Shown one piece after another: positions 1 to 64,000 of a stretch of 64,000 nt of DNA. The position numbers and the translations under genes were made by a program. The stretch comes from Candidatus Hydrogenedentota bacterium (GTDB taxonomy: Bacteria > Hydrogenedentota > Hydrogenedentia > Hydrogenedentales > SLHB01). Every line of letters begins with the position of its first letter. Within the stretch, counting starts at the first letter, position 1. Below the pieces are notes generated by a model. It did not search any database and was not told the origin of the DNA. It was given only the letters and a program-made list of their open reading frames with translations. The stretch lies in assembly GCA_045863335.1 (NCBI GenBank), contig BTVY01000004.1, positions 64,001-128,000 on the forward strand. Direction: 5' to 3'.

Positions 1-135
1 TAGACTTAGGGCGGGCATTGAAGGAGTTTGCAGAGCGTGGCGTCGTGATGACGCGTGAACAGCCTTGTGAGTGAAGGCTAAAAGTCGGCTTCTATATAGC
101 CGGGGTAGGTAGTGGGTGCAGGAAGAGCTTTGGCG

Positions 136-1218
136 ATGGCGGGTTGTTTAACACGACTTAAAGGCGACGGCCGAGTTCCCGACGATGGACGAGATTGGTA
201 TGATGCGTTGGATATCGGCATCAAGGGGCAGGGCTGGTTTGGAGAGATTAGACCGTACCATCGTCTACCAGGGGAAGCTGAAGAGTATGTAAGCAGGCAA
301 ACATGGGCTTTTGCACAACATCCAGCTGGATTGTCGGTGTCTTTCCGCACGGACTCAATGAATCTTCTTGCCTGCTGGAAGCTCATGTATCGCGCCAGGG
401 TCCCGCATATGTCGCCGATTAGCATTGGCGGTATCGATCTCTATTCCAGACGTAGCACCCGTGACTGGGGATACGTAGCTACAGGATTCGCAGGTCGAGA
501 GGTTGAGAATGTCGATTGTTTGGTTAAGTGCGTTAAGTCCATACCGCGAGATTACTTAGTATACTTACCACTGTTCACGGGTCTGCGGTATTTGCTAATT
601 GGCGTTGATTCAGGCGCAACGGTCACCTCAGCTAGTTTGGGTCGCCCTGGAGTCTTGCCGGTATGTTTTTACGGCACAAGTCTAACGCAGGGCGCTTGCG
701 CGTCGCGTCCCGGTATGGCCTATGTAAATATCGTAGGTCGCATGTTGAATGTTGATACTATAAACCTAGGGTTTTCAGGTGCGGGCACAATGGAAATAAG
801 TGTAGCGAAGTTGCTTCAGCGGGTGCGGTGTAGTGCGTTTGTCCTGGATTGTGCGCCAAATATGTCGCCGGGGATGATCCGAGATAATTGCCCTAAGTTT
901 ATTGCGGAACTTAGGGCAAGCCACGGTGATGTCCCAATCTCTCTCGTCGAGTGCCCTCGTTACCCGAACTCATGGTTTTTTCCCAACTTGCACGATGCTT
1001 ACGTTGGGAAGAATGCTGCCCTAAAAGAAACCTTTGATTCGTTGGTTTCGAGCGGTGATAAGTATTTACATTACCTTGCAGAGGATGAGCAGGGTCATTC
1101 CGGAACTGACGCAAGTGTAATGAATCATGCTACGGATCTATTCATGTTTTGGTACGCGCACTCCGTGGCAAAACACTTAGGGCGGATTTTGCGTTTACCT
1201 ATATGTTCGGAGCTTTGA
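136..1218 (+). CDS. SGNH/GDSL hydrolase with N-terminal GxDLY domain
   Basis: Motifs GGIDLY, FYGTSLTQG.ASRPGMAY, INLGFSG and LDCAPN. ATG at 136 preferred over GTG at 112. Confidence 0.85.
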   Translation: MAGCLTRLKGDGRVPDDGRDWYDALDIGIKGQGWFGEIRPYHRLPGEAEEYVSRQTWAFAQHPAGLSVSFRTDSMNLLACWKLMYRARVPHMSPISIGGIDLYSRRSTRDWGYVATGFAGREVENVDCLVKCVKSIPRDYLVYLPLFTGLRYLLIGVDSGATVTSASLGRPGVLPVCFYGTSLTQGACASRPGMAYVNIVGRMLNVDTINLGFSGAGTMEISVAKLLQRVRCSAFVLDCAPNMSPGMIRDNCPKFIAELRASHGDVPISLVECPRYPNSWFFPNLHDAYVGKNAALKETFDSLVSSGDKYLHYLAEDEQGHSGTDASVMNHATDLFMFWYAHSVAKHLGRILRLPICSEL

Positions 1219-1225
1219 GAAGAAC

Positions 1226-2030
1226 TTAGGGCCTCTAACAAAAGCCCCTTGTGAAATTAAAAAGGGATACTGATGCAACCGCGCGCGAGAAACGCTTCGA
1301 GGATGTTTGGGCAACGTTCGTAGCGAACCGAGAGTCTTTGAAATTGGTGCATCCAGCTCAAGACAGCTCAAGACACGTTAGGCGACCCAGCGAAGAATAC
1401 CGAGGCCGCGGCCATGGTCAATGTTACGGCCGGAGGTGCGTGTTCGTATGGCTTGCCCAGGAAGTTATCACTATGGGGCTGGGAGTAAGCGCGGTCGGCA
1501 TCAGCACGAAGGGACGGCGCTTGGGACGGCCGGGTTTTTCCTTTGATGGGAGGAATCGCATCCACCAGGGGAAGCAAATTCCTCCCGTCGTGGCGATTGG
1601 CCCCGGCGATGGTGAATGTCAGAGGAATCCCCTGACCATCCGTGAGCACGTGATGTTTGTGGTTTCGAGTTTGTGCCGATCCGTGGGATTGGGGCCGGTT
1701 TTCAGCCGCCGAAAACTACGCATAAACCGGTACTGTCTACTGCATATGATTAGTCGAGTTGGTCGGACTGAACAACCAGGCGACGTGTATTTCGCCCGTT
1801 CGCTACCAGGTACCTTCGACGTGCGGAAACGCAAAGCGTCGCGAGTATACCATCTGCAACAGCAATCCAAATCCTGGGGCAATAACTCCCATGGAATTAC
1901 CGTGCGCGTAGCGATCAAGGCGCCCAATCAATACGTCGAGGCTGGTCAGCGCGGCGCATACGTGCCTTCATACATCGCCTCGTGTTCGTTTCGAGTCAGG
2001 TTTGCTCTCTACAGTATAATGGACAAGCAT
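1226..2030 (-). pseudogene. Degraded IS5-family transposase (IS402/IS427-like)
   Basis: Minus-strand fragments in different frames: RTVIPWELLPQDL, GPNPTDRHKLET, LTDGQGIPL..IAGANRHD..L, ADRAY. One IR-like end TAGGGCCTCTAACAAAA at ~1227. The other end was not recognised, so limits are approximate. Confidence 0.8.
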
Positions 2031-2104
2031 GAGTATGGGGTTGAGTTGTAGGCTTTCGGATTGGCAGTAGGAAAGTCTAGAAGGCTTCTGATTGGGAATG
2101 GGAT

Positions 2105-2491
2105 ATGCATACATTTCGTCGGAACAGGCTGTATTTTCTCGGAGAACTCGGCTTCCGTAGTTCTCCGAGAGAACGAGCTAGGAGGACAGTGGAACGCCGA
2201 TGGCAAGAGCAGAATCGCGTAGTGGATTTGTTGGTAAGGGGGGCGAGCATGGGAAACGTGATATCCGATGGAGAGCGTGTGAGCGTACGGTTTTCGGAAC
2301 ATCCGTGTGTAGATCAAAACCAACTTGTGTATATTCGGAATGGGGAGAGGAGAATTGTTCATCGGGTTTTGTTTCGACTGGGCCCGATATTTGTTGAGCA
2401 TGGTATTGCGAATGACTACCGAGGCATACATTGGACATCTTCGGCGATTGGAAATGTTGTTTCGGTCGAAAGAAGGAAAGCGGGAGTGTAG
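2105..2491 (+). CDS. Small S24/S26 peptidase-like protein without a TM anchor
   Basis: VRGASM..VI.DGERV, IVHRV and a degenerate GxxN box (EHGIAN). The stop lies 3 nt before the next ATG. Confidence 0.6.
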   Translation: MHTFRRNRLYFLGELGFRSSPRERARRTVERRWQEQNRVVDLLVRGASMGNVISDGERVSVRFSEHPCVDQNQLVYIRNGERRIVHRVLFRLGPIFVEHGIANDYRGIHWTSSAIGNVVSVERRKAGV

Positions 2492-2494
2492 ACT

Positions 2495-3592
2495 ATGCCT
2501 TGGGGCAAGGTTTCTCAGCCTCGTACCCTGTGTCTTTGTGGTACACCAGAGGAGATGGGTGCGGAGCACGGTGAATTGTTGCGTGATGAAATTCATGAGA
2601 ATATGTGTGAGTATGTACGTAGGAGTAGAGAGATCTTTGAGGTGCCGTACGAGTACCTGATTAGGAAAGTGGATGAGATCCTCCCTTTTATACCGGACCG
2701 TTTCAGTCGAGAGATCAGGGCACTCGCAGAGTCGGCGCGTGTAGACTTTAGGGAGTTGCTTGCGTTCAATTGTTTGGTGGATATAGACGCTACCTACATG
2801 CAGAATTTGTCTCACTGCTGCAACTTTGTTTTGGTTCCACCGGCGATTAGCGATAGCACAATTCATGGACGGAATTTAGACTTCCCTCATGCCGGAGTCT
2901 TACCTCGTACGGCGGTAGCGTTAGTAAGGTGTCCGGAGGATACGTCAAGATGTGAGACTATTTCGGTTGCATGGGCAGGATACGTCGGCATTTTAACTGG
3001 TTGTAATTCAATGGGAATATCGGTTGGCGAGGTTGGTGTGCCAGCGCGCGACTGTACGGCGCAGGGAGTCCCAATAAGCATTTTGATTCGTGATGCGCTT
3101 GAATCCTCCACGACCATGGATGTTTTTCACGACAAGGTGGGTAGAACCCCGCGCACGGGAGGTTATAATATTGCTGTGTGCGATGCAGTAAATATGAGTT
3201 CGTTGGCGATAGAATGCACGAGAGTTCAGTGCGAGTTTCGAAAGGCGAAAAAGGGGGTACTCGTTGTCGATGATGTATGTCTGTGCAAAAAAACTGGGCT
3301 TCACCGACTTGTTCATGCGTCAGGCGCATTTCGACACGCGCGCATGGTCCAGTTAATCTTACGTGCTTCCGATTCATTTTCATTGGACACCGCTATTCAG
3401 TGTCTAGGCGATAGGTACGATATGGCAACTGGTAGGGCTCATGGTCGAGGATATAACTGTATCTGCAATAGTCACACAATCCATAGCGTGGTTTTCACTG
3501 GTGATTCGGTGTGGATAGCTCAAGGCGTAACTCCGGCACCAACAGGTGGGTACCACAGGCTTGAACTATCTGAATTCTGGTCCCGCAGATGA
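2495..3592 (+). CDS. C45-family autoproteolytic Ntn hydrolase/acyltransferase
   Basis: GTPEEMGAEHG, predicted Cys nucleophile in SH-CCNF, IHGRNLDF, TGCNSMGISV, GVPISILIR. Confidence 0.85.
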   Translation: MPWGKVSQPRTLCLCGTPEEMGAEHGELLRDEIHENMCEYVRRSREIFEVPYEYLIRKVDEILPFIPDRFSREIRALAESARVDFRELLAFNCLVDIDATYMQNLSHCCNFVLVPPAISDSTIHGRNLDFPHAGVLPRTAVALVRCPEDTSRCETISVAWAGYVGILTGCNSMGISVGEVGVPARDCTAQGVPISILIRDALESSTTMDVFHDKVGRTPRTGGYNIAVCDAVNMSSLAIECTRVQCEFRKAKKGVLVVDDVCLCKKTGLHRLVHASGAFRHARMVQLILRASDSFSLDTAIQCLGDRYDMATGRAHGRGYNCICNSHTIHSVVFTGDSVWIAQGVTPAPTGGYHRLELSEFWSRR

Positions 3593-3764
3593 ATAGTGTT
3601 GGCTTTTTGCCTCGCTAAACTTAGGTTCTCCGCGAGTTAATTGAGCGTTACAGTGCTCGTCTTGAACTCGAGGGGACGGGCGTAGCGACCTCAACGTAGG
3701 GCACATCAAACTGTCAGACAATTACGCGCTCTCCGTAAAGCTATACTTGAACATCGGTACATGG

Positions 3765-4328
3765 CTACTGCTCGCCCCGCTCACACTCCGAAACTCTCCG
3801 CTGGTTAACGCCTAGTTTCTGGGCGAACTCCTGTTGTGTGAGCCCCTGGAGAAGCCGCGTCTGCGGGATACGCTCTGCCGGGGACTCCGGTGACGCGAAT
3901 GGGCTACCCCCGAGAAATGCGGCTATCTTGGGGATTGAGATGTAGTTCTGTCGAGAGTCCGGCTGGCGTTCCCATTTGGACACCGTGGCGGGGTCCACGC
4001 CCATGAGGTGGGCAGTTTCGTCCCAGGAGAGACCCAGGCCTTCCCGGTGGCGCCGCAGTTTCTCTCCGACCGTCCGGCCTGGAGGTCGCGGGTCATAGCT
4101 GAGGAATTCGATGACTTTGGGTAGCGCTCGGAGGTTCGGCGTCGCAGTTCCCGCCTCCCAGTTGAAGACCGAGGTCTTGTCCACCCCCAGAATCCCCGCA
4201 ACCTCCCGTTGCAGGAGGTTCAGGTCCATTCGGCGCTTGCGGATGTGGTCTCCGATGGTTTCTAATGTCTCTGGATAACCGGAAGGAGTTGGTTTTGCTG
4301 AACTTAGCGTTCGATGGCAACAAGGCAA
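3765..4328 (-). CDS. Multi-domain XRE helix-turn-helix protein (3 HTH), copy 1
   Basis: IGDHIRKRRMDLNLLQREVA..WEAG, VGEKLRRHR..WER and LLQGLTQQEFAQKLGV. Start is uncertain (TTG 4328); the frame runs into the comM junction. Confidence 0.8.
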   Translation of the reverse strand: MPCCHRTLSSAKPTPSGYPETLETIGDHIRKRRMDLNLLQREVAGILGVDKTSVFNWEAGTATPNLRALPKVIEFLSYDPRPPGRTVGEKLRRHREGLGLSWDETAHLMGVDPATVSKWERQPDSRQNYISIPKIAAFLGGSPFASPESPAERIPQTRLLQGLTQQEFAQKLGVNQRRVSECERGEQ

Positions 4329-4813
4329 CGCAACAGTGTCCCTGTGGATATCGTTCGCATCCGACCAAGTCCTGTCGCTGCTCCGTTGGCGAGATCCAAC
4401 GATACATGTCGAGGCTATCTGGGCCTCTCCTCGACCGGATCGACATCCATGTCGACGTTCCTGCGTTGACCTATGACGAGATTGCCAATCGAGCGACGAG
4501 CGGCCCAACAAGCGCGGAAGTGAGAACGACAGGGCAAGAAGCCCGAGACCGCCAACGAATTCGCTACAAAGGTCGGATAGCCTGCAACGCCAGGCTGGAT
4601 TCCGGCGCCATCAGAGAGTACTGTCAGGTAAGCAAGGAGTCCGAGCGGTTGCTAGAAAACGTCATGGATGAATTCGGCCTGAGCGCCCGTGCCTACGACA
4701 AGATCCTGCGGGTCGCCCGAACGATCGCCGATGTGGAAGGAGCAGAACATATCTCCGAAATGCATGTTGCGGAGGCGGTGCAATACCGCAGTTTAGACCG
4801 TCAATTGGTCTGA
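3787..4813. repeat. Direct repeat copy 1 (HTH + junction + comM 3')
   Basis: Collinear with 16975..18001 at a constant offset of 13,188. Segment 4253..4338 differs from 17441..17526 at only 5 of 86 nt. Confidence 0.95.
4337..4813 (+). pseudogene. comM: 3' fragment of comM/yifB (Mg-chelatase-like AAA+), copy 1
   Basis: CPCGY..C.C...IQRY..RLSGPLLDRIDI and LSARAYDKILRVARTIAD..H..EA.QYR. Everything upstream of CPCG is missing. Confidence 0.9.
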
Positions 4814-5099
4814 TTTTACCGCTGACTGGTCCAAAGTATGCAGGCCACACAGACTTGATGAAACTCCCTTTTCCGTATCAGTCTCCCACAATTTTTGCTT
4901 GACGAACGTCCGTCTTCGTGTTATACAGAAGCAGGACCAAGGGAGTCTTCGCCGGGGATTGGGTAAGCGCGACGAAGCGAGTTTAGGTCTAGTGCGGTAC
5001 GCGGGGGTTATCCTTGACACACCCACGTGGCTCATCTTGGGGAAGATGCAGCCAGTCGTCCTCCTTCCTCGTTTCCATCGCAGCACGTTCATGTAATTC

Positions 5100-6299
5100 A
5101 TGCTACGTGGAGTTTGCCCAATGTCGCGAGGAAGTATGATCTTTGAACTCCTGATGGGAACGATAGATCTCCGCCAGAATCTCGCACTGTTTTCCGAGCG
5201 ACTTTCGTCGAGTTTCCTAAGCCCACATCCTATCGGGACAGCTACTTGCCTACGAGCGCGAATTTTCGGGACACTTCTAGTGCTCGTAGCGAGCGCTGTT
5301 ACAGCCGAATCCAAATTCCCAGCCAACGAAGTGAGCTCCGGCCCCAGCTTGTTGCTATCTCAGCACGTTCTCGATTTTGGTCCAGTGGATCCGACGGGAA
5401 CCTATGAGAAGAGAATAACACTCATGAATGTGGGTTCAATAATTCTAAACCTCTTGCGCGTGGAGAGTTCATGTTTTTGCACACTCGTGGAGCGAGGGGC
5501 CGAACACATCGAACCATCGGATGCAACTGAATTCATCGTAACTCTCGATCCTCATTTGTACCCAAAGGAAGAAGTCGATACCTACATCATCATCGAATCC
5601 GATGATAGCTTAAGACCCAGACAATACATTGCTGTTCGGGCAAAAATTCAGCCTGAGTTCATTCTCGAACCCGCGGAAATAGACTTTGGTGATCTTCGTG
5701 TGGGTGAGTCTGTGACCAGCACGGTCTACGTTCGTCAAACTGGGGCACAAGTGCTCGAGGAACCGACAGTACGTGCTTCGGATACTATGGAAATTGTTGT
5801 CAAAGACGTGTCCTGTGCGCTGGGCAATGGCATGGGGAACCAAAACGCCCCGCGCGTTTATAGCCTGGACGTCGTTTTTTCGCCAACGGCATCGGCGTCA
5901 TATCTGCGAAATGAAATCGAAATCCTGACGAACTTCAATCGTGTTCCACGGGTGACCCTTCCGTATTACGCCAAAGTTCGCGGACTAACCTACTCTCTCT
6001 CGCGGTCGGTGGTACTTTTCGGCGAGAAGCGTCCCGGCGAATCTCTCGGAGCGTTTGAACTCACTTGCCCTGAGGATACTCTACTGAAAAGCGTTCACAT
6101 TGATGAGTCGGAAGTGGCGTTGCATGAGTCGCAGGTGGAATCCGAGGGCGTAACAACCTACAGAATAGAGATATTTGCGAAACCGTCTGCTGCCATCGGT
6201 GAGAAATCCGGTAAAGTTCACTTAACGCTTACCGACAATGCATTAGTAGAACACACGGAGGTGTCGTACTATGGCCTCCTGCGCCGTGCTGGAGATTAA
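5100..6299 (+). CDS. DUF1573 / tandem Ig-like domain exported protein
   Basis: LDFGPV...ITLMNVG..LNLLRVESSCFCT and a second IDFGDL..GE repeat, preceded by a hydrophobic segment. The true start is probably downstream of 5100. Confidence 0.75.
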   Translation: MLRGVCPMSRGSMIFELLMGTIDLRQNLALFSERLSSSFLSPHPIGTATCLRARIFGTLLVLVASAVTAESKFPANEVSSGPSLLLSQHVLDFGPVDPTGTYEKRITLMNVGSIILNLLRVESSCFCTLVERGAEHIEPSDATEFIVTLDPHLYPKEEVDTYIIIESDDSLRPRQYIAVRAKIQPEFILEPAEIDFGDLRVGESVTSTVYVRQTGAQVLEEPTVRASDTMEIVVKDVSCALGNGMGNQNAPRVYSLDVVFSPTASASYLRNEIEILTNFNRVPRVTLPYYAKVRGLTYSLSRSVVLFGEKRPGESLGAFELTCPEDTLLKSVHIDESEVALHESQVESEGVTTYRIEIFAKPSAAIGEKSGKVHLTLTDNALVEHTEVSYYGLLRRAGD

Positions 6300-6390
6300 G
6301 CCAATCTTACGTCGGATTTGCAGAGCAGCTTAAGCATTGGGAATAAACGAGTTTGGAATTGGATAGATTCGGTTGTAGGGAGTGCTCGCC

Positions 6391-9300
6391 ATGATAGTCG
6401 TTCTAAGAAACAAGACTTGGCTTCGATTGGTATCACTATTTACCGTAGCCACATTTCTGCCTTTCGCAGCGGGGGCATGGAATTTCATTCCCAATCAATC
6501 CTATGACGAGAAGTTGGCTTCTACGCCTTCATGGTCCGTTCTACCATGGAAAACAGCCGAGGAGATTTCAAAGGAAGACTTCCGAGAGCTTCCCTGGCAG
6601 ACCTTGGTCCGTGGCAAGTCCAGATCGACAGAGGGTATTCAGCCTCTATCTGAGGACGAACTGGAACGGTACAAGGGTGGGCAGATTCAAGACCGAGCTA
6701 GCATGCTTGATTCCGCAAACGTCCTATACGAATCTGGGCGAGTTGGCGAAGCTTGCATCTCGTACCTGGACATACTGGACAAGCACCCTCGTACGGTCGA
6801 AGCCGTGGAGGCAAATCGCAGGCTCGGCGAAGCCGCCAATCGATTGATGCAGGGCGAGTTAGATTCATCCGAAATAGCACGCTTCGAGGCGGAACTTCCT
6901 ACTTTGGAATCGCTAACCTCTATGGAAGGAAGATACACGCTTGTAGATTTTTACCGGTTCAAGGCAAGGGCAGTATCGGAAGGCGGCGATATCGGTGCCG
7001 GAGAACAATTGTACGCACTTACCCGGAAGGAAGCTGGGGAATTACTCAGGAACTTTCCGGATAACCCTCTACAGATTGACACCGCAATCATCTTCATGGA
7101 GTCCTCCAGGGCTCTTGGCCAAAAAGAAACGACCGAAGCAATCGAATTCCTGGAACGGCTCATATCAGAGTCTGAACCATGCATGAGTGAGTGGGCCGCC
7201 CGTTACGTAGCGGCCGCTCATGCACATACCGAACGCAATGCGCTGGGCAAGTCAGTCGGTCACTACCGGGCGATGATTCAACATGCAAAGCTCGGGTTCA
7301 TTGATGAAGCATTATCCGATCCCGGCGTATACCCTTGGGTGAAAGCGTATCTCGAACTGGCGCTCGCCGATGCGTATCACAATGCAGGTTCGCCTGATGA
7401 AGCATTCTCTCGATATCAGCGGATCGTCCAAAACTATTCCGGCACGGGCGAACCGGTCGAAGAAGCAGCCTACAACGTCGCGTTCTCGATTGGTTTTGGC
7501 CAGGCCCAGCCTTACGAGGGGATTCTAGAGTTTGGAAAGCTCATAGAAAGTGCCCCGGAAAGCATTTTTGCGGGCAAAGCGCTCTGGCAAATCGGTAACT
7601 TGTACCTGGCCGCAGAGGATTACGACGCAGCGTTGCGAACGTTTGGCGACGTAATGGAGAAGTATCCGGAGACCACTCTCGCGATAGCTGCGGAGCGCAG
7701 CTCGGAGTATATCCTCAACAACCTCGTTGGCAGCTACCGGGTGTCCGAAGGTTATGTGCTCGCCGATTCTGGGCTACCAACTGAAATCGAGGGCCAGCTT
7801 TGCGGCCCAATGGCTTTGCGCGCGCTGCTAGACGCAAACGGCATCAACGCATCGGTGGAGGAACTAGCCGTCGCTGCCGGGACGGACGGCGGTGGAACAA
7901 CGATGCTTGGACTTATTCGTGCCGCAGATAGTAAGGGCTTCGGGCTGCAGGGGGTGAAGGTCGCGAATGCGAGCGCGCTTGAGACGCCGTTCATAGCCTT
8001 CGTAAATGGAAATCACTTCGTTCTAGTAACGCAATTGGACAAGGATACGGTCCAATATCTAGACACCGGCACAGAAGCCAGAGTTGTGTCCCAGGCCGAA
8101 TTCGCACAAATGTGGCAGGGCCACGCCTTAACGAATGTAGGCTCAGGACTGTACGAATCCGCAATGAACACCGGCCAATTGACGGGCGCAAAGGGAGGTT
8201 CCGGGGGTGGCGGCGGCATCACTCTCAGCCCACCGGACTGTCCTAATGGCTTCATGCCTCCGTGCGGGGGAGGACCTCTTGGGGGCGGAGGCGGGGGCGC
8301 AGGCGATGTTCCGCCCAACAACGATTGCGGCGCGGATGGAGGAGATTCTTCAGGCTCACCTGGTGGCTCCAGTGGTGGTTCCGGCGGTGGCGGTGGTTCC
8401 GGCGGTGGCGGTGGTTCCGGCGGTGGCGGTGGCTCCGGCGGTGGCGGTGGTTCCGGCGGTGGCGGTGGCTCCAATCCCGGAAACGGGCCAAATGGGATAG
8501 GCGGTACCTTAGGCATTGGTTTGGGTAATGCTGGATCGGGACAGTTGGATGTTGGTCCCGGTAGCGGAAATGGACTTGGGGGTTTTGCAGCCTTCGGCGC
8601 GATTCCTTGGGGTGGCCATCCTGGTGAAATTTATATGGGCGGCGAAGGTAGCCACGGCAGCGGTCCACAACCCGGCGGTAGGGGGATGCCGCGGATACAA
8701 GGATTCCAGGGAGCCCAATATATGGTGAGCACCGATCTTGCCATCGATATCCGTGGACCCATGCATATCAAATTCCAACGCGGCTATCATAACCGGTGGG
8801 GAAAGCGCCGTTGGGAATACGTCCACAATTCCGAAGTCTGGAGTAACAATATCGGTCGATCGTGGACCCATAGCCTGAACATGTTCATTTCCGTCTCTAC
8901 GTCTACGCAGGGCGGAAAGCCGGACCACGTGATCTTCTATGATTCGGCCGGCAATCACAACTTTTACTACTATTCAAGCTCAACACTCGGTGCTGATCTT
9001 TACGAACCCAGCACAAAAAACCCTACGGATGATCAAGCCAATTACATCATCCGAAATTCTACAACGGATAGTTACACCCTCCATTTACCCCACGGAATGC
9101 AGTATGCCTTCGGTTCCCCGAGCTATTATATCGCGAGGATCGACACGGCGACTGATGTGTCGGGTAACGTGATATCGTTCGATTACGACAGTGGGGGCCA
9201 TCTAACGAAAGTTTACGGACCTTCGCCCGACACTCGATATATGTTCTTCGAGTATTCCGGCAATCAGATCACGAAGGCATCCATTAAGGACGGAACCGCG

Positions 9301-12300
9301 ACGTTGCTGAGTACGCAATATCAATACGACGCCAACTATGATCTGACGAAAGTAATTGACGTTGATGGCTCAGACATCGAATATACCTATGGAAACGACA
9401 GCCGGGATGTGGACACCGCATACATCGCTTCGTTTACGGACAAAGAAGACCGGACAACGACGTACAGTTATCTATACGATTACCATCCAGACGGTTGGGG
9501 TCTGCACCCCTACATCATCACCATCAACTATCCTGACGGTATCCAGGAGGTAATCAATCGCACACAGGGATCCGGTTATAACCGAGCGTCGGACACAGTT
9601 CAATACCAGGGTACGCTCCTGAGCAAGATCGAGATCATACCAGGACCGCAAGGGTACTACCCCCAGTTTGTGCGAATCTACACCGGCCAAGGGTTGGCGT
9701 ATGAAGAGTGGGAATTTGAGTACCACGACAACCTGAACGACAACAATACCGAAAACGACCGTGACTTAAAAGCGATTATCGATCCCCGAGGAGTTCGTGT
9801 AAACGAGTTCACTTGGACTTCGGACGGTCGCTTGGCAAGCATTAGATTTCCTGGCCAGCCCGCTTCGACGTTCGAGTATGCTACAAGTGGCCTGCACGCG
9901 ACCAAGGTCAATCATCCGGATGGGGCCTCGTCCTATTACTACTACGATTCTCAAGATAGACTCACAAAAGAAGTCTTGCCTTGGAGCGGTTCGAACGGTT
10001 ACCAGAGAACTTTCGATTCGTACGGGCAATTGACGTCTCTTGTGAATCCTCTATCCAACTCCACAACATATGCCTATGACTCTATCGGGAAAATCACCAG
10101 CGTGAAGACCGCGCTCAATGATGAGTGGCTCCTTGAATATGATGCATTGGGACATCTTACAAAACGCACGTCCCCCTTATCGCAAGTCCAACAGTTCTAT
10201 TATGCAAGCGGAGGTTGCGGCGGCTGCGGCGGGGGTGGTCTCCTAACGAAGGTCACGGACGCGGACAGTAACGACACGTTGTTTGCGTACGATGTTGTGG
10301 GTAATGTCACGAAGATTACTGCCGCGACTTTACAGGCGACGGATTTCTTTTACGATATCAATGACCGGCTCACCAAGATCACGACGCCGTCGGGAAGCGC
10401 GAACGACATGACGTTCGCGTACGATCGCTTAGGACGGTTGACGAGTCTTACGGATTTGAACGGGAAGACCGCTTCCTCTACGTACAATCATCGCGACCAA
10501 GTGCTTACGGTGAGCGACGCCGTGGGAACGGTTACATTTACGTATGACTCATCGGGGAACCTGTCCACTGTCACGGATGCATTGAGTCATACGTGGGATT
10601 ACGACTACGATGGAAACAGCTATCTCACATCCGTTACAGACCCCGTGGCCAAGTATGTCAAGTATTTCTATGACGGTTATGGGCGGTTGACCAAGGTTGG
10701 GGCCGGTTCGAGTGGGAGCTTCGACCCAACAGAGTATTTCTACAACTCGTCCACTGGTGTCATGACGAAGGTGCGGTATACGAGCGGTGCGCAGTCACAC
10801 GAGGCGACATACGAGTTTGACAACATGCTACGTGTTACGCGGCTCAAGGACTGGATCGACGCGACGAACGGCATCCAGTACGCGTACGACGCGGCGAACC
10901 GGCTGACGCGGATTACGGATTACGACAGCTCTACTCTGGATTACGCATATGACGCCGCCGGCCGGGTAACGTCTCAGAACGACTATCACAGCAACACGAC
11001 GACATATACGTATACCGTGCGCAATCAACTTAGTACGATCACGGCGCCGGGCAGCAAGGTCTGGGATTTCGATTACAACACGCTCGGCCAGCCGACGGGA
11101 TATGCCCATCCCAACGGGGTCACCACGGCGTACGAATACGATTCGCGGCACCGGATGACGAAGATCGCGCATATGAACGGACAGACGACGCTCGATAGCT
11201 TTGACTACGCGTTAGACACGGGCAGCCTGATCTCGAGCGTGACCCACGCGGATAGCTCCTTTTGGGACTACGCCTATGACGATCGCTATCGCCTCACCAG
11301 CGCCGTACGCAGCAACGCCAACGAGACCATTGAGGCCACGTATGCCTACACCTACGATGCGGGCGACAACCTGCTCACAAAGGTCGAGCCCTTCGAGGAC
11401 GATTTCAATGATGGGAATTACACGGGCTGGTCGGTGTGGTCCGGGTCGTGGAGCGCGGCGAACAATTATCTCCGGATGACGCCGGGGTCGGCGGGGACCA
11501 TCGCGCAGAATGCGAATACGGATAACGATCTGGAATTGCGTTTCTCCTACGTCTGCAACGACACGAGCAACAGCGGGTACACGTTGACGGTGAGTCCGCG
11601 CTACGCATCGAATGGGGACCGCATCTATCTAAACATCCTGCCGGGGTCGGTGAACCTGGCGCAGCGCGTGGGCGGCGTGTGGTCGTCGCTGGACTCCCAG
11701 GCTCTCACCAGCACGCAGGGCGTCGAGTACACCATCCGCGTCGTGTGCGACGGGTCGGACGTGCAGGTCTTCCGGACCGCTCCCGGCGAACTCGAACAGG
11801 AGGTCCTCTCCACCTCCAGTTGCACCGTTGCGAGCACGAACTACATCTCCTTCACCCCCAGCCTGAACGCCGACTACAGCATCGACAACATCCGCATCCT
11901 CTCCGACGACCTCAGCAACACGACCACCTTCGCCGTCAACAACGCCAACGAACTCACCTCCATGACGGACTACAACGGCTCCACCACCTTCGCCTTCGAC
12001 GCCTGGGGCCGCATGACCTCGAAGGCGCGTGGCAGTTATTCGGCGACGTATGGTTACAAGTACGGCCAGATGTTGTGTAATGTGGCTAGCAACTGGCCGA
12101 GCGAAGGGGATGTGACGTACAATTACGGCGGCAACCTGCAACGGCGGGAACGGACCGTGGATAGTACGACGGTCAGGTACAACTGGAATGGAGGCTTTGG
12201 CCTCATCAGCGAGGAAGACGACTCTGGAAATCTGACGCGCACCTACACCGGCCGTCTTGCGGACGTGAACGGGAGCAACCCGGCTACGGGAACAAGCCGG

Positions 12301-12945
12301 TACTACCATGGTGACAATCTTGGCTCCGCCCGGCGAGTTACGGATGGTTCGGCAGCAACATTGGCCGCCAACGAATACACGCCGTACGGCTCTAGCTTTC
12401 AGTCTTTCGGCTCGGCGTCAACATGGGCCTATGGCATGTTAGCAGACGATTGGCCTTCCGGGACACTATTCGCGCCTTTCCGGAATTACCTACCGGAGAC
12501 TGGACGTTGGTCGTGCCAAGATCCGCTCGATATGATTGACGGCACAAATATGTTCGCGTATGTGCAGGGGAACCCAATCAACGCTGTCGATCCCCTGGGG
12601 CTTGGTCTCTTCAGATATTTGTCTTGCATGTTATTCGGTACGCCACCAAACAGCAAGAGTCCGCCTGATGGCGTCCTTAATCCTTTCTCGCCACAATTGA
12701 TGGGCCCCGAGGCAGAAGGTGCATACCAAGTCGCCAAACGGAGTATGAACGTCGGTAAGAAAGCGACCGGCAGAGCAGCGGCACTTATGGTAGGCAAGGC
12801 CATGGCCCGATATGTTGCATGGCCTGTTAGTGCTGCCGTTACGGCGGCTTCTCACGTTGGTTGTGATGAATCACTAGAGGATCAGCCAATGGCGGGAATC
12901 GTTCGTATTGATTTTGGAGAGTACCTGGGTCTCCTAGGGGGTTAA
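6391..12945 (+). CDS. Rhs/YD-repeat polymorphic toxin with signal peptide, TPRs and a C39 peptidase domain
   Basis: Signal peptide (..FLPFAAGA); TPR-like helices; C39 motifs LCGP (Cys 7801), GTTMLGL and NHFV (His 8014), YLD; Gly-rich linker; many YD repeats; core end PETGRW..DP...GTNMFAYVQGNPINAVDPLGL; 113-aa tip. Confidence 0.92.
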   Translation: MIVVLRNKTWLRLVSLFTVATFLPFAAGAWNFIPNQSYDEKLASTPSWSVLPWKTAEEISKEDFRELPWQTLVRGKSRSTEGIQPLSEDELERYKGGQIQDRASMLDSANVLYESGRVGEACISYLDILDKHPRTVEAVEANRRLGEAANRLMQGELDSSEIARFEAELPTLESLTSMEGRYTLVDFYRFKARAVSEGGDIGAGEQLYALTRKEAGELLRNFPDNPLQIDTAIIFMESSRALGQKETTEAIEFLERLISESEPCMSEWAARYVAAAHAHTERNALGKSVGHYRAMIQHAKLGFIDEALSDPGVYPWVKAYLELALADAYHNAGSPDEAFSRYQRIVQNYSGTGEPVEEAAYNVAFSIGFGQAQPYEGILEFGKLIESAPESIFAGKALWQIGNLYLAAEDYDAALRTFGDVMEKYPETTLAIAAERSSEYILNNLVGSYRVSEGYVLADSGLPTEIEGQLCGPMALRALLDANGINASVEELAVAAGTDGGGTTMLGLIRAADSKGFGLQGVKVANASALETPFIAFVNGNHFVLVTQLDKDTVQYLDTGTEARVVSQAEFAQMWQGHALTNVGSGLYESAMNTGQLTGAKGGSGGGGGITLSPPDCPNGFMPPCGGGPLGGGGGGAGDVPPNNDCGADGGDSSGSPGGSSGGSGGGGGSGGGGGSGGGGGSGGGGGSGGGGGSNPGNGPNGIGGTLGIGLGNAGSGQLDVGPGSGNGLGGFAAFGAIPWGGHPGEIYMGGEGSHGSGPQPGGRGMPRIQGFQGAQYMVSTDLAIDIRGPMHIKFQRGYHNRWGKRRWEYVHNSEVWSNNIGRSWTHSLNMFISVSTSTQGGKPDHVIFYDSAGNHNFYYYSSSTLGADLYEPSTKNPTDDQANYIIRNSTTDSYTLHLPHGMQYAFGSPSYYIARIDTATDVSGNVISFDYDSGGHLTKVYGPSPDTRYMFFEYSGNQITKASIKDGTATLLSTQYQYDANYDLTKVIDVDGSDIEYTYGNDSRDVDTAYIASFTDKEDRTTTYSYLYDYHPDGWGLHPYIITINYPDGIQEVINRTQGSGYNRASDTVQYQGTLLSKIEIIPGPQGYYPQFVRIYTGQGLAYEEWEFEYHDNLNDNNTENDRDLKAIIDPRGVRVNEFTWTSDGRLASIRFPGQPASTFEYATSGLHATKVNHPDGASSYYYYDSQDRLTKEVLPWSGSNGYQRTFDSYGQLTSLVNPLSNSTTYAYDSIGKITSVKTALNDEWLLEYDALGHLTKRTSPLSQVQQFYYASGGCGGCGGGGLLTKVTDADSNDTLFAYDVVGNVTKITAATLQATDFFYDINDRLTKITTPSGSANDMTFAYDRLGRLTSLTDLNGKTASSTYNHRDQVLTVSDAVGTVTFTYDSSGNLSTVTDALSHTWDYDYDGNSYLTSVTDPVAKYVKYFYDGYGRLTKVGAGSSGSFDPTEYFYNSSTGVMTKVRYTSGAQSHEATYEFDNMLRVTRLKDWIDATNGIQYAYDAANRLTRITDYDSSTLDYAYDAAGRVTSQNDYHSNTTTYTYTVRNQLSTITAPGSKVWDFDYNTLGQPTGYAHPNGVTTAYEYDSRHRMTKIAHMNGQTTLDSFDYALDTGSLISSVTHADSSFWDYAYDDRYRLTSAVRSNANETIEATYAYTYDAGDNLLTKVEPFEDDFNDGNYTGWSVWSGSWSAANNYLRMTPGSAGTIAQNANTDNDLELRFSYVCNDTSNSGYTLTVSPRYASNGDRIYLNILPGSVNLAQRVGGVWSSLDSQALTSTQGVEYTIRVVCDGSDVQVFRTAPGELEQEVLSTSSCTVASTNYISFTPSLNADYSIDNIRILSDDLSNTTTFAVNNANELTSMTDYNGSTTFAFDAWGRMTSKARGSYSATYGYKYGQMLCNVASNWPSEGDVTYNYGGNLQRRERTVDSTTVRYNWNGGFGLISEEDDSGNLTRTYTGRLADVNGSNPATGTSRYYHGDNLGSARRVTDGSAATLAANEYTPYGSSFQSFGSASTWAYGMLADDWPSGTLFAPFRNYLPETGRWSCQDPLDMIDGTNMFAYVQGNPINAVDPLGLGLFRYLSCMLFGTPPNSKSPPDGVLNPFSPQLMGPEAEGAYQVAKRSMNVGKKATGRAAALMVGKAMARYVAWPVSAAVTAASHVGCDESLEDQPMAGIVRIDFGEYLGLLGG
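8380..8472 (+). repeat. Coding tandem repeat, 5 x 18 bp (SGGGGG)
   Basis: TCCGGCGGTGGCGGTGG(T/C) five times, then TCC. Confidence 0.95.
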
Positions 12946-13023
12946 AACTGCTGTAGATTGGAAATGCAAATGCGTATGTTGATTGAAGGCGTGTCGAGAT
13001 AACCTTACACAGCACGAGGTAGA

Positions 13024-13497
13024 GTGGCTAGAGAGAATCTCAATCCTGATGTGCTAGCGAACCCGTTCGAGCGTACGCGCATGATCTGGGTTTGGATTCT
13101 TACGTCCGTCACCGTCGTGGAGGTTTTGCGTGTTTGGGCGAGCTTCCAGGCCGTTCCTGCCAACCAAACGTCGAGCGACCGCGCTTCGTTCGTGACAGAT
13201 ATGATGAGTTTTCTAACGTGGGGCGGTACCCTGTTTGCAATGGTGGCGGTGACGGTCATTCTGGTCTTCGCAGTGCGGGTGATTGTTCATCCCAGTACGC
13301 TAATACTTGGAAGAATTGCACTGCTATGTGTTCTAGTAGCTCTTGGCGGCGAGTTTCCTGCGTTCTTCCTCCGCGACGCTATTGGCATATCGATGGTATT
13401 GGATTTGGTGCGACTATTTGCGGGTTTGTTGGGCTTGGCAGCGGCGAAGTTTTCGCATTCAGTGTCCAATTCAGATCACCTAACATCCGAGAGTTGA
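13024..13497 (+). CDS. Four-TM membrane protein, candidate Rhs immunity protein
   Basis: Four hydrophobic stretches; directly downstream of and co-oriented with the rhs gene; GAGG upstream of GTG. Confidence 0.6.
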   Translation: MARENLNPDVLANPFERTRMIWVWILTSVTVVEVLRVWASFQAVPANQTSSDRASFVTDMMSFLTWGGTLFAMVAVTVILVFAVRVIVHPSTLILGRIALLCVLVALGGEFPAFFLRDAIGISMVLDLVRLFAGLLGLAAAKFSHSVSNSDHLTSES

Positions 13498-13952
13498 CTG
13501 CGTTACTGTGTCCGGTAAGCCCGGGTTAACATGAGTACAGAATTAGAGACGTGAAGCGCAACGAATAGATGATTGCTGGCGTGAGTCGATGGGTGATATT
13601 GGTCTCGCGGTATTCGTTCAGTGCGACGACGAGGTTTGGACGGTGGCGTGGTACACCGCGGATACGAGCACGTTCGTCACAAACTCTTTCTGTGGCGGTT
13701 TGGCGCTGGTGACCGGGCATCACGGATAAGGGTGGTGCGCCCCTGACCAGTGTGTGCATAGCTAGTACTGGGTCCGTTGACTTTGCGAGTTTATGAAGTG
13801 CGGATTTGGAGAATCCCAATCGGTTCGGGACTATTGATGGTTTGAGTGATGCCGCGCTCGTCGAGCGAGGCAGTACGAATGGGATTCAGGCCTTCGGTGT
13901 GGCGCGTCCGCATTCGAAGGTTACGCCAAAGGCCGAAGCGAGCGTGCTTCGC

Positions 13953-16490
13953 TCAGGGGACAGTGGGCACGTCGACGCCCGGTTTTGGGATCTCGGCCGT
14001 TGGGATCGACGGCGGCACGCCCGGAAGGTCCAGCATGAGATCGCTGGGCATAAGCGGAGCGTTCGGGTCGTTCATCGGTGACCCGCCTGCTTGCAGGTCC
14101 GCGATGAGCCGTTGCAGTTCCGGCTGATTGGCATCGATGGATAGACTTCGCGCGAAGTACCGGTGCGCCATGGCGGGTTGGCGTTTGTCGTTGAGGTAGA
14201 TCATGCCCAGTTCGCGGTAGATGCGGGCTTTGTCTCTCGGTATCACGCTCGGCCGCGTGATACCTGGCGACGCAGGCGACTTCGCTTCGCTGAAGTCGCC
14301 GGGAAAGGTGTCCATCCGCTCCAATTGCGCTATCGCCTCGTCGATACGGCCCTGCTCTTTCAGGCAGGTGAAGGCCAGCCAATTGGCCTCGGGTTCCAAG
14401 GGGTCCTGCTTTAGCAGCTGTTCGAACAGGGGCAACGCCTCGCGGTGCTGGCCGGTCTGGACATAGACCTTGCCGAGGTTCCGCAGCGACGTGCCGTACT
14501 CCGGGTCCGCCTCTAACGCCTGCGTGTAGTAGCGCTCCGCAGATTCCAGTTGCCCATACTCTGCGCAGACACTGCCGAGGTTGTTCAGCGTCTTCTTGCC
14601 GCCCTCGCCAATGTGGAGTGCCGTGTCGAAGGCCACCATGGCATGCTCTGTGTCTCCCTCATGGATAAACGTCCTACCTTGCGAGAAGTGGTAGTCCGCA
14701 AGGATCATTTGGGCGGTGAGTTCGCCACGCGTGTCGGATTCGTCCAGTGTGTGCCAAGTGTACTCCGCCCAGTAGTCACGCTCCGGCGGAGTTTCTCCGT
14801 CGCGCATGACGCGGTATAGGAGCCCGGCATTGACCATCTGCGCGCCCGGTACGCCCGGCAACGGCCGCTTCTTCGTGAAGTACACGGGCCGGTCTGGATT
14901 CTGCGTGATGATCCAGTCCTCGATGCCCTGCTCTTCCGCTTCCGTGGGGATCTTGCGGAAGCGGTTGCGTAGGTCCTCCGGCATGTCCGCGTACAGGTGT
15001 TCCTCGGGGTAGCCGTACTTGTTGGCGATGGTGACATCGGGCCGGAGTCCTTCCACCACCTGAAGGTAGATCACCGGGAAGGTCGCATGGTCCGCCGTGG
15101 GGAAGTAGACAGCGTTCTTATCAATGGTTTCGAGGACGTTCCGGCCGTAGTCGTAGGCGAAGTAGTAGTCGCCCTTGTCCACAAAGGACCGGTTCATGGC
15201 GAGGGGGAAGGCGACGACGATGACTGACACCACCGTGACCATGAGCGTCCGCCCGAGGCCGCGTTTTCCGATGTTCGTGGCGAGAGAGGGACAGACCCCG
15301 TGTTTCGCTCCGAAGACTCCGCGAAAGACGGGGTCAGTCCCCATCGTGCGCATCGTGCGGCTGAGCAAGTCGATGGCGCCGCCGATGAAGATTCCGGCCA
15401 TCATGTAGACGGGAATCCAGAAGACATTGTTTACCCAGATCGCGAGGGGGTCTATGGCGAAGTTGTTGACCAGCATGACCGCGAAGAGGACGACGGCCGT
15501 GAGGACGGCCAGGAAGGCCGTGCGATGCCGGTCGCGACGCCAGAGGGCGTAGACTCCCACGGGCGGCACCCAAGCCAGCCAAGGTGTGAACTCCCGGAGG
15601 TAAAGCCGGAGGAACACGCCGCATTGCTGGAAGAAGAGTCCCAGGCTGCGGGGGTGCTCGGTGAACATGAACTTGTACTGGGCGCGGGTGACCACGTCCT
15701 TGAAATTCTCCCAAGTCTCCGGGTTGCCCCAGTCCATGGGCGGGTCGGCAGCGGATCGGATGGGCAGGTAGAGGTAGACGGACAGGCCGAGCAGGCAGAG
15801 TCCGGCCATTCCGAGGTAGACCGGCCATTGCCGCCAGGACTGGCGGTCGTTGAACAAGATGAACCCGGCGAAGACGACGCCGAGAAGTTGCATCGTGCTG
15901 TGATTGGTGAGGCTGAGGCCGTAGACGAAGGCGAAGAGGAGCAGCAGGCGCGGCTGCCGGGACTCGTACCACAGGAACAGCAGCAACACGCACAGAGCGA
16001 TGAAGAAGGTGTTCAGCGAATACACCTCGGCGATGACGCTCTGCTCCCAGAACTCCCGCGAAAACGCGAAAGCCAGCGCCCCGGTCACGGCGGCGACCCG
16101 ATTCCGCGTCAGCCGGAGGATGATCAGACACACCAGCCCGACTGTCACCGCCGCGAAGAACGCGGACATGAAGTTCACGCGCCACGCCACGGTTCCAAAG
16201 GGGATATACGTGAACAAATGCCCCAACAGACACCAGATTGGATACCCCGGCGGATGGGCAATCCCCAACGTATACGCCGCCGTGACCAACTCCCCGCTGT
16301 CTTCCCCCGTGACCGTCGGCCCCAGCGTCGGCACATACACGCCCAGCGCGACCAAGGAAGCGCCCAGGGCTGTCAAATAATCTCCGGGAGTGAAGCGATG
16401 TCCACCCAGTCCCTGAGTCGAGTTTGCGCTGTTCTGTGGTCGCAGGACATGATTTCCGAACGTAGTCCGTTCCTGTTTCTTCTTCTTCAC
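13953..16490 (-). CDS. DUF2723 (TMEM260-like GT-C) membrane protein with C-terminal TPRs
   Basis: PTVTGEDSGEL..A..LGIAHPPGYP, AEVYSLN, LTNH, YLYLPIRS..PPMDWGNP; C-terminal TPRs. Confidence 0.9.
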   Translation of the reverse strand: MKKKKQERTTFGNHVLRPQNSANSTQGLGGHRFTPGDYLTALGASLVALGVYVPTLGPTVTGEDSGELVTAAYTLGIAHPPGYPIWCLLGHLFTYIPFGTVAWRVNFMSAFFAAVTVGLVCLIILRLTRNRVAAVTGALAFAFSREFWEQSVIAEVYSLNTFFIALCVLLLFLWYESRQPRLLLLFAFVYGLSLTNHSTMQLLGVVFAGFILFNDRQSWRQWPVYLGMAGLCLLGLSVYLYLPIRSAADPPMDWGNPETWENFKDVVTRAQYKFMFTEHPRSLGLFFQQCGVFLRLYLREFTPWLAWVPPVGVYALWRRDRHRTAFLAVLTAVVLFAVMLVNNFAIDPLAIWVNNVFWIPVYMMAGIFIGGAIDLLSRTMRTMGTDPVFRGVFGAKHGVCPSLATNIGKRGLGRTLMVTVVSVIVVAFPLAMNRSFVDKGDYYFAYDYGRNVLETIDKNAVYFPTADHATFPVIYLQVVEGLRPDVTIANKYGYPEEHLYADMPEDLRNRFRKIPTEAEEQGIEDWIITQNPDRPVYFTKKRPLPGVPGAQMVNAGLLYRVMRDGETPPERDYWAEYTWHTLDESDTRGELTAQMILADYHFSQGRTFIHEGDTEHAMVAFDTALHIGEGGKKTLNNLGSVCAEYGQLESAERYYTQALEADPEYGTSLRNLGKVYVQTGQHREALPLFEQLLKQDPLEPEANWLAFTCLKEQGRIDEAIAQLERMDTFPGDFSEAKSPASPGITRPSVIPRDKARIYRELGMIYLNDKRQPAMAHRYFARSLSIDANQPELQRLIADLQAGGSPMNDPNAPLMPSDLMLDLPGVPPSIPTAEIPKPGVDVPTVP
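14239..14300. repeat. Intragenic double hairpin
   Basis: GGTATCACGC-N6-GCGTGATACC (14239-14264) and GGCGACTTC-N8-GAAGTCGCC (14275-14300). Confidence 0.85.
15288..15341. repeat. Intragenic palindromic element (GGGACAGACCCC type)
   Basis: 21-bp arms GGGACAGACCCCGTGTTTCGC / GCGAAAGACGGGGTCAGTCCC with 2 mismatches and a 12-nt loop. Confidence 0.85.
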
Positions 16491-16552
16491 CTCATATCCT
16501 TATCATCTCTACAAAACGGAGAAAACGGTGAGGAACCGAGTAGTCGGAACAA

Positions 16553-16804
16553 TCACGAGAGCCATTCCGCAATGCCGCGTTCAGTAATCTCCAGACTGGG
16601 GTAGTGGCCTTCGTGATCAACTATTCGCACGTAACCTTGAGATTTAAGTTCTTCAACTGCCTTCTCCACGTCTCCAGAACTCCACTTTGCGAATTTATTC
16701 CCAATGAAAATGTTACCTTCGGTTAAAGGGGGAAACATGCCGTTCATATCTCTGTAGTAATCCTGTACGTGGCGCTTGATTTCTTCTATGTCTAGTCTGT
16801 TCAC
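16553..16804 (-). CDS. Small hypothetical protein, possibly winged helix
   Basis: AT-rich ORF; GGAGA before GTG at 16804 (alternative ATG 16870); VEKAVEELKSQGYV..LEITERG resembles a wHTH wing. Confidence 0.6.
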   Translation of the reverse strand: MNRLDIEEIKRHVQDYYRDMNGMFPPLTEGNIFIGNKFAKWSSGDVEKAVEELKSQGYVRIVDHEGHYPSLEITERGIAEWLS

Positions 16805-16946
16805 ATTAGTTCTCCATTCTAGGTCTAGTACCAATGCCCTAAGTCTACCGCAGAGCGCGGGCTTAAACATAGCCCCATTTATCTCACTGGGGGCTCCCTA
16901 CTACCGTCGATTTAGGCTGATTCCGACCTGCTCAATGCGTTTCGCT

Positions 16947-17516
16947 TTAAAAGTCCGCACGTCCCAGTTCCAATTCCGAAACTCTTCGTTGATCTATGCC
17001 CAACTCCTCGGCGAACGCACTTTGCGTGAGTCCCTGAAGTAATCGCTCCTGCCTAAGGCGCTCCGCAGAAGATCCGGGCGGTGGGAACGGGTTATACCCC
17101 AGGAATGCGGCTATCTTGGGAATCGAAATATGGTTCTGCCTGGAGTCCGGCTGGCGTTCCCATTTGGACACCGTAGCTGGGTCCACGGTCATGGCCGTGG
17201 CCGCTTCAGCCCAGGACATACCCAGGCCTTCCCGGTGACGGCGCAGTCTTTCTCCGACCGTTCGGCCCAGCGGACGGGGATCATAACCAAGGAACCGGAT
17301 TACTTTGGGCAGTACTCGGAGGTTCGGCGTGGCGGTTCCTGCCTCCCAATTGAAGACTGAGGCCTTATTTACTTCCAGAATCCCCGCAACCTCCCGTTGT
17401 AGGAGGTTCAGGTCCATTCTGCGCTTGCGGATATGGTCCCCGATGGTTTCTAATGTCTCTGGATAACCGGAAGGAATTGGTTTTGTTGAACTTAGCTCTC
17501 GATGACAACAAGGCAA
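16947..17516 (-). CDS. Multi-domain XRE HTH protein (3 HTH), copy 2
   Basis: Paralogue of 3765..4328 with the same three HTH units. Confidence 0.8.
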   Translation of the reverse strand: MPCCHRELSSTKPIPSGYPETLETIGDHIRKRRMDLNLLQREVAGILEVNKASVFNWEAGTATPNLRVLPKVIRFLGYDPRPLGRTVGERLRRHREGLGMSWAEAATAMTVDPATVSKWERQPDSRQNHISIPKIAAFLGYNPFPPPGSSAERLRQERLLQGLTQSAFAEELGIDQRRVSELELGRADF

Positions 17517-18001
17517 CGCAACAGTGCCCTTGCGGGTGTCGCACCGATCCCAAACGGCAGTGCCGGTGCAGCGTGGGCGAGGTGCAGCGTTACATGGCGC
17601 GGTTGTCCGGGCCCTTGCTGGACCGCATCGACATCCACGTCGATGTGCCCGCGCTGAGTTTCGAGGAACTCATCGACCGCCGGCCCAGCGGCCCCACGAG
17701 CGCGGAGGTGCGCGCGGAGGTTCAGGCCGCCCGCGACCGTCAGCGGGCCCGCTACGGCGGCGCGTACACCTGCAACGCCCACCTCGATTCCCGCGCCATC
17801 CGCGATCACTGCGTCATCGCCGACAGTGCCAACGCCCTTCTCGAACAGGCCATCAACCAACTCGGCTTCAGCGCCCGCGCCTACGACAAAGTCCTCCGCG
17901 TCGCGCGAACCCTCGCCGATCTCGACGCCTCCGAATCCATCGCCGACAACCACGTGTCCGAGGCGATCCAGTATCGGAGTCTGGATAGGCAGATGTTCTG
18001 A
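16975..18001. repeat. Direct repeat copy 2 (HTH + junction + comM 3')
   Basis: See copy 1. Confidence 0.95.
17525..18001 (+). pseudogene. comM: 3' fragment of comM/yifB, copy 2 (host-like codon usage)
   Basis: CPCG..RLSGPLLDRIDI..FSARAYDKVLRVARTLAD..EAIQYR; high GC3 like the core genes. Confidence 0.9.
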
Positions 18002-18002
18002 T

Positions 18003-18206
18003 ATGGGCATGGGCAACGAAGATTACGTGCCGGTTACGGAGATTCTATTTCCGACGGAGGCGGATGAAGCCTTCGGCAAAGTCTGTGACAGCCTGGGATT
18101 GGATCCTTCCAAGCTTGGTCCGCAAGACTTTGCGAAAGACATATTCCGAACGGCTGACGGAAAAGCGAGATGGCGTTACTGCCTGAGACGGGACCTAGCC
18201 AGGTAA
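18003..18206 (+). CDS. Small hypothetical protein
   Basis: 67-aa ORF starting right after the comM stop. Confidence 0.4.
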   Translation: MGMGNEDYVPVTEILFPTEADEAFGKVCDSLGLDPSKLGPQDFAKDIFRTADGKARWRYCLRRDLAR

Positions 18207-18421
18207 GATTTCTAGCGTGCCCAAGCTGTAAGAGCAAGAAGATAGAGAAGATTCGTGGGAATCTCACGCGCGAGTTCGACGGCCAGAAGTACTCGGTGTC
18301 GAACGTGGAGTACCACGAATGCCCTGACTGCGGCGAGCGGGTTTATGGCCGTGAGGCGGTGCGGAAGATCCAGGCGAAGTCTCCGGCGTTTCGGAGGCAT
18401 GGGTGCGATGAAGACGTTTGA
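18170..18421 (+). CDS. YgiT/MqsA-type zinc-finger protein without HTH
   Basis: CPSC...V.NV...ECPDCGERVY..EA.RKI; start uncertain. Confidence 0.8.
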   Translation: MALLPETGPSQVRFLACPSCKSKKIEKIRGNLTREFDGQKYSVSNVEYHECPDCGERVYGREAVRKIQAKSPAFRRHGCDEDV

Positions 18422-18602
18422 TTGCGTGCAGATGAAACGGAAAGGCGCAGAGCGCGTCCGTCGTGAGACTGCAGGAATGTCCAGGGACGAAGTACTCGCC
18501 TATTGGCAACGTGGAACGGAAGAGCTTCTCCAAGAGCAAGCGGCTCTCCGCGCGAAGGTCCGGGTGGATGCCACGCGGGAGGAACCGCGAAATAGCACCT
18601 AG
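18408..18602 (+). CDS. Small hypothetical protein (MKTFDCVQMK..., antitoxin-like)
   Basis: 64-aa helical ORF with GGAGG upstream; overlaps the zinc-finger stop. Confidence 0.6.
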   Translation: MKTFDCVQMKRKGAERVRRETAGMSRDEVLAYWQRGTEELLQEQAALRAKVRVDATREEPRNST

Positions 18603-18920
18603 CGGGAACGTATTGTACCTCAGATAAAGTCACCGTTCAGGATGAGTTCGTATGCCAGATTTATCAGAAATGAGCGTGTTCGAAATGGTCATGTCGGGGC
18701 TACAAGACAGTATTGCCTTTTCCAAGGGCGAAAGGTCTCTTGTGGTAACCGTTCAAAAGTTCGCGCCGCCAAAAGCGTAGTACCTGGCGCTTTGCTCCTG
18801 GCCTTCCTCCTGCTACGTGAATATCCTATAATAGGCTTTCATTTGCTCAAGAGGAAACACGTTCACTGCGGATAGCGATCCCAAAGGATTGACTTCGCAC
18901 CGGCAGGGTATTTTCTAAAC

Positions 18921-19325
18921 ATGCAGCACATTGACACCTCAAACCGCTGGGAGCAGCGGAAGTTCGGATTCGTCATGGCAGTGGCATTTGCCGCGATCGG
19001 CGGGATCCGCTGGTTTGTGAAGGGCGCGCCGTCGCCGACGTTGTTCACGATTTCCGTCGTGTTTCTGATTGCGGCGGCGGTTGCACCGTTTGCGTTGCGG
19101 CCGGTGTTCGTCGTGTGGATGAAGTTCGCCGAGGCGATGAACTGGGTGGTGACGCGCGTACTGCTGACGATTGTTTTTTACGGGCTCATCACCCCGACGC
19201 GGTTTCTGAATCAAATGTTTGGTTCCGACCCGCTGAAGCGGGCCTGGCTGCCCGATGCCGATACCTACTGGGAGTCGCCGGACGCGCAACCGGACGACCC
19301 CAAGGAATACCGGAATCAATTCTGA
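18921..19325 (+). CDS. SxtJ-family membrane protein
   Basis: RKFG, WMKFA..M.WV.TR.LL..VFY..ITP, DPL, TYW, C-terminal NQF. Confidence 0.85.
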   Translation: MQHIDTSNRWEQRKFGFVMAVAFAAIGGIRWFVKGAPSPTLFTISVVFLIAAAVAPFALRPVFVVWMKFAEAMNWVVTRVLLTIVFYGLITPTRFLNQMFGSDPLKRAWLPDADTYWESPDAQPDDPKEYRNQF

Positions 19326-19382
19326 TGAAGTTGGGGCGTGGCAACGTTGCACTCTTGGGCGGTTGAGAGTTAACATAACTGT

Positions 19383-19532
19383 ATGGAAACAATTCGAGAG
19401 ATCTGGGCATTCATGCGCGTGCGCAAACGGTTTTGGCTGGCTCCCATCATCCTTACGCTCATGTTGCTGGGGTTGTTCATATTCTTTGCTGGCCAATATC
19501 CCGTAGTCGCGTCATTTGTCTATATGTTTTAG
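19383..19532 (+). CDS. DUF5989-family 49-aa membrane peptide (not in the ORF track)
   Basis: METIREIWAFMRVRKRFWLAPIILTLMLLGLFIFFAGQYPVVASFVYMF*; typical partner of SxtJ. Confidence 0.85.
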   Translation: METIREIWAFMRVRKRFWLAPIILTLMLLGLFIFFAGQYPVVASFVYMF

Positions 19533-19625
19533 GAACTGGCCTGCCCAATTCTCGCTTGATAGTGAGTTCGGCGTTCACTTTCTCTCATTCGCGCCGACAG
19601 CGACCGGTACCTGACGAGTACAAAC

Positions 19626-19661
19626 AACGCGGCGCCCGGAGTTGTCTCCGGGCGCCGCGTT
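19626..19661. terminator. Perfect 16-bp hairpin between convergent genes
   Basis: AACGCGGCGCCCGGAG-TTGT-CTCCGGGCGCCGCGTT. Confidence 0.75.
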
Positions 19662-19681
19662 TCACTACGTATCAGAATTCC

Positions 19682-21007
19682 CTATACGACTTCCGGTACC
19701 ACGTAGGGTTCGCGGTAGACGCGGGTCAGGTGCGAGTTTGCTTCGTCGTCGTTCTTGACCTGTTCCTTCTCTGTATCGATCTCGAGGACGCGGTTGACGC
19801 GGGCGCCGGTCAAGGCATAATGCGACAGGGCCGACGAGAGATGGCCGTCAATGGCCTTCGCGTTGATGGCTTCCGCGTCGCGGCTGCGGACGCAGTCGAT
19901 GAAGTTCTGGAAGTGGTAGATGTCGTCGCCGTCGTTGGCTTCCTTAATCAGCTCATTCTCTTTCCCGCGATAGGCCTTATAGCCGCCGTAACCAGGGAAG
20001 GTCATCCAGCCCTCGGAGCCGTAGAACATGACGCCGAAGGATCTGCCGCCGGCCTCATCGTTCGTGCACCAGGGCCGCACTTCGAGGGTCATCATCTTGT
20101 CCTTGCCGTCCTTGCCCTTGAACATGAACGACGACGAGGAAACGTTGAAGACTTCCTTCGCGTCGTCCCACAGGAACATGCCGCCCATGGACGCCACGCG
20201 GTACGGCACTTCCACATCCAGGCCCCAACGGGCCGCGTCGAGCTGGTGCACGCCCTGGTTGCCGATGTCGCCGTTGCCGTAGGCCCACACCCAGTGCCAG
20301 TAGTAGTGCACGTAGATGCCTTCACCCGCCTCGTTCAGCAGGAACGGCTCTTCCTGGGCCGGACCTTGCCAGATGTCCCAGTCCAACCCTTCCGGGGGCG
20401 GACCCTGATGGGCCGGGCCGATGGACGGGCGCCACTTGTAGCACACGCAGCGCGCCATGTAGACGTCGCCGATGATGCCGTTTTGCAGTTCATTGATGCC
20501 TTCGATGAACCCCGGGTTGCTGCGGAGCTGCGTGCCGTGCTGCACGATGCGCTTGTACTTCTCCGCGGCCTCGACGACCTTGCGGCCTTCGTATACGTTG
20601 TGGGTCATCGGCTTTTCGACGTACACGTCCTTGCCGGCCTGGCAGGCCCAGATGGTGCCGAGCGCGTGCCAGTGGTTGGGCGTGGCCATGGAAATCACGT
20701 CCACGCTGTCATCTTCGAGCACCTTGCGGATGTCCTGCTCGAACTTCGGCTCCTTGAGGTTGTTCGACTTGAACCAGTCGCCGACCGGCTTGAACAAGCG
20801 GGAGTCCACGTCGCACACCGTGGTGACTTCCACATTCTTCAATTCCTTGTAGTTGCCGAGGTGACTCTGGCCGCGGCCGTTCACGCCCATGACGCATACG
20901 TTGACGCGTTCATTGGCGCCCGCCCACGCGGTCTTCGACGTCCCGATCAGCAGTCCCGCCGCGGCTGCTGAACCCGCCACAAATTTTCTTCGCGTCAACT
21001 TTTCCAT
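19682..21007 (-). CDS. Tat-exported Gfo/Idh/MocA oxidoreductase
   Basis: LTRRKF twin-arginine signal, G.NGRG, ATPNHWH, YVEKP, GNQGVHQLD. Confidence 0.9.
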   Translation of the reverse strand: MEKLTRRKFVAGSAAAAGLLIGTSKTAWAGANERVNVCVMGVNGRGQSHLGNYKELKNVEVTTVCDVDSRLFKPVGDWFKSNNLKEPKFEQDIRKVLEDDSVDVISMATPNHWHALGTIWACQAGKDVYVEKPMTHNVYEGRKVVEAAEKYKRIVQHGTQLRSNPGFIEGINELQNGIIGDVYMARCVCYKWRPSIGPAHQGPPPEGLDWDIWQGPAQEEPFLLNEAGEGIYVHYYWHWVWAYGNGDIGNQGVHQLDAARWGLDVEVPYRVASMGGMFLWDDAKEVFNVSSSSFMFKGKDGKDKMMTLEVRPWCTNDEAGGRSFGVMFYGSEGWMTFPGYGGYKAYRGKENELIKEANDGDDIYHFQNFIDCVRSRDAEAINAKAIDGHLSSALSHYALTGARVNRVLEIDTEKEQVKNDDEANSHLTRVYREPYVVPEVV

Positions 21008-21276
21008 CAAAGACATCCTCCGGGTAATGCGCGGACGGGGCCGACGCGGTCCCGTCGAAGGCGCCATCGCAAAATTGGGTACAACCGTGTCCCTAGCGCG
21101 GACACGCTTTGGTCACCATTATTGGCATATCCACATCCGGGGTCAAATGCAGAGCGGGAATGGGCGGGAATGATTCCCGCCCCGGAAGTTTTGAGGGACA
21201 GGGTATTGAGCATGGCCCCCAAGTACGGAGCGGAACCCGGTCGCGGATTGAACGGACATTAAGTAGATCGGGACTG

Positions 21277-21299
21277 GCCGGGATTCAATCCCGACCTAC
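21277..21299 (-). repeat. GTAG-type REP-like hairpin
   Basis: Minus strand GTAGGTCGGGATTGAATCCCGGC; degenerate partner GTAGATCGGGA at ~21263. Confidence 0.5.
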
Positions 21300-21315
21300 G
21301 TGTGGGCGCGCCGGA

Positions 21316-21525
21316 TTAATCCCGTTCCTCGGGTTCGGCGTTGCTTTCTGGGGCGTTCAGGCTGGAAGGTTCCGGCGCGTCGAACGGTTCGTTGACCAGC
21401 AGGCGCGCGATTTCATCCCGGCGCGTTTGGAGCTCCCGCCGCTCCGCAATATCCGGGCTCGCTTCCAGGCGCCGTTCGATGGCCAGTGCTTCCGCATTGA
21501 GTTCTTCACGTTGCAGCCGCTTCAT
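21316..21525 (-). CDS. Small coiled-coil hypothetical protein
   Basis: GGAGGA SD before ATG 21525; 69 aa. Confidence 0.55.
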   Translation of the reverse strand: MKRLQREELNAEALAIERRLEASPDIAERRELQTRRDEIARLLVNEPFDAPEPSSLNAPESNAEPEERD

Positions 21526-21702
21526 CACAATCCTCCATCCAGTGCGTGGGAGTAGTGTAACATGTATGATATGATTGGGTCGCTGGCGTCTGATCGGTGC
21601 GAAATGGCGAAGCACTTTCATTGACTACCAAGCGCATGATTCCGTATAGATACAGAACCGTGGGCGGCCCAGACGTTTAATGAAAGGCAGTGCGCTTCTC
21701 CC

Positions 21703-23673
21703 ATGACAATCCCTTCGATCATACTGCTCGTTACCGGATTTCTCGTGTTGGCGAGCATTCTTGCCAGCCGGATTTCCGACAAGCTGGGCGTACCCGCATT
21801 GCTCGTGTTTCTGGGAATCGGAATGCTGGCGGGTTCGGACGGGCCCGGCGGAATCCATTTTGACAATGCCGAGGTGGCCAATCTCGTAGGCACAATCGCG
21901 CTCGCGTTTATCCTGTTCTCCGGCGGGCTGGACACAAATTGGCGCATTATCCGGCCTGTGGCGGCGCGGGGAATCGTACTTGCTACCTTAGGGGTCGCTG
22001 TGACCGCAGGATTGGTTGGGTTGTTTGCGTGGGCCGCGCTGGGCTTCTCCATACTCACGGGACTGCTATTGGGCGCCATCATTTCTTCCACGGACGCGGC
22101 GGCGGTATTCTCGGTGCTGCGCGGGCGCGGGGTAGGGCTCAAGGGGCAGCTCAAGCCGCTGTTGGAACTCGAGTCCGGCAGCAACGACCCTATGGCTGTC
22201 TTTCTCACTTTGAGCATGACGCAGATCCTCACGGAACCCGACTTTCAGTGGGCGGGTCTGATTCCGGCGTTCTTTCTCAATATGCTTGGCGGCGCCATAG
22301 TCGGTCTCGCTGCGGGTAAACTCACCAGCCTCATGTTCAATCGTCTGCGTATGGACTATGAAGGCCTCTACCCGGTCATGAGCATGAGCATCGTCCTGCT
22401 GACCTTTGGCATCGCCGAGTATCTTCGGTGCAACGGCTTTCTCGCCGTCTACCTGTGCGGCATCATGCTGAACTCGGCGGATTTCACCTACCGGCGCTAC
22501 GTCGTGAAGTTTCACGACGGACTCGCCTGGTTGATGCAGATCGTCATGTTCCTGGTGCTCGGGTTGCTCGTCTTTCCGGCCCAACTTCCTTCCGTGGCCC
22601 TGAAAGCTTTGCTCGCGGCCCTCTTTCTCATGTTTGTCGCGCGGCCCGTCGCGGTTGCGCTAGGCCTGTGGGGCAGCCCATTCCCTTGGCGCGAACGGGC
22701 GCTGGTAGCCTGGACCGGTTTGCGCGGCGCGGTACCCATTGTCCTGGCGACCTTTCCCTGGATGGCAGGCTATGAGAATTCGGTCATGGTGTTTCACGTG
22801 GTGTTTTTTACCGTGCTGACTTCCGTGCTCGTGCAAGGAACCTTTCTGATGCCGGTGGCGCGGTTGCTCAAGGTGGATGAACCCTTGGCGTCGCGCCCGC
22901 GCTTCTCGCTGGAGATTGAGCGAAGCGGCCAGGCGCAGGGCGAGACCCGCGAGGTCGAAGTGTTGCCTAACGCGGCGGCCGTGGGTCGTACGATCGCCGA
23001 CCTCGACATCCCGCCGGATGTGCTGATTCTGCTCATTGGCCGTGGCGACGGGTACGTCGTGCCTCGGGGCCAGACCCGAATCGAACCCTACGACACCCTC
23101 CTGATGATCGGGCAGCCAAAAGCGTTGCGCGATGCCGGCGACTCGGTATTGTCGCCGCGACCCCGCGTTCGTAAACAAGACGTGCTCGCCGATCCGCTCG
23201 CCATGCTGCCCATGTCGACCGAGGAAAAGTACTTGTCCAAACAAGTCGTCGTCGTGGGATATGGACGCGTGGGCAGGCGAGTTTGCGACGCATTGGAAGC
23301 CCGGAAGCTCCCCTTCGTCGTGGCCGATCTGAACCGGGAGATTGTGCAGACGTTGCGCGATCGCGGCATTCCGGCCGTCACCGGAGACGCCTCGGAACCC
23401 ATGACGCTCGCGCAGGCTCACGTCTCCCGCGCGGCCACCCTGGTGATCGCCACACCGGATACCCTGAAGGTCCGGCAGATGGTGGAAACGGCGAAACAGT
23501 TGAATCCGTCCATCGAAGTCATCATTCGCGCGCACAGCGAGATGGAAGCCACGCTCCTCCGGGAGGATCCGGCCTCCACCGTGCTGATTGGCGAGGAGGA
23601 GCTCGCCAAGAGTATCATCAAACTGTTGCTCCAACGCGCCCGCGTGGACGCCAACACGACGAATCCGGTGTAA
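21703..23673 (+). CDS. cvrA: K+/H+ antiporter (CvrA/NhaP2, CPA1) with TrkA-C and an extra TrkA-N domain
   Basis: FILFSGGLDT, SSTDAAAVFS, LELESGSNDP, GLRGAVPI; then RCK_C; then VVVGYGRVG..GDAS. Confidence 0.88.
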   Translation: MTIPSIILLVTGFLVLASILASRISDKLGVPALLVFLGIGMLAGSDGPGGIHFDNAEVANLVGTIALAFILFSGGLDTNWRIIRPVAARGIVLATLGVAVTAGLVGLFAWAALGFSILTGLLLGAIISSTDAAAVFSVLRGRGVGLKGQLKPLLELESGSNDPMAVFLTLSMTQILTEPDFQWAGLIPAFFLNMLGGAIVGLAAGKLTSLMFNRLRMDYEGLYPVMSMSIVLLTFGIAEYLRCNGFLAVYLCGIMLNSADFTYRRYVVKFHDGLAWLMQIVMFLVLGLLVFPAQLPSVALKALLAALFLMFVARPVAVALGLWGSPFPWRERALVAWTGLRGAVPIVLATFPWMAGYENSVMVFHVVFFTVLTSVLVQGTFLMPVARLLKVDEPLASRPRFSLEIERSGQAQGETREVEVLPNAAAVGRTIADLDIPPDVLILLIGRGDGYVVPRGQTRIEPYDTLLMIGQPKALRDAGDSVLSPRPRVRKQDVLADPLAMLPMSTEEKYLSKQVVVVGYGRVGRRVCDALEARKLPFVVADLNREIVQTLRDRGIPAVTGDASEPMTLAQAHVSRAATLVIATPDTLKVRQMVETAKQLNPSIEVIIRAHSEMEATLLREDPASTVLIGEEELAKSIIKLLLQRARVDANTTNPV

Positions 23674-23712
23674 CCCGGTATTCTAGACCAAAGGGACATT
23701 GGGGGACTTGCA

Positions 23713-23934
23713 ATGGAATCCCAAGATTTCTCTCCCCTCCTGGCATTGCCAGGCCTGATTCTCGCCCTCACGATTCTGGTGCTTTACTTGTGGAGCGTTG
23801 CGTGGTCCTACGGAGATGCCAACGCCCGCGGCAAACCGGGTTGCCTGGTCGCGATTCTGGTCGCGCTGTTCAGTTGGCCGCTCGGGCTGCTCATGTGGAT
23901 TATCTTTCGTCCGGAGCAACGGCCCCGATACTGA
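23713..23934 (+). CDS. Small two-TM membrane protein
   Basis: W.YGDA.ARGK..L..LV..F.WP.GLL.W..FRP pattern. Confidence 0.7.
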   Translation: MESQDFSPLLALPGLILALTILVLYLWSVAWSYGDANARGKPGCLVAILVALFSWPLGLLMWIIFRPEQRPRY

Positions 23935-23966
23935 GCAGGCGGTGAACGCGTGTCGGAGTCAGCAGA

Positions 23967-24533
23967 TTACGATTGACTCGATTCTTCTGATGACGCTTCG
24001 ATTTCCGCCCGCAACGTTTCGACCAAGTCGAGCATGGCGCGAAATTCCTTCTCATCGAATCCGATTTCCTGCATGGCGATGACGCCGTCGGGACCGATGA
24101 CGTAGTTGCGGGGGATCCATTGCGTGGCGAACTTGTTGTACATCTTTCGCTCGGGATCGGGTGCGAAGGGCAAATCGAGTTTTTCCTCCTTCGCGAACTC
24201 CATGAGTTCTTTCTTCGAATGTTCCCGGCCAACGGAGAGTACGACGACGCCGTCGTCCTCTTTCAAATCCCTGTAGGCTGTCGCAAGGTGAGGCAATTCC
24301 GTGCGGCAGGGGCCGCACCAAGTGGCAAAGAAATTGAGCAGGACAACTTTTCCCTTAGTGGATTCCGAGGTAATTTTCACTCCGTCCAACGTAGTGAATT
24401 CGAAGTCCGGCGCCGGATCTCCCACCTTGGTGAGCGTGGATCCGTCATTCTTCTCCGAGGCGTTGACCAATCTTGGGCCGAGTGCGACGGCCAAGACCAA
24501 GGCTGCACAGACAACTGACAAGCGTTTACTCAT
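23967..24533 (-). CDS. TlpA/ResA-like thiol-disulfide oxidoreductase
   Basis: Signal peptide, VGDPAPDF, GKVVLLNFFATWCGPC, IPRNYVI. Confidence 0.9.
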   Translation of the reverse strand: MSKRLSVVCAALVLAVALGPRLVNASEKNDGSTLTKVGDPAPDFEFTTLDGVKITSESTKGKVVLLNFFATWCGPCRTELPHLATAYRDLKEDDGVVVLSVGREHSKKELMEFAKEEKLDLPFAPDPERKMYNKFATQWIPRNYVIGPDGVIAMQEIGFDEKEFRAMLDLVETLRAEIEASSEESSQS

Positions 24534-24613
24534 GACAGGTCCCTCCTCGTTGCAGATACCAAACCGATCACGTGAGCTCCGTCGAGTGAATCGACCGTGA
24601 GTCACGATCCAAC

Positions 24614-25525
24614 TCAGCGTGCGGTAAATTCCGGCACCAACGCAAAAGCCGCCTGCTGGGATCGCAAGCTGCCCCTGCGTTCACCGGGGTAGTAGATGTA
24701 GAAGACGCGGCCCACGACGCGGTCGAAGGGGAAACCCGTTTGCCAGGCGCGGCTATCTTCGCTTTCGTTGCGGTTGTCACCGAGAAGAAAGACCTCGCCC
24801 TCGGCGAGCGTCATGGGACCAAACGAATACTCCATCCGCTCCCGGATATAAGATTCATTGATGGGTTCGCCGTTGACCCACAGCTTGCTGTTCGCAATCT
24901 CGACTTCGTCACCCGGGAGGGCCACGAGCCGCTTCACGAGAAAGGCGGCGGGATCGGCCGGGTCCTCGACAACCACCACGTCGCCTCGCCGGTATTCGGT
25001 CGGCACGATGGCGGCGAAGCGATCTCCGGGTTCCAAGGTGGGGATCATGGAACCCGTCGGAACTTCGTAGAACGTCAGGCCCTTAAAGAATAACAGGTAG
25101 TAGAACGGGGACGTGACCAGCAGGATCGCGACGAGAAGGCTGGTCCAGATGGTACGGCGCGATAGGTTGAGGTTGCTCAAGGGGTTCTCCCATCCGCCCC
25201 CGCTCGGCACGACTACGGGCGGCGGCGGGTTGTATACCTTTGGTTCGAACATGGACATGTCCACGGATGGCGGCGGCTCAGTGGGGGGTCGCGAGTCCAT
25301 TGCCTCGACGCGGGGGAGGTCCGTGAGAAGCTGCTGCAATTCCGTATACCGCGCCTGAATCTTCTCGGCCCGTTTACGGAGTTCGCGATCGGTGGGCCGT
25401 TGTTTCAGCGCCTTGCGGAGGTAATGGTAATCCTTCCGAAGCTTAGCGGCTTCGGCCTTGACCCGATCCCGATCTTGTACATCCATATCCGGTTTCGCCC
25501 TGGTGAGTTTGTTCGCGCTTATCAT
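24614..25525 (-). CDS. lepB: Signal peptidase I with N-terminal extension
   Basis: PTGSMIPTL.PGD, RGDVVV, LVKRLVALPGD, LGDNRNESEDSR. Confidence 0.9.
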   Translation of the reverse strand: MISANKLTRAKPDMDVQDRDRVKAEAAKLRKDYHYLRKALKQRPTDRELRKRAEKIQARYTELQQLLTDLPRVEAMDSRPPTEPPPSVDMSMFEPKVYNPPPPVVVPSGGGWENPLSNLNLSRRTIWTSLLVAILLVTSPFYYLLFFKGLTFYEVPTGSMIPTLEPGDRFAAIVPTEYRRGDVVVVEDPADPAAFLVKRLVALPGDEVEIANSKLWVNGEPINESYIRERMEYSFGPMTLAEGEVFLLGDNRNESEDSRAWQTGFPFDRVVGRVFYIYYPGERRGSLRSQQAAFALVPEFTAR

Positions 25526-25561
25526 ACTGCGGCGAACCTGGCCATACCAGAACCGGTCGCG

Positions 25562-27199
25562 TCAGATATACGCCCCGCCTTTGTACGAATGGTCCTGCTT
25601 CAACACGACGTTCACGCAGGCCGGCTTGCCGGCGGCGAAGGCGCGCTCGATGGCAGGCCGGATGTCGGCCGGTTGCTCGACGTGTTCGCCGTGGCCGCCG
25701 AGAGCCTCGACGACCTTGTCGTAGCGGGTATAGGCGAGTTGGGTCGCGGCGAGGCGTTCGTAGAAAGCCTTTTGTGGACGCAGCATCTGGCCCCAGGCGG
25801 CGTCGTTGCCGACGATGCCTACGATGGGCAAGTTGAACCGGACGGCAGTGTCGTACTCGAACCCGTTCAGGCCGAAGCTCCCGTCGCCGTAGATGATGAG
25901 CACGCGCTTGTCAGGGTGGGCGATTTGCGCGGCGATGGCGAAGGGCATGCCCACGCCCAGCGTGCCCAGGGGGCCGGGATCCATCCAGGCCCCGTTCCGG
26001 GGAATGGGCACCACCTTCGCCGCGGACGCCACGATATCCCCGCCGTCGCCGATGACAATGAGGTCATCGAATTGCTCGACGAAGGCCGCGATTTCCTTGC
26101 ATAACCGCGAGGACTCGATGGGGACCGCGTCCGACGCCTGTTTCGCCGCGTCGGCTTGCGCGATGGCGTCTTCCTTCTCGCGCAGGGCGTTCGCATGGGC
26201 GCTGAAGTCCAGTGTGATCCCTTCCGACGCCATGGTCTGCAAAAGCGCATCAAAGCTGCACGCGAGATTGCCGACCAGCGCCACGTCCGATGCGCGGTTG
26301 TGCCCGACGAGGAGGTTGTCCATTTCGAGTTGGATGATCTTCGCGCCTGTCGGAATGGTCTGGCCGAACTTCATGCGGAAATCCAGCACCACCCCGGCCA
26401 GTATCACGACGTCGCATTGTTCGAGCGCGTCCCGTCGCGTGCGATTGAAGAGATGCTTCGAGTCGCGCGGGATCGTGCCGCGTCCCATACCGTTGGCGTA
26501 GGCGGGGATGTTGGTCTTTTCCAGAAAGGCATTGAGCTGGGGCTGGGCGTTCGACCATTTCACGCTGGTTCCGCTCATGAGCACGGGGCGATCCGCCTTT
26601 TGCAGGATCTCCAGTGCGGCGAGCACATCGTCGCGATGGGGCGTGAGCAAGGGCGGCATCGTGTTGATGGGCGGATAAACGGCCTTGTCCACATCTGCCG
26701 TGTTCATCAACACATCCATAGGCAGTTCGAGAAAGGCCGGCCCTGGGATACCGGACACCGCGTGGCGGATGGCCTGCTCGATGTATTCGGGAATGCGTTC
26801 GGTGTCGTAGCAGGCGGCCGAGTATTTCGTGATGGGTCGCATGAGGCTCACGTGATCCATTTCCTGAAGCGAGCCGCGTCCCAGATTCACGAAGGGCCCC
26901 TGCCCGCCGATGCAGAGAATGGGGGAGTTGGCGCGCCAGGCATTGGCAACGCCCGTCACGCAGTCCGTTACGCCCGGACCGGCGGTGACGACCGCGACCC
27001 CGATCTTGCCGGGATTGAGCCGTGACCACGCATCGGCGGCGTGGGTTGTGGCTTGCTCATGCCGCACGTCGATGATGCGGATGCCCTCGTCGAGGCAGCC
27101 GTCGTAGATGGGCATGACGTGGCCGCCGCTCAGGGTGAAGATACATTCCACGCCCGCCTTCTTGAGCGCGCGCGCAACGAGTTTGCCGCCGTGGGACAT
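25562..27199 (-). CDS. TPP-dependent enzyme (acetolactate synthase-like / 2-hydroxyacyl-CoA lyase-like)
   Basis: FTLSGGH, VRHEQ, TAGPG, GSLQE, GDGSFG...N. Start set at MSHGG. Confidence 0.88.
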   Translation of the reverse strand: MSHGGKLVARALKKAGVECIFTLSGGHVMPIYDGCLDEGIRIIDVRHEQATTHAADAWSRLNPGKIGVAVVTAGPGVTDCVTGVANAWRANSPILCIGGQGPFVNLGRGSLQEMDHVSLMRPITKYSAACYDTERIPEYIEQAIRHAVSGIPGPAFLELPMDVLMNTADVDKAVYPPINTMPPLLTPHRDDVLAALEILQKADRPVLMSGTSVKWSNAQPQLNAFLEKTNIPAYANGMGRGTIPRDSKHLFNRTRRDALEQCDVVILAGVVLDFRMKFGQTIPTGAKIIQLEMDNLLVGHNRASDVALVGNLACSFDALLQTMASEGITLDFSAHANALREKEDAIAQADAAKQASDAVPIESSRLCKEIAAFVEQFDDLIVIGDGGDIVASAAKVVPIPRNGAWMDPGPLGTLGVGMPFAIAAQIAHPDKRVLIIYGDGSFGLNGFEYDTAVRFNLPIVGIVGNDAAWGQMLRPQKAFYERLAATQLAYTRYDKVVEALGGHGEHVEQPADIRPAIERAFAAGKPACVNVVLKQDHSYKGGAYI

Positions 27200-27238
27200 G
27201 TGTGGGTTCCTCGAGTTGATGCTGTTGGTTTGGGAATT

Positions 27239-27389
27239 GGACCTATAGGACGGATAGGACGAATAGGACAAGAGCCGACGCGCCCGGCCCTACTGAATCA
27301 GGGGTAGACTCCGTGCTAGACGAGAGCCCAGGGCCAACGAAATCTGCTGTTAAACGTCTTATTCGTCCGATAGGTCCTATACGTCCTAT
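27239..27389. repeat. Inverted pair of 9-bp tandem arrays
   Basis: GGACCTATAGGACGGATAGGACGAATAGGAC ... GTCTTATTCGTCCGATAGGTCCTATACGTCCTAT. Confidence 0.85.
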
Positions 27390-27463
27390 GTTCACCTTGG
27401 AATTCACCTCGCGAATCGCCATTGTATTGGGAAGATTACTGAGTCGCAAGCGAAGGATATCCA

Positions 27464-29608
27464 ATGCGGTTGGTATGTGTATTCCTGGTTCTCGTTGGGG
27501 GTGGCGTTGCGGCGCACGCCGAAGCGCCTAGGCCGAACGTCTTGCTCGTCACTATCGACACCTGCCGGGCCGACCGGATCGGGTGCTACGGTTACGGGCT
27601 CGCGCGCACTCCGACGACAGACGCCCTTGCGGCGGGAGGCGTGCGGTGCACGAATGCGACCACCACCGCGCCCATTACGATGCCGGCGCATACGTCCATT
27701 CTGACGGGGCTGTTGCCGCCCGCACACGGCGTGCGGGACAACGGTGCCTATGCCTTGAGTGACAATGCGGTGACGCTGGCGGAGCGGCTGAAAGATGCGG
27801 GTTACGACACGGCCGCCTTCGTGTCGGCGCTGGTCCTCAACCGGCGCTACAATCTGACTCAGGGGTTCGACGTGTACGACGACGACCTCTGGGCCGAAGA
27901 CGATCCCAAACTTTTCATGATTCGCGATCGTCCCGCGCCGAAGACCGCGGAACGGGTGGTGGAATGGCTGAAGGCGTGGCACGGGAAAGAGGAGCGGTCT
28001 CCCTTCTTCCTTTGGGTACACTTCTTCGATCCGCATCAGCCCTACCAGTCGCGCGTGTCCGATCGGTATCTCATCCCTACAGCGTATGACGCGGAGATTG
28101 CACAAGCCGACGATGGTCTGGCGCTGATCATAGACGCATTGAAGAGTATGGGCGTCGCAAACGACACGTTCAGTATCGTCACCGCCGACCACGGCGAGAG
28201 CCTGGGAGAACACGGCGAAAAGACTCACGCGATATTCATATACGATGCGACCGTGCGGGTGCCGCTGGTTTTTCATTGGCCGGGACAGTTGCCCGCAGAT
28301 ACGGAATACCGAGGACCCGTGAGTTGTGTCGACATCATGCCGACGGTGCTGGCGGCGCTTGACGTCGAAGGGGGGGACGCGACCCAAGGCGTCAATCTCC
28401 TTCCGGCCTTGCGCGGCGATGCGCCTCTGCCGGAGCGCCCGCAGTACTGCGAATCGCTGTTGTCTGAAGTAGGGTTCGGCATGGCCCCCCTCTACGGCGT
28501 CCGGTACGAGGGATACAAATACATCCGTGCGCCTCGCCCTGAACTCTACAACCTTCGCTCCGATCCCGATGAGTTGAACAACCTCTACGACGAGAAGCAG
28601 GAACTGGCTGCCGAGTTGGATGGGCGGCTCAGCGCGTTACTCGACGAATCGGAACGGTTCGCATTGCAGCCAGCGGAAAACCCAATGGATGATGAAACCC
28701 TCGAAATGCTTCAGGCGTTGGGTTATCTCGCAGGCTCGGACGAGCGGACGGCCATGGAGGGCATGGACCCGAAAGATGGCATCGTCCTGTACACCAAGCT
28801 GGAAGACGCGAGGCACGCGGCGCAACGAGGCGACTATGCAGTGTGCGAGATGCTCCTGCGGGAATTGCTGGAGATTGTCCCGCGGCATGTGTCTGCCTGG
28901 AATGTGCTTGGCCTCGCTGAAATGCGCCAGGGCGATTTCGCGGCAGCAGAAGAGGCATACGAAGCCTCGCTGCAGGTTGACCCGAATCAGAGCCGGGTTC
29001 TCTACATGCTTGGCTACATCAAGTTGCGGCAGGACCGGTTTGACGAAGCCATCCCGTTGTACGAGCGGGCGCTCGCAATCACGTCCAAATTTGCCGAGGC
29101 CATGATTCATCTCGGGTTCATTGCGATGAAACAAGGCAAGCCCGACGAGGCGAAGGGATGGTACGACCGCGCGCTGGCCATTGATCCGGGCTTACCGCGT
29201 GCCCATCTCGCTTACGCCGATCTACTTTTCGTGGAGCAGGACTACGCGCGCGCACTCACCTTCTACCGGCGCGTGCTCGACACGACGCCCACCCACTTCG
29301 CGGCGCTCCTGCAGGCGGGGCTTTGCGCCCAACGCACAGGAGACGCAGACGCGGCAGCGAGCTACTTTGAAAGCGCCGGCGATCTGCGCTCCGACTCCTG
29401 GATTCCACCGTACAACTTGGCCTGCCTGAAGGCCGTCGGTGGCGATGCGGAAGGCGCACTGGAGTTGCTAGCCGCCGCGCTCGAAAAAGCCACCGCCGAT
29501 AGCGCATTGCTCCAGGCGCTGCAAAGCGACCCCGATCTTGCGCCGCTGCGCGACCGCGAGGATTTCAAAGCGCTCGTTCTCAGGTCGCAGGTTCTTCCTA
29601 CTCCTTGA
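27464..29608 (+). CDS. Exported sulfatase-like hydrolase with C-terminal TPRs
   Basis: PNVLLVTIDT.RAD, PITMPAHTSILTG, H.FDPH, TADHGE..GEHGE; multiple TPRs. Confidence 0.9.
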   Translation: MRLVCVFLVLVGGGVAAHAEAPRPNVLLVTIDTCRADRIGCYGYGLARTPTTDALAAGGVRCTNATTTAPITMPAHTSILTGLLPPAHGVRDNGAYALSDNAVTLAERLKDAGYDTAAFVSALVLNRRYNLTQGFDVYDDDLWAEDDPKLFMIRDRPAPKTAERVVEWLKAWHGKEERSPFFLWVHFFDPHQPYQSRVSDRYLIPTAYDAEIAQADDGLALIIDALKSMGVANDTFSIVTADHGESLGEHGEKTHAIFIYDATVRVPLVFHWPGQLPADTEYRGPVSCVDIMPTVLAALDVEGGDATQGVNLLPALRGDAPLPERPQYCESLLSEVGFGMAPLYGVRYEGYKYIRAPRPELYNLRSDPDELNNLYDEKQELAAELDGRLSALLDESERFALQPAENPMDDETLEMLQALGYLAGSDERTAMEGMDPKDGIVLYTKLEDARHAAQRGDYAVCEMLLRELLEIVPRHVSAWNVLGLAEMRQGDFAAAEEAYEASLQVDPNQSRVLYMLGYIKLRQDRFDEAIPLYERALAITSKFAEAMIHLGFIAMKQGKPDEAKGWYDRALAIDPGLPRAHLAYADLLFVEQDYARALTFYRRVLDTTPTHFAALLQAGLCAQRTGDADAAASYFESAGDLRSDSWIPPYNLACLKAVGGDAEGALELLAAALEKATADSALLQALQSDPDLAPLRDREDFKALVLRSQVLPTP

Positions 29609-31949
29609 TCAGCCAGGCCTCCGACAAGCGCGACATCTGCCGCCAGTTGATGCCCGGCTCAAAGGGTACGTCGAAGGTGATCGTCAGGTAGCCTTCGCGG
29701 TAGGCCTGACGCGGCACGGGGAACTCTTTGATCTCGCCCACTTCACGGCCGTCGACGCTGGGCACCAGCCGGATACCGTTTGCGCGGGGCAGACAGGAAC
29801 TCACGCCGGTCGTTTTGAAGACGTAGTCCGCATTCGGATCGAGGCCGATGTAGCGCAGCCCTTCCGGCCAGTCCATCTTGCTCATCCAGGACTGTCGAAC
29901 CCGCCGCATGCCGCTGTCCCAAAACATGAAATCCGGCACGGTCGGGCGGTCCGGTTCCAGCAGCGTGTTGTACTTTTCCGACTTGATGACGCGGTCGCAT
30001 TGCGCCACATTGCCGATGTCGTCATAGAAGCTCCCCGCTCCGGGGTTCTCCCACGTGGCCAGCATGTGCAGGTGTGCGACTTTCTCTTCCTCCGTGGTTA
30101 GCTCACGCGCCTTCGCGATTTCATCTTCGAGCCACCAACGGTTGTTGAGCGGATAGTCGACGTAATCCAGCACCGCGCCGCGTTCGGGCGCAATGGCGCC
30201 GTACTTTTCGACGCTGGTCTGGTAACCGATGGTCTGGAAGAGGGTCTCGCACATGCCCTCAATGCGATTGCGCCAGCCTGGTTGAATCGACCCTTCATCC
30301 ACGCGCGCCAACTCGGCCAGCGCAGCGTTTATAGCGGCATCGGCACCAGTCTCGGGCGCCTTTAACATGGCGGCATTTGCGGCCTCTTCCAGGGCCGATT
30401 CGTGAATGAGGCGGTGGCGCACGTACGCGTCGTAGTAGGCCCGCAGGAGGCAGAGGTTCCAGCGCCAGTTGTCGGCAAGCTGCGGCGACTTCGCCTCGAG
30501 TTCCTGCCAGAGACGTAACGTGCCATCCACACTACCGTTGCTCGCCAGCGGACCATCCCAATTCTTCTCCAGCGCGAAGATGCCGTCCGCGGCGGTTTCC
30601 GCAACTTCGGGTCCGAAGAACACGCGGCAGTAGTCTGTGAGGATTTCGCGCAAGTCCGCTGTCGTGTCCCACCCCAACGCGCTCCACACGTACTTGTTCA
30701 CGTCGTCATGGATACCGTCGGAATAGGTCAGGAATCCGTTCGTGTACGGCGCGAGATTGTTGTGGACGACGCGGTAGTAGACGGGACGCGGGTTAACGGG
30801 TTCGCGACCGAGCGTGAAGGCGAAGGCCGGGTCGATCCATGACACCGGGTATTGCGCGCGTACCACGTGGGTGATGTCCGGGTAATGGCGCAGACCGTAT
30901 CGGTTGTCCAGGCGTAGCCGCGTTTCGTAAATGGCGGGACTGGACGGACCGGCGACGACTCCGCCCATCCAATCGGGCTGGTGTTCGTTGACCCACTCGT
31001 AAAAGACATCCACTTGCCAATGGTCAAACCCCTGCAACGAAATCCAGATCTTCGCCTTCCGGTGGTGCCTGGCGAGAACCTCGGACACGTCCTCAAGGAA
31101 CGGCATCACCAACTCTGGCGGGTTGTCGCCAGGATCCCCGCCAGGGAAGAAGACCGCGTCCAGCCGTTTGAACCCGCCGAACAAGTCGCCGAGTTCCTCA
31201 AGCAAATTGGTGCGCGCTTGCGTGTCGTTGAGGTCGATGGTTGCGGGCGTCCAGATCCAGAAGTCGAGGCCGTACTTATCGCAGATGGCGCTAACGGCGC
31301 GATCCATTTCCTCGCGCGGCACATCGCCCACGATGGGGCGGTCGTCCTGCAAGGGGATCATCTCAATGGCGTTCGTGCCGAAAAAGGCTAGCTCACGAAT
31401 GTACTGATCGTACTGCTCAATGCTCCACGCGTCATACGAATTCGCCGTTGCGCGGTACCCCAACTGATGGCCGCGCAGCGGGTACTCCGGCGCCAGGGTC
31501 TCGTTCAATGGACCTGCGAGCGCAATGCGGCCATCGCTCCATTCCAGCTTGCGAAGCAGGTATCCGACGCCAAACAGGGCTCCGCGCGCATCTGCACCCG
31601 CAATCCAAATGACGGGTCTTTCCCCGGGTTCTGTCATAACGCAGAATCCCTCATCGGGCAGCTCGCGCGCGACTTCCGGTACGGACCGGCCGTTGAAGCT
31701 ATCGGTACGGTTAGTCGTGACAACAATCGAGGGGCCCTCAGAAGGCCAGCGGCCCGAGATTGGTGGAGTGACACCAGTTCGTTTCTCAACCTCCTCGGCG
31801 AAAACGTTGGCGGCAAAGTGCGACGGCCCTCGGAGTCCTTGGACGACGATGGTGGCCTCGCTCAAATCGATGGACTCGGCCACGGCGCCGGAGAAACGGA
31901 GCGCAATAGCGGTGGCTGCGGCAATGAGATGTAGGCGAGACTTGAACAT
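29598..31949 (-). CDS. Exported hypothetical protein, glycoside-hydrolase-like (GH20/GH67-type N-domain)
   Basis: Signal peptide; EGF..IAGADARGALFGVGYLLR..P..PLRG. Confidence 0.7.
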   Translation of the reverse strand: MFKSRLHLIAAATAIALRFSGAVAESIDLSEATIVVQGLRGPSHFAANVFAEEVEKRTGVTPPISGRWPSEGPSIVVTTNRTDSFNGRSVPEVARELPDEGFCVMTEPGERPVIWIAGADARGALFGVGYLLRKLEWSDGRIALAGPLNETLAPEYPLRGHQLGYRATANSYDAWSIEQYDQYIRELAFFGTNAIEMIPLQDDRPIVGDVPREEMDRAVSAICDKYGLDFWIWTPATIDLNDTQARTNLLEELGDLFGGFKRLDAVFFPGGDPGDNPPELVMPFLEDVSEVLARHHRKAKIWISLQGFDHWQVDVFYEWVNEHQPDWMGGVVAGPSSPAIYETRLRLDNRYGLRHYPDITHVVRAQYPVSWIDPAFAFTLGREPVNPRPVYYRVVHNNLAPYTNGFLTYSDGIHDDVNKYVWSALGWDTTADLREILTDYCRVFFGPEVAETAADGIFALEKNWDGPLASNGSVDGTLRLWQELEAKSPQLADNWRWNLCLLRAYYDAYVRHRLIHESALEEAANAAMLKAPETGADAAINAALAELARVDEGSIQPGWRNRIEGMCETLFQTIGYQTSVEKYGAIAPERGAVLDYVDYPLNNRWWLEDEIAKARELTTEEEKVAHLHMLATWENPGAGSFYDDIGNVAQCDRVIKSEKYNTLLEPDRPTVPDFMFWDSGMRRVRQSWMSKMDWPEGLRYIGLDPNADYVFKTTGVSSCLPRANGIRLVPSVDGREVGEIKEFPVPRQAYREGYLTITFDVPFEPGINWRQMSRLSEAWLIKE

Positions 31950-32071
31950 GACGTTTCCTGCTCCGATCGCGTTGGACCCTTACGAGTCGTTAATGGCAGA
32001 GAAACGCCATGATAGTCAAAGAGGGCGCGGCGGGCAAAGACCAGCGCGGGGTGCGTCACCGGAGACGGACG

Positions 32072-32272
32072 TCACGTCGTAGCAGGGCTTTCCGTTCTTG
32101 ATAGTGGTTGCTGAAGCGGACGCACAACGAACTGCACCGCGTGATGTGCGGCGCTGTGCCGGGCCGACAAGACTTGTGCGTGGGCCTGGGCCTCGGCCTC
32201 GGCCGTGTACTGGATGGGGAGGATTCGGATCGCGCGGGTCTGCTGGGCGTCCACTTGAATGATCACATACAT
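32072..32272 (-). CDS. Small hypothetical protein (66 aa)
   Basis: GGAGGT SD upstream of ATG 32272; downstream of a sigma-54 promoter. Confidence 0.55.
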   Translation of the reverse strand: MYVIIQVDAQQTRAIRILPIQYTAEAEAQAHAQVLSARHSAAHHAVQFVVRPLQQPLSRTESPATT

Positions 32273-32329
32273 CGGATGACGACCTCCACCGAGCGATTTC
32301 CAGAAACTGAACTGCAGCTAATGTGAGAA

Positions 32330-32464
32330 GCCTGAGGGGGCAGGACGAGAGGGGGTCACTCCCGCCCTGCCCTCATGGCAATCAAATGACGCAAGGCTGG
32401 TCGGCTGTTGATGCCGTTTACGATGCGCGTTCTTGGGTGTCGGTTTTACCTTGCGTCATTCTGA
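32330..32464 (-). ncRNA. Candidate sigma-54-dependent structured RNA or 5' leader
   Basis: Perfect 12-bp stem (32385-32396 with 32449-32460), then a GC hairpin (32333-32375) whose two mismatches are G-U pairs only on the minus strand. Confidence 0.55.
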
Positions 32465-32474
32465 GTGCTTATAG

Positions 32475-32490
32475 AGCATATGCCATGCCA
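32475..32490 (-). promoter_or_regulatory. Sigma-54 (-24/-12) promoter
   Basis: Minus strand TGGCAT-GGCAT-ATGCT with correct GG-N10-GC spacing. Confidence 0.65.
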
Positions 32491-32682
32491 AAGCCGGGTG
32501 ATCGAGAGCCTGATGGCAAAGCGGGGATGATCGGGCGGTATTCGTCGAATTTCATACTTCGTAGAGAGGAGGCGACGACGGTTTTCCTGAGATTTCTGCT
32601 CAATTTCTCAAAACTGTTGTCCCGATTCCGAACACAGTTTACATCCGCAGCCGATTTCACCGGAATCTGCCGACCCTGAGGA

Positions 32683-34842
32683 TTATCGCTTTTCCCGGTT
32701 TGCTGGCACCTGAAGGTCCTGGACCAGCGAAGTGGATGCGCTGCTTCCATCTGTCTTAAACAGTTCCCGCCCGTGAGTCCCGTCGTCCGCGTCAAAGAAC
32801 AGGCGGTCGCCCACCGCAGTCAGGTCCCCGGGTTCGGAACCGGCTGCATGATTTGAGAGGATATCCTTAACCAATGCCGGTTGGCGCACCGCGTCGACAT
32901 ACCAGAGTTCCCGTCCGCGCATTCCGTCGTCGCCCACGAAATAGATACAAGGGCCGATTTCAGCAATCGTAGCGCGTGTAAGTTGGGAGGGCCCCTGGAC
33001 GTTCGCGTACACCTGCGGCGTAGTGTCTGCGGGCCGTGTGGAGTGGAGCACCTTGCCGAACGTGGGATGGGTGGCGACGAAGAACAAACGGTCCTCGTTG
33101 AGCGACACGAACTCGTGCGGGCTGGAAGATGCCGCGCCGGGGTTGAGGTCGGCGAAAAGGTAGGTGCCGTCGACCGTTCCGTCACTCACCCAAAGCTCAA
33201 GGCCGTGGGTGCCATCTTCCGCCTGGAAGAAGAGGCGATTGCCGAATGCGGTCAATCCGTTCGGACGTGAACTGGCAGGGCCGGGAAAGATGTCTTTAAC
33301 CAGCGCGGTACCGCTACTGGAACCATCACTTTTCCACAGCTCCGCACCGTGTTTGGCATCATTCACGACGAAGAAGAGGAGGTCTCCGACCGCCGTCAGA
33401 CCTTGCGGGTCCGATGACGGATTCGGTCCCCTTTCTGGATGGATGTCCTTGAGCAGCATCGTGCCTTCTGCCGTACCGTCGGTGATCCAAAGTTCGGTGC
33501 CGTGGACGCCGTCATTGGCGCTGAACACCAGTTTGCCGCCAATCGCCGCCTTGTGGCGCGGCCACGAACCATCCCGGCCGCGCACAATGTCGCGGACAAG
33601 CTTTGTCCCCGTTGCCGTTCCATCGCTGACCCACAGCTCGCCGCCGTGCTGAGTGTCCTCGGCGGTAAAATAGACGCGGTCTCCCGCGGCCTGGATCGCG
33701 TAAGGCTTCGACCCCCCCGATCCGGGCTCGATGTCGAGGACGATTTGGGTTCCCTCATTGCTGCCGTCCGAAACCCAGAGCTCTTCACCGGTCACGCCAT
33801 TCGACGCCTGGAAATAGACATGTGAGTCCGTGGCGGCGAAGATCCCTGGCTCGGAACTCTCGGTGCCGGGATTGATATCCTTGACGAGGCGGGTCCCTGT
33901 TTCCGTGCCGTCGCTAATCCAAAGTTCGGCGCCGGACTGGCCGTCATTTCCGCGGAAGAACAAGGTATCGTGGAAAACGGCGTGCTCCACGGGTTCTGGC
34001 ATCCCATGTTCGACCCCGGGAAAGATGTCTTTCAGCAGATGAGTGCCTTCCTCCGTGCCATCGGAGATCCAGAGTTCGAATCCTTGGGCTCCTTTAATAT
34101 CCCGCGCCCGGAAGAGGGCGTGGCCGTTAATCGAACCGAGAAAAGTATTGATAATCGTGTGACCGAGGTCGATGGACCGAGGCGGTTCATTTTCAGAACG
34201 CCAGACCCAAAACATCTCACGGGGAAAGGTGTTCTCCTGCCAGGCATAATAGCAGCCCCACACGAAGACCCGATCCTCGGTTTGAAGAATGTCACTGAGT
34301 CGAATGGGTCCCGATGGTTCGGGCGGCAGTGGAAACGAGTATGCGTTATCGCCGGCCGCCGAACAGGTCCACACCCACAATGCATGGGGAGTTACGGCGG
34401 GACCCGCGAAGTAGAACCGCGCGTTTGGCCCCAACGTGCCGTGATGAGAGAAATATCGATCAATGCTTACAGCCGAATCGTCGGACTCGACGGGGACGGT
34501 CGTGTCGGGTGTGCCATGTGAGACCCATAAGGCGGCGAGCTTCGAAGGGCCGGGTGAATCGGCAAGAAAGAAAACGGCATCGCCGACAGCGCAAAGGTCT
34601 GCGGGATTCGATGACTCGGGCCCTTCCCAAATGTCACTTGCGAGGATAGTGCCGTCCGGCGTTCCGTCGGTGCGCCAGAGCTCGCGGCCGTGAATACCAT
34701 CGTTAGCCACGAAGTACACGAAGTCGCCTGCAGGGACCAGCTCGTCGGGGTCGGAATTGGGATTCGTGTCCGGGGCGATATCACTGGTGGTGAGAGCCGG
34801 CTGTGCCATACCGTGAAGCGTGGCGAGCAAGGCGAGAACCAC
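32683..34842 (-). CDS. ELWxxDGT-repeat (beta-propeller) exported protein
   Basis: About 10 G.ELW.SDGT..GT.LVKDI.PG repeats. Start uncertain (GTG 34842). Confidence 0.9.
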   Translation of the reverse strand: MVLALLATLHGMAQPALTTSDIAPDTNPNSDPDELVPAGDFVYFVANDGIHGRELWRTDGTPDGTILASDIWEGPESSNPADLCAVGDAVFFLADSPGPSKLAALWVSHGTPDTTVPVESDDSAVSIDRYFSHHGTLGPNARFYFAGPAVTPHALWVWTCSAAGDNAYSFPLPPEPSGPIRLSDILQTEDRVFVWGCYYAWQENTFPREMFWVWRSENEPPRSIDLGHTIINTFLGSINGHALFRARDIKGAQGFELWISDGTEEGTHLLKDIFPGVEHGMPEPVEHAVFHDTLFFRGNDGQSGAELWISDGTETGTRLVKDINPGTESSEPGIFAATDSHVYFQASNGVTGEELWVSDGSNEGTQIVLDIEPGSGGSKPYAIQAAGDRVYFTAEDTQHGGELWVSDGTATGTKLVRDIVRGRDGSWPRHKAAIGGKLVFSANDGVHGTELWITDGTAEGTMLLKDIHPERGPNPSSDPQGLTAVGDLLFFVVNDAKHGAELWKSDGSSSGTALVKDIFPGPASSRPNGLTAFGNRLFFQAEDGTHGLELWVSDGTVDGTYLFADLNPGAASSSPHEFVSLNEDRLFFVATHPTFGKVLHSTRPADTTPQVYANVQGPSQLTRATIAEIGPCIYFVGDDGMRGRELWYVDAVRQPALVKDILSNHAAGSEPGDLTAVGDRLFFDADDGTHGRELFKTDGSSASTSLVQDLQVPANREKR

Positions 34843-34876
34843 CGCGCCGGTAGCACGCGGCAGCGATCCAATGAAA

Positions 34877-36700
34877 CTAACGGGCCCGCAAGTCGTATCG
34901 CGCGAGTTTCTCATACAGTGTGGTCCGTCCGATTCCCAGAAGCCGCGCCGCTTCCGCCATATTGCCCTGCGTTCGCTGGAGCGCCTCGAGGAGATGTTGC
35001 CGTTCCAAATCCGCGAGAGTGGGGAAACTCTGGTGACCGTACTGCAACGGCGTGCCTGCCAAGTCTTCCGCTTCAATGTATTCTCCGCTGGACACGGCTG
35101 CAGCTCTCTCGATGATACTGCGCAACTCTCGAACATTTCCCTCCAATTCCCGGTCCTGAAGCGCTTCCAGAGCACCGGGTCCAAAGCCCTTCAGGGGCCG
35201 TTTGGCACGTAGACGAACGAGCGCCAGGAAGTGTTGGGCCAATTCGGGTATGTCAGACTTGCGGTCGCGAAGGGCGGGCATACCGATCTCTATTCCGTTA
35301 AGCCGGTAGTAGAGATCCAATCGAAACGCGTTCTCGGTAATCGCGCGCGCGAGAGGCCGGTTGGTCGCGGAAACGATTCTGAAGTCCACTTCCTGCTCTC
35401 GGTTTCCGCCCAGCCTGCGAAATCGGTGAGACTCGATTACTCGGAGGAGACGCGCTTGGTTCTCTGGGCTCAAGTCGCCCACCTCGTCCAGAAAAAGTGT
35501 GCCCCCGTGGCACTCGTCCATGAGGCCCTTCTTGGCCTGTACCGCACCGGTGAATGCGCCGCGTTCGTAGCCGAACAGTTCGCTCTCGAAGAGATCCTTG
35601 GGAATAGCCGCGCAGTTGACAGGCACGAAAGGCGCCTTGTGCCGGGAGCTGTAGTCGTGGACCATCCGCGCCGCGATTTCCTTGCCCGAACCCGTTTCGC
35701 CCACGATGAGCACGTTTAGGTCAGTCTGCGCAGCGAGCCGGATGGCGGAGCGGACGCTTTCCATGAGTTGACTGGATCCGATGAGTACGGCGGACTCGGG
35801 GCGGGATTGCCGTAGCCGATTTGTTTCTTCCCGGAGCGTTTCTATCGTGGCCATCGCGTGGACCCACGGTGCGGCAATACAGCCCACGGCAATCAGCAAT
35901 TCCAAGTCCGCTTCATCGTAGCTGCTACGCCGGCGATCCGATTGCACGGCAACGGCGCCTGCAGTTTCGGGGCCCACGACCAGAGGGACGACCATCAGTG
36001 TTTCGGGTGTATCCGCGCCGGGCGCGACGTTGTCGAGGCGTATGAGGAGGCCGTCTCCGGTGCGTATTGCTCGTTCACAATGACTCTGGGGTGGTTGCGA
36101 GTGTTCGGCGTTGGGGGCGCGGTAGATCTCGCGCGTGTTGACCGTGCCGGCGATATCGTTAGCGATCCAGATTGTGCTGGGTTCGAAGCGGTCCGCGATC
36201 CATTCGCGCGTTCGGACGATCAATTCATCGCGTTTGCCCGCAGTCCACAGCGCCCGGGCAAGTGAGTAGAGATCGGCGAGGTCGTGGATGGTGTGCGACT
36301 TTCCCGACGCAAGGAAATCGGCGATTTGTCCGCGGACGTAAAAGCCGGAGGATTGCCGAATGGAAACCGTGGACCCCGGAGTCGCGGGCGCCCGGCGCGT
36401 CTCGTCGCGACTACTGACTTCTGCGACCAGGAGGCGGACGTTTCCAACGGCGATTTCATCGCCTGCTTGAAGGGTGCAACGGTTCGCGGGTTTGCCGTTC
36501 ACCAAGGTGGTATTCCGGCTGCCGAGGTCAGTGAGCAAGACGGCGTTTCCCACCGCCTCGACCTGGCAATGGTGACGTGAGACGTGCCCGTCGAGGATGC
36601 TGATGTCGCAATCGGGATCGCGGCCAATGGTGATCGGAGAGTCCGCAATGGGCCATGAAACGCCCTTCGTGATGCCCGATTTAGCTACAAGCTGGTACAG
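34877..36700 (-). CDS. Sigma-54 enhancer-binding protein, FHA-GAF-AAA-Fis HTH
   Basis: IGR...VSR.H...GSRN (FHA); GAF; GETGSGKE, ESELFG, GAFTGA, FLDE, GNVREL; C-terminal HTH. Confidence 0.93.
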   Translation of the reverse strand: MYQLVAKSGITKGVSWPIADSPITIGRDPDCDISILDGHVSRHHCQVEAVGNAVLLTDLGSRNTTLVNGKPANRCTLQAGDEIAVGNVRLLVAEVSSRDETRRAPATPGSTVSIRQSSGFYVRGQIADFLASGKSHTIHDLADLYSLARALWTAGKRDELIVRTREWIADRFEPSTIWIANDIAGTVNTREIYRAPNAEHSQPPQSHCERAIRTGDGLLIRLDNVAPGADTPETLMVVPLVVGPETAGAVAVQSDRRRSSYDEADLELLIAVGCIAAPWVHAMATIETLREETNRLRQSRPESAVLIGSSQLMESVRSAIRLAAQTDLNVLIVGETGSGKEIAARMVHDYSSRHKAPFVPVNCAAIPKDLFESELFGYERGAFTGAVQAKKGLMDECHGGTLFLDEVGDLSPENQARLLRVIESHRFRRLGGNREQEVDFRIVSATNRPLARAITENAFRLDLYYRLNGIEIGMPALRDRKSDIPELAQHFLALVRLRAKRPLKGFGPGALEALQDRELEGNVRELRSIIERAAAVSSGEYIEAEDLAGTPLQYGHQSFPTLADLERQHLLEALQRTQGNMAEAARLLGIGRTTLYEKLARYDLRAR

Positions 36701-36723
36701 GTGAGCTCCTCCTTGGCATCGAT

Positions 36724-38973
36724 TCAGAATTGAAGAATCGCACCATGTTGAAGATTCTCGAATTCGGGGTAACCCCAAACTACGACCGGCGCCGGACTCG
36801 CCGGATTGGCCAGATGCCGGACACTGGCGTTTATCCGCCACTGCTGCGGGGAACGCGGCGGCTGGCCGTCTCCGAGATTGCTAAAGGGAATCGCGATCTC
36901 CAGAGTCAACATGCTTTCTGCCGATTGTGCCGCGACGTTCCAGTCGCATGACCACGGTTGTACGCGATTCCCGACGAGCTGGTCTGCCGTCAGGCCCGTG
37001 TCGGGATCGTATACCATGCGCCACCACGTTGTCTCCGATTTGGGAGTGGAGAACGCCTTGCACAGCGCCAGCGCGAGTTGATCTCTATCTGCGTCTTTGC
37101 GTGGAACGACAATACCGATTCGGAGTTGCTTGTCGCTCGCATGAACGTTCATGCGCGCGCCCAGACGGCCCGGCAGTCCGCTGAGAACGCCGATAGTCCC
37201 CGAATCATCCAAGAACCGATGGCCCCAGACCGGTTCGTCGAGTGCGCCATCCACCGTGATCTCCGGCCCGTCGCTGGGGAGACGCGGAATCCGGGTTCTC
37301 GCGCCCGCTATCGCGGGAAGAAGAGTTTCCAGCGAGTTTGCCCAGCCGAGTCCGCGTGGAATAAGTTCATTGTAGAGCAGCGGCTGCTGCAGGGGCAGCG
37401 CTTCCAGGCGCAGAAGAAACTCCGTACCGGTTGTGGCAGGGACCGATCGGTTCAGGGAAACCGTCTCTGTCCACCTGGAGTTGGTTTGGTCATCGGTAAA
37501 CTCGAGAGACATGAGCAGCGACTGGCGGGGCTCCAGCCATTGGGCACTTCCGCCGATCGCGCCCATGCGGAGCGTACTTCCGGAAGTGCCCTGGTATTCC
37601 GCCCATCCGCCTTCAACATGGAGCCCGTCTTGTTCGTTCCGGATGATCAGACCCCAAATTGAGCCTTCAAACGCCGCATAGGCTCGTAAGCGATCGGCGC
37701 CGCCCCCTTCTTGTATGGTGAGGAGCGATGCCGGGTATTTCGAGTCGGTGTTCTGCCGCCACACGTCGTAGACGCTGGCGTATCCAGGGTCCCACTTGAG
37801 CAGACCGGGCAAGTTATCGGGCGAAGGCAGCGCGTCCCAGAGGTACGTCGCTTGAGTCGCCGGCATTTCCTGAGCGGAGATTGGATTTTGTTCTGATTGT
37901 ACCGGCGAACCAGGATCGTCACCAAGGGGGATTGAAAAATAGAGCACCGCAAGGGCCAGCAAAAGACCTGCAAGGAAGCCGTGATACGCGGACAAACGGA
38001 CATGACGGACGCGTTTCATGAGCGATTGAACGCGCGACCTCGGTGCCCGCCGCGCGACGATGGTCATCGACCGGGGGTCCTGGGGGTGCAGGAACTCGGG
38101 CGCGGCCCGGAGTCGGTCAATGGCGTCTTGGGCTGAATTTGGCCTCCGGTCGGCATCGGCATTCATCATCACCGAGATCAGTTCCGCAAGTTCTTGAGAG
38201 ACGTGTGGAGCGGCTTCCTGCAAAGGCGCCACGCGCCGCGTGGCCATTTCCTTGACCAGGGCCATCGGAGTCGTCGCTTCGTAGGGTGTGCGTCCAGTAA
38301 GGGCCTCGTACATCACAGTGCCAAGGGCGTACACATCCCAAGAGGGCGAAGGCTCATGCGAGTCCCATGCTTCCGGAGGTGCGTAGCGCGGGGTTCCCAT
38401 GAAGAACACCGAGGAGCCGCTGCCGCGCATGGAGTACTCGAGGTGCCCTTCCAAGATGGTTGCAAGACCAAAGTCGGTCAGTTTCGCTGCGCCGAAGCGG
38501 TCGATGAGGATGTTCGTAGGCTTGATGTCGCGATGAATTAACCCCTCGTCATGGCAACAGCGGAGGGCGTCGAGGACGTGATAGGCGAATTGGGCGACTT
38601 CACCCGCTGTGAGGCCCTTCGTCGCCAACCGATCCGCCAGGCTGCCACCCTCAACCAGCTCCATCTCAATTGCAAGAAGTCCGTCCAATGATTCGAAAGC
38701 GTGGACGCGCACGATGTTTGGATGGTCGAGGCTCGCAATGGAGCGGGCCTCCTTCTCGAATCGTTCGCGGAAGCCAGCGTCATGGCTGAGGGTCCCACTG
38801 AGAATCTTCAGAGCGACGTTGCGGCGAAGCCGGGTATCTTCCGCCAGGTAGACCACTCCCATGCTTCCGCGGCCTAATTCGCGTACGACGGAATACTTGC
38901 CAATTCGTTGACCGGGTCGAATTTCACTTGGTGTATTCGACGAAGACACCACGACGCACACCCTCCCACCCAA
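36724..38973 (-). CDS. Membrane Ser/Thr protein kinase with C-terminal CBM9/DOMON-like domain
   Basis: LGRGSMG.V, VALK, HRDIKPTN, DFG, GTPRYAPPE; one TM; ITVDGALDEPVW. Confidence 0.92.
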   Translation of the reverse strand: MGGRVCVVVSSSNTPSEIRPGQRIGKYSVVRELGRGSMGVVYLAEDTRLRRNVALKILSGTLSHDAGFRERFEKEARSIASLDHPNIVRVHAFESLDGLLAIEMELVEGGSLADRLATKGLTAGEVAQFAYHVLDALRCCHDEGLIHRDIKPTNILIDRFGAAKLTDFGLATILEGHLEYSMRGSGSSVFFMGTPRYAPPEAWDSHEPSPSWDVYALGTVMYEALTGRTPYEATTPMALVKEMATRRVAPLQEAAPHVSQELAELISVMMNADADRRPNSAQDAIDRLRAAPEFLHPQDPRSMTIVARRAPRSRVQSLMKRVRHVRLSAYHGFLAGLLLALAVLYFSIPLGDDPGSPVQSEQNPISAQEMPATQATYLWDALPSPDNLPGLLKWDPGYASVYDVWRQNTDSKYPASLLTIQEGGGADRLRAYAAFEGSIWGLIIRNEQDGLHVEGGWAEYQGTSGSTLRMGAIGGSAQWLEPRQSLLMSLEFTDDQTNSRWTETVSLNRSVPATTGTEFLLRLEALPLQQPLLYNELIPRGLGWANSLETLLPAIAGARTRIPRLPSDGPEITVDGALDEPVWGHRFLDDSGTIGVLSGLPGRLGARMNVHASDKQLRIGIVVPRKDADRDQLALALCKAFSTPKSETTWWRMVYDPDTGLTADQLVGNRVQPWSCDWNVAAQSAESMLTLEIAIPFSNLGDGQPPRSPQQWRINASVRHLANPASPAPVVVWGYPEFENLQHGAILQF

Positions 38974-39051
38974 TTCAGTATACCGGGGTGAGCCGAAATG
39001 TGAAAGTGGCTGGAACGAGCGGAGGTCCCGTGGTCGTGGTGAAGTCTTGGT

Positions 39052-41937
39052 CTATTCGAGCGACACGACGAGCGCCGGGTCGCCTATCAGTGCCACGCCA
39101 TGAAAGGCGCGGTCCGGTAATCGGCGCTTTGCGTCGAGGAACTGATCGCCCAACCGCGAGCCCGGCGTCGCGATCAGGCCTTCAAGCACGGCGCGATTAA
39201 ACTGATGCCCCGCCGCCACGTCGACTTTACCCACGTGCCCGATCAGCGCGACGGCGCCCTTGTTTTCCGCCTGCACGAAATAGATGCCCACGCCGGAATC
39301 GGCCCGAGACATGCCGTGGATCGGCGCGTCGAACAGCGAGGAGAAACACGTCGCCGCAAATACTATGGGGTACTTTCCGGAATTGGACAAGAGATCGATC
39401 TCGCGGTCCGTCATCATGTCGGTGCGCTGGTCGTTCATGTTCTCGCCGGTTCGCCAAACGTAATAGGCGCCATGACCGGTGAACGTGACGACGCCGCAAC
39501 CGCCGGAAATTTTCTCAATAATCGTGTTGCGCAACTGGATGTCGCCTTCCTGGTCGCCCGTACCCGTCAGATTGTCTACGGACCAATCCGGAAGGATGTT
39601 GTTCGCGGTGTCGTTCGAGAAACGATTGAAGTCCTTCGAGCTGATCAACACGGCACGTTGTCGCCAGGCTGCGTCTTCGCCGGCTTGCTGTTCGTATTCA
39701 AGGGTCTTGGCTACGTAGGCCTTGACGGTTTCGATGGAAGAAGCGGGCAGTCTTCCCACCGCAGCCAGGGGAACATCGCTTCCCCGTGGTCCAAAGGCGA
39801 AGTAGTCGTCGTGAGCGATAGTTGGCGAGTAGTTTGGGAGGATGTCGGCGTCGTTTGTGTGATGCGTTGGAACGTAGTTGCGCGACCCTGGGCGAATCCC
39901 CATGTAATCGTAGGTTGCGTCGCCCACCAACCAAATATACGTGAGCGACCGGTCCGTGCCGTCCTGCTTTTGTATCAGGCCGTCGACGAACAGGCGAATG
40001 GCTTCCGGGTCAAAAAGGCTGTCCGCGTACTCATCGTACAGGTCTTCCACGTCGACGACGAGTGTGCGGAGACCTTGTTCGGTTCGCCATTTTACGAGCG
40101 GGCGAAGCGCCTCGACAAAACTCGCATGGGTCACGATGAGGTAATCCGGAACGTCGTCTAGCTGGCGTAGTTCGCTCGCGTACCCAACCGCGAGACGTGC
40201 CGGCCGGGCGAAACCTTTCGGTCCGACGGCGCGGTACCGCCCGCCCGCAGAATCGAGCGGGATTTCCACGGCATGCCGGTTTCGTCTGGAAAAGGACGCC
40301 GGCGTTTGAACCAACTCGGATCCCTCGGAATAGACGCGCACCTTGGAATCACCGAATCCTGCTTCCGTCTGCGCGTATCGCGGGGCAGTCGCAGGCGCCG
40401 CCGTGAATTCAATAAAGTCGTCACGGGGTAGAAGCGCCGCGTCGTAAGTGAGTTCGATCCAATCGAGCGAGATGAGATCGAGTTGGATGTCATCGTTTGT
40501 GGGTTGAACGGTGAGTTCGTTTGCGCGATCGCTGAAAACGGACCTGCCGGGCACCGTTGCTTCGGCCACGAAGAGCCGGGGCCCGTCCCACTGAGCGGTA
40601 CCCAGCGGCGCGCCGTTCAGCGATAGCTCCCAAAAATGGTCAGGACTTACCGGAAGGTCGCTCCACCCCCAGAAGTGCGCGGTCACACCGACCTGGGCGA
40701 GTTCGCCGGCATAATCGTCGATGGGCGGAAACTCGACCGTCGTCGGTTCCCACGGCGGCGCTTTGAACGACGCCCACATGACCCGGTCGGTCGGGGGTCC
40801 GTCGTACTTCTGGTAGTACTGGAGTGAGTTGTTTTCTTCAATGCGCCGAGTCCGCGGAAGCGAGCGAATCACTGCTGCGCCAGCCTGCCGCGGCGTCAGA
40901 GGCGCAGGCCGGTACCGCAACGGCGAGTCCGGAGAGTCGAAGGAGAGCACGTACGTGTTTTCCGGAGTCACGACGTTTCTGTCCCCGTTGCGCGAGACGG
41001 GAAGTTCGCCCCAGAAGGTGACAATGGTTTCGTTCAAAAAACTGCCATCCTCGGCGGCATTCTCTATGCTGATGGGGATGATCTCTCCACGGTTGTACAG
41101 GTTTACGCGGTTCGCGTTGATGCCGGCGAGCGTCAGTTCCGCTTCCTCCGGAGATTTCTCCCGGAATGATATGCGACGAGTTTCTGTCCGTAGCGGCACG
41201 ATTGCGATGTCGTCCAAATACCACGTCATCGGACCACCTTCGTCGTGGTGAATCCACAGGCGGTATTCCCGATCGCCTTCATCGAGGGTGGTCAGAATGC
41301 CGTTGAACTCTGTCCACTCGCCGGGTGAATTCTGAAAGTACTCTCCGGTGTTGTCGGCATTCTTGGCCCAGATCTGGGTGCTGTGCAGTGAGGTCAAGAA
41401 GCGCCGATCGCTCTGCAGCGCTAATGCGAATCGGTCGCCCTGTTGTTCGCCGTACACTTTACACGTGAACCGAAAGCGGCTGTTGCCGGGGAGGACAAAT
41501 CGCGTAGAGGGCTGGTGGATTCCCGAGTCCTTCGTGCGATTCGAATTTGGCCCGGATATCTTGAGGCAGTACTCTCCGGCTGCCGCTGAACCGGTCTCTT
41601 CTACCGATCGGACGACCGTGACTTCCGTATCCCACGTTCCCTCGATACCGCCGGTGTCGTTGGACTCCCCGTCTTGGCCGTCAGCGGCGCCGCCCAATTG
41701 CAGGATCTCCTCGCCCTCCACTTCCTCTGTAACTTCGGTGAGGTTGGCAGTTTCCAGGGACCGTTGGATGGCTTCGCCGTGAACCTGAACCATGCGACCT
41801 TCAGTCACGAAGATTTTAATGGAATCTGGCGTATACGCGGGGAAGGAGGAGGAGGGTTGTTCCGTCCACCCGATACCGGCGTGAGCGGCTATCAACCATG
41901 CAATGACGAACCCGATTCTGGGGGAGATTAGACGCAC
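39052..41937 (-). CDS. C25 (gingipain-family) cysteine peptidase
   Basis: DYLIVTH, V.DLYDEY, LVGDA.YD, VGRLPA, FTGHG, ATCFS, GAVA, IGDPA; signal peptide. Confidence 0.88.
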   Translation of the reverse strand: MRLISPRIGFVIAWLIAAHAGIGWTEQPSSSFPAYTPDSIKIFVTEGRMVQVHGEAIQRSLETANLTEVTEEVEGEEILQLGGAADGQDGESNDTGGIEGTWDTEVTVVRSVEETGSAAAGEYCLKISGPNSNRTKDSGIHQPSTRFVLPGNSRFRFTCKVYGEQQGDRFALALQSDRRFLTSLHSTQIWAKNADNTGEYFQNSPGEWTEFNGILTTLDEGDREYRLWIHHDEGGPMTWYLDDIAIVPLRTETRRISFREKSPEEAELTLAGINANRVNLYNRGEIIPISIENAAEDGSFLNETIVTFWGELPVSRNGDRNVVTPENTYVLSFDSPDSPLRYRPAPLTPRQAGAAVIRSLPRTRRIEENNSLQYYQKYDGPPTDRVMWASFKAPPWEPTTVEFPPIDDYAGELAQVGVTAHFWGWSDLPVSPDHFWELSLNGAPLGTAQWDGPRLFVAEATVPGRSVFSDRANELTVQPTNDDIQLDLISLDWIELTYDAALLPRDDFIEFTAAPATAPRYAQTEAGFGDSKVRVYSEGSELVQTPASFSRRNRHAVEIPLDSAGGRYRAVGPKGFARPARLAVGYASELRQLDDVPDYLIVTHASFVEALRPLVKWRTEQGLRTLVVDVEDLYDEYADSLFDPEAIRLFVDGLIQKQDGTDRSLTYIWLVGDATYDYMGIRPGSRNYVPTHHTNDADILPNYSPTIAHDDYFAFGPRGSDVPLAAVGRLPASSIETVKAYVAKTLEYEQQAGEDAAWRQRAVLISSKDFNRFSNDTANNILPDWSVDNLTGTGDQEGDIQLRNTIIEKISGGCGVVTFTGHGAYYVWRTGENMNDQRTDMMTDREIDLLSNSGKYPIVFAATCFSSLFDAPIHGMSRADSGVGIYFVQAENKGAVALIGHVGKVDVAAGHQFNRAVLEGLIATPGSRLGDQFLDAKRRLPDRAFHGVALIGDPALVVSLE

Positions 41938-41955
41938 GTTTCGATCGTGACCCCG

Positions 41956-43203
41956 TTACTTGCTGTCGTCCGTTCTGGCCGATGCCGCCTGGTATTCGCA
42001 AAGGGCGTAATAGATCCACGCCAACCCCCACCGGGGGCAATAGAGCCGCGACGTGAACCATGGATACTTCCGGTAATACGGCACGCCCGTGACGGGATGG
42101 CTCAAATGCTTCCGGGTCCATTGCATCGTGCGTTCCGCGATCGGTAACGCATCATCCGACATCTCCGCCAGGACCGACGGGCACAAGACGCCTTCCGCGC
42201 ATGCGTGGATGTCGATGGGGTAACGCCCGTGCATCGTGATGGGCGCGCCATCCCCATCGAACAACCGCGTCCGATAGAACGCGAACCCTAAGGAAATCTG
42301 CTTCCAGATTCGCGCGTCCTTCACTACGGAATTTATCTCATGCAGCGAACGGAGAACAAACCCGGTATGGTGATGATCCACAAGGGAAAGCAGCTTTGCT
42401 TCGTAGGGATCTTCCGGCGCGTGGACGCCATAGGGCCATGCGCCATCGTCTCGCTGGCCGCGCAACGTGAACTCGATTGCGGGCATGGCGAGGTCCAGCA
42501 ACTCGCGTTCACCGGTAATGGCATAGGTGCGCACGAGGTGGGCCGCCGCGTGGAGACTGGCGTTGTGCACCCGCCGGCGGTCCCCCGGTGTATAGGCGAA
42601 ACAGTAGGTTCCGTCCGGCCATTCCAGCCGGGGGATATCCATTTCTATGAACTTCGCGATGGATCGCACGGTGGTCGCATACGTTTCGTCCCCGGTAATT
42701 CGCCACGCGAGGGAGAAAGCTTCGCCGGCGATGGCGCTTACGACTACGACGGGCGTATTACGCGGCGTGCTCAGGCCTTTTCCGGAGACATCGAATGGAT
42801 AGCCCCAGCAGATCCCGGCAAACCCTTCGCTGGGATGATCGAGCAGCCATTGCAGGTGGCTGCGGGCGCGATCGAGATGCACGTCACGCTTAGTCGTCTC
42901 GTAGCGGCGGAGGTGACCCAACGCGACCAGGGCGAAGGCTTTGGCATTCTCTTGCGGCGGGATCCCGAGCATGCGGCGTGAAAGCGTGGGAAAGAGATCG
43001 GTCAGCCCTGTCGTGACTTTACGTGCGAGCGGGTAGGGTTGTGCGGCGCGAACCAGGGGGTGGGCGCGCACATCGAAGCGGTCGAAGCCGCGAAGCCCGC
43101 GCTGTCCAATCCATCGTTCAAGGAGATCGATCCAGGATTCCGCGAAGGCGCTTCCGTTCAACGCGCGGTTCTGGTTCGCGATGCCGTGTCGTGGCAGGCT
43201 CAT
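41956..43203 (-). CDS. (alpha/alpha)-barrel hypothetical protein
   Basis: CWGYPFD, F.YTP..VHNA, Q..DG.W.YG, DH.HTGFV, YPIDIH..AEG, RWG.AW. Confidence 0.7.
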   Translation of the reverse strand: MSLPRHGIANQNRALNGSAFAESWIDLLERWIGQRGLRGFDRFDVRAHPLVRAAQPYPLARKVTTGLTDLFPTLSRRMLGIPPQENAKAFALVALGHLRRYETTKRDVHLDRARSHLQWLLDHPSEGFAGICWGYPFDVSGKGLSTPRNTPVVVVSAIAGEAFSLAWRITGDETYATTVRSIAKFIEMDIPRLEWPDGTYCFAYTPGDRRRVHNASLHAAAHLVRTYAITGERELLDLAMPAIEFTLRGQRDDGAWPYGVHAPEDPYEAKLLSLVDHHHTGFVLRSLHEINSVVKDARIWKQISLGFAFYRTRLFDGDGAPITMHGRYPIDIHACAEGVLCPSVLAEMSDDALPIAERTMQWTRKHLSHPVTGVPYYRKYPWFTSRLYCPRWGLAWIYYALCEYQAASARTDDSK

Positions 43204-43895
43204 TGCGCCGGTTGTGGCGCACCGACCACTTCGGTCAATCGCCACGAGTCCCAAATGCAGTGCGACGGAAAGCTGACGTCCGGGGACCGTAGCTTGGGCG
43301 CCAGCAAAACGCAGAACACCTCCTCGGCGCCGGTTTTGAATTCGGCAAAAAACTCTTCGAAGCCTTCGGTTTGGCCGATCGCGATACCGGCCAGAGCGGG
43401 GGGCACTTCCGTGGAATTCTCCGCTTCGGCGGCGCTGCGCGTGTTGTACTGAAACGCGCGGAGGAAGATTTCTTTCGGCGAGGGATTATTGACCGTCAAC
43501 GTTAGTCGATACGTCGTGTTGGGCCGGAGATCGGTTAACCAGCATCGAAAGACCTTGGTGTAGGCTTCAATGCTATCGTTGGCGGACCAAGTCTGTTTCA
43601 CGCCCTTGCTTTCGGGGGTCTTTCCGTCGGCAGGTTCAATCGCAGAGAAACCCCGGCCCGGATCGGGCGGCAGGAAGAAATCCGGTGCGGCGGCGCCCGG
43701 CTGCCACGCGGTGAAGTCCCCGTTCTCGATGAGGTTTTTCGCCGGCGGCGGCGGAAGGGGTGCTACAGAAACCGTGTAGAGAACTCCGGGCTCAATAGCG
43801 TCCGCATCTCCTGACGGCATCACGCCCGAATCTCCGCAACCCGCGACTCCGGTCAGAACCGCTGCGGTTGCGCCAAGATAGCACGTGACCCCCAT
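43200..43895 (-). CDS. Putative lipoprotein with CBM-like jelly-roll domain
   Basis: VAGC lipobox; NLIENGDF; L.PNTTY.L. Start uncertain. Confidence 0.6.
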   Translation of the reverse strand: MGVTCYLGATAAVLTGVAGCGDSGVMPSGDADAIEPGVLYTVSVAPLPPPPAKNLIENGDFTAWQPGAAAPDFFLPPDPGRGFSAIEPADGKTPESKGVKQTWSANDSIEAYTKVFRCWLTDLRPNTTYRLTLTVNNPSPKEIFLRAFQYNTRSAAEAENSTEVPPALAGIAIGQTEGFEEFFAEFKTGAEEVFCVLLAPKLRSPDVSFPSHCIWDSWRLTEVVGAPQPAQ

Positions 43896-44260
43896 TACAA
43901 GCGCATTGAGTCGCGAACGAGGTCTGGAAAGGTGTTTTGTGTGAGGATCGCTGTGGTGTGAATTCACGAAAAGGGCACCCGTATCAGGAGTTACATAGAA
44001 AACACGGTTTAACTGCATCGGAAACTGCCGGACTTGCCCACTATCGAGGACGGGTCGGGAGTAGCCTGATATCCCCGGGAATATACGTTTGGAATGCTCG
44101 GCAAGTCAATTGCCTCACCAAGGCTATCTGGCAGGCCGTATCGACCTTGACCAAGTACCTCGGTTGTCGGGCGGCAGCCATTTGCGAAGTCTCGCCACCG
44201 TTCGCTATACTTGTGGGTCGTTGCGGTTCGCTAAGTTTCCAATTTACAGCAGGATATCTC

Positions 44261-45139
44261 ATGTCACGCAGTATGACCGGGTTTGGAAAAGCCGTTGGAG
44301 AGTTTGACGGGCAGTCTGTAACCGTCGAACTGAGTTCCGTCAACGGCCGGTACCTGGACTGTAACGTACGCATCCCGCCGGCCTGGTCGGCGTTGGAACC
44401 CGCGTTGAAGCAGACGGTTCGAAATCACCTCTCCCGTGGCAAATTGAACGTGACCGTCATTCGACGCCGCACCCAGACCTCGAACCGGTCCGTCATGTTC
44501 GATCAGAAGCTGGCGCAACAGTACCTGGATGCATCCAAGGAATTGGGCACCATGCTGGGCAGTTACGAGACGCTGTCGCTGAACGTGTTGGCGCAACTTG
44601 AGGGCGTGATGTATCAGGAAGACTCCGATGAGGATATCGAGGCGCTGGAGCCGGTCCTGTGCGGAATACTGGAAGGCGCGCTCGCAAAGCTGAACGGGAT
44701 GCGTGAGACCGAGGGCAAGGCCCTTGAAGAGGATATCCGTGGCCGGCTGGCGGTTATGAGGCAGACGCTCGCGTCCATTGAAGCGCGGCTGCCCGAATTG
44801 AACGCGGCCTACGAAACGCGCCTGCGGACGCGCATCCATGAGTTGAATGCCGAGGCCGGACTGACGGAGGAGCGCATCGCGATCGAGGTGGCGCTCATGG
44901 CCGAGAAGTCGGACGTGACCGAAGAGGTTGTCCGGTTCAAAACCCATCTCGACCACATGGAAGAGATCCTCTCGTCCAAGGAATCTATCGGGCGTCGCCT
45001 GGACTTCCTGACCCAGGAAATCCAGCGCGAGGCGAACACGCTGGGCGTCAAGACGCGAGATGCGAATGTCGCCAAAGAAGTCCTGGATCTGAAAGCTGAG
45101 ATCGAGAAGATCCGCGAACAGATTCAAAATATCGAGTGA
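44261..45139 (+). CDS. yicC: YicC/YloC endoribonuclease
   Basis: SMTGFG, SVN.RYLD, RGK, D..EE..R..H, GRRLDFL.QE..REANT, REQIQNIE. Confidence 0.95.
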   Translation: MSRSMTGFGKAVGEFDGQSVTVELSSVNGRYLDCNVRIPPAWSALEPALKQTVRNHLSRGKLNVTVIRRRTQTSNRSVMFDQKLAQQYLDASKELGTMLGSYETLSLNVLAQLEGVMYQEDSDEDIEALEPVLCGILEGALAKLNGMRETEGKALEEDIRGRLAVMRQTLASIEARLPELNAAYETRLRTRIHELNAEAGLTEERIAIEVALMAEKSDVTEEVVRFKTHLDHMEEILSSKESIGRRLDFLTQEIQREANTLGVKTRDANVAKEVLDLKAEIEKIREQIQNIE

Positions 45140-45759
45140 ATCCGGCGGTGACCTTATCCGAACAGACAAGCGCGGATATTGCGCGAAAAGGCACCATTTT
45201 CGTTTTGTCCGCCCCGTCCGGCGCAGGCAAGCGGACCGTTCTGAAGCGAGTCTTCGACGACGATGCGCAGTTGGGCTATTCCATCTCGGCGACCACACGA
45301 CCCCGTCGGGAAGGAGAAATCGAGGGACAGGATTATTACTTCCTGGATCGCGACGAATTTCAGCGCCGCATCGAGGCCGGTGATTTTGTGGAATGGGCCG
45401 AGGTTCATGGGAACCTCTACGGCACCCTTGTGGAAGAACTCGAGCGGTTGACCGGATCGGGGATGGACACCGTCCTGGAACTCGACGTACAGGGCATGCG
45501 CAACTTGAAGACGCGCGGTCTGGAGATCGTGAGTGTCTTTGTCATGGCGCCTTCCCTGGACGAATTGGAACGGCGGCTCCGGGCGCGCGCGACGGACCAT
45601 CCGGAGGTTATCGCGCTCCGATTGGGCAACGCTCTGGACGAGATCGCGGCGCGGCACGAGTACGACTACGTCATTGTGAACGCGCACCTTGACGATGCCG
45701 TGGACGATTTGAAGGCTATCATTCGGGCGGAGCGGTGCCGGGCGCACCGGCAGCCGTAA
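45136..45759 (+). CDS. gmk: Guanylate kinase
   Basis: SAPSGAGK, SATTR.R.GE..G.DYYF, VHGNLYGT. Confidence 0.96.
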   Translation: MNPAVTLSEQTSADIARKGTIFVLSAPSGAGKRTVLKRVFDDDAQLGYSISATTRPRREGEIEGQDYYFLDRDEFQRRIEAGDFVEWAEVHGNLYGTLVEELERLTGSGMDTVLELDVQGMRNLKTRGLEIVSVFVMAPSLDELERRLRARATDHPEVIALRLGNALDEIAARHEYDYVIVNAHLDDAVDDLKAIIRAERCRAHRQP

Positions 45760-45809
45760 CCGCGTGTTTTGCGATACACAAAGACCACTAACCCCAAGAG
45801 GGAGGAACG

Positions 45810-46031
45810 ATGAGCAGAATTTCCGTAGAGCAGTTTGACGACAAGATTGACAGTCTGTACCGGCTGGTGATCCTGTGTGCGCGCCGCGCATCGCAGATTG
45901 CAAAGCCTGACGCGCGGCCATTGGTCCCCGTGCGTTCGAAAAAATCGACCATCACCGCGCTGGAAGAAGTCCTGCAGGGCAAAGTCAAAGCCAGAATCGG
46001 CGGAGTGGATGAAGAGGAATTTCTCGAATAA
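45810..46031 (+). CDS. rpoZ: RNA polymerase omega subunit
   Basis: S.YRLV...ARRA.QI...ALEE; gmk-rpoZ-coaBC synteny. Confidence 0.9.
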   Translation: MSRISVEQFDDKIDSLYRLVILCARRASQIAKPDARPLVPVRSKKSTITALEEVLQGKVKARIGGVDEEEFLE

Positions 46032-47220
46032 GGAAATCGTCCTCGGCGTCACGGGGTCTATCGCGGCATACAAGGCTTGCGAACTGACCTCTCGCCTCGT
46101 GGAACTGGGCGCGAAGGTGACGCCCGTGCTTACCAAGTCCGCGACCGAACTGGTCGGACCGGCCACCTTTGAGGCCATCGCGGGGCGGCGCGCCATCACC
46201 GCCATGTTCGAGCCGCTTCAGAATCCGGAAGTCGAGCATATCGCGGTCGCGCAACGCGCGGATTTGTATCTGATCGCGCCGGCCACGGCCAACTTCATCG
46301 CCAAGGCCGCCTGCGGAATCGCGGATGACTGGCTCACCACCACGCTCCTCGCCACGCGCGCGCCTTTGCTTATTGCGCCGGCGATGAACACCAATATGTA
46401 CCAGCACCCCGCGACGCAGCAAAACATGGCGACCTTGAATACGCGCGGCGCGGTCTTCGTCGGGCCCGATTCGGGACGCCTCGCCTGCCGAACCGTCGGA
46501 CCCGGCCGGCTCATCGATCCCATGACCATCCTCGAGGCCTGTGTGCCATTGTTGCGCAGGGAAAAGGATCTCGCGGGAAGGCGGGTTGTCATCACGAGTG
46601 GCGCTACACACGAACCCATCGATCCGGTTCGATACATCGGCAACCGATCCTCCGGGAAAATGGGGCGCGCCATCGCTCTGGAAGCCATGGCCCGTGGCGC
46701 AGAGGTGACCGTCGTATCCGGGCCGTCGGAAGTCGCAATCCCCCACAATGTGAAGCTCATCTCTATTCAGACTGCAACTGAAATGGCCGAGGCCGTCGCA
46801 TCGCTTATGCATGAATGCGACATCTTTATCGCCGCGGCGGCGGTGGGGGACTACCGGGTGGACGCGCCAGCCGCTTCCAAGCGGAAGAAGTCCGGTAAAG
46901 GCCTGGATCTGCATTTGGTGGAGAATCCCGACGTGCTCGCCCTGGCCGGGTCCGATCGCAAGAACGGTAAGATAATCGTTGGCTTCGCAGCGGAGACCGA
47001 CGACCTCATCAAGAATGCGACCGCCAAGGTTAAAAAGAAGAACCTCGATCTCATCGTCGCCAACCATGTGAATACCCCCGATTCCGGTTTCGGAAGCGAC
47101 ACAACAAGCGCCGCGATTATCGATCGAAAGGGGAAGGTGGAAGAACTGCCGAACATGTCCAAGGGCGACCTTGCCGAGATGCTGATGGATCGTGTCGTGC
47201 AGTTGACGGGCGCGCGCTAG
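46009..47220 (+). CDS. coaBC: Phosphopantothenoylcysteine decarboxylase/ligase
   Basis: GVTGSIAAYK, APATAN, PAMN, IDPVRYI.NRSSGKMG, GFAAET. Confidence 0.96.
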   Translation: MKRNFSNKEIVLGVTGSIAAYKACELTSRLVELGAKVTPVLTKSATELVGPATFEAIAGRRAITAMFEPLQNPEVEHIAVAQRADLYLIAPATANFIAKAACGIADDWLTTTLLATRAPLLIAPAMNTNMYQHPATQQNMATLNTRGAVFVGPDSGRLACRTVGPGRLIDPMTILEACVPLLRREKDLAGRRVVITSGATHEPIDPVRYIGNRSSGKMGRAIALEAMARGAEVTVVSGPSEVAIPHNVKLISIQTATEMAEAVASLMHECDIFIAAAAVGDYRVDAPAASKRKKSGKGLDLHLVENPDVLALAGSDRKNGKIIVGFAAETDDLIKNATAKVKKKNLDLIVANHVNTPDSGFGSDTTSAAIIDRKGKVEELPNMSKGDLAEMLMDRVVQLTGAR

Positions 47221-47232
47221 TCTCCCTTCTTC

Positions 47233-48141
47233 TCAGGCCCGCGGGTGGAACGAGCGGTGGGCCTTACTCAACCGATCCGAACTCACGTGGGTGTAGATCT
47301 GCGTCGTCGCGATATCCGAATGGCCGAGCATCTCCTGTACCGCGCGCAGGTCGGCACCGTTGTCCAGCAGATGCGTCGCGAAAGAATGGCGGAGCATGTG
47401 CGGCGTTACGTTCTGCTGAATGTTCGCCGCTTGCGCATACCGTTTGACCACCTGCCAGACGCCCGTACGGCTCATTCGCTTGCCGCGAGATCCCAGGAAG
47501 AGCGTGTCGTCGAGCACCTTGCCGCTGTCCCGCACGCTCAGCCACGCGCGCAGCTTCACCATCGCCCGCGTTCCCAGCGGCACGAGGCGCACTTTCGCGC
47601 CTTTGCCTCGGACCCGCACTGCGCCTTCGTCCAACGACACGTCACGGAGCGGTAGCTTTGCCAACTCGGAGATGCGCAATCCGCAGGAGTAGAACAGCTC
47701 CAGGATCGCCGAATCGCGAATGCCTTCCGGCGTACTTCTATCTGGCATATCCAGCATCCGCTCGAGTTCCCGTGACGAGAGTACATGGGGAAGCGCGCGC
47801 GTCAGACGAGGTGCATCAAAGCCTTCAGTTGGATCGCTGTTCGCGATGCGCTCGCTGCGCAAGAACGCATGAAACCGGCGGATGGCGCTCAGGTGACGCG
47901 CCGCAGAGCGCGCCGAAAGCTTCCGCTCTTTCCGCAACGCGATCAGATGGTCCAGCACGTGCTCGCGCGAAACCGAGTCGATATGTGAGACGCCAGATTC
48001 GCCGAGAAAGTTGAGATAGGACGCCAAATCCGCGGCGTACGCCGCCAGCGTAGCGTCGGCCAAGCCGGATTCAAATGTGGCGGCCTCCATGAACTGGTCC
48101 AGCAACCGGGTAAGCGAGGAATTTGGCAACTCATGGCTCAT
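47233..48141 (-). CDS. xerD: Tyrosine recombinase XerD
   Basis: AR.LSAIR.F, GLRISEL, GKG.K.R.VP, PH.LRHSFATHLL.NGADLR.VQEMLGH.DIATTQIYTHV. Confidence 0.93.
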   Translation of the reverse strand: MSHELPNSSLTRLLDQFMEAATFESGLADATLAAYAADLASYLNFLGESGVSHIDSVSREHVLDHLIALRKERKLSARSAARHLSAIRRFHAFLRSERIANSDPTEGFDAPRLTRALPHVLSSRELERMLDMPDRSTPEGIRDSAILELFYSCGLRISELAKLPLRDVSLDEGAVRVRGKGAKVRLVPLGTRAMVKLRAWLSVRDSGKVLDDTLFLGSRGKRMSRTGVWQVVKRYAQAANIQQNVTPHMLRHSFATHLLDNGADLRAVQEMLGHSDIATTQIYTHVSSDRLSKAHRSFHPRA

Positions 48142-48184
48142 GATCAGATTCTAAATGCTTCGTCAAGAAATTACAATGCTACTT

Positions 48185-48201
48185 AACGCAAAGGCGCAAA
48201 G
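48185..48201. repeat. Left 8-bp-periodic arm flanking the GxxExxY gene
   Basis: AACGCAAAGGCGCAAAG; 48186-48199 is the exact reverse complement of 48672-48685. Confidence 0.85.
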
Positions 48202-48245
48202 GAGGTTGGTCTTGATGATAACTCTGCGGAAAGGAACGAAATCGA

Positions 48246-48635
48246 ATGAACGAGAACGAAATCAGTAACGTCGTTGTAGGCTGTGCAATTGAAGTCCACA
48301 AAACGCTTGGGGGTCCTGGACTTCTGGAAAGCGTTTACGAGGAAGCCCTGGCTTGGGAGTTGGCGCAAAGGGGTCTCATGGTGAAGCGCCAACTCGAGCT
48401 ACCGATTCGGTACAAGGGCAACGTGTTGGCGTCTCCCCTACGGCTCGACCTCCTCGTGAACGACAGGGTAATCGTGGAATGCAAAGCGGTCCGCGAGTAT
48501 AACGACATCTTCGAAGTCCAGGCTTTAACGTACTTGCGAATGACAGACTTGAGATTGGGTATGGTCATTAATTTTGGTGACCGCGTCGTCAAACTCGGGA
48601 TTCATCGAGTGGTGAATAACCTCAAGGAAACCTGA
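48246..48635 (+). CDS. GxxExxY protein (PD-(D/E)XK-like)
   Basis: VHKTLGGPGLLESVYE.AL, RLDLLV..VIVECK, Q.LTYL, INFG. Confidence 0.93.
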   Translation: MNENEISNVVVGCAIEVHKTLGGPGLLESVYEEALAWELAQRGLMVKRQLELPIRYKGNVLASPLRLDLLVNDRVIVECKAVREYNDIFEVQALTYLRMTDLRLGMVINFGDRVVKLGIHRVVNNLKET

Positions 48636-48669
48636 GCTCCACCCGTGCTCGTAGCAAATCACGATGCCT

Positions 48670-48702
48670 CATTGCGCCTTTGCGTCATGGCGTCTTTGCG
48701 TT
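48670..48702. repeat. Right 8-bp-periodic arm flanking the GxxExxY gene
   Basis: CATTGCGC-CTTTGCGT-CATGGCGT-CTTTGCGT. Confidence 0.85.
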
Positions 48703-50319
48703 GTGAACGGTGACGATCGTCTGGCCCTCGGTGTGAATTGGCAGCCCCCGGGCCAATTCGCCGCCGCTCCGAATTAGCTCTTCGCCGTTGATGGTGACTG
48801 TATACAGTTGGTCCAACTCCACCGTGTACCATTCCGGCCACTCGTTGAGGCGCGGATAGTTCACGGGCATGTTGAAGACGTACTGATGCCGCGGCACGTC
48901 GAACCGGATGCGGCCTTCCCAGGGGGAATGGGGTTCGACGACAACCAGCACGCCATCGCCGTCCGGCACCGCACCCAGTCGTAGGTCGTCGCGCCACGGT
49001 TCCGCCCAGGCTCCCTGCGATTTCATGAGCGCATACATGAGGGCCGTGCGCACGTAGTTCCCGTCGCCATACCAGTCCTCGATGATGCCGTCCTCCCGCT
49101 GACGCGCGAGAAATCGTCTCACGCAGGTGTCGAGCATTTCCTCGTCAACGATGTCGGGGAATCGATTGCGGAACACGATGGCGCTTTCCAATGCGTCGGA
49201 GTAGGCGTTCGACCCATAGTTACGCCCGCTGCCCTCGGGATCGTCGAGGTAGGTCGTGGGCTTTTCGACGACCGTCTTCAGCGCACGCAGCGTCGTATCA
49301 CGGAAGCGTGGTTCCCCCGTGATCAGGTAGGCGGTGTATACGCCGTTAAAGAGGTAGCCCCAACAATGGGCGTGGCGCGCGTCGGCCGGTTCGTAGGTGT
49401 CGAGCGCGATGGACGTGTACCAGATGCCGTCTTCGTTGAGTCCTACGTCCAGCAATTTGTGGACGAGCTGCGATAGCGGTTCCCGGTATCGTTCATATGC
49501 GGGGTGGCGGGTCGCTTTCGCGTACATGACCAGTTCAGAAAGCCCTCCGAGGATTTCGTTGCCGTGGTCCGAGAGAACAAACTTATCGGACGCCGGCTTT
49601 CCGTTTTCCAGGTCCCACATGTGCGACGGCAACCCATGGGAGTTGGGAATGACTTCCTGGAAATAGAAGTCCCCGATGCGAATGGCCTGATCGATATAGG
49701 CATCGTCGCCCGTGTCGTACGCGAGACGCACCAACGCCTGAAGCAACTCACCGTTCACTTCCGCGCTGAGCGAGGGGATCCTACCGAAGCGGGTTTCGTA
49801 CGGCGCGTACGCGATGATGTCGTCGACGATACCGCGCATGCGTTCGTACCACTGATGGTGACCGAGCAACTCCGATAAGGGCAGCAACCCGTCTTTCACA
49901 TATTCGCAACTCCCGAAGATCACGCGATCCATGTCGACTTCCGCATCCTCGAATCCCGCTTCGCCGAAGAGCACGTTGTCGGACAACTGCCCGGCGCGCC
50001 GCGTATGCAGCAACTCGTTTCGTAAGATGGCGAACATCGTCGTCTCGTAGGTTCGCCGGTCCGTGTAATACGCCGCCATGACGAGGAAGGGGTAGAGGTC
50101 CGCGGCCGAGTCCCGCACGTACCACATGTTCTGCGTGCCGCGCCGTTGCAGCAAACCGGTCACGGGATCGGCGCGTTCGAGCCACGCGTTCATGACCCGC
50201 TGGCTGCGCTGGAAGGCTTCTTGGGCTTGCGCGCCGTTACGGGAGGCATCGTCCACAGGAGCGGCAAAGCCCGGCAACACGAAGACCAGCGGTACCGCAG
50301 ACAGGGTGAGCTTAAACAT
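48685..50319 (-). CDS. Exported hypothetical protein, probable (alpha/alpha)6 glycosidase-like fold
   Basis: Signal peptide; SD before MFKLTL; helical, aromatic-rich repeats. Confidence 0.7.
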   Translation of the reverse strand: MFKLTLSAVPLVFVLPGFAAPVDDASRNGAQAQEAFQRSQRVMNAWLERADPVTGLLQRRGTQNMWYVRDSAADLYPFLVMAAYYTDRRTYETTMFAILRNELLHTRRAGQLSDNVLFGEAGFEDAEVDMDRVIFGSCEYVKDGLLPLSELLGHHQWYERMRGIVDDIIAYAPYETRFGRIPSLSAEVNGELLQALVRLAYDTGDDAYIDQAIRIGDFYFQEVIPNSHGLPSHMWDLENGKPASDKFVLSDHGNEILGGLSELVMYAKATRHPAYERYREPLSQLVHKLLDVGLNEDGIWYTSIALDTYEPADARHAHCWGYLFNGVYTAYLITGEPRFRDTTLRALKTVVEKPTTYLDDPEGSGRNYGSNAYSDALESAIVFRNRFPDIVDEEMLDTCVRRFLARQREDGIIEDWYGDGNYVRTALMYALMKSQGAWAEPWRDDLRLGAVPDGDGVLVVVEPHSPWEGRIRFDVPRHQYVFNMPVNYPRLNEWPEWYTVELDQLYTVTINGEELIRSGGELARGLPIHTEGQTIVTVHNAKTP

Positions 50320-50387
50320 GAGAATTCCTTCCTTTGGGAGGGCCTGACAACTCAGAATCAGTGTACAGGAACCAAGCCTAATCAGCA

Positions 50388-50413
50388 CTGATCGGACCGA
50401 TCGGTCGGATCAG
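50388..50413. repeat. GATCGGACCGATCGGTCGGATC palindrome (intergenic copy)
   Basis: 22-nt core at 50390-50411 is identical to 61809-61830. An AATCCGC-type heptamer run follows at ~50450-50473. Confidence 0.85.
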
Positions 50414-50486
50414 TCGGATAAGCATCGATGAAGGAACTTCCGCCTCGCCAATCCGCAGTCCGAAATCCGCAATTGCCGACGGCCTC

Positions 50487-50527
50487 AAAAAGAAAACCGC
50501 CCCGGTGGGTTGCACACCGGGGCGGTT
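50487..50527 (-). terminator. Rho-independent terminator of the OmpA-family gene
   Basis: AACCGCCCCGGTG/CACCGGGGCGGTT stem with a U-run on the minus strand. Confidence 0.85.
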
Positions 50528-50551
50528 CGCAGGATTTCAGTTTGCTAAGGG

Positions 50552-51229
50552 TTACTCGGCGCCGAGCGTGATGTTGAACTGTGCACGGCGGTTCAGCTTC
50601 CGGTTCGCCGGACCATCGTTCGGCACGGCCGGCTGGGTTTCACCCAAGCTGACGGTCGAAACGCGTTCCGCGGCGATGCCGCTTTCCACCATGTAGTTCT
50701 TCACCGCGTCTGCGCGACGCTGACCAAGGCCCATGTTGTAGGACTCGCTGCCGAGGTCGCAGGTGTGACCTTCGATCACAACCGTGTCGCCCGGGTGAGC
50801 CTTCATCTCGTTGATCAGCTTGTCCACTTCCGCTTTGCCTTCCGGCTTCAACACGGCCTTGTCGAAATCGAACAGCACGTTGTTGAGCAGGATCTTCTGG
50901 CGCTCTACCGCCGGAGGAGGTGGAGGAGGCGGAGGTGGTGGGGGTGGCGGTGGCGGCGGCTGCACCCAGCAGTGGTACACCACGCCCCGGTTACCCCAAA
51001 GTTCCGTGTCGCCGCTGTTGGAGGCGGGCTCAGTGGGCCACCACCAATAGCACGAACGCGGAGCGTTGTCGGGGCAAATCGCCGCGCCCTGGTCGGGGTA
51101 CGGCTCGGGCGTCGCGCCCGTATTGCCCCACCAGGACATGTCGTCCCAGGTCTTGGGTCCGCAGGTAGCAGCGGTTGCGCTTCCGGCAACCAGCATGACC
51201 GCTACTACCCCAATCAGTAGTTTTTTCAT
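50552..51229 (-). CDS. OmpA-family peptidoglycan-binding protein
   Basis: VLFDFDKA, IEGHT..GS..YN..L..RRA..V, NRR; 16-Pro linker; signal peptide. Confidence 0.92.
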   Translation of the reverse strand: MKKLLIGVVAVMLVAGSATAATCGPKTWDDMSWWGNTGATPEPYPDQGAAICPDNAPRSCYWWWPTEPASNSGDTELWGNRGVVYHCWVQPPPPPPPPPPPPPPPPAVERQKILLNNVLFDFDKAVLKPEGKAEVDKLINEMKAHPGDTVVIEGHTCDLGSESYNMGLGQRRADAVKNYMVESGIAAERVSTVSLGETQPAVPNDGPANRKLNRRAQFNITLGAE

Positions 51230-51525
51230 TGTGGTCGTCTCCTTAGTTCCGCTTACTAAAATCCATGGTAGTCTACATTTAACCACAAAGGTGCATGGCT
51301 GTCAAGTTTACGAGGCCATGCACGCCAAATGCGCGCGTCGTAGGCTCCTGCATCGGGTTCACACACCCTTTACCCCGTTCGGGCGCACCCCTTGTGACAA
51401 CCTCCAGTGTAGCAGAGCCGCCCGGCGCTTACAAGTAGCCTGTAAGGACTATTACAATCCTCCCAGCGCCGTGATTCCCGTAAGGGCCGGGCCTGCTCCC
51501 ACTATCCACACTATTTACCTCGCCG

Positions 51526-51957
51526 TTATGCGGCGTAGGACGATTCATCGAACCGCGTACGCAACGTCGCCAGCGCCGAATGAATCGGGATATTGTCCCG
51601 AGTTTCAATCGCTTTCTTCAGTTTGGGAATAGCCCCGCCGACTTTCTTGCCGTTGCGGACCGTCCCAAACAGGTGCCGGCTAACGGTGGACTGCGTCAGA
51701 TTCAGCATGGCTGCAATATCTTCCTGCGTCTTGTTGCAGAAGTAGTACAGCCGAAGAATCTCGCGTTGCCGCGCCGTAAGCTTGGCATCGATGATGTCGT
51801 TGACGAAGGGCAGCACGCTGCGGAAGAAATCCTGCAACGCGTACCGCCGCTCGCGATCTTCGTCCGTTTCAAACCACAAGGCCCGCTCGGACGGAACGTT
51901 ATCCAGGTAAGCAGACTGGGTTGGAATTTCCCAGAATTCCGCATTGAACCGTGCCAT
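51526..51957 (-). CDS. Sigma-70 region-4-like HTH protein
   Basis: LT.RQREI..LYY...TQEDIA..L..TQSTVSRHL; AGGAGA SD. Confidence 0.8.
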   Translation of the reverse strand: MARFNAEFWEIPTQSAYLDNVPSERALWFETDEDRERRYALQDFFRSVLPFVNDIIDAKLTARQREILRLYYFCNKTQEDIAAMLNLTQSTVSRHLFGTVRNGKKVGGAIPKLKKAIETRDNIPIHSALATLRTRFDESSYAA

Positions 51958-52160
51958 GATTGCACTCTCCTCTTCTACTTCGTCCCGATTGACTGTGCTC
52001 AGATGATGATTGGGATCGGTTGGCGCACATTCGTTTGCCCCAGCGGGGCACCGTAATCGCTACGGCGTCGTGATGTCGGAATTTCATTCGAGTTCTCCTT
52101 GTGGTTTGGTCTTGCGGTTCCGGCCCACCCGGCACCGCCAAAAAAGCCATGAAAATGAAA

Positions 52161-52195
52161 AGCGCCGCAGGCGTTTGGTTCTCGCCTGCGGCGCT
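52161..52195 (-). terminator. Terminator hairpin
   Basis: AGCGCCGCAGGCG-N9-CGCCTGCGGCGCT with U-rich flanks on both strands. Confidence 0.7.
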
Positions 52196-52225
52196 CAGTT
52201 TGTTTTGAGCTTTTTCTCTAAGGGG

Positions 52226-52369
52226 CTACTTCGATATCAGCACCTCGAGACGAGAACCGCAGGCGGGTACTCGGGCCACACCACGGATAAACGTGGACAT
52301 GGTGCACCACACCGCCTTCGCCTTATTGACGGCGTGTTGCGCGTCGGCGTAATGGAGTGTGTTGACCAT
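52226..52369 (-). CDS. Possible 47-aa small protein (or sRNA)
   Basis: Lies between a sigma-70-like promoter and a terminator; weak SD. Confidence 0.35.
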   Translation of the reverse strand: MVNTLHYADAQHAVNKAKAVWCTMSTFIRGVARVPACGSRLEVLISK

Positions 52370-52439
52370 GTTCCGTTTCTTTCTCGTCTCGTTACGGTTC
52401 GTTAAGTTCTGTCCGAATCTCTCACACGAATGAAGCGCT

Positions 52440-52468
52440 ATTAAAGCATAACGCTCCGGAGAGTGCAA
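52440..52468 (-). promoter_or_regulatory. Sigma-70-like promoter
   Basis: TTGCAC-N17-TTTAAT on the minus strand. Confidence 0.5.
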
Positions 52469-52595
52469 GCCCTTTCTTTGGTTCACTTTCAATCGGCTTC
52501 GGAATTGGTGAAACCTGGAGAAAGATCAGAGAAAGAAAAAGTGCTCCTCTCACCCATATCCACCGATATGCATACTTTTTTGCGGGACCATTTTC

Positions 52596-52672
52596 TGTAC
52601 ATTTTTGTACGGCAGACAGGTGTTATACCCATGATTGTACAAAATTGTACGAAGCGTTTTGTCGATCTGACA
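52596..52672. promoter_or_regulatory. Repeated operator/UAS-like sites
   Basis: TGTACATTTTTGTAC, TGTACAAAATTGTAC and TGTCGATCTGACA in an AT-rich tract. Confidence 0.55.
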
Positions 52673-52718
52673 AATGTAAAGAGTTTACTGGTAGTGACTT
52701 GACAAATTCTTGACACCT

Positions 52719-52734
52719 TGGCACCGCTCTTGCA
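52719..52734 (+). promoter_or_regulatory. Sigma-54 (-24/-12) promoter
   Basis: TGGCAC-CGCTC-TTGCA, a perfect match to the consensus. Confidence 0.85.
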
Positions 52735-52773
52735 ACAGAACCCGCGGACTTGTAACGCAGGGGGTATGACAAG

Positions 52774-53925
52774 ATGGGACTGGTAACGGCTGCAGAACCG
52801 ACTGTGCTGGGGATGGGTAACGAAATGGGACTGACTTCCAAGCAGGCAATCCGGGGGAGAATTCTGATCGTCGATGACGAAAATGGACCGCGTCAGGCGT
52901 TGCGCATGCTTCTCAAAGAGGAGCACGACGTGTTTCTCGCCGAGGACGTCGCCAAGGCGCAGGCCCTGCTCCGGTCCGAGACCATCGATCTGGTCATCAC
53001 CGACCTCCGCATGCCCAAGCAATCGGGCGTCGAATTACTCCGTTGGACGAAGACCCAGTATCCGGAAACCGAGGTGATTATTCTCACGGGGTTCGGCGAA
53101 CTCGATTCAGCCATGAACGCCGTCGAATACGGGGCGCTGGCCTACATCGTCAAACCCTTCGACACGAAGGTCATGCTTCGTCACGTGGAGGAAGGCCTGA
53201 GCAAGCGCGTCAAGGAACTGGAACGCCGCCGGATGGAAGAGTTGGCCATGGAAGCCAATCGCTTCGAAACCCTCGGCCGTTTCGTCTCGGGCATGCTGCA
53301 CGACCTGGGAACGCCTCTGGCTGTTATCACGGGTCAATTGGAGATGATTCTCAACCGCCCGCAAATTTCCCCGACACCGGACCGGTTGCAGATGATGCAT
53401 AGCCAGATTGGGTTGTGTACGGACATCGTCCGGTCGGCTATGAACTTTCTACGCCATGAGACGCAGCGTTTCGCGATTCTCAACATCAATGACGTAGCTG
53501 AAACGTGCCTGAACGTGAGCATGCCGTTGATGCAGAAGATGGCCGTGAAAGTGAAGCGGGAACTCGAGCAGCAAGTGCCATTGTGTGAAGGCGACTTCGT
53601 TCTCATGCGCCAGGCCGTACTCAATCTCATCACCAATGCCTGCCAGGCCATGGACGGTCAGGCGCCTCCGCGGGAGATTCGCGTTCGCACTTGGCGGGAA
53701 CCGGACTACGTATGCATTTCCGTCAGCGATACCGGACCCGGAATTCCGGAAGAGAACCGGGCCAAGATCTTCGATACGTTTTACTCCACCAAGGGTAAGA
53801 ACGGAACGGGCCTGGGACTGGCCGCGGTCAAAAACATCATGCGCCGTCATAACGGCGAGGTTCATGTTGATGTGAACGAATGGAACGGCGCTGACTTCAC
53901 CCTGAAGTTCCCGATTCTAAAATGA
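52774..53925 (+). CDS. Hybrid response regulator - histidine kinase
   Basis: ILIVDDE, DLRMP, KPF; HDLGTPL, NLITNA, DTGPGI, FYSTK.GTGLGL. Confidence 0.93.
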   Translation: MGLVTAAEPTVLGMGNEMGLTSKQAIRGRILIVDDENGPRQALRMLLKEEHDVFLAEDVAKAQALLRSETIDLVITDLRMPKQSGVELLRWTKTQYPETEVIILTGFGELDSAMNAVEYGALAYIVKPFDTKVMLRHVEEGLSKRVKELERRRMEELAMEANRFETLGRFVSGMLHDLGTPLAVITGQLEMILNRPQISPTPDRLQMMHSQIGLCTDIVRSAMNFLRHETQRFAILNINDVAETCLNVSMPLMQKMAVKVKRELEQQVPLCEGDFVLMRQAVLNLITNACQAMDGQAPPREIRVRTWREPDYVCISVSDTGPGIPEENRAKIFDTFYSTKGKNGTGLGLAAVKNIMRRHNGEVHVDVNEWNGADFTLKFPILK

Positions 53926-54343
53926 TTGTTACGCTGTCTGTCCGCCTGCATGGATGTTGGCGGACGGGCGCGTGCAATCGCCGTCACACCGCATAAACTC
54001 CTCTCATTTCACCCTGAACGGGACCCGAAAAGAGGCGCCCCCGCCAGCCAGTCTGCTTGATTTCCATTCGGGATTGTGTTATCCGTTACGTCTCTGGGGT
54101 GCCATCCTTCCTGACGCGCGTCATCTGGTGCAGTCAATCGGTTTGAATGTCAGGGGGGCGGTACCGCAGAAACGAGATCCCAGGCGCGGAAATGCGGTGT
54201 CGCGTGGCAGGCCGCAATTGCGCACGAATTAACGTGTTTCACTATCCTCGCGCATGACCCAGAACCGCGCGCGAACCGGCTTGTGGTGCGACGGGCCGTG
54301 TGCGATCCCGGCGGGGTGTGCAGGGGCGGAAGTAGACTACTCC

Positions 54344-55132
54344 ATGAACATTCATCCAACGGCAATCATCGACCCTAAAGCCGAACTGGCGGACGATGTC
54401 GAGGTCCAGGCGTTCAGCATTGTCGGTCCCCACGTTCGAATCGGTGCGGGTACCATTGTCGGTCCCCACTGCGTCATCGAAGGCCGGACGATTCTGGGCG
54501 AACGTAACCGCTTATACTCCGGCGCGCAGGTGGGGGTAGTTTCCCAGGACCTCAAGCAGAAGCCGGAGTGCATCGGCCGCCTCGAAATCGGCAGCGGCAA
54601 CGTGATACGCGAGCATGCGACCATTAGCGCCAGTACGATGAGCAGTTACGAGGAAGAGCATCGCGTTACCACAATCGGCGACAACTGCCTCCTCATGACC
54701 TGCGCCCACGTGGGACACGACTGCTCGGTAGGAGACCACGTCATTCTGGCCAATTGCGTGGCCCTCGCCGGCCATGTGAAAGTCGAAGACCGGGCCATCA
54801 TCGGCGGTTTGAGCGCGATCCATCAGTTTTGCGTCGTTGGGCGGTTGGCGATGATCGGCGGGCTGAGCCGTGTGTGGCACGACGCGCCTCCTTACATGAT
54901 CATCGATGGGAATCCAGCGCGGTGCAAGGGACCCAATACGGTTGGTTTGCAGCGCAATGGGCTGACCGACGACGCCCGGTCGGCCATCAAGACGATGTAC
55001 AAGATCATGTTTCGATCGACGTTGAATACGACCCAAGCGATTCACGAAATTGAGGCGACCGTTGAAGACTGTCCGGAGCGCAGCCATTTCCTGGACTTTA
55101 TTGGCAATTCCATTCGAGGCATAACGAAGTAG
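54344..55132 (+). CDS. lpxA: UDP-GlcNAc(3N) acyltransferase
   Basis: IHPTAII, hexapeptide repeats, QDLK, IRE, HVGHDC, LAGHV, IHQF. Confidence 0.95.
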   Translation: MNIHPTAIIDPKAELADDVEVQAFSIVGPHVRIGAGTIVGPHCVIEGRTILGERNRLYSGAQVGVVSQDLKQKPECIGRLEIGSGNVIREHATISASTMSSYEEEHRVTTIGDNCLLMTCAHVGHDCSVGDHVILANCVALAGHVKVEDRAIIGGLSAIHQFCVVGRLAMIGGLSRVWHDAPPYMIIDGNPARCKGPNTVGLQRNGLTDDARSAIKTMYKIMFRSTLNTTQAIHEIEATVEDCPERSHFLDFIGNSIRGITK

Positions 55133-55289
55133 GTTCGTCACAGGTTTAGCAACACCTGAATCTCCAGACCGCGTATTGCGGACGCATCCGCAATACATCA
55201 GATAGTGGACTTTGAGCGGTCATCGGAAACCATAACCAGTACCAAGCGGAGCCGCGAGGTTCCGCGCGATACCCCGAAGGGCATCTCAC

Positions 55290-56243
55290 ATGCATCCCGT
55301 TCGCGTCGGCGTCGTCGGCGTCGGCCACCTAGGTTACCACCACGCGCGAAATTACGCGGCACTCGACAATGTCGTGTTGGCCGGCGTGGTGGATACGCAT
55401 GCGGAACGCCTGGCAAAGGCCGCGCAAGATTTCAACGCTCCAGGGTTCTCCACCGTATCCGAATTGCTCAAAGAAGGGGTTGATGCAGTCTCCGTGGTGG
55501 TGCCCACCAGCGCGCATCACGACGCGACCATCGCGCTGCTGGAAGCCGGGATAGACGTCCTCGTCGAGAAACCTATCGCGTCCACCATGGCCGAGGCCGA
55601 ACGCATGGTCTCGTCCGCCAGGGCTCACAATCGGCTATTGCAGGTCGGGCACATCGAGCGGTTCAACGGGGCTGTGGTGGCGCTGTTCGGGTCCGTGCGG
55701 GAGCCGCGATTCATCGAATGCCACCGGTTGAGTCCCTATCCGAATCGCGGCGAGGACGTGAGCGTGGTCTTGGATCTCATGATCCACGATCTTGAAATCG
55801 TGCGCGCGTTGGTTGGGGAACCCGTGACGGCCGTGGACGCCGTGGGCGTTCCCGTGTTCTCGAAACAGGAGGACATTGCCAACGCGCGAATTCGGTTTGC
55901 TTCAGGGTGTGTTGCGAATATCACGTGCAGCCGTGTGTCCGTCGAGCGCATGCGCAAGATTCGGATCTTCGCCCGGGAAAGCTACGTGTCCACCGATTAC
56001 AGCGCCCAGGAAGTGCTGGTCTACAGAAAGAAACCAGGGCCCCTCGAAGAGGGCATGACCCCCATGGATCTCATCTCCGTAGAGCCCTTGGACGTCCACA
56101 AGGATGAACCGCTGAAACTGGAACTCGCTTCGTTTGTACAGTGCGTGCGGGAACGCCGCCGTCCCCTGGTCTCCGGAGAGGACGCATTGGAAGCATTGGC
56201 CCTGGCGCAACAGGTGGTGGATTTCATCCGGGAGCATCCGTGA
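55290..56243 (+). CDS. gnnA: Gfo/Idh/MocA oxidoreductase, probable UDP-GlcNAc 3-dehydrogenase
   Basis: GVGHLG..H, VEKPI, VGHIERFN, DVSVVLDLMIHD; located between lpxA and lpxB. Confidence 0.75.
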   Translation: MHPVRVGVVGVGHLGYHHARNYAALDNVVLAGVVDTHAERLAKAAQDFNAPGFSTVSELLKEGVDAVSVVVPTSAHHDATIALLEAGIDVLVEKPIASTMAEAERMVSSARAHNRLLQVGHIERFNGAVVALFGSVREPRFIECHRLSPYPNRGEDVSVVLDLMIHDLEIVRALVGEPVTAVDAVGVPVFSKQEDIANARIRFASGCVANITCSRVSVERMRKIRIFARESYVSTDYSAQEVLVYRKKPGPLEEGMTPMDLISVEPLDVHKDEPLKLELASFVQCVRERRRPLVSGEDALEALALAQQVVDFIREHP

Positions 56244-57358
56244 CGCGCATCTTCTTCTCAGCGGGAGAATCGTCGGGCGACATGCACGGGGCCAACCTGA
56301 TACGCGCGCTGAAGGAACTGGATCCGGCCCTCGAATGTGTCGGTCTCGGCGGCAAGCGCATGGAAGCCGCCGGCATGGAGTTGAAGCACGACCTCGCGAG
56401 CAATGCCATCATGGGGTTTGTCGAAGTGGTCAAGCACTTCGCGTTTTTCAAGCGGCTCTACGTGGAGACGGTTCGCGGCTTCGAGTATGAAGCGCCGGAC
56501 TGTCTCGTGGTAATCGATTATCCCGGTTTCAACATTCAGATCGCGAAACGGGCCAGCATGCTGGCCATCCCGGTCGTCTGGTACATCAGCCCCCAGGTGT
56601 GGGCCTGGAAACGCGGCCGCGTGCTGACCATCGCGCGCATCGTGGAGAAGATGCTGGTGATTCTGCCTTTTGAGAAGCGGCTATACGATGCCGTTGGCTT
56701 GGACTGTTCCTTCGTGGGGCATCCTCTGCTCGATCACGTCGCCGCGACACCCATCGAAGGGCTCTATCGCGAGGGCATGGTGATTGGTTTGTTGCCGGGA
56801 AGCCGCGAACAGGAGATTGGCCGGCTGTTCGGAACCATGGTTGACGTGGCAAAAGGCATTCGCGAGCAGCATCCGGAGGCGCGTTTCGTTGTGCCATGTG
56901 TCGATGAAGCGCGGCAGGAGCAGATACGATCGATCGCCGGGGACTTTCCCATTGAAACGGTAATTGGCAAGACCTATGAAGTGCTGGACGGCGCGCGGTT
57001 CTGCCTGGTCGCATCCGGGACCGCCACCGTGGAAACCACGCTCTTCGGCGTGCCCATGGTTATCCTGTATCGCGTGGCGCCGATAACCTATTGGCTGGCG
57101 CGCATGCTGGTACGCATCGACCATATCGGCCTGGTCAATATTCTCGCGGGCAAACGCATCGTGCCGGAGTTCGTTCAGCACGATGCCGCTCCGTCGAACA
57201 TTCTCCCGGTAGCGATTGAACTGATCGCCGACGGACCCAGGCGGGAGCAGATGCTCGCGGAACTACGCGCCGTACGAGACGCGTTGGGAGAAGCCGGGGC
57301 GAGTAAACGCGCGGCCGAACAAATCCTGGCAGTCGCCGGAAAGGGGAGCCATGGCTGA
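56240..57358 (+). CDS. lpxB: Lipid-A-disaccharide synthase
   Basis: AGESSGD.HG, IDYPGFN, PQVWAW, FVGHPL, LPGSR, SGTAT. Confidence 0.96.
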   Translation: MTRIFFSAGESSGDMHGANLIRALKELDPALECVGLGGKRMEAAGMELKHDLASNAIMGFVEVVKHFAFFKRLYVETVRGFEYEAPDCLVVIDYPGFNIQIAKRASMLAIPVVWYISPQVWAWKRGRVLTIARIVEKMLVILPFEKRLYDAVGLDCSFVGHPLLDHVAATPIEGLYREGMVIGLLPGSREQEIGRLFGTMVDVAKGIREQHPEARFVVPCVDEARQEQIRSIAGDFPIETVIGKTYEVLDGARFCLVASGTATVETTLFGVPMVILYRVAPITYWLARMLVRIDHIGLVNILAGKRIVPEFVQHDAAPSNILPVAIELIADGPRREQMLAELRAVRDALGEAGASKRAAEQILAVAGKGSHG

Positions 57359-60047
57359 TCGGCTGTTTCTCATCGATGCCAGTGCCTTTGCATACCGGTC
57401 GTTTTTTGCCATTCGGAACCTGACCAACTCGAAGGGGCAGCCAACCAACGCAGTCTACGGGTTTGCGCGCATCCTGCTGAAACTCCTTCGCGAACACGAT
57501 CCGAGCCATATTGCCGTCGTGTTCGACGCCCCGGGGAAGACCTTTCGAGACGAGCTTTACCCTGAATACAAGGCTAATCGCGAGGCCATGCCCGAAGAAC
57601 TGTCTTCCCAGTTTCCGCTCATTCGAGATTTGGTCGCCGCCTTTAACATCCCCATGTTTTCCCAGCAAGGGGTGGAAGCGGATGACATCATGGGTACGCT
57701 CGCGCAACGCGCCGCGAAGGAGAATGTGGAGACGATCCTCGTCACCGGCGATAAAGACATGCTTCAGCTCGTCGGTGGTAAAACCAAAGTGTACGACCCC
57801 AGCAAGGGAGACAATGGCGCTTGGTACGGAACTGACGAAGTCCGCGAACGCTTTGGTTGCGATCCGGAACACGTGATCGACGCGTTGGCCTTGATGGGGG
57901 ACACGGCGGACAACGTGCCGGGGGTCCGGGGCATCGGTCCCAAGACGGCCAAGACGCTGATGGAGAAGTACGGATCCCTGGAATCGCTTTACGAGCACAT
58001 CGACGAAATCAAGGGCAAGCAGCGCGAGAAACTCGAGGCCGACAAGGAAACGGCGTGGCTGAGCCGCGAACTCGTCACGATTAAGACAGACGTGGACCTC
58101 CCGTTGGGAATCGAGGATTGCCGCCGTGGCGAAGAGGATCGGGCTAAGCTGGCGGAGGCGTTTCACGCACTCGAGTTTCAGTCACTGCTTGAAGAGTACT
58201 TGCCGGATGCGGCCGAAGTCGAAACCACCTCGTACCGGTTAATCCTGACGCGAGAACAATTGGAAAACGTCCTCGCGGAAATGCGGGCATCCGGAGCCTT
58301 TGCACTCGATACGGAAACCACGTCAACCGACCCCATGCGCGCCGAATTGGTCGGGGTATCCATGAGTTGCGCAACGGCCACGGGCTGCTACATTCCGGTC
58401 GGCCACACTGCGGAGCGCATGAAGGCTGTTTCAGCCCCTTCGAACGAGACACTTCTGGACCGCAAGACGGCCATCGAAATGCTGCGTCCGCTGCTGCAAG
58501 ACCCCGGGGTCACCAAGGTCGGCCATAACATCAAGTATGACATGGTCGTACTCGAGCGCGCGGGCATTCGGATCGACGGAGTCGGGCTGGATACGATGGT
58601 AGCGTCGTATTTGACAGATGCCGGGCGGATGAGGCATAATCTGGAAGAAGTCAGTCTCCACTACCTCAAGCGCAAAATGATCCCCATATCCGATTTGATC
58701 GGTAAGGGATCGAAAGCGGTAACCTTCGATACCGTTCCACTGGAAAAGGCGTGTGAGTACGCCGCCGAGGACGCGGATATCACGTGGCGCCTCTCCGAGG
58801 TCTTCCAGCCGCTGCTCAGCGAACGGGGGTTGTGGGAGTTGTTCGACCGGGTTGAACGGCCGCTGATCGGCGTTCTCGCCCGGATGGAGCAAGCTGGCGT
58901 CGGGGTTGACCTGCACCTCTTTGAGGAGCTTCAAAAGGAAGTTGAGGGACGGCTCAAGAGCCTGGAAGCGGAGATACACCAGGTAGCCGGAGAACCCTTC
59001 CAGATAAATTCGCCCAAGCAATTGCAGGTGATCCTGTTCGAGAAGCTCGGGCTCAAGCCAATCCGAAAAACGAAGACCGGATTCTCCACCGATGTGGAAG
59101 TGCTCGAGGTTCTTGCACACGAGCATCCCTTGCCCGAAAAGATTTTGGAGTATCGGATTCTCGAAAAACTCCGGGGAACCTACATCGAAGCGTTGCCCAA
59201 GCTGGTGCATCCGGCAACCGGGCGTATACATACTTCGTTCAATCAGGCCGTTGCGGCGACCGGGCGCCTATCCAGTAGCGACCCGAACCTGCAGAACATT
59301 CCGGTCCGGACCGAAATCGGAAAGCGCATTCGCGAAGGATTCGTACCGCGGGATGCGGGCAGGAAGCTGATTTCGGCGGATTACTCTCAAATTGAATTGC
59401 GAATCCTGGCCCACCTCTCGGGGGACGCCCATCTCAAAGAAGCGTTCATGCACGATGCCGACATCCATCAGGAAACAGCGGCGCGCGTGTTCGGAATCAT
59501 GCCGGAACTGGTAACCCCGGAGATGCGTCGCCAGGCCAAGGCGGTGAACTTCGGCGTGATCTACGGGATCAGTGCGTTTGGTTTGTCACGGAATCTCGGG
59601 ATCACCAATGCGGAGGCCGCCCGGTTCATTGACCACTATTTCGAGAAGTATCCGGGGGTACGCGCCTGGATCGATGCGACCCTGCGACAGGCGGCCAAGG
59701 ACGGGTATGTAGAAACCTTGCTCAAACGGCGGCGCTATGTGCCGGAATTGACCTCCCGAAACGTGAGTATGCGCCGCGCGGCGGAACGCATCGCGACCAA
59801 TACGCCGGTACAGGGAAGCGCGGCGGATGTAATCAAGCTCGCCATGATTCGGCTCGACGAAGCCTTGGAGGGGACCGACGCTCAACTGATCCTCCAGGTT
59901 CATGACGAATTGGTGGTGGAAGCCCCTGAAGACACGGTCCAAGCCGTCGCGGGCACGATGAAGCGGATCATGGAGGACGCAATAGAATTGAACGTCCCAC
60001 TCAAAGTGGATGTGGGCATCGGGGACAACTGGGCGGAAATTCACTAA
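57351..60047 (+). CDS. polA: DNA polymerase I
   Basis: 5'-3' exonuclease, 3'-5' exonuclease (DTET), TGRLSS.DPNLQNIP, DYSQIELR, QVHDE. Confidence 0.98.
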   Translation: MADRLFLIDASAFAYRSFFAIRNLTNSKGQPTNAVYGFARILLKLLREHDPSHIAVVFDAPGKTFRDELYPEYKANREAMPEELSSQFPLIRDLVAAFNIPMFSQQGVEADDIMGTLAQRAAKENVETILVTGDKDMLQLVGGKTKVYDPSKGDNGAWYGTDEVRERFGCDPEHVIDALALMGDTADNVPGVRGIGPKTAKTLMEKYGSLESLYEHIDEIKGKQREKLEADKETAWLSRELVTIKTDVDLPLGIEDCRRGEEDRAKLAEAFHALEFQSLLEEYLPDAAEVETTSYRLILTREQLENVLAEMRASGAFALDTETTSTDPMRAELVGVSMSCATATGCYIPVGHTAERMKAVSAPSNETLLDRKTAIEMLRPLLQDPGVTKVGHNIKYDMVVLERAGIRIDGVGLDTMVASYLTDAGRMRHNLEEVSLHYLKRKMIPISDLIGKGSKAVTFDTVPLEKACEYAAEDADITWRLSEVFQPLLSERGLWELFDRVERPLIGVLARMEQAGVGVDLHLFEELQKEVEGRLKSLEAEIHQVAGEPFQINSPKQLQVILFEKLGLKPIRKTKTGFSTDVEVLEVLAHEHPLPEKILEYRILEKLRGTYIEALPKLVHPATGRIHTSFNQAVAATGRLSSSDPNLQNIPVRTEIGKRIREGFVPRDAGRKLISADYSQIELRILAHLSGDAHLKEAFMHDADIHQETAARVFGIMPELVTPEMRRQAKAVNFGVIYGISAFGLSRNLGITNAEAARFIDHYFEKYPGVRAWIDATLRQAAKDGYVETLLKRRRYVPELTSRNVSMRRAAERIATNTPVQGSAADVIKLAMIRLDEALEGTDAQLILQVHDELVVEAPEDTVQAVAGTMKRIMEDAIELNVPLKVDVGIGDNWAEIH

Positions 60048-60175
60048 CCCGAGACGCGCCGTGCGTCGACAGTTCGTGGGCGCGCGGGCGGCACCAATAC
60101 AAGGCATTGACAACGTTTGAAAACCTTGCGCCGTAGCGCGCCACCCAAACACTGGACATTACGAAAGGATGATGA

Positions 60176-61630
60176 ATGGCTGACAGAACGGTTAACGACA
60201 AGTCGCATTCGAGGCCCCGGGGGAAGCCCAAACGCTCCAACTCGGGAGGGCCGGGCCGAGGCCCATCGCGCGGTGGCCGCGATCACGGACGTGACCGGGA
60301 TCGGCGCCCGTCGGCACCGGTGGTCGACGTAGCCAATGATCCGGAAAGCGAGATTCAGGCGAGTTCGAACGGTCCGGAGATCGCGATCGGTGACTTGAAG
60401 CGCATGACGATGACGGAACTGGCCGATACGGCCCGCCACCTGAACGTCGAAGGATACAGCGGCCTCAAGAAGCAGGATCTAATATTCCGCATTTTGCAGC
60501 AGAGCATCGAAGCGACCGGTTCGCTGTACGGCGAAGGCACGCTCGAGATTCTGCCGGACGGCTTCGGCTTCCTGCGATCGGGCGACTACTCTTATCTGCC
60601 GGGGCCGGATGACATCTACGTGTCGCCCTCGCAGATTCGCAAATTCGCACTCCGGACCGGCGACACGATTCAAGGTCACGTGCGGCCGCCGAAGGAAGGC
60701 GAGCGGTATTTCGCCTTGCTGAAAGTCGAGGCGGTGAACTACGAAAGCCCCGACGTCGCCCGCGAACGCATCCTCTTCGACAACCTGACGCCCCTCCACC
60801 CGAACGAGCGCCTCGTCCTTGAAACCGAGCAGAAAGAAGTGGCCATGCGCATCATGGACCTCATCTCGCCAATCGGTAAGGGGCAACGCGGCCTCATCGT
60901 GGCGGCGCCGTTCACTGGCAAGACGGTCCTTCTGCAAAAGATCGCCAACAGCATCGGCATCAATCATCCCGAAGCGCACGTCATCGTGCTGCTCATCGAC
61001 GAGCGACCCGAGGAAGTGACGGACATGTCGCGGTCGGTGAAGGGCGAGGTTATCGCGTCGACCTTCGACGAACCGCCCGAGCGCCACGTGCAAGTCGCCG
61101 AGATGGTGCTGGAAAAGGCGAAGCGCCTGGTCGAGCACAAGCGCGACGTGATCATCCTCCTGGACTCGATCACCCGTCTCGCCCGCGCGTACAACGTGAT
61201 CGTGCCTGCCAGCGGCAAGGTGCTATCCGGCGGTGTGGATGCGAATGCCTTGCAGCGCCCGAAACGGTTCTTCGGCGCAGCCCGCAATATCGAAGAAGGC
61301 GGAAGCCTGACGATCCTCGCCACGGCGCTGGTCGAAACCGGCAGCCGTATGGACGACGTCATCTTCGAAGAGTTCAAAGGCACGGGCAACATGGAGATCC
61401 ATCTGGATCGCCGCCTCATGGAGAAGCGCATCTTCCCGGCCCTGGACGTGCTCAAGTCGCGTACGCGTAAGGAAGAGTTGCTCATCGCCGAAGACGAGTT
61501 GCAGCGCATCTGGCTGTTGCTGAAAGTGCTCAGCCCGCTCAGTGTCACGGAAGCAACGGAATTGCTCATCGACAAGCTGAGAAAGACCAAGACCAATTCC
61601 GACTTCTTGTCGATGATGCAGAAGATGTAG
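60176..61630 (+). CDS. rho: Transcription termination factor Rho
   Basis: [41 protein letters not shown]. Confidence 0.98.
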
Positions 61631-61662
61631 GTTCGGCCCGGGGGAAATCCGAGGTTGAGAAG

Positions 61663-62625
61663 CTAGGTGTTTCCGGCGTCGCCGGTGCGCGCGTGGCGAT
61701 CGAACCATGCGCACGCTGCGTGTGGCAGGTCTTCGTGACCGCCGTCGAAAACGGTAAGCCGGGAGGCTCCGGCCGACCGCCGGAAATAGATCGGGCGATC
61801 GTAAGACGGATCGGACCGATCGGTCGGATCCGTCCGATCGGCCAAGCCAAGGGTATTCCGCGCGAGGATCAACTCGAGTTCTTCATTGGAGATGGCCGGT
61901 CCATCTACAGACTTCGCGAGCGCGTTGAATGCCCACACGCTGTGCTGTACACCGATTCCTCGGGGTTGGCCGTCGTGAATGCCATGGGCGATATCGACGG
62001 GTAGCCCCGCCGCTTTGTCCATGTGGAACACAGGCGACCGATAGTGCAATTCGCGATCGACTTCTGCCGAGGACCCCGGCGCGCCTCCGGCGACTTTCTC
62101 CACGTGGCGGTAGGCTTTGGCGTCCATCACCCTGCATTCGGCGTGAAAAGCGGCTAAGTCGGTGATGGAACACCAAGCTGACACGGCAGCCCAGCGGTCC
62201 GGTGCTTCTCCCGCCATGATGAGCGCCATGTGACCGCCACCCGAGCACCCGCCCACGTAGATACGATTCGCGTCGACCTCGTGATTTGCGCAAGCCCAGT
62301 CCACGGCATCCAGTACATCCTGCCGGGCGAGCGGGGAGGCGCAGGCTTGCGGGCGGCGATTGGGTCCACGAAAATCCGGCGCGAGAAAATGCCAGTTTCG
62401 TTTGGCCGCCTCGACCTGCCACGGCGTGGAATCGAAATCATAGTGATGCCGCCACGGATGGAGGTAAATCAGAAGGGGTTGCGGACCGTCGATTCTCGCG
62501 GGCATGAAGAGGCACGGTTGCCGGTGACGATCAACCGTACTTTGCACTCGGATGGTGTACCGTGCGGCGGTTGCGGAAACCTTGTCGCGCTTGCGCAAGC
62601 CCAGTTTTTGAAGCAACCGCTTCAC
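61663..62625 (-). CDS. Alpha/beta hydrolase (S9 peptidase-like)
   Basis: PLLIYLH.W, GCSGGG, HG.HD, FDGGHE. Start uncertain. Confidence 0.8.
   Translation of the reverse strand: MKRLLQKLGLRKRDKVSATAARYTIRVQSTVDRHRQPCLFMPARIDGPQPLLIYLHPWRHHYDFDSTPWQVEAAKRNWHFLAPDFRGPNRRPQACASPLARQDVLDAVDWACANHEVDANRIYVGGCSGGGHMALIMAGEAPDRWAAVSAWCSITDLAAFHAECRVMDAKAYRHVEKVAGGAPGSSAEVDRELHYRSPVFHMDKAAGLPVDIAHGIHDGQPRGIGVQHSVWAFNALAKSVDGPAISNEELELILARNTLGLADRTDPTDRSDPSYDRPIYFRRSAGASRLTVFDGGHEDLPHAACAWFDRHARTGDAGNT
61805..61841. repeat. Intragenic copy of the GATCGGACCGATC palindrome
   Basis: GACGGATCGGACCGATCGGTCGGATCCGTC; translated as DRTDPTDRSDPS. Confidence 0.85.
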
Positions 62626-62635
62626 CGGGGGGACG

Positions 62636-63289
62636 TCATCCGCCCCGCGCGGCGCGCACCGCGTCGGCAAAGGCGCGAGCGTTCTTGGTGATGCCGTCGA
62701 AATCGCGCGCGGCCACGAGTTTCTTCGCGACAAGATTCCCGCCGACGCCAAGGGCTACCGCGCCCGCCTTCAGAAACTCACCCACGTTGCCCACTTCTAC
62801 GCCGCCTGTGGGAATGAGCGGAATTTGGGGAAGTGGTCCCTTGATGGCCTTCAGATACTCCGGTCCGCCGATGCTCGCGGGAAACACCTTCACGAAATCC
62901 GACCCTGCTTCCCATGCGGTCAGAATCTCCGTGGGGGTGTAGGCGCCAGCAGCGATCGGCTTTCCGTATCGGCGCGCCATGTGGATCACGGGAATCGACA
63001 GCGTAGGCGTAACAACATACTCCGCGCCGGCGAGGATCGCCATGCGGCACGTTTCCGCATCCAGTACCGTTCCCACACCCAGAAGCACGTCCGCGCCAGC
63101 CAGTTTCTTTGACGCGGTCTCAATACATTCCAGCGCCCCTGGGGTCGTCATGGTCACTTCGATACAGTGGACGCCACCCGCGGCAACGGCCTCCACCACG
63201 CGGACCAGATCGTCACCCCCGGAATCCGCACGGACGACCGCGACAATACATTTCTCGATTAGATAATTGATGGCGTCATACTTGTTCAT
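62636..63289 (-). CDS. eda: KDPG/KHG aldolase
   Basis: AVVR, IEVT, GVGTV, TPTEI, KVFPA, PTGGV. Confidence 0.93.
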   Translation of the reverse strand: MNKYDAINYLIEKCIVAVVRADSGGDDLVRVVEAVAAGGVHCIEVTMTTPGALECIETASKKLAGADVLLGVGTVLDAETCRMAILAGAEYVVTPTLSIPVIHMARRYGKPIAAGAYTPTEILTAWEAGSDFVKVFPASIGGPEYLKAIKGPLPQIPLIPTGGVEVGNVGEFLKAGAVALGVGGNLVAKKLVAARDFDGITKNARAFADAVRAARGG

Positions 63290-63370
63290 GATTTGTTTCC
63301 CCAGTATTGCTGCACGCGCCGCATTCGAACACAGGATCCACCCGCGCTTCAACCGTCGCGCGCCGTGCTC

Positions 63371-64000
63371 CTACCGCTGAGCCCGTTCTACCGGTAGCAC
63401 ACAGCGGAACCCCACCGTAGGTAATGCGCTTTCCGGAAACAATCCTTTCCGCGCGGCGCATCGAAGTTCGTCGGCCTTGGAGTGCCACGACCCGCCACGA
63501 ATCGCCCGCTTTGGCGGACCCGTACGAGCCGCCGCCTCACGACGGGCGGGATCGTAGGGAAGAAACAGGTCGGCCGTCCACTCGTACACGTTTCCCGCCA
63601 GGTCGTACACATTGTCCGGCGTCTTGCCTTCTTCGTGCATGGATACAATGGAGGGCATATTAAGGAAGTCGCGATAGTTCGCTTTGTGGGCGTCCGGTTC
63701 CTGGTGTCCCCAGGGGTACTTTCGGTTTTCCTTGCCGCGTGCCGCGTATTCCCATTGCGCTTCCGAGGGTAACGCCTTCCCGGCCCAGGCGGCGTACGCG
63801 GCCGCGTCCTCCCACGTTACGCCGATGACCGGTTGATCGGCGCCCCGGTAGTCCGGGATGCCCCAGAGCTTGGGATTGGGCCGGCCCGTGGCACGCAGAA
63901 ACTCCTCGAACTGGGCGTTCGTCACGGGATACGCGTCTATGTAAAAGGGCTCCACGGTCATTTCAAATTCAGGCGCTTCATCGGCAATCCCGTTGTTGCC
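63371..64000 (-). CDS. FGE-sulfatase (SUMF1/EgtB) domain protein, 5' part outside the window
   Basis: PVTN, PV..VTW.DA, LPSEAQWEYAARG, DLAGNV.EW, RGGSW, GFRC. Confidence 0.88.
   Translation of the reverse strand, partial: GNNGIADEAPEFEMTVEPFYIDAYPVTNAQFEEFLRATGRPNPKLWGIPDYRGADQPVIGVTWEDAAAYAAWAGKALPSEAQWEYAARGKENRKYPWGHQEPDAHKANYRDFLNMPSIVSMHEEGKTPDNVYDLAGNVYEWTADLFLPYDPARREAAARTGPPKRAIRGGSWHSKADELRCAARKGLFPESALPTVGFRCVLPVERAQR

Follow-up and report, generated by a model that had tools for sequence, protein, structure and literature searches.

A probable composite island in comM of a Hydrogenedentota genome, with a serine recombinase gene predicted to be split by its own attachment site

Genes and repeats at the locus

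We analysed a window of 64,000 nucleotides on contig C4 of a Candidatus Hydrogenedentota genome (G000). We observed that a unit consisting of a minus-strand gene with three XRE-type HTH stretches, a junction and the 3' end of comM on the plus strand occurs twice. The repeat search returned two families (3775-4074/16963-17262 and 4581-4623/17769-17811), both with a start-to-start spacing of 13,188 bp, and the two 1.05-kb units could be aligned with zero internal indels, confirming the original prediction of a repeated unit with no net indel. The units are 72% identical over 1049 nt without gaps (73.6% over 1036 nt with BLASTN). Identity peaks at 92-94% in window 4215-4314, immediately left of the junction, and the longest exact run common to both is 36 nt. 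The features are listed below; the assignments to attachment sites, gene parts and comM alleles are sequence-based predictions argued for in the following sections.

Window 1-3764: right-hand cargo tail of the inner element, E1 (Pfam; continuity with the upstream island)
Window 112-1218: GDSL lipase in the E1 tail (Pfam)
Window 2495-3592: AAT/C45-like protein in the E1 tail (Pfam)
Window 3765-4328, minus: HTH1, 3xXRE-HTH ORF with three HTH_3 stretches; C-terminal 187 codons of the split LSR gene, inner attR
Window 4313-4334: P arm, inner attR, GATGGCAACAAGGCAACGCAAC; the P' arm beside the LSR gene (C4:9883-9904) is its exact reverse complement
Window 4337-4338: core dinucleotide TG, inner attR
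Window 4337-4813, plus: comM 3' fragment copy 1, allele of the element-borne comM clade
Window 5100-6299, plus: module cargo, DUF1573/Ig-like protein (Pfam)
Window 6382-12945, plus: module cargo, 2187-aa RHS-repeat protein with C39 peptidase domain and TPR
Window 13953-16490, minus: module cargo, TMEM260/PMT-like glycosyltransferase with TPR
Window 16947-17516, minus: HTH2, 3xXRE-HTH ORF; C-terminal part of the split LSR gene, outer attR (Pfam)
Window 17501-17522: P arm of the outer attR, one mismatch to the inner arm
Window 17525-17526: core dinucleotide TG, outer attR
Window 17525-18001, plus: native comM 3' end (copy 2), partner of the 5' fragment at C4:8820-9878

Three HTH_3 stretches were found by Pfam in each of the two minus-strand ORFs, and both comM pieces match positions 155-206 of 207 of Mg_chelatase together with Mg_chelatase_C. 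Both pieces start at the TG of the first Cys codon of CPCG (window 4337 and 17525); they had been predicted to begin at the same codon, and the breakpoint is indeed constant. The proposed unit anatomy, comM 3' end followed by cargo and HTH gene, was also correct, as was the reading of bases 1-4336 as the tail of a neighbouring element, since E1 is continuous with the upstream island. No recombinase domain was found by Pfam in the six longest and two shorter ORFs between the junctions, and PF00589 and PF07508 gave zero matches there, in agreement with the original prediction. The RHS-repeat protein gene contains a Gly/Ser-rich 9-nt tandem repeat at 8356-8490.

The genome contains four comM pieces, all on contig C4:

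C4:8820-9878: comM 5' fragment, ending ...VAMNP and then a stop
C4:48569-50194: full-length foreign comM allele, element-borne
C4:68325-68807: comM 3' fragment
C4:81513-81995: comM 3' fragment

A search to the left of the window, which the original prediction had proposed, thus found both the comM 5' half and a serine recombinase on the same contig: the native 5' half lies 58 kb upstream of the window, ends ...NP and adjoins the LSR gene. It is 99% identical to the intact comM of the congener G105. Copy 2 has 98% amino acid identity to the same G105 gene, while copy 1 is 92% identical (aa) to the element-borne full-length comM and is its sister in the tree (SH-aLRT 100). The two copies differ in GC3 (0.63 for copy 1, 0.85 for copy 2) and share 63% protein identity. 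By these sequence comparisons, copy 2 is the native host 3' end and copy 1 is foreign, from the comM clade that the elements carry, as had been suspected. Being a foreign, element-borne allele, copy 1 would mark the older junction. Its expected partner would be a foreign comM 5' fragment next to another LSR-A-type gene; this genome lacks it.

Attachment sites and the recombinase gene

The insertion point is the TG of the first Cys codon in the NPCPCG motif of comM, and the island is bounded by perfect 22-nt inverted repeats around this TG core. The 22-nt arm of both right ends recurs at the left end as its exact reverse complement. At up to one mismatch, this arm has only three copies in the 6.75-Mb genome. 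The TG is common to attL and to both attR sites, and the same TG was seen in five further genomes (G097, G099, G063, G082 and G044). The comM nucleotide homology of copy 1 begins exactly at the core TG; in some inner HTH units, non-comM DNA directly follows it. Judged from its sequence, the HTH|comM-3' unit is an attR site, and recombination there by the LSR is predicted. At the outer attR (window 16947-18001) the island meets the native comM 3' end. The inner attR (window 3765-4813) would have formed earlier, in another comM copy belonging to the allele family that elements carry in full length.

The recombinase beside the comM 5' fragment, LSR-A, is a 506-aa minus-strand ORF (C4:9853-11373) with Resolvase, Recombinase and Zn-ribbon domains. 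It is made up of 498 recombinase codons and, at the left junction, 8 codons from antisense comM. When the element ends were joined in silico (attR-left to attL-right), the LSR frame remained open into the HTH ORF in all six junction pairs from five genomes. The reconstructed proteins have 688 aa (LSR-A with HTH1) and 690 aa (LSR-A with HTH2). A natural contiguous protein, P0008 (702 aa), shares 76% identity with LSR-A across residues 2-491. This alignment stops exactly at ...ELMAT(K/R)QRNF, i.e. at the crossover, after which P0008 is 62% identical to the HTH ORF and covers 98% of it. Other contiguous LSR-HTH cases are P0009, P0010, P0014 and locus L081. In a library of 1.84 billion proteins, 17 of the best 150 representatives match across the LSR/HTH junction in a single stretch. 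In the AlphaFold model of P0008, the LSR body is connected to the HTH helices by the attP-encoded residues 477-497, a linker with pLDDT below 50. Between HTH1 and HTH2, dS is 0.18 in the first 33 codons and 0.77-2.7 elsewhere, and this low value points to DNA-level constraint at the arm.

The in-frame joining in 6/6 pairs, along with the contiguous natural proteins, indicates that the 'HTH gene' encodes the recombinase's C-terminal third, with attP inside the ORF. Lying between the LSR body and the 3xXRE HTH array, this attP would cause the gene to be cut in two by integration. The last ~190 codons would end beside the comM 3' half while the first 498 would stay by the comM 5' half, and excision would rebuild an LSR-HTH gene of ~690 aa. 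The elements had been described as integrase-less; this part of the original prediction does not hold, as the HTH ORF belongs to an LSR gene whose 498 N-terminal codons are at C4:9853-11373. An intact LSR-HTH gene is not always a free circle, since contiguous genes are found on large contigs (P0009, 206 kb; L081, 348 kb). A sigma-70-like promoter was found ahead of neither the HTH1 nor the HTH2 ORF.

It is very unlikely that the HTH ORF is instead an independent XRE-type regulator at the element end, its continuity of frame and the fused proteins being coincidence or secondary fusions. The HTH ORFs are intact and under purifying selection (dN/dS 0.17 between HTH1 and HTH2), a TTG codon inside the arm could start translation, and the Wolbachia sr1WO prophages, which lie in a Mg chelatase gene, are described as having separate single-domain HTH_XRE genes at their 3' end (PMC9203015). 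However, the five genomes with the open frame are diverged, P0008 resumes in the HTH ORF just where its match to LSR-A halts, the single-stretch matches span the junction, and the recombination arm itself encodes the conserved peptide with which the HTH ORF begins.

The composite island and the origin of the stack

Together, these data make it probable that the region forms the right-hand end of a composite genomic island of 71.6 kb (G000:C4:9879-81524), inserted by an LSR into the native comM, with the recombinase gene split by its own attP. The inner element, E1, occupies G000:C4:9879-68336 (about 58.5 kb). To its right lies the module of comM 3' end, cargo and HTH, which is 13,188 bp long, recombinase-less and includes the RHS toxin locus. 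The allele relationship of copy 1 suggests that E1 was once integrated into the comM copy of a related resident element. Recombination of the inner attL with the outer attR could then have produced a circle that later integrated here, or the left part of the resident element may have been deleted in situ. Either route would leave a recombinase-less right-hand module behind.

Homologues of LSR-A were found in 7 of the 135 genomes of the phylum set, and the HTH in 10, including all 7. The LSR adjoins a comM 5' fragment ending at residue 386/387 in five of the seven loci, and in G063 both island ends are on one contig, about 57.6 kb apart. Across many phyla, 57 of 80 HTH loci adjoin a comM 3' fragment, which starts at residues 378-380 in 44 of these 57; the predicted linkage is therefore found elsewhere, and stacks recur in other phyla. 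HTH units per LSR|comM-5' junction are 5:1 in G135, 4:1 in G136, 2:1 in G137 and at least 4:1 in G138. An element-borne full-length comM is present in four of five Hydrogenedentota elements (not G097) and in none of the five genomes of other phyla with stacks, so nested integration into an element-borne comM cannot be the sole route to a stack. No close relative was found in phage, plasmid or IMG/VR records.

An assembly artefact, with sequence from two strains or organisms fused at the repeat, is an extremely unlikely source of the tandem order. The genome was assembled from a metagenome as a draft in 105 contigs, and in the probable source run the Logan contigs end at each of the two units, with no listed piece bridging them. 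Yet the identity of the units, with no exact run beyond 36 nt, is too low to mislead an assembler, and other phyla show comparable stacks in assemblies made independently, in some cases on contigs of 100 kb to 1.3 Mb. In the probable source run, long contigs have an even word depth (16-21) over the E1 tail, the module and the host flank, with higher values in some bins where several contigs were summed. The original prediction had taken the units for autonomous integrase-less cassettes, mobilised in trans, whose circles integrate at CPCG in an integron-like manner, each providing a new 3' end, restoring comM and pushing the old end downstream. We consider this improbable, although the constant unit anatomy and the recurring stacks agree with it, HTH units outnumber LSR|comM-5' junctions in four of the five genomes from other phyla and in G000, and in G099 a full-length comM is followed after 273 bp by HTH|comM-3'. 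Excision of E1 alone (attL x inner attR) would also leave exactly a hybrid restored comM with the 13.2-kb module downstream, which is compatible with cassettes. But comM is not restored here: the native gene is split between C4:8820-9878, which adjoins the LSR gene, and window 17525-18001, and no comM 5' part lies ahead of either HTH unit. The HTH ORF, moreover, belongs to the recombinase gene, and an HTH|comM-3' circle would carry an attR-type site; LSRs are not known to recombine such a site with attB. The original prediction gave 17524 for the second junction, which is off by one (17525). No 4337/17525 joint was seen in the Logan contigs of the probable source run, which is weak evidence because contigs drop rare forms; nor did these contigs, which break at the repeat, show a circle, an unoccupied site or a restored hybrid comM.

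For the stacking step itself, a possible but doubtful alternative is that everything took place in this host: an older element, E2, entered the native comM, E1 entered the comM of E2, and homologous recombination between the two LSR genes, which lay in direct repeat, removed the left part of E2 along with the 5' half of the foreign comM. The flanks are both native (99% and 98% to G105) around an inner 3' piece of the element clade, one LSR-A-type gene and one comM 5' fragment remain, and only canonical attP x attB events and a single RecA-type deletion would be required. However, the present data fit transfer of the composite equally well, the LSR remaining after the deletion would be chimeric, and stacks of four and five units (G138, G135) would need the same precise loss several times.

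Comparison with known systems

AbaR/Tn6022-type islands are Tn7-like transposons that make a target-site duplication. In Acinetobacter they share with the present island the use of comM as an insertion hotspot, but here the junction carries an LSR gene, the target site is not duplicated and the two flanks together make an intact comM reading frame. Composite or tandem islands also arise by site-specific accretion in the SCC islands at rlmH and in streptococcal ICE/CIME accretion. As here, direct-orientation att-type sites bound modules downstream of one conserved target gene, one module holds the recombinase, and alternative site pairs could, by analogy, excise different subsets. The recombinases and targets differ, and the repeats are short att/DR sequences there, whereas here every module closes with ~570 bp of recombinase coding sequence and opens with an orphan comM 3' piece of ~480 bp or with some other remnant of a target.

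SSV-type integrases target tRNA genes. The 'suicidal' integrases of SSV1, pTN3 and pT26-2 resemble the present recombinase in having the att site within the integrase ORF, so that integration fragments the gene and excision rebuilds it (PMC8371274). These are, however, tyrosine recombinases of archaea, whereas ours is a serine recombinase in a bacterium with a protein-coding target motif. The N-terminal LSR fragment keeps every canonical LSR domain and need therefore not be 'suicidal'. A 2021 review describes self-disrupting recombinases as exclusively archaeal (PMC8371274), and a self-splitting design such as that proposed here has so far been described only for archaeal integrases. In cluster G/N/P mycobacteriophages, attP also lies within an element gene for a DNA-binding protein, and integration alters the C-terminus of that protein, coupling integration to regulation (Broussard et al. 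2013; review PMC9262239). There, a repressor is split by a tyrosine integrase at a tRNA attB, whereas here the recombinase itself would be split.

According to Durrant et al. 2022 (PMC10083194), 12.4% of predicted site-specific LSRs have Mg-chelatase/comM as their target. The comM-targeting LSR elements of that study and sr1WO (PMC9203015) resemble the present island in their Resolvase, Recombinase and Zn-ribbon LSR and in conservative insertion within the conserved comM/Mg-chelatase ORF. The passages of these two papers on such elements make no mention of an attP inside the recombinase ORF or of a terminal HTH as its C-terminal part. In sr1WO the recombinase likewise lies beside one chelatase piece, with HTH_XRE genes at the opposite end (PMC9203015). 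One WO record matches residues 1-323 only of P0008, at 29% identity.

Repeated HTH and comM units and the ends of the island

We observed two families of direct repeats in a repeat search of the window, with a common spacing of exactly 13,188 bp. The two 1.05-kb units could be aligned without internal gaps, with an ungapped identity of 72% over 1049 nt; identity was highest (92-94%) at window 4215-4314, and the longest exact run common to both was 36 nt. Both comM pieces start within CPCG, at the TG of its first Cys codon. Five notable ORFs lie between the two junctions, encoding a DUF1573/Ig-like protein, an RHS protein of 2187 aa with a C39 peptidase domain and TPR, a 157-aa product, a PMT/TMEM260-like glycosyltransferase with TPR, and a small product. 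A recombinase domain was absent from all five. The original prediction had described a repeated unit of a triple-HTH gene and a comM 3' end at this spacing, with a shared breakpoint and no recombinase between the junctions, and each of these points was seen again here.

Within the RHS protein (window 6382-12945) the C39 peptidase domain is internal, and a Gly/Ser-rich 9-nt tandem repeat lies at 8356-8490. The 157-aa ORF (window 13024-13497), which has no Pfam match, is located just downstream of the RHS gene and could be a candidate for its immunity gene.

Four pieces of comM were found in the whole genome, all on contig BTVY01000004.1 (C4). The 5' half is followed directly by an ORF that we call LSR-A.

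Features of the comM island (C4 denotes contig positions)
C4:8820-9878, comM 5' fragment, ends ...VAMNP, then stop
C4:9853-11373, minus strand, LSR-A, 506 aa, directly after the comM 5' fragment
C4:48569-50194, full-length comM borne by the element
window 3765-4328, minus strand, HTH1 ORF at the inner right junction (attR), three HTH_3 stretches
window 4337 (start), plus strand, comM 3' piece, copy 1, last 52 positions of Mg_chelatase plus Mg_chelatase_C
window 16947-17516, minus strand, HTH2 ORF at the outer right junction (attR), three HTH_3 stretches
window 17525 (start), plus strand, comM 3' piece, copy 2, last 52 positions of Mg_chelatase plus Mg_chelatase_C
C4:9879-68336, inner element (E1), 58,458 bp
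C4:9879-81524, outer element (the island), 71,646 bp

Since LSR-A carries Resolvase (PF00239, 2.5e-34), Recombinase (PF07508, 2.1e-19) and, weakly, zinc-ribbon domains (PF13408, 5.5e-4, below the cut-off), it is predicted to be a large serine recombinase (LSR). A 22-nt arm was found inside both right junctions and its exact reverse complement just inside the left junction; at up to 1 mismatch, no further copy occurs in the 6.75-Mb genome. A TG dinucleotide is shared by all three junctions and is also present in 5 further genomes; when the crossover is placed at this TG, the NPCPCG reading frame continues uninterrupted from one native flank to the other. There was no target duplication, the 5' fragment ending in ...NP and the 3' fragment starting with CPCG. 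Because of the inverted-repeat attP half-sites, the 2-bp core and the lack of a target duplication, the junctions are, as far as sequence can tell, the signature of an LSR insertion. The island has the recombinase domains, the inverted-repeat attP with a shared TG and the conservative insertion of an LSR integrative element, and the insertion lies inside an ORF of the Mg_chelatase family (ComM/YifB).

A tyrosine integrase was also considered as the mobilizing enzyme and was rejected, since a profile search gave no PF00589 match inside C4:9879-81524. The only PF00589 match on the contig (window 47278-47784, C4:111278-111784, minus strand, 8.4e-51, in a 305-aa frame) is located 29 kb past the end of the island; this gene may be Xer-type and is not linked to the island.

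We also evaluated whether the assembly could have joined two sequences at the repeated unit. Contigs of the probable source run in Logan break at the units, and among them the joint 4337-17525, the circular junction, the empty site and any joint from excision of a subset of the array were all absent. Such a chimera is unlikely, as the longest exact run common to the units is 36 nt. In the probable source run the long-contig word depth was even (16-21) over the tail of E1, the module (the 13,188-bp stretch between the two attR) and the host flank, some bins being higher where several contigs were summed. A loose end at 4337 in run X2 was rejected as an excision product, as it came from the paralogous full-length comM at C4:49.7 kb matched onto copy 1. 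Runs X3 and X4 yielded nothing beyond short pieces of the native 3' end of comM.

The recombinase gene and the terminal HTH ORF

Excision was reconstructed in silico with a script that took the DNA up to the TG of each right junction and continued it with the DNA that begins at the TG of the left junction. We observed that the LSR-A frame then ran straight into the HTH frame, for a product of 690 aa in the HTH2 join and of 688 aa in the HTH1 join. The frame was also open across the junction in four other genomes (G097, G099, G063 and G082), making six of six junction pairs in five genomes, and the LSRs of these genomes are only 64-77% identical to LSR-A.

Natural proteins of the same build were also found. 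P0008, a contiguous homologue of 702 aa, aligns with LSR-A over residues 2-491 at 76% identity, and the alignment stops exactly at the crossover, ...ELMAT(K/R)QRNF; the remainder matches the HTH ORF at 62% identity, with 98% of that ORF covered. P0009, P0010 and P0014 are likewise contiguous LSR-HTH proteins, and the locus L081 has an open frame of 658 aa with an intact palindromic site. When 1.84 billion representatives were searched, 17 of the best 150 matched across the junction in a single stretch, and 12 of these began no later than residue 7 and reached at least residue 603.

The AlphaFold model of P0008 (16 contiguous homologues, mean pLDDT 81) showed a canonical LSR body with a long coiled coil (residues 343-446), then a linker, then the HTH helices. 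The linker (residues 477-497) was modelled at low confidence and coincides with the residues encoded by attP; the arms encode MATRQRNF and VALPCCH. Between HTH1 and HTH2 dN/dS was 0.17, and dS was 0.18 in the first 33 codons vs 0.77-2.7 further on. This collapse of dS at the 5' end fits a constraint at the DNA level on top of coding.

The open frame across the rejoined junctions, together with the contiguous natural homologues, leads us to our main result, that integration splits the recombinase gene and that the terminal HTH ORF is very probably the severed C-terminus of the recombinase. After integration the left half would retain 498 codons, followed by 8 more that are read off comM in antisense, and the right half would be what had been taken for a separate HTH gene.

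A scan of metagenome contigs for the intact palindromic attP motif returned 46 stretches, none of which was flanked by both an LSR end and an HTH start; one had an HTH start, and the matches were at the level expected by chance. No sigma-70-type promoter was found upstream of either HTH ORF in a scan that may not fit this phylum.

Distribution of the junctions, comM alleles and stacks

In the phylum set, HTH homologues were present in 10 of 135 genomes and LSR-A homologues in 7, all of them within the 10. In five of the seven loci the LSR adjoined a comM 5' fragment whose last residue is 386/387, the exceptions being G036, with no such fragment adjoining, and G044, where the contig is a fragment. 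Of the nine other genomes with an HTH homologue, six had a comM 3' fragment next to it; G036 and G119 did not, and the G047 contig stops at this point. In G063 a single contig has both junctions, about 57.6 kb apart.

Across all species representatives, 339 stretches were related to the HTH part, and the best 80 loci were examined for comM context. Their hosts include Eisenbacteria, Acidobacteriota, Verrucomicrobiota, Bacteroidota, Gemmatimonadota, Chloroflexota and Bifidobacteriaceae, among others. A comM 3' fragment adjoined the HTH in 57 of the 80, starting at residues 378-380 in 44 of these. The rest comprised one contiguous LSR-HTH gene, three loci with too little flank and 19 without comM within reach, some of which had the arm and the TG followed by other DNA. 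Three acidobacterial MAG loci (L088, L129 and L118) share the non-comM sequence that follows the arm and TG, which suggests a second conserved target of this recombinase family.

None of 158 phage records and none of 33 plasmid records covered at least 80% of P0008, the best identities being around 30%. Of the viral contigs in IMG/VR, 43 matched the pattern and none was confirmed. These collections gave no close relative and do not place the element class among phages or plasmids. Among the matches listed, a Wolbachia WO record was 29% identical to P0008 over residues 1-323 only.

We then compared the comM alleles with the intact comM of a congener (G105). The native 5' fragment was 99% identical to it and copy 2 was 98% identical. 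Copy 1 was the sister of the island's own full-length comM (SH-aLRT 100), with 87% DNA identity and with homology that begins exactly at the core TG and runs to the stop codon. The dN/dS of 0.08 between these two indicates that they diverged as working genes. From its clade placement and the start of homology at the core TG, copy 1 is, on the sequence evidence, the 3' part of a comM that was carried by an element and once served as a target in its own right. A full-length comM of the foreign clade, oriented as the interrupted host gene, was present inside the element in this genome, G063, G082 and G099, at 0.3 to 17.5 kb from the HTH end, and was absent from G097. In G063, which belongs to another family, this gene groups with the element genes of family f1, apart from the fragments of its own host. 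A full replacement comM carried by some elements suggests a way round the cost of destroying the target gene.

The element-borne comM (C4:48569-50194) reads NSCPCG vs NPCPCG in the host gene, so that the B-side half-site differs left of the core. This could reduce self-targeting, although a gene of that clade was evidently targeted once (copy 1). We also considered whether a restored gene could have arisen by homologous recombination of the native 5' fragment with the comM borne by the element. This was rejected for this genome, since over 349 columns the 5' fragment is 99% native, and its DNA identity to the element-borne gene is only ~68%.

More than one comM 3' fragment was found in 9 of the best 80 loci, and in G044 two and a half units follow one another at a period of 1.7 kb. 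In five genomes of other phyla we counted the HTH units per junction between an LSR and a comM 5' fragment.

HTH units and LSR/comM-5' junctions in genomes of other phyla
G135, 5 : 1
G136, 4 : 1
G137, 2 : 1
G138, at least 4 : 1
G139, 1 : 0

Full-length comM was absent from all five of these genomes. Three of the units in G136 are inner ones, and both of those examined (L095 and L099) adjoin unrelated DNA.

The island studied here has one attL, two attR and one LSR-A gene. Each unit would be an attR, made of the arm, the TG and a target remnant, and would require one past attP x attB event. Each such event would also yield an attL, of which a single one is left in this genome. The simplest routes to such a stack draw on ordinary reactions. 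As a first step, E1 would have integrated into the comM copy of a related resident element. Recombination between the inner attL and the resident's outer attR could then have released a circle including the resident's right-hand module, which would have inserted into native comM. By a second route, the left part of the resident would have been deleted in situ through recombination between the directly repeated LSR genes. Either route is consistent with flanks that are native and an inner 3' piece that is foreign, and we give this account of stack formation an even chance of being right. The anatomy predicts a 58.5-kb excision that would leave a hybrid restored comM and the 13.2-kb module, or alternatively a 71.6-kb excision that would restore native comM. 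Since there are stacks without an element-borne comM and inner units beside non-comM DNA, other stacking routes must exist.

The pile-up of units behind comM that was originally predicted is therefore real and recurrent, with more than one HTH unit per LSR/comM-5' junction in G135-G138. Its proposed explanation held for the anatomy, the different alleles and the stacking, but not for integrase-less cassettes that restore comM. The term integrase-less does not apply, as the HTH ORF, in frame with LSR-A across every reconstructed junction pair, is very probably a part of the recombinase itself.

Known systems, the split gene and the cargo of the inner element

The Mg-chelatase gene comM is a well-known site of LSR insertion and is reported as the most common target of site-specific LSRs, with 12.4% of those predicted (PMC10083194). 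The sr1WO prophages of Wolbachia are described as having an LSR insertion in the Mg chelatase gene and HTH_XRE genes at the far end (PMC9203015). The archaeal SSV-type tyrosine integrases have the recombination site inside their own ORF, an arrangement that a 2021 review describes as confined to archaea and to tyrosine recombinases (PMC8371274), and in mycobacteriophages attP is reported inside the repressor gene (PMC9262239). Our literature search, mostly of open main texts, found no description of an LSR with attP inside its own ORF.

As in the SSV type, the site here lies inside the integrase ORF and the gene is fragmented on integration; however, the SSV-type enzymes are tyrosine recombinases of archaeal viruses and plasmids, whereas these are serine recombinase domains in bacteria of many phyla. 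An integron array has the tyrosine integrase IntI, attI and cassettes that each end in an attC site; the island has no PF00589 match and its units are bounded by LSR attR junctions. It resembles SCC and ICE/CIME accretion in having several directly oriented att-type sites with the recombinase in one module only. AbaR/Tn6022 elements, which are Tn7-like, duplicate the target site on transposition, while here there is no duplication and an LSR is at the end. We class the element as a comM-targeting LSR integrative element with a new variant feature, SSV-like in principle and not a member of the SSV family.

We tentatively propose, as a possibility somewhat short of even, that there is a large class, wide in phylogeny, of bacterial comM-targeting serine integrases with attP in their own ORF, in which integration removes the C-terminal triple HTH and excision restores it, the split acting as a built-in switch. 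The full-length enzyme would then exist only on the free circle, and the integrated state would have an orphan HTH and a truncated enzyme. With such a class, the 'suicidal' integrases of archaea would have their first counterpart in bacteria and among serine recombinases, to which the principle of self-disruption would be extended. Any attL could pair with any downstream attR, giving a ratchet that stacks recombinase-less cargo modules behind comM (an RHS toxin locus here, defence genes elsewhere), and such stacking of right-hand modules would offer an account of the growth of large islands behind comM. Where catalogued LSRs of this class were taken from integrated copies, their sequences would miss about 190 C-terminal residues. 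As LSRs are under development as genome-integration tools, the native enzymes of a widespread subset may have an extra DNA-binding array.

E1 is rich in defence genes, located upstream of the window at C4:12369-15510, 24161-25354, 26706-28817 and 30417-31265. These include a SIR2-HerA pair (PADLOC E-values 6e-113 and 4.9e-156), a PycTIR/CAP12-like TIR effector, a ubiquitin-like trio (Multiubiquitin, an E1-like ThiF/DUF6791 protein and DUF6527), a CapP-like M78 peptidase, and a PD-(D/E)XK/Cas4-like nuclease adjoining a SWIM protein. TraG/VirD4-like ATPases of E1 are encoded at C4:17010-20138 and 20715-21926. The low-GC cargo contains a perfect direct duplication of 610 bp (C4:52342-52951 and 54647-55256), covering the 5' ends of two ORFs (52320-53585 and 54649-55848), both without a Pfam match.

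E1 also has an unrelated second LSR with an intact gene, LSR-B (C4:40766-42328, 520 aa), which is 23% identical to LSR-A, and the element of G063 likewise has an LSR-B-like gene. We observed that the last 43 codons of LSR-B, with about 50-100 nt of downstream DNA, recur nearby as three orphan copies on the same strand, at C4:37646-37774, 39182-39310 and 26362-26430 (74%, 49% and 70% aa identity, respectively). All of them start at the same residue (DPYRGR...). Here, for a second time, remnants of a recombinase end may have been stacked.

Follow-up and report, generated by a model that had tools for sequence, protein, structure and literature searches.

A predicted Sec-exported Rhs toxin of a Candidatus Hydrogenedentota bacterium with a TPR-C39 peptidase prodomain that may cut itself off at a conserved double-glycine motif

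A 64-kb stretch of DNA from a Candidatus Hydrogenedentota bacterium (64,000 nucleotides in full, referred to here as the window) contains on its plus strand, at 6391..12945, a gene for a putative pro-Rhs toxin, which was delimited by its open reading frame and by Pfam and NCBIfam matches. The ORF encodes 2184 amino acids and ends with a stop codon at 12943-12945. It is also readable from position 6382; the ATG at 6391 is preceded at a distance of 8 nt by AGGGAG, and relatives keep the N-terminus as read from this ATG in sequence comparisons. The encoded protein comprises, in this order, a signal peptide, the double-glycine motif LSEDELERYKGG (motif 1), a TPR solenoid, a Peptidase_C39 domain, a second double-glycine motif MNTGQLTGAKGG (motif 2), a Gly-rich linker, an Rhs shell, the sequence DPLGL, and a C-terminal tip. 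The same order had been given in a preliminary description of the locus and is borne out by Pfam and NCBIfam profile matches to Peptidase_C39, TPR_6, RHS_repeat, and Rhs_assc_core; its positions for both motifs and for the three catalytic residues also agree with the coordinates given below.

A phmmer search with aa 1-640 retrieved 201 proteins at E<=1e-10, 24 of them at E<=1e-30. RHS_repeat was found in all 23 long relatives that were scanned and Peptidase_C39 (E<=1e-6) in 22 of the 23. The related genome loci belong mostly to Candidatus Hydrogenedentota MAGs, and no conserved neighbor genes were found among the relatives. Judged by these searches, the gene is a member of a sizeable undescribed family.

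The N-terminal residues 1-29 (6391..6477, plus strand) are predicted from sequence features to form a Sec signal peptide, with a hydrophobic stretch at aa 11-29 in the hydropathy profile, the positive charges R6, K8, and R12, and AGA in front of W30. The pattern F[LFV]P...[AV]W[N]F[IL]P is shared by 14 of 33 intact N-termini in the family. In agreement with the preliminary description, neither PAAR or VgrG domains nor domains of ABC transporters, T1SS, or T6SS were detected by Pfam in the protein and the 51 other ORFs of the window. Classification as a T6SS-delivered Rhs effector was rejected, as the window contains no PAAR, VgrG, or T6SS domain and the N-terminus is occupied by the predicted signal peptide. 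Delivery without a T6SS, as suggested before, is compatible with the predicted signal peptide and with the absence of PAAR and VgrG from the 64 kb of genome covered. The host appears to be diderm, with genes for an LpxA-type acyltransferase, LpxB, and OmpA in the window. That a cage of ~165 kDa would have to pass the outer membrane of this apparent diderm speaks against the reading favored below.

The cage lies in the C-terminal part of the protein. It is preceded by a linker of 178 aa with 44% Gly (8200..8733, plus strand), which is delimited by its composition and by AF2 pLDDT values below 50 from aa 605, holds the Cys pair PPDCPNGFMPPC at aa 614-625, and contains an 18-nt tandem repeat at 8356-8490 coding for (SGGGGG)n. 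The Rhs/YD-repeat shell (8734..12603, plus strand) extends in its Pfam and NCBIfam matches from a plug-like N-terminal region, with a weak match to DUF6531, to the Rhs-associated core. RHS_repeat (PF05593) matches in 12 stretches (E 5e-63, Pfam), the YD repeat TIGR01643 in nine (E 3e-47, NCBIfam), and Rhs_assc_core TIGR03696 at aa 1996-2071 (51.6 bits at a cut-off of 32.5, NCBIfam). With its many RHS repeats and a core that ends in DPxGL (DPLGL, aa 2067-2071, 12589-12603), the protein is classed by sequence as an Rhs/YD-repeat polymorphic toxin. Assignment as an E. coli-type RHS element core protein (NF041261) was rejected, the match reaching 114.8 bits where the curated cut-off is 2000. Within the shell, an inserted segment of ~176 aa (aa 1668-1843, 11392..11919, plus strand) is missing from the relative P0002, which has 10 aa at this place; the segment has a weak 3-keto-disaccharide-hydrolase/DUF1080-like match (E 2e-4) under the Pfam cut-off. 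The likeness to P0002 stops at DPxGL. The following tip of 113 aa (12604..12942, plus strand), presumed from its position after DPLGL to be the encapsulated toxin, has no Pfam match and no Atlas match >=0.9. Downstream, a 157-aa ORF (13024..13497, plus strand) without a Pfam family encodes several hydrophobic membrane-span-like segments and is a candidate immunity protein; a 156-aa multi-TM ORF of similar type follows the Rhs gene of the related locus L003.

The N-terminal part of the protein is built differently. Residues ~101-445 (6691..7725, plus strand) form an all-helical TPR-like solenoid, which is modelled by AF2 with a pLDDT of at least 90 along its whole length, has consensus TPR superhelices as top Foldseek matches (E 2.6e-6), and contains a Pfam TPR_6 match at aa 397-428. 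It is followed by the C39 domain (aa 455-590, 7753..8160, plus strand), in which Peptidase_C39 (PF03412) matches at aa 470-581 (E 3e-19, 69.5 bits at a Pfam cut-off of 22). Foldseek comparison of the AF2 model returned the peptidase domains of ComA (PEP; TM 0.76, rmsd 2.1 A), LahT150 (TM 0.73, rmsd 1.7 A), and PCAT1, the C39 matches overall having TM values of 0.73-0.76 and rmsd values of 1.7-2.3 A. The catalytic codons for C471 (7801-7803), H542 (8014-8016), and D558 (8062-8064), all on the plus strand, line up with the Cys/His/Asp triad of PCAT1. In a family alignment of 45 rows, the Cys is present in 44 and the His in 43, while the position of D558 is D in 37 and E in four. The conservation of the triad argues for a catalytically active peptidase rather than a C39-like domain that only binds. 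PCAT-type C39 domains have an oxyanion Gln ~6 residues before the Cys. This residue is not conserved in the family: the column of E465 varies, and in that of Q469, two positions before the Cys, 21 of 45 rows have Q. Its role is doubted in the LahT paper itself (PMC6363468).

The domain resembles the peptidases of PCAT/AMS exporters (PCAT1, ComA, LahT) in its PF03412 match, the triad, the fold, and an associated motif with hydrophobic residues at -12, -7, and -4 followed by GG. In contrast to these exporters, enzyme and "leader" are located on one chain, with the leader-like motif internal and behind the enzyme, and the predicted location is outside the cytoplasm. An ABC transporter part is also lacking; transporter models match over only their first ~126 residues and far below cut-off (TIGR03796 and TIGR01193, profile positions ~5-135 of ~710, 36.5 and 28.1 bits at cut-offs of 853 and 524). 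Accordingly, assignment as a PCAT/AMS bacteriocin ABC exporter was rejected, the protein having no ABC domains by Pfam and its C39 domain not being fused to transmembrane or ATPase parts.

A C39 domain in an Rhs protein could also be a toxin in its own right. Tox-PL-C39 is listed among the RHS-repeat-associated toxin domains (Zhang et al. 2012, PMC3482391), and the protein might thus carry two warheads, with the C39 domain as an effector of the Tox-PL-C39/Cpe1 type and not as a processing domain. Domains of this type sit C-terminally behind their carrier, whereas the C39 domain described here has an N-terminal position outside the cage, is joined to TPRs, and always has a cleavage-type motif of its own behind it; among solved structures, the transporter peptidase domains of PCAT1, ComA, and HlyB are nearest to it in sequence, and a second immunity-like gene was not found. 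This explanation is regarded as highly improbable, and assignment to the Tox-PL-C39/Cpe1/StbD-type toxin domains was rejected because of the position upstream of the Rhs shell.

The cleavage-type motif behind the C39 domain, motif 2 (aa 592-603, 8164..8199, plus strand), agrees with the leader consensus L(-12)xxxE(-8)L(-7)..h(-4).GG at -12, -7, -4, and GG, and a cut is predicted after G603. Its conservation in homologues, a check set beforehand on which the preliminary proposal depended, is strong: in the 45-row alignment the column of G602 has G in 40 rows and that of G603 in 38, with A in two more, and the positions -12 and -7 are L32/M4/I4 and L23/M15, respectively. Of 51 proteins that continue for at least 100 aa beyond the C39 domain, 32 show a loose leader pattern (0.033 expected per searched window); this pattern is also present in four of six Rhs-type genome loci, the other two having near-variants that end in GG at the same place. 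Across 40 instances the composition is L29/M6/I3/V2 at -12, L23/M16/V1 at -7, I12/V8/A7/L6 at -4, and G35/A4/S1 at -1, and the GG finishes 10-16 residues past the C39 domain in 29 of them. Since the residues past the GG are variable and not always Gly-rich, the GG is more than the beginning of the linker. Motif 2 is a family-wide trait. Its pattern is the one seen in the co-crystal of LahT150, where Leu-12, Leu-7, and Val-4 are seated in a hydrophobic groove and followed by GG, GA, or GS (PMC6363468). In the AF2 model, which was built from the 45-row alignment (mean pLDDT 82.1), aa 591-600 have a pLDDT of 94 with a helix at aa 594-599; the value falls to 55 for aa 601-610 and to ~35 further on. 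The GG would lie at C471, as judged from pLDDT and secondary structure only. A helix belonging merely to the fold of the C39 domain would give the same picture as a docked motif.

The AF2 placement of aa 591-600 shows at most binding, and motif 2 might accordingly occupy the groove uncut, as a tethered pseudo-substrate that blocks the peptidase or as a structural helix, while the true GG substrates are other proteins of the own or of a target cell. Cleavage of target proteins at GG is known from C39-like toxins, namely Cpe1, which acts on GyrB/ParE at LHAGG|KF (PMC12136450), and likewise StbD-CT. A pseudo-substrate, however, should lose its scissile GG, which is the best-kept part of motif 2 (G at -2 in 40 of 40 instances), and the C39 domain is N-terminal and outside the Rhs cage instead of in the delivered tip. 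Furthermore, the tethered GG beside the C39 domain of StbD-CT does get cut. A motif 2 that binds without being cut is considered unlikely.

That a C39 domain can process its own chain in cis at GG is already known from this precedent. In StbD-CT, a CdiA-like toxin of Citrobacter rodentium, the domain self-processes after Gly-Gly in the adjoining linker, and processing is lost with Cys-to-Ala or GG-to-SS exchanges, as described in the available part of the report (10.64898/2026.05.07.723447). In both cases, a polymorphic toxin contains a C39 domain with a Gly-Gly adjoining it on the same chain. In StbD-CT, however, the C39 domain is the C-terminal delivered toxin, has its GG upstream, cuts GyrB/ParE, and is accompanied by an immunity protein, whereas in the protein described here it belongs to an N-terminal TPR-fused prodomain with the GG downstream in a leader-like helix motif (-12/-7/-4) and with an Rhs cage as cargo.

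Motif 1 (aa 86-97, 6646..6681, plus strand) fits the leader consensus in full, with L-12, E-8, L-7, Y-4, and GG. A search of the six-frame translation of the window (127,996 residues) with the strict pattern L[ST]xx[ED]Lxx[IVLMFY]xG[GAS] gave a single match, which begins at 6646, and motif 1 scores 17.8 bits with a PSSM derived from the post-C39 motifs of relatives, a value reached by none of 300 shuffles. As a family feature it largely fails, being significant (p<=0.01) in only five of 33 relatives with intact N-termini and not in the other 28. With regard to leader docking, a further check proposed before, the helix of motif 2 is placed with confidence by AF2, whereas for motif 1 AF2 gives no confident docking (pLDDT 47-55, both in the presence of motif 2 and after its removal) and a complex prediction with the C39 domain gives weak support. 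Of the earlier proposal that two GG sites bracket and excise the TPR and C39 domains, the site after C39 stands as general, whereas motif 1 is restricted to this protein and a few relatives, in which two-site excision may occur. By sequence, the general feature of the family is a single predicted cut after the C39 domain, and motif 1 is best read as an accessory, lineage-limited second predicted cut site.

The distance of ~370 residues between motif 1 and the C39 domain, together with its undocked state in cis, would also suit cleavage in trans, or a late cleavage after release or on reducing contact, with the TPR-C39 part serving as a timed release or activation switch. The C39 domain of StbD is inactive under oxidizing conditions (10.64898/2026.05.07.723447), and such redox gating would agree with late action; as the prodomain is predicted to be extracytoplasmic, the same property could limit where and when its peptidase is active, a point against the favored reading. 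For motif 2, the short and fixed spacing and the confident intramolecular placement point to cis instead, and trans or late cleavage appears quite unlikely.

Both motifs fit the leader consensus recognized by C39-ABC transporters (PMC6363468), and they might be export signals for a separate PCAT/T1SS-type transporter encoded outside the 64 kb covered, with the own C39 domain as an accessory. Such a transporter is found neither in the window nor beside the relatives L003 and L004, and a fused C39 domain with an intact triad would be redundant. PCAT substrates carry their leader at the very N-terminus, whereas both motifs are internal in a 2184-aa chain, behind a conserved predicted signal peptide; assignment as the terminal leader of a short PCAT-exported precursor was rejected on this ground. 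A separate transporter is hardly to be expected.

In the favored reading, considered somewhat likelier true than false, the protein is a pro-Rhs toxin exported by Sec, and its TPR-C39 prodomain removes itself by a cut after G603 and frees the cage. The N-terminal prodomain would combine the TPR solenoid with a C39 cysteine peptidase that is of the bacteriocin type and active. Directly past the peptidase, aa 591-603 would mimic a double-glycine leader and fold back as a short helix onto their own C39 domain, and the cut after G602-G603 would part the ~570-residue prodomain from the remainder of the chain, which begins with the Gly-rich linker and continues into the Rhs cage. The leader copy at aa 86-97, which only a minority of relatives share with this protein, would permit a second cut that removes the N-terminal ~70 residues. 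Like other Rhs toxins, the cage would use its aspartyl autoprotease to cut after DPLGL (aa 2071) and keep the 113-aa tip inside, and the membrane-span ORF downstream would be the likely immunity protein. The order of the domains, the catalytic residues, the conserved site with its fixed spacing, and the confident AF2 placement of the motif 2 helix are observed, whereas cleavage, its occurrence in cis, its location, and the exit of the cage from the cell are inferred. The earlier notion of a hybrid of leader processing and Rhs toxin that is excised in cis is supported at the conserved site after C39, but as a family feature largely not at the site before the TPRs (five of 33). If this reading is true, a toxin cage would be freed without a separate processing machine. 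A wider proposal remains doubtful: that a bacteriocin leader/C39 pair was captured in one chain as a self-excising Rhs-cage prodomain in T6SS-poor, little-studied diderm phyla, that the signal peptide (W-N-F-(I/L)-P) and TPRs are a new export or tethering route, and that ordered cuts after G603 and G97 free the cage and a soluble TPR-C39 protease.

In-chain peptidases that free part of an RHS-repeat toxin have been described as releasing peptidases of polymorphic toxins, including HINT, ZU5, PrsW, caspase-like, Tox-PL1, and OTU domains; the available part of that survey has C39 as a toxin domain (Tox-PL-C39) only, not as an N-terminal releasing peptidase, and gives no cis double-glycine site (Zhang et al. 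2012, PMC3482391). In T6SS Rhs effectors, N-terminal autocleavage parts the cage from the delivery module, besides the C-terminal DPxGL cut (Nat Commun 2021, PMC8636562). The protein described here is similar in that its cage is predicted to be separated from an N-terminal module by proteolysis. The cut in the T6SS effectors is reportedly a property of the N-terminal plug of the Rhs part itself, with a PAAR/VgrG-linked module, whereas here a separate C39 domain would cut at a leader-type site and a signal peptide replaces PAAR. Giant proteins of Omnitrophota, for which self-cleavage has been suggested by the authors, are of another protein class without Rhs cage or TPR module, and no cleavage motif is identified in the available part of the report (10.1101/2023.11.21.568195), but they are likewise very large, secreted, and headed by a signal peptide with a C39 domain behind it.

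A single long ORF on the forward strand of the window (6382/6391-12945) encodes the C39-Rhs protein, a 2184-aa polypeptide. The ATG at 6391 is taken as the start codon, because an AGGGAG sequence ends 8 nt upstream and because the resulting N-terminus is conserved in relatives. An in-frame TTG about 26 codons before G97, which would turn the first double-glycine motif into an N-terminal leader, was considered as an alternative start and rejected, as the upstream signal-peptide region is kept in relatives and a good Shine-Dalgarno sequence precedes the start at 6391. The signal peptide itself (aa 1-35, 6391-6495) has a family-conserved form, ..F[LFV]P(3-5 aa)[AV]W[N]F[IL]P, which 14 of the 33 relatives with an intact N-terminus match. 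The mature protein is predicted to begin with W-N-F-I-P, a start that is uncommon for an ordinary Sec signal and may represent a sorting signal.

The domain order proposed in the preliminary description was confirmed as a whole, and profile searches recovered each of the three domain types on which it relied. Pfam detected Peptidase_C39 at aa 470-581 (E 3e-19, 69.5 bits versus a cut-off of 22), one clear TPR copy at aa 397-428, and RHS_repeat in 12 stretches (E 5e-63), while an Rhs-associated core at aa 1996-2071 scored above the NCBIfam cut-off. The residues C471, H542, and D558 (nt 7801, 8014, and 8062) align with the Cys/His/Asp triad of PCAT1, a bacteriocin exporter with a C39 domain. Leader-like double-glycine sites are located before the TPRs (motif 1, LSEDELERYKGG, aa 86-97, nt 6646-6681) and after the C39 domain (motif 2, MNTGQLTGAKGG, aa 592-603, nt 8164-8199), and the C-terminal autoprotease motif of the Rhs shell, DPLGL, is found at aa 2067-2071; the earlier coordinates of both motifs, the triad, and DPLGL were all correct. 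Behind this autoprotease motif, which closes the Rhs shell, the protein carries a variable tip. Between G603 and the start of the shell lies a linker of 178 residues with 44% Gly, part of which, (SGGGGG)n, is encoded by a near-perfect 18-nt tandem repeat (8356-8490, forward strand); its length is likely variable through slippage of this repeat. The shell also contains an insertion of about 176 aa (aa 1668-1843, 11392-11919) that is missing from the relative P0002. This insertion weakly resembles 3-keto-disaccharide hydrolase/DUF1080 (E 2e-4, short of the cut-off) and might act as a module of lectin-like or receptor-binding type.

When aa 1-640 were compared by phmmer with a set of 1.84 billion representative proteins, 1736 of these matched at E<=1e-3, including 201 with E<=1e-10 and 24 with E<=1e-30. 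A C39 domain was identifiable in 94 sequences among the best 150 matches and the query. All 23 long relatives that were scanned carry RHS repeats and 22 of them carry Peptidase_C39 at E<=1e-6; TPR-C39-Rhs is therefore a family rather than an isolated fusion. Species-representative genomes yielded nine related loci, five in Candidatus Hydrogenedentota MAGs, one in another MAG, and three more distant (Poribacteria, Chthonomonadaceae), a taxonomic range that is under-sampled since they were scanned with one peptide pattern from the 4-row alignment A2.

The central finding is the site after the C39 domain. Of 51 proteins with at least 100 residues after C39, 32 loosely match h-x4-h-x2-h-x-G[GAS] with a start between positions -10 and +45 relative to where the domain ends, compared to a background expectation of 0.033 per such interval in the same proteins. 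Among the 19 misses, ten have near-variants by eye, e.g. LLDMDALERTRGG, and nine have none; seven of these nine are proteins in which C39 is followed by DUF1573-like sequence. Within 40 motif 2 instances, position -12 is occupied by Leu (29), Met (6), Ile (3), or Val (2), position -7 by Leu (23), Met (16), or Val (1), and position -4 mostly by Ile (12), Val (8), Ala (7), or Leu (6); Arg (13) and Lys (10) are frequent at -3, and the motif ends with Gly in all 40 at -2 and with Gly (35), Ala (4), or Ser (1) at -1. The GG ends 10-16 residues past the domain in 29 of the 40 instances, the commonest spacing being 13, and the residues following it are variable and often not glycine. In the independent 45-row MAFFT alignment A3, G602 is Gly in 40 rows and G603 is Gly in 38 and Ala in two more, with C471 kept in 44 rows and H542 in 43. 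Four of the six genome loci of the Rhs type fit the pattern, and the remaining two carry variants whose terminal GG occupies the same position. The family pattern matches the leader residues of the LahT150-leader co-crystal as described in the available text of that study, in which Leu-12, Leu-7, and Val-4 lie in a hydrophobic groove and GG, GA, or GS stands at the cut (PMC6363468). The conservation expected of the double-glycine sites was thus found for motif 2, and both the comparative data and the model give good support to one conserved self-cleavage-type site after C39.

Two further observations concern the sequence behind the peptidase. A Cys motif, C[PR]NG...C, follows about 10 residues after the GG (aa 614-625, 8230-8265); by eye it is shared by many relatives (e.g. 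P0026, P0037, and the loci L003 and L004), and it would sit near the new N-terminus of a released Rhs part. A second architecture among the C39 relatives, with C39 followed by DUF1573-like Ig domains and without the GG motif, is found in P0096, P0109, P0111, P0128, P0144, P0151, and at locus L007.

AF2 modelling of aa 1-650 with alignment A3 (mean pLDDT 82.1, pTM 0.65) predicted an all-helical solenoid at aa ~101-445 (pLDDT of at least 90) and a C39 domain with pLDDT 92-97. Foldseek matched the solenoid to consensus TPR superhelices and the peptidase to ComA (TM 0.76, rmsd 2.1 Å), LahT150 with leader (TM 0.73, rmsd 1.7 Å), and PCAT1. The TPR part also weakly resembles YbgF and BamD, two periplasmic TPR proteins, with scores under the NCBIfam cut-offs. 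Of the two motifs, the segment containing motif 2 was placed confidently in the model: aa 591-600 reach pLDDT 94 and include a helix (aa 594-599), before confidence falls to 55 at aa 601-610 and to about 35 beyond. The intramolecular placement of aa 591-600 is accordingly a confident prediction, and from model confidence, spacing, and homology we infer that the GG would lie at the C39 active site.

Motif 1 presents a different picture. Across all six frames of the window (127,996 residues), the strict leader pattern is found a single time, at 6646. Scored with a position matrix derived from the post-C39 motifs of the relatives alone, motif 1 reaches 17.8 bits, and 300 shuffled versions of the N-terminal region never attained this value. 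Judged by its sequence, motif 1 is more than a chance occurrence in the window's protein. A significant match (p<=0.01) was found in only five of 33 intact N-termini (the query, P0005, P0006, P0060, and P0016), with P0025 borderline, and several other relatives retain, by eye, a stretch resembling LSxxEL that lacks the GG. In the window's protein motif 1 is thus canonical, but it is not a trait of the family, and the conservation proposed for both sites did not hold for this one. Motif 1 was also not confidently docked by AF2. The motif 1 blocks (aa 81-90 and 91-100) had pLDDT values of 47 and 53 in the aa 1-650 model, and removal of motif 2 (aa 1-590) brought no gain (54 and 55). A complex prediction of the C39 domain (aa 455-590, A3) with a motif 1 peptide (aa 60-105) scored 0.55 (runs 0.55, 0.56, and 0.55; best of three controls 0.00), with a partner pLDDT of at least 52 and agreement between runs in at least 68% of contacts. 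In the calibration, 116 of 157 solved complexes attained the mark, as did 2 of 215 mismatched pairs; scores of 0.60 or less comprise only 18 of the 157 solved complexes and both passing mismatches. The score may reflect memory of the solved LahT-leader and PCAT1-substrate complexes; it was taken as weak support and not counted as evidence. Of the proposed bracketing of the TPR-C39 module by two sites, the post-C39 site is thus conserved, whereas the pre-TPR site is specific to the window's protein and a few relatives, with little support beyond its sequence.

Most of what is known of Rhs toxins concerns cargo of the T6SS or, in Gram-positives, wall-associated proteins that depend on Sec. For the C39-Rhs protein, with its domain order, its family-wide intact triad, and a leader-type GG that follows the peptidase at a short, constant spacing, the most likely route is one in which Sec would export the pro-Rhs protein and the prodomain would fold. 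Residues 591-603 would then occupy the C39 groove and be cut after G603, separating TPR-C39 from the linker and the Rhs cage. An additional cut, after G97, may remove about 70 N-terminal residues in the window's protein. The cut after G603 could serve release from a tether or from a chaperone-like prodomain. The interpretation in the preliminary description is in this way partly supported.

The closest mechanistic precedent for a C39 cut in cis at GG, as far as the available text goes, is StbD-CT, the C39 toxin of a CdiA-like protein of Citrobacter rodentium, which is described as processing itself after Gly157-Gly158 in a linker upstream of the domain, an activity lost with Cys-to-Ala and GG-to-SS exchanges (10.64898/2026.05.07.723447). 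The C39-like toxin Cpe1 cuts GyrB/ParE after GG, according to the accessible part of its report (PMC12136450). For giant Omnitrophota proteins with an N-terminal C39 near signal peptides, the authors guess at self-cleavage and name no site in the text available (10.1101/2023.11.21.568195, 2023). In the accessible portion of a polymorphic-toxin survey, C39 is listed only as the C-terminal toxin domain Tox-PL-C39, and the releasing peptidases belong to other families (PMC3482391). No description of a TPR-C39 prodomain with a leader-type GG site in cis before an Rhs cage was found in a literature search that lay outside most subscription journals and supplements. For phyla without a T6SS or Gram-positive wall route, one step in the maturation and release of Rhs cages would gain a concrete, testable answer, namely a defined enzyme (C471/H542/D558) and a defined predicted site (after G602-G603). 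C39 would join the list of polymorphic-toxin releasing peptidases, the recognition module of bacteriocin leader peptidases would be reusable within a single large protein, and a C39 domain followed after ~13 residues by h-x4-h-x2-h-x-GG would provide a signature for pro-toxins in metagenomes.

The tip (aa 2072-2184) is variable in that similarity to P0002 stops at DPxGL. It matched no Pfam family and gave no Atlas lead at or above 0.9. A 157-aa ORF with several membrane-span-like segments follows the C39-Rhs gene (13024-13497, forward strand), and a multi-span membrane ORF is located 3' of the Rhs gene at L003 as well, which hints at an envelope target, although strongly hydrophobic segments are absent from the tip. 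The tip ends in ...GEYLGLLGG (12907-12942), i.e. with a terminal Gly-Gly.

As had been claimed for the gene's surroundings, Pfam scans of the 51 other ORFs of the window found no PAAR, VgrG, T6SS, T1SS, or ABC-exporter genes; no transporter genes lie beside the two best related loci, where the neighbours differ from those in the window. A diderm host is indicated by Pfam matches in the window to an LpxA-type acyltransferase, LpxB, and an OmpA-family gene. Directly upstream of the C39-Rhs gene lies a DUF1573/HYDIN-Ig gene (5100-6299), which was rejected as partner or substrate because it lacks a leader motif with GG and is not conserved beside relatives. A promoter and terminator scan of 4800-14000 gave results at or below chance. 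The G+C content is 50-55% over 1-14000, compared to about 60% elsewhere in the window. A unit consisting of a triple-HTH regulator (reverse strand) and a truncated ComM/Mg-chelatase C-terminal fragment (forward strand, 182 aa) is present at 3765-4813 and again at 16947-18001, the two sharing a 300-nt repeat with 74% identity. These units flank the DUF1573 gene, the C39-Rhs gene, a TMEM260-like glycosyltransferase, and the 157-aa ORF. The intervening segment, in which an integrase was not seen, looks duplicated or inserted at a comM-type site. Unrelated to the C39-Rhs finding, the reverse strand at 39052-41937 encodes a 961-aa protein with a C-terminal gingipain-type Peptidase_C25 domain (E 2e-70).
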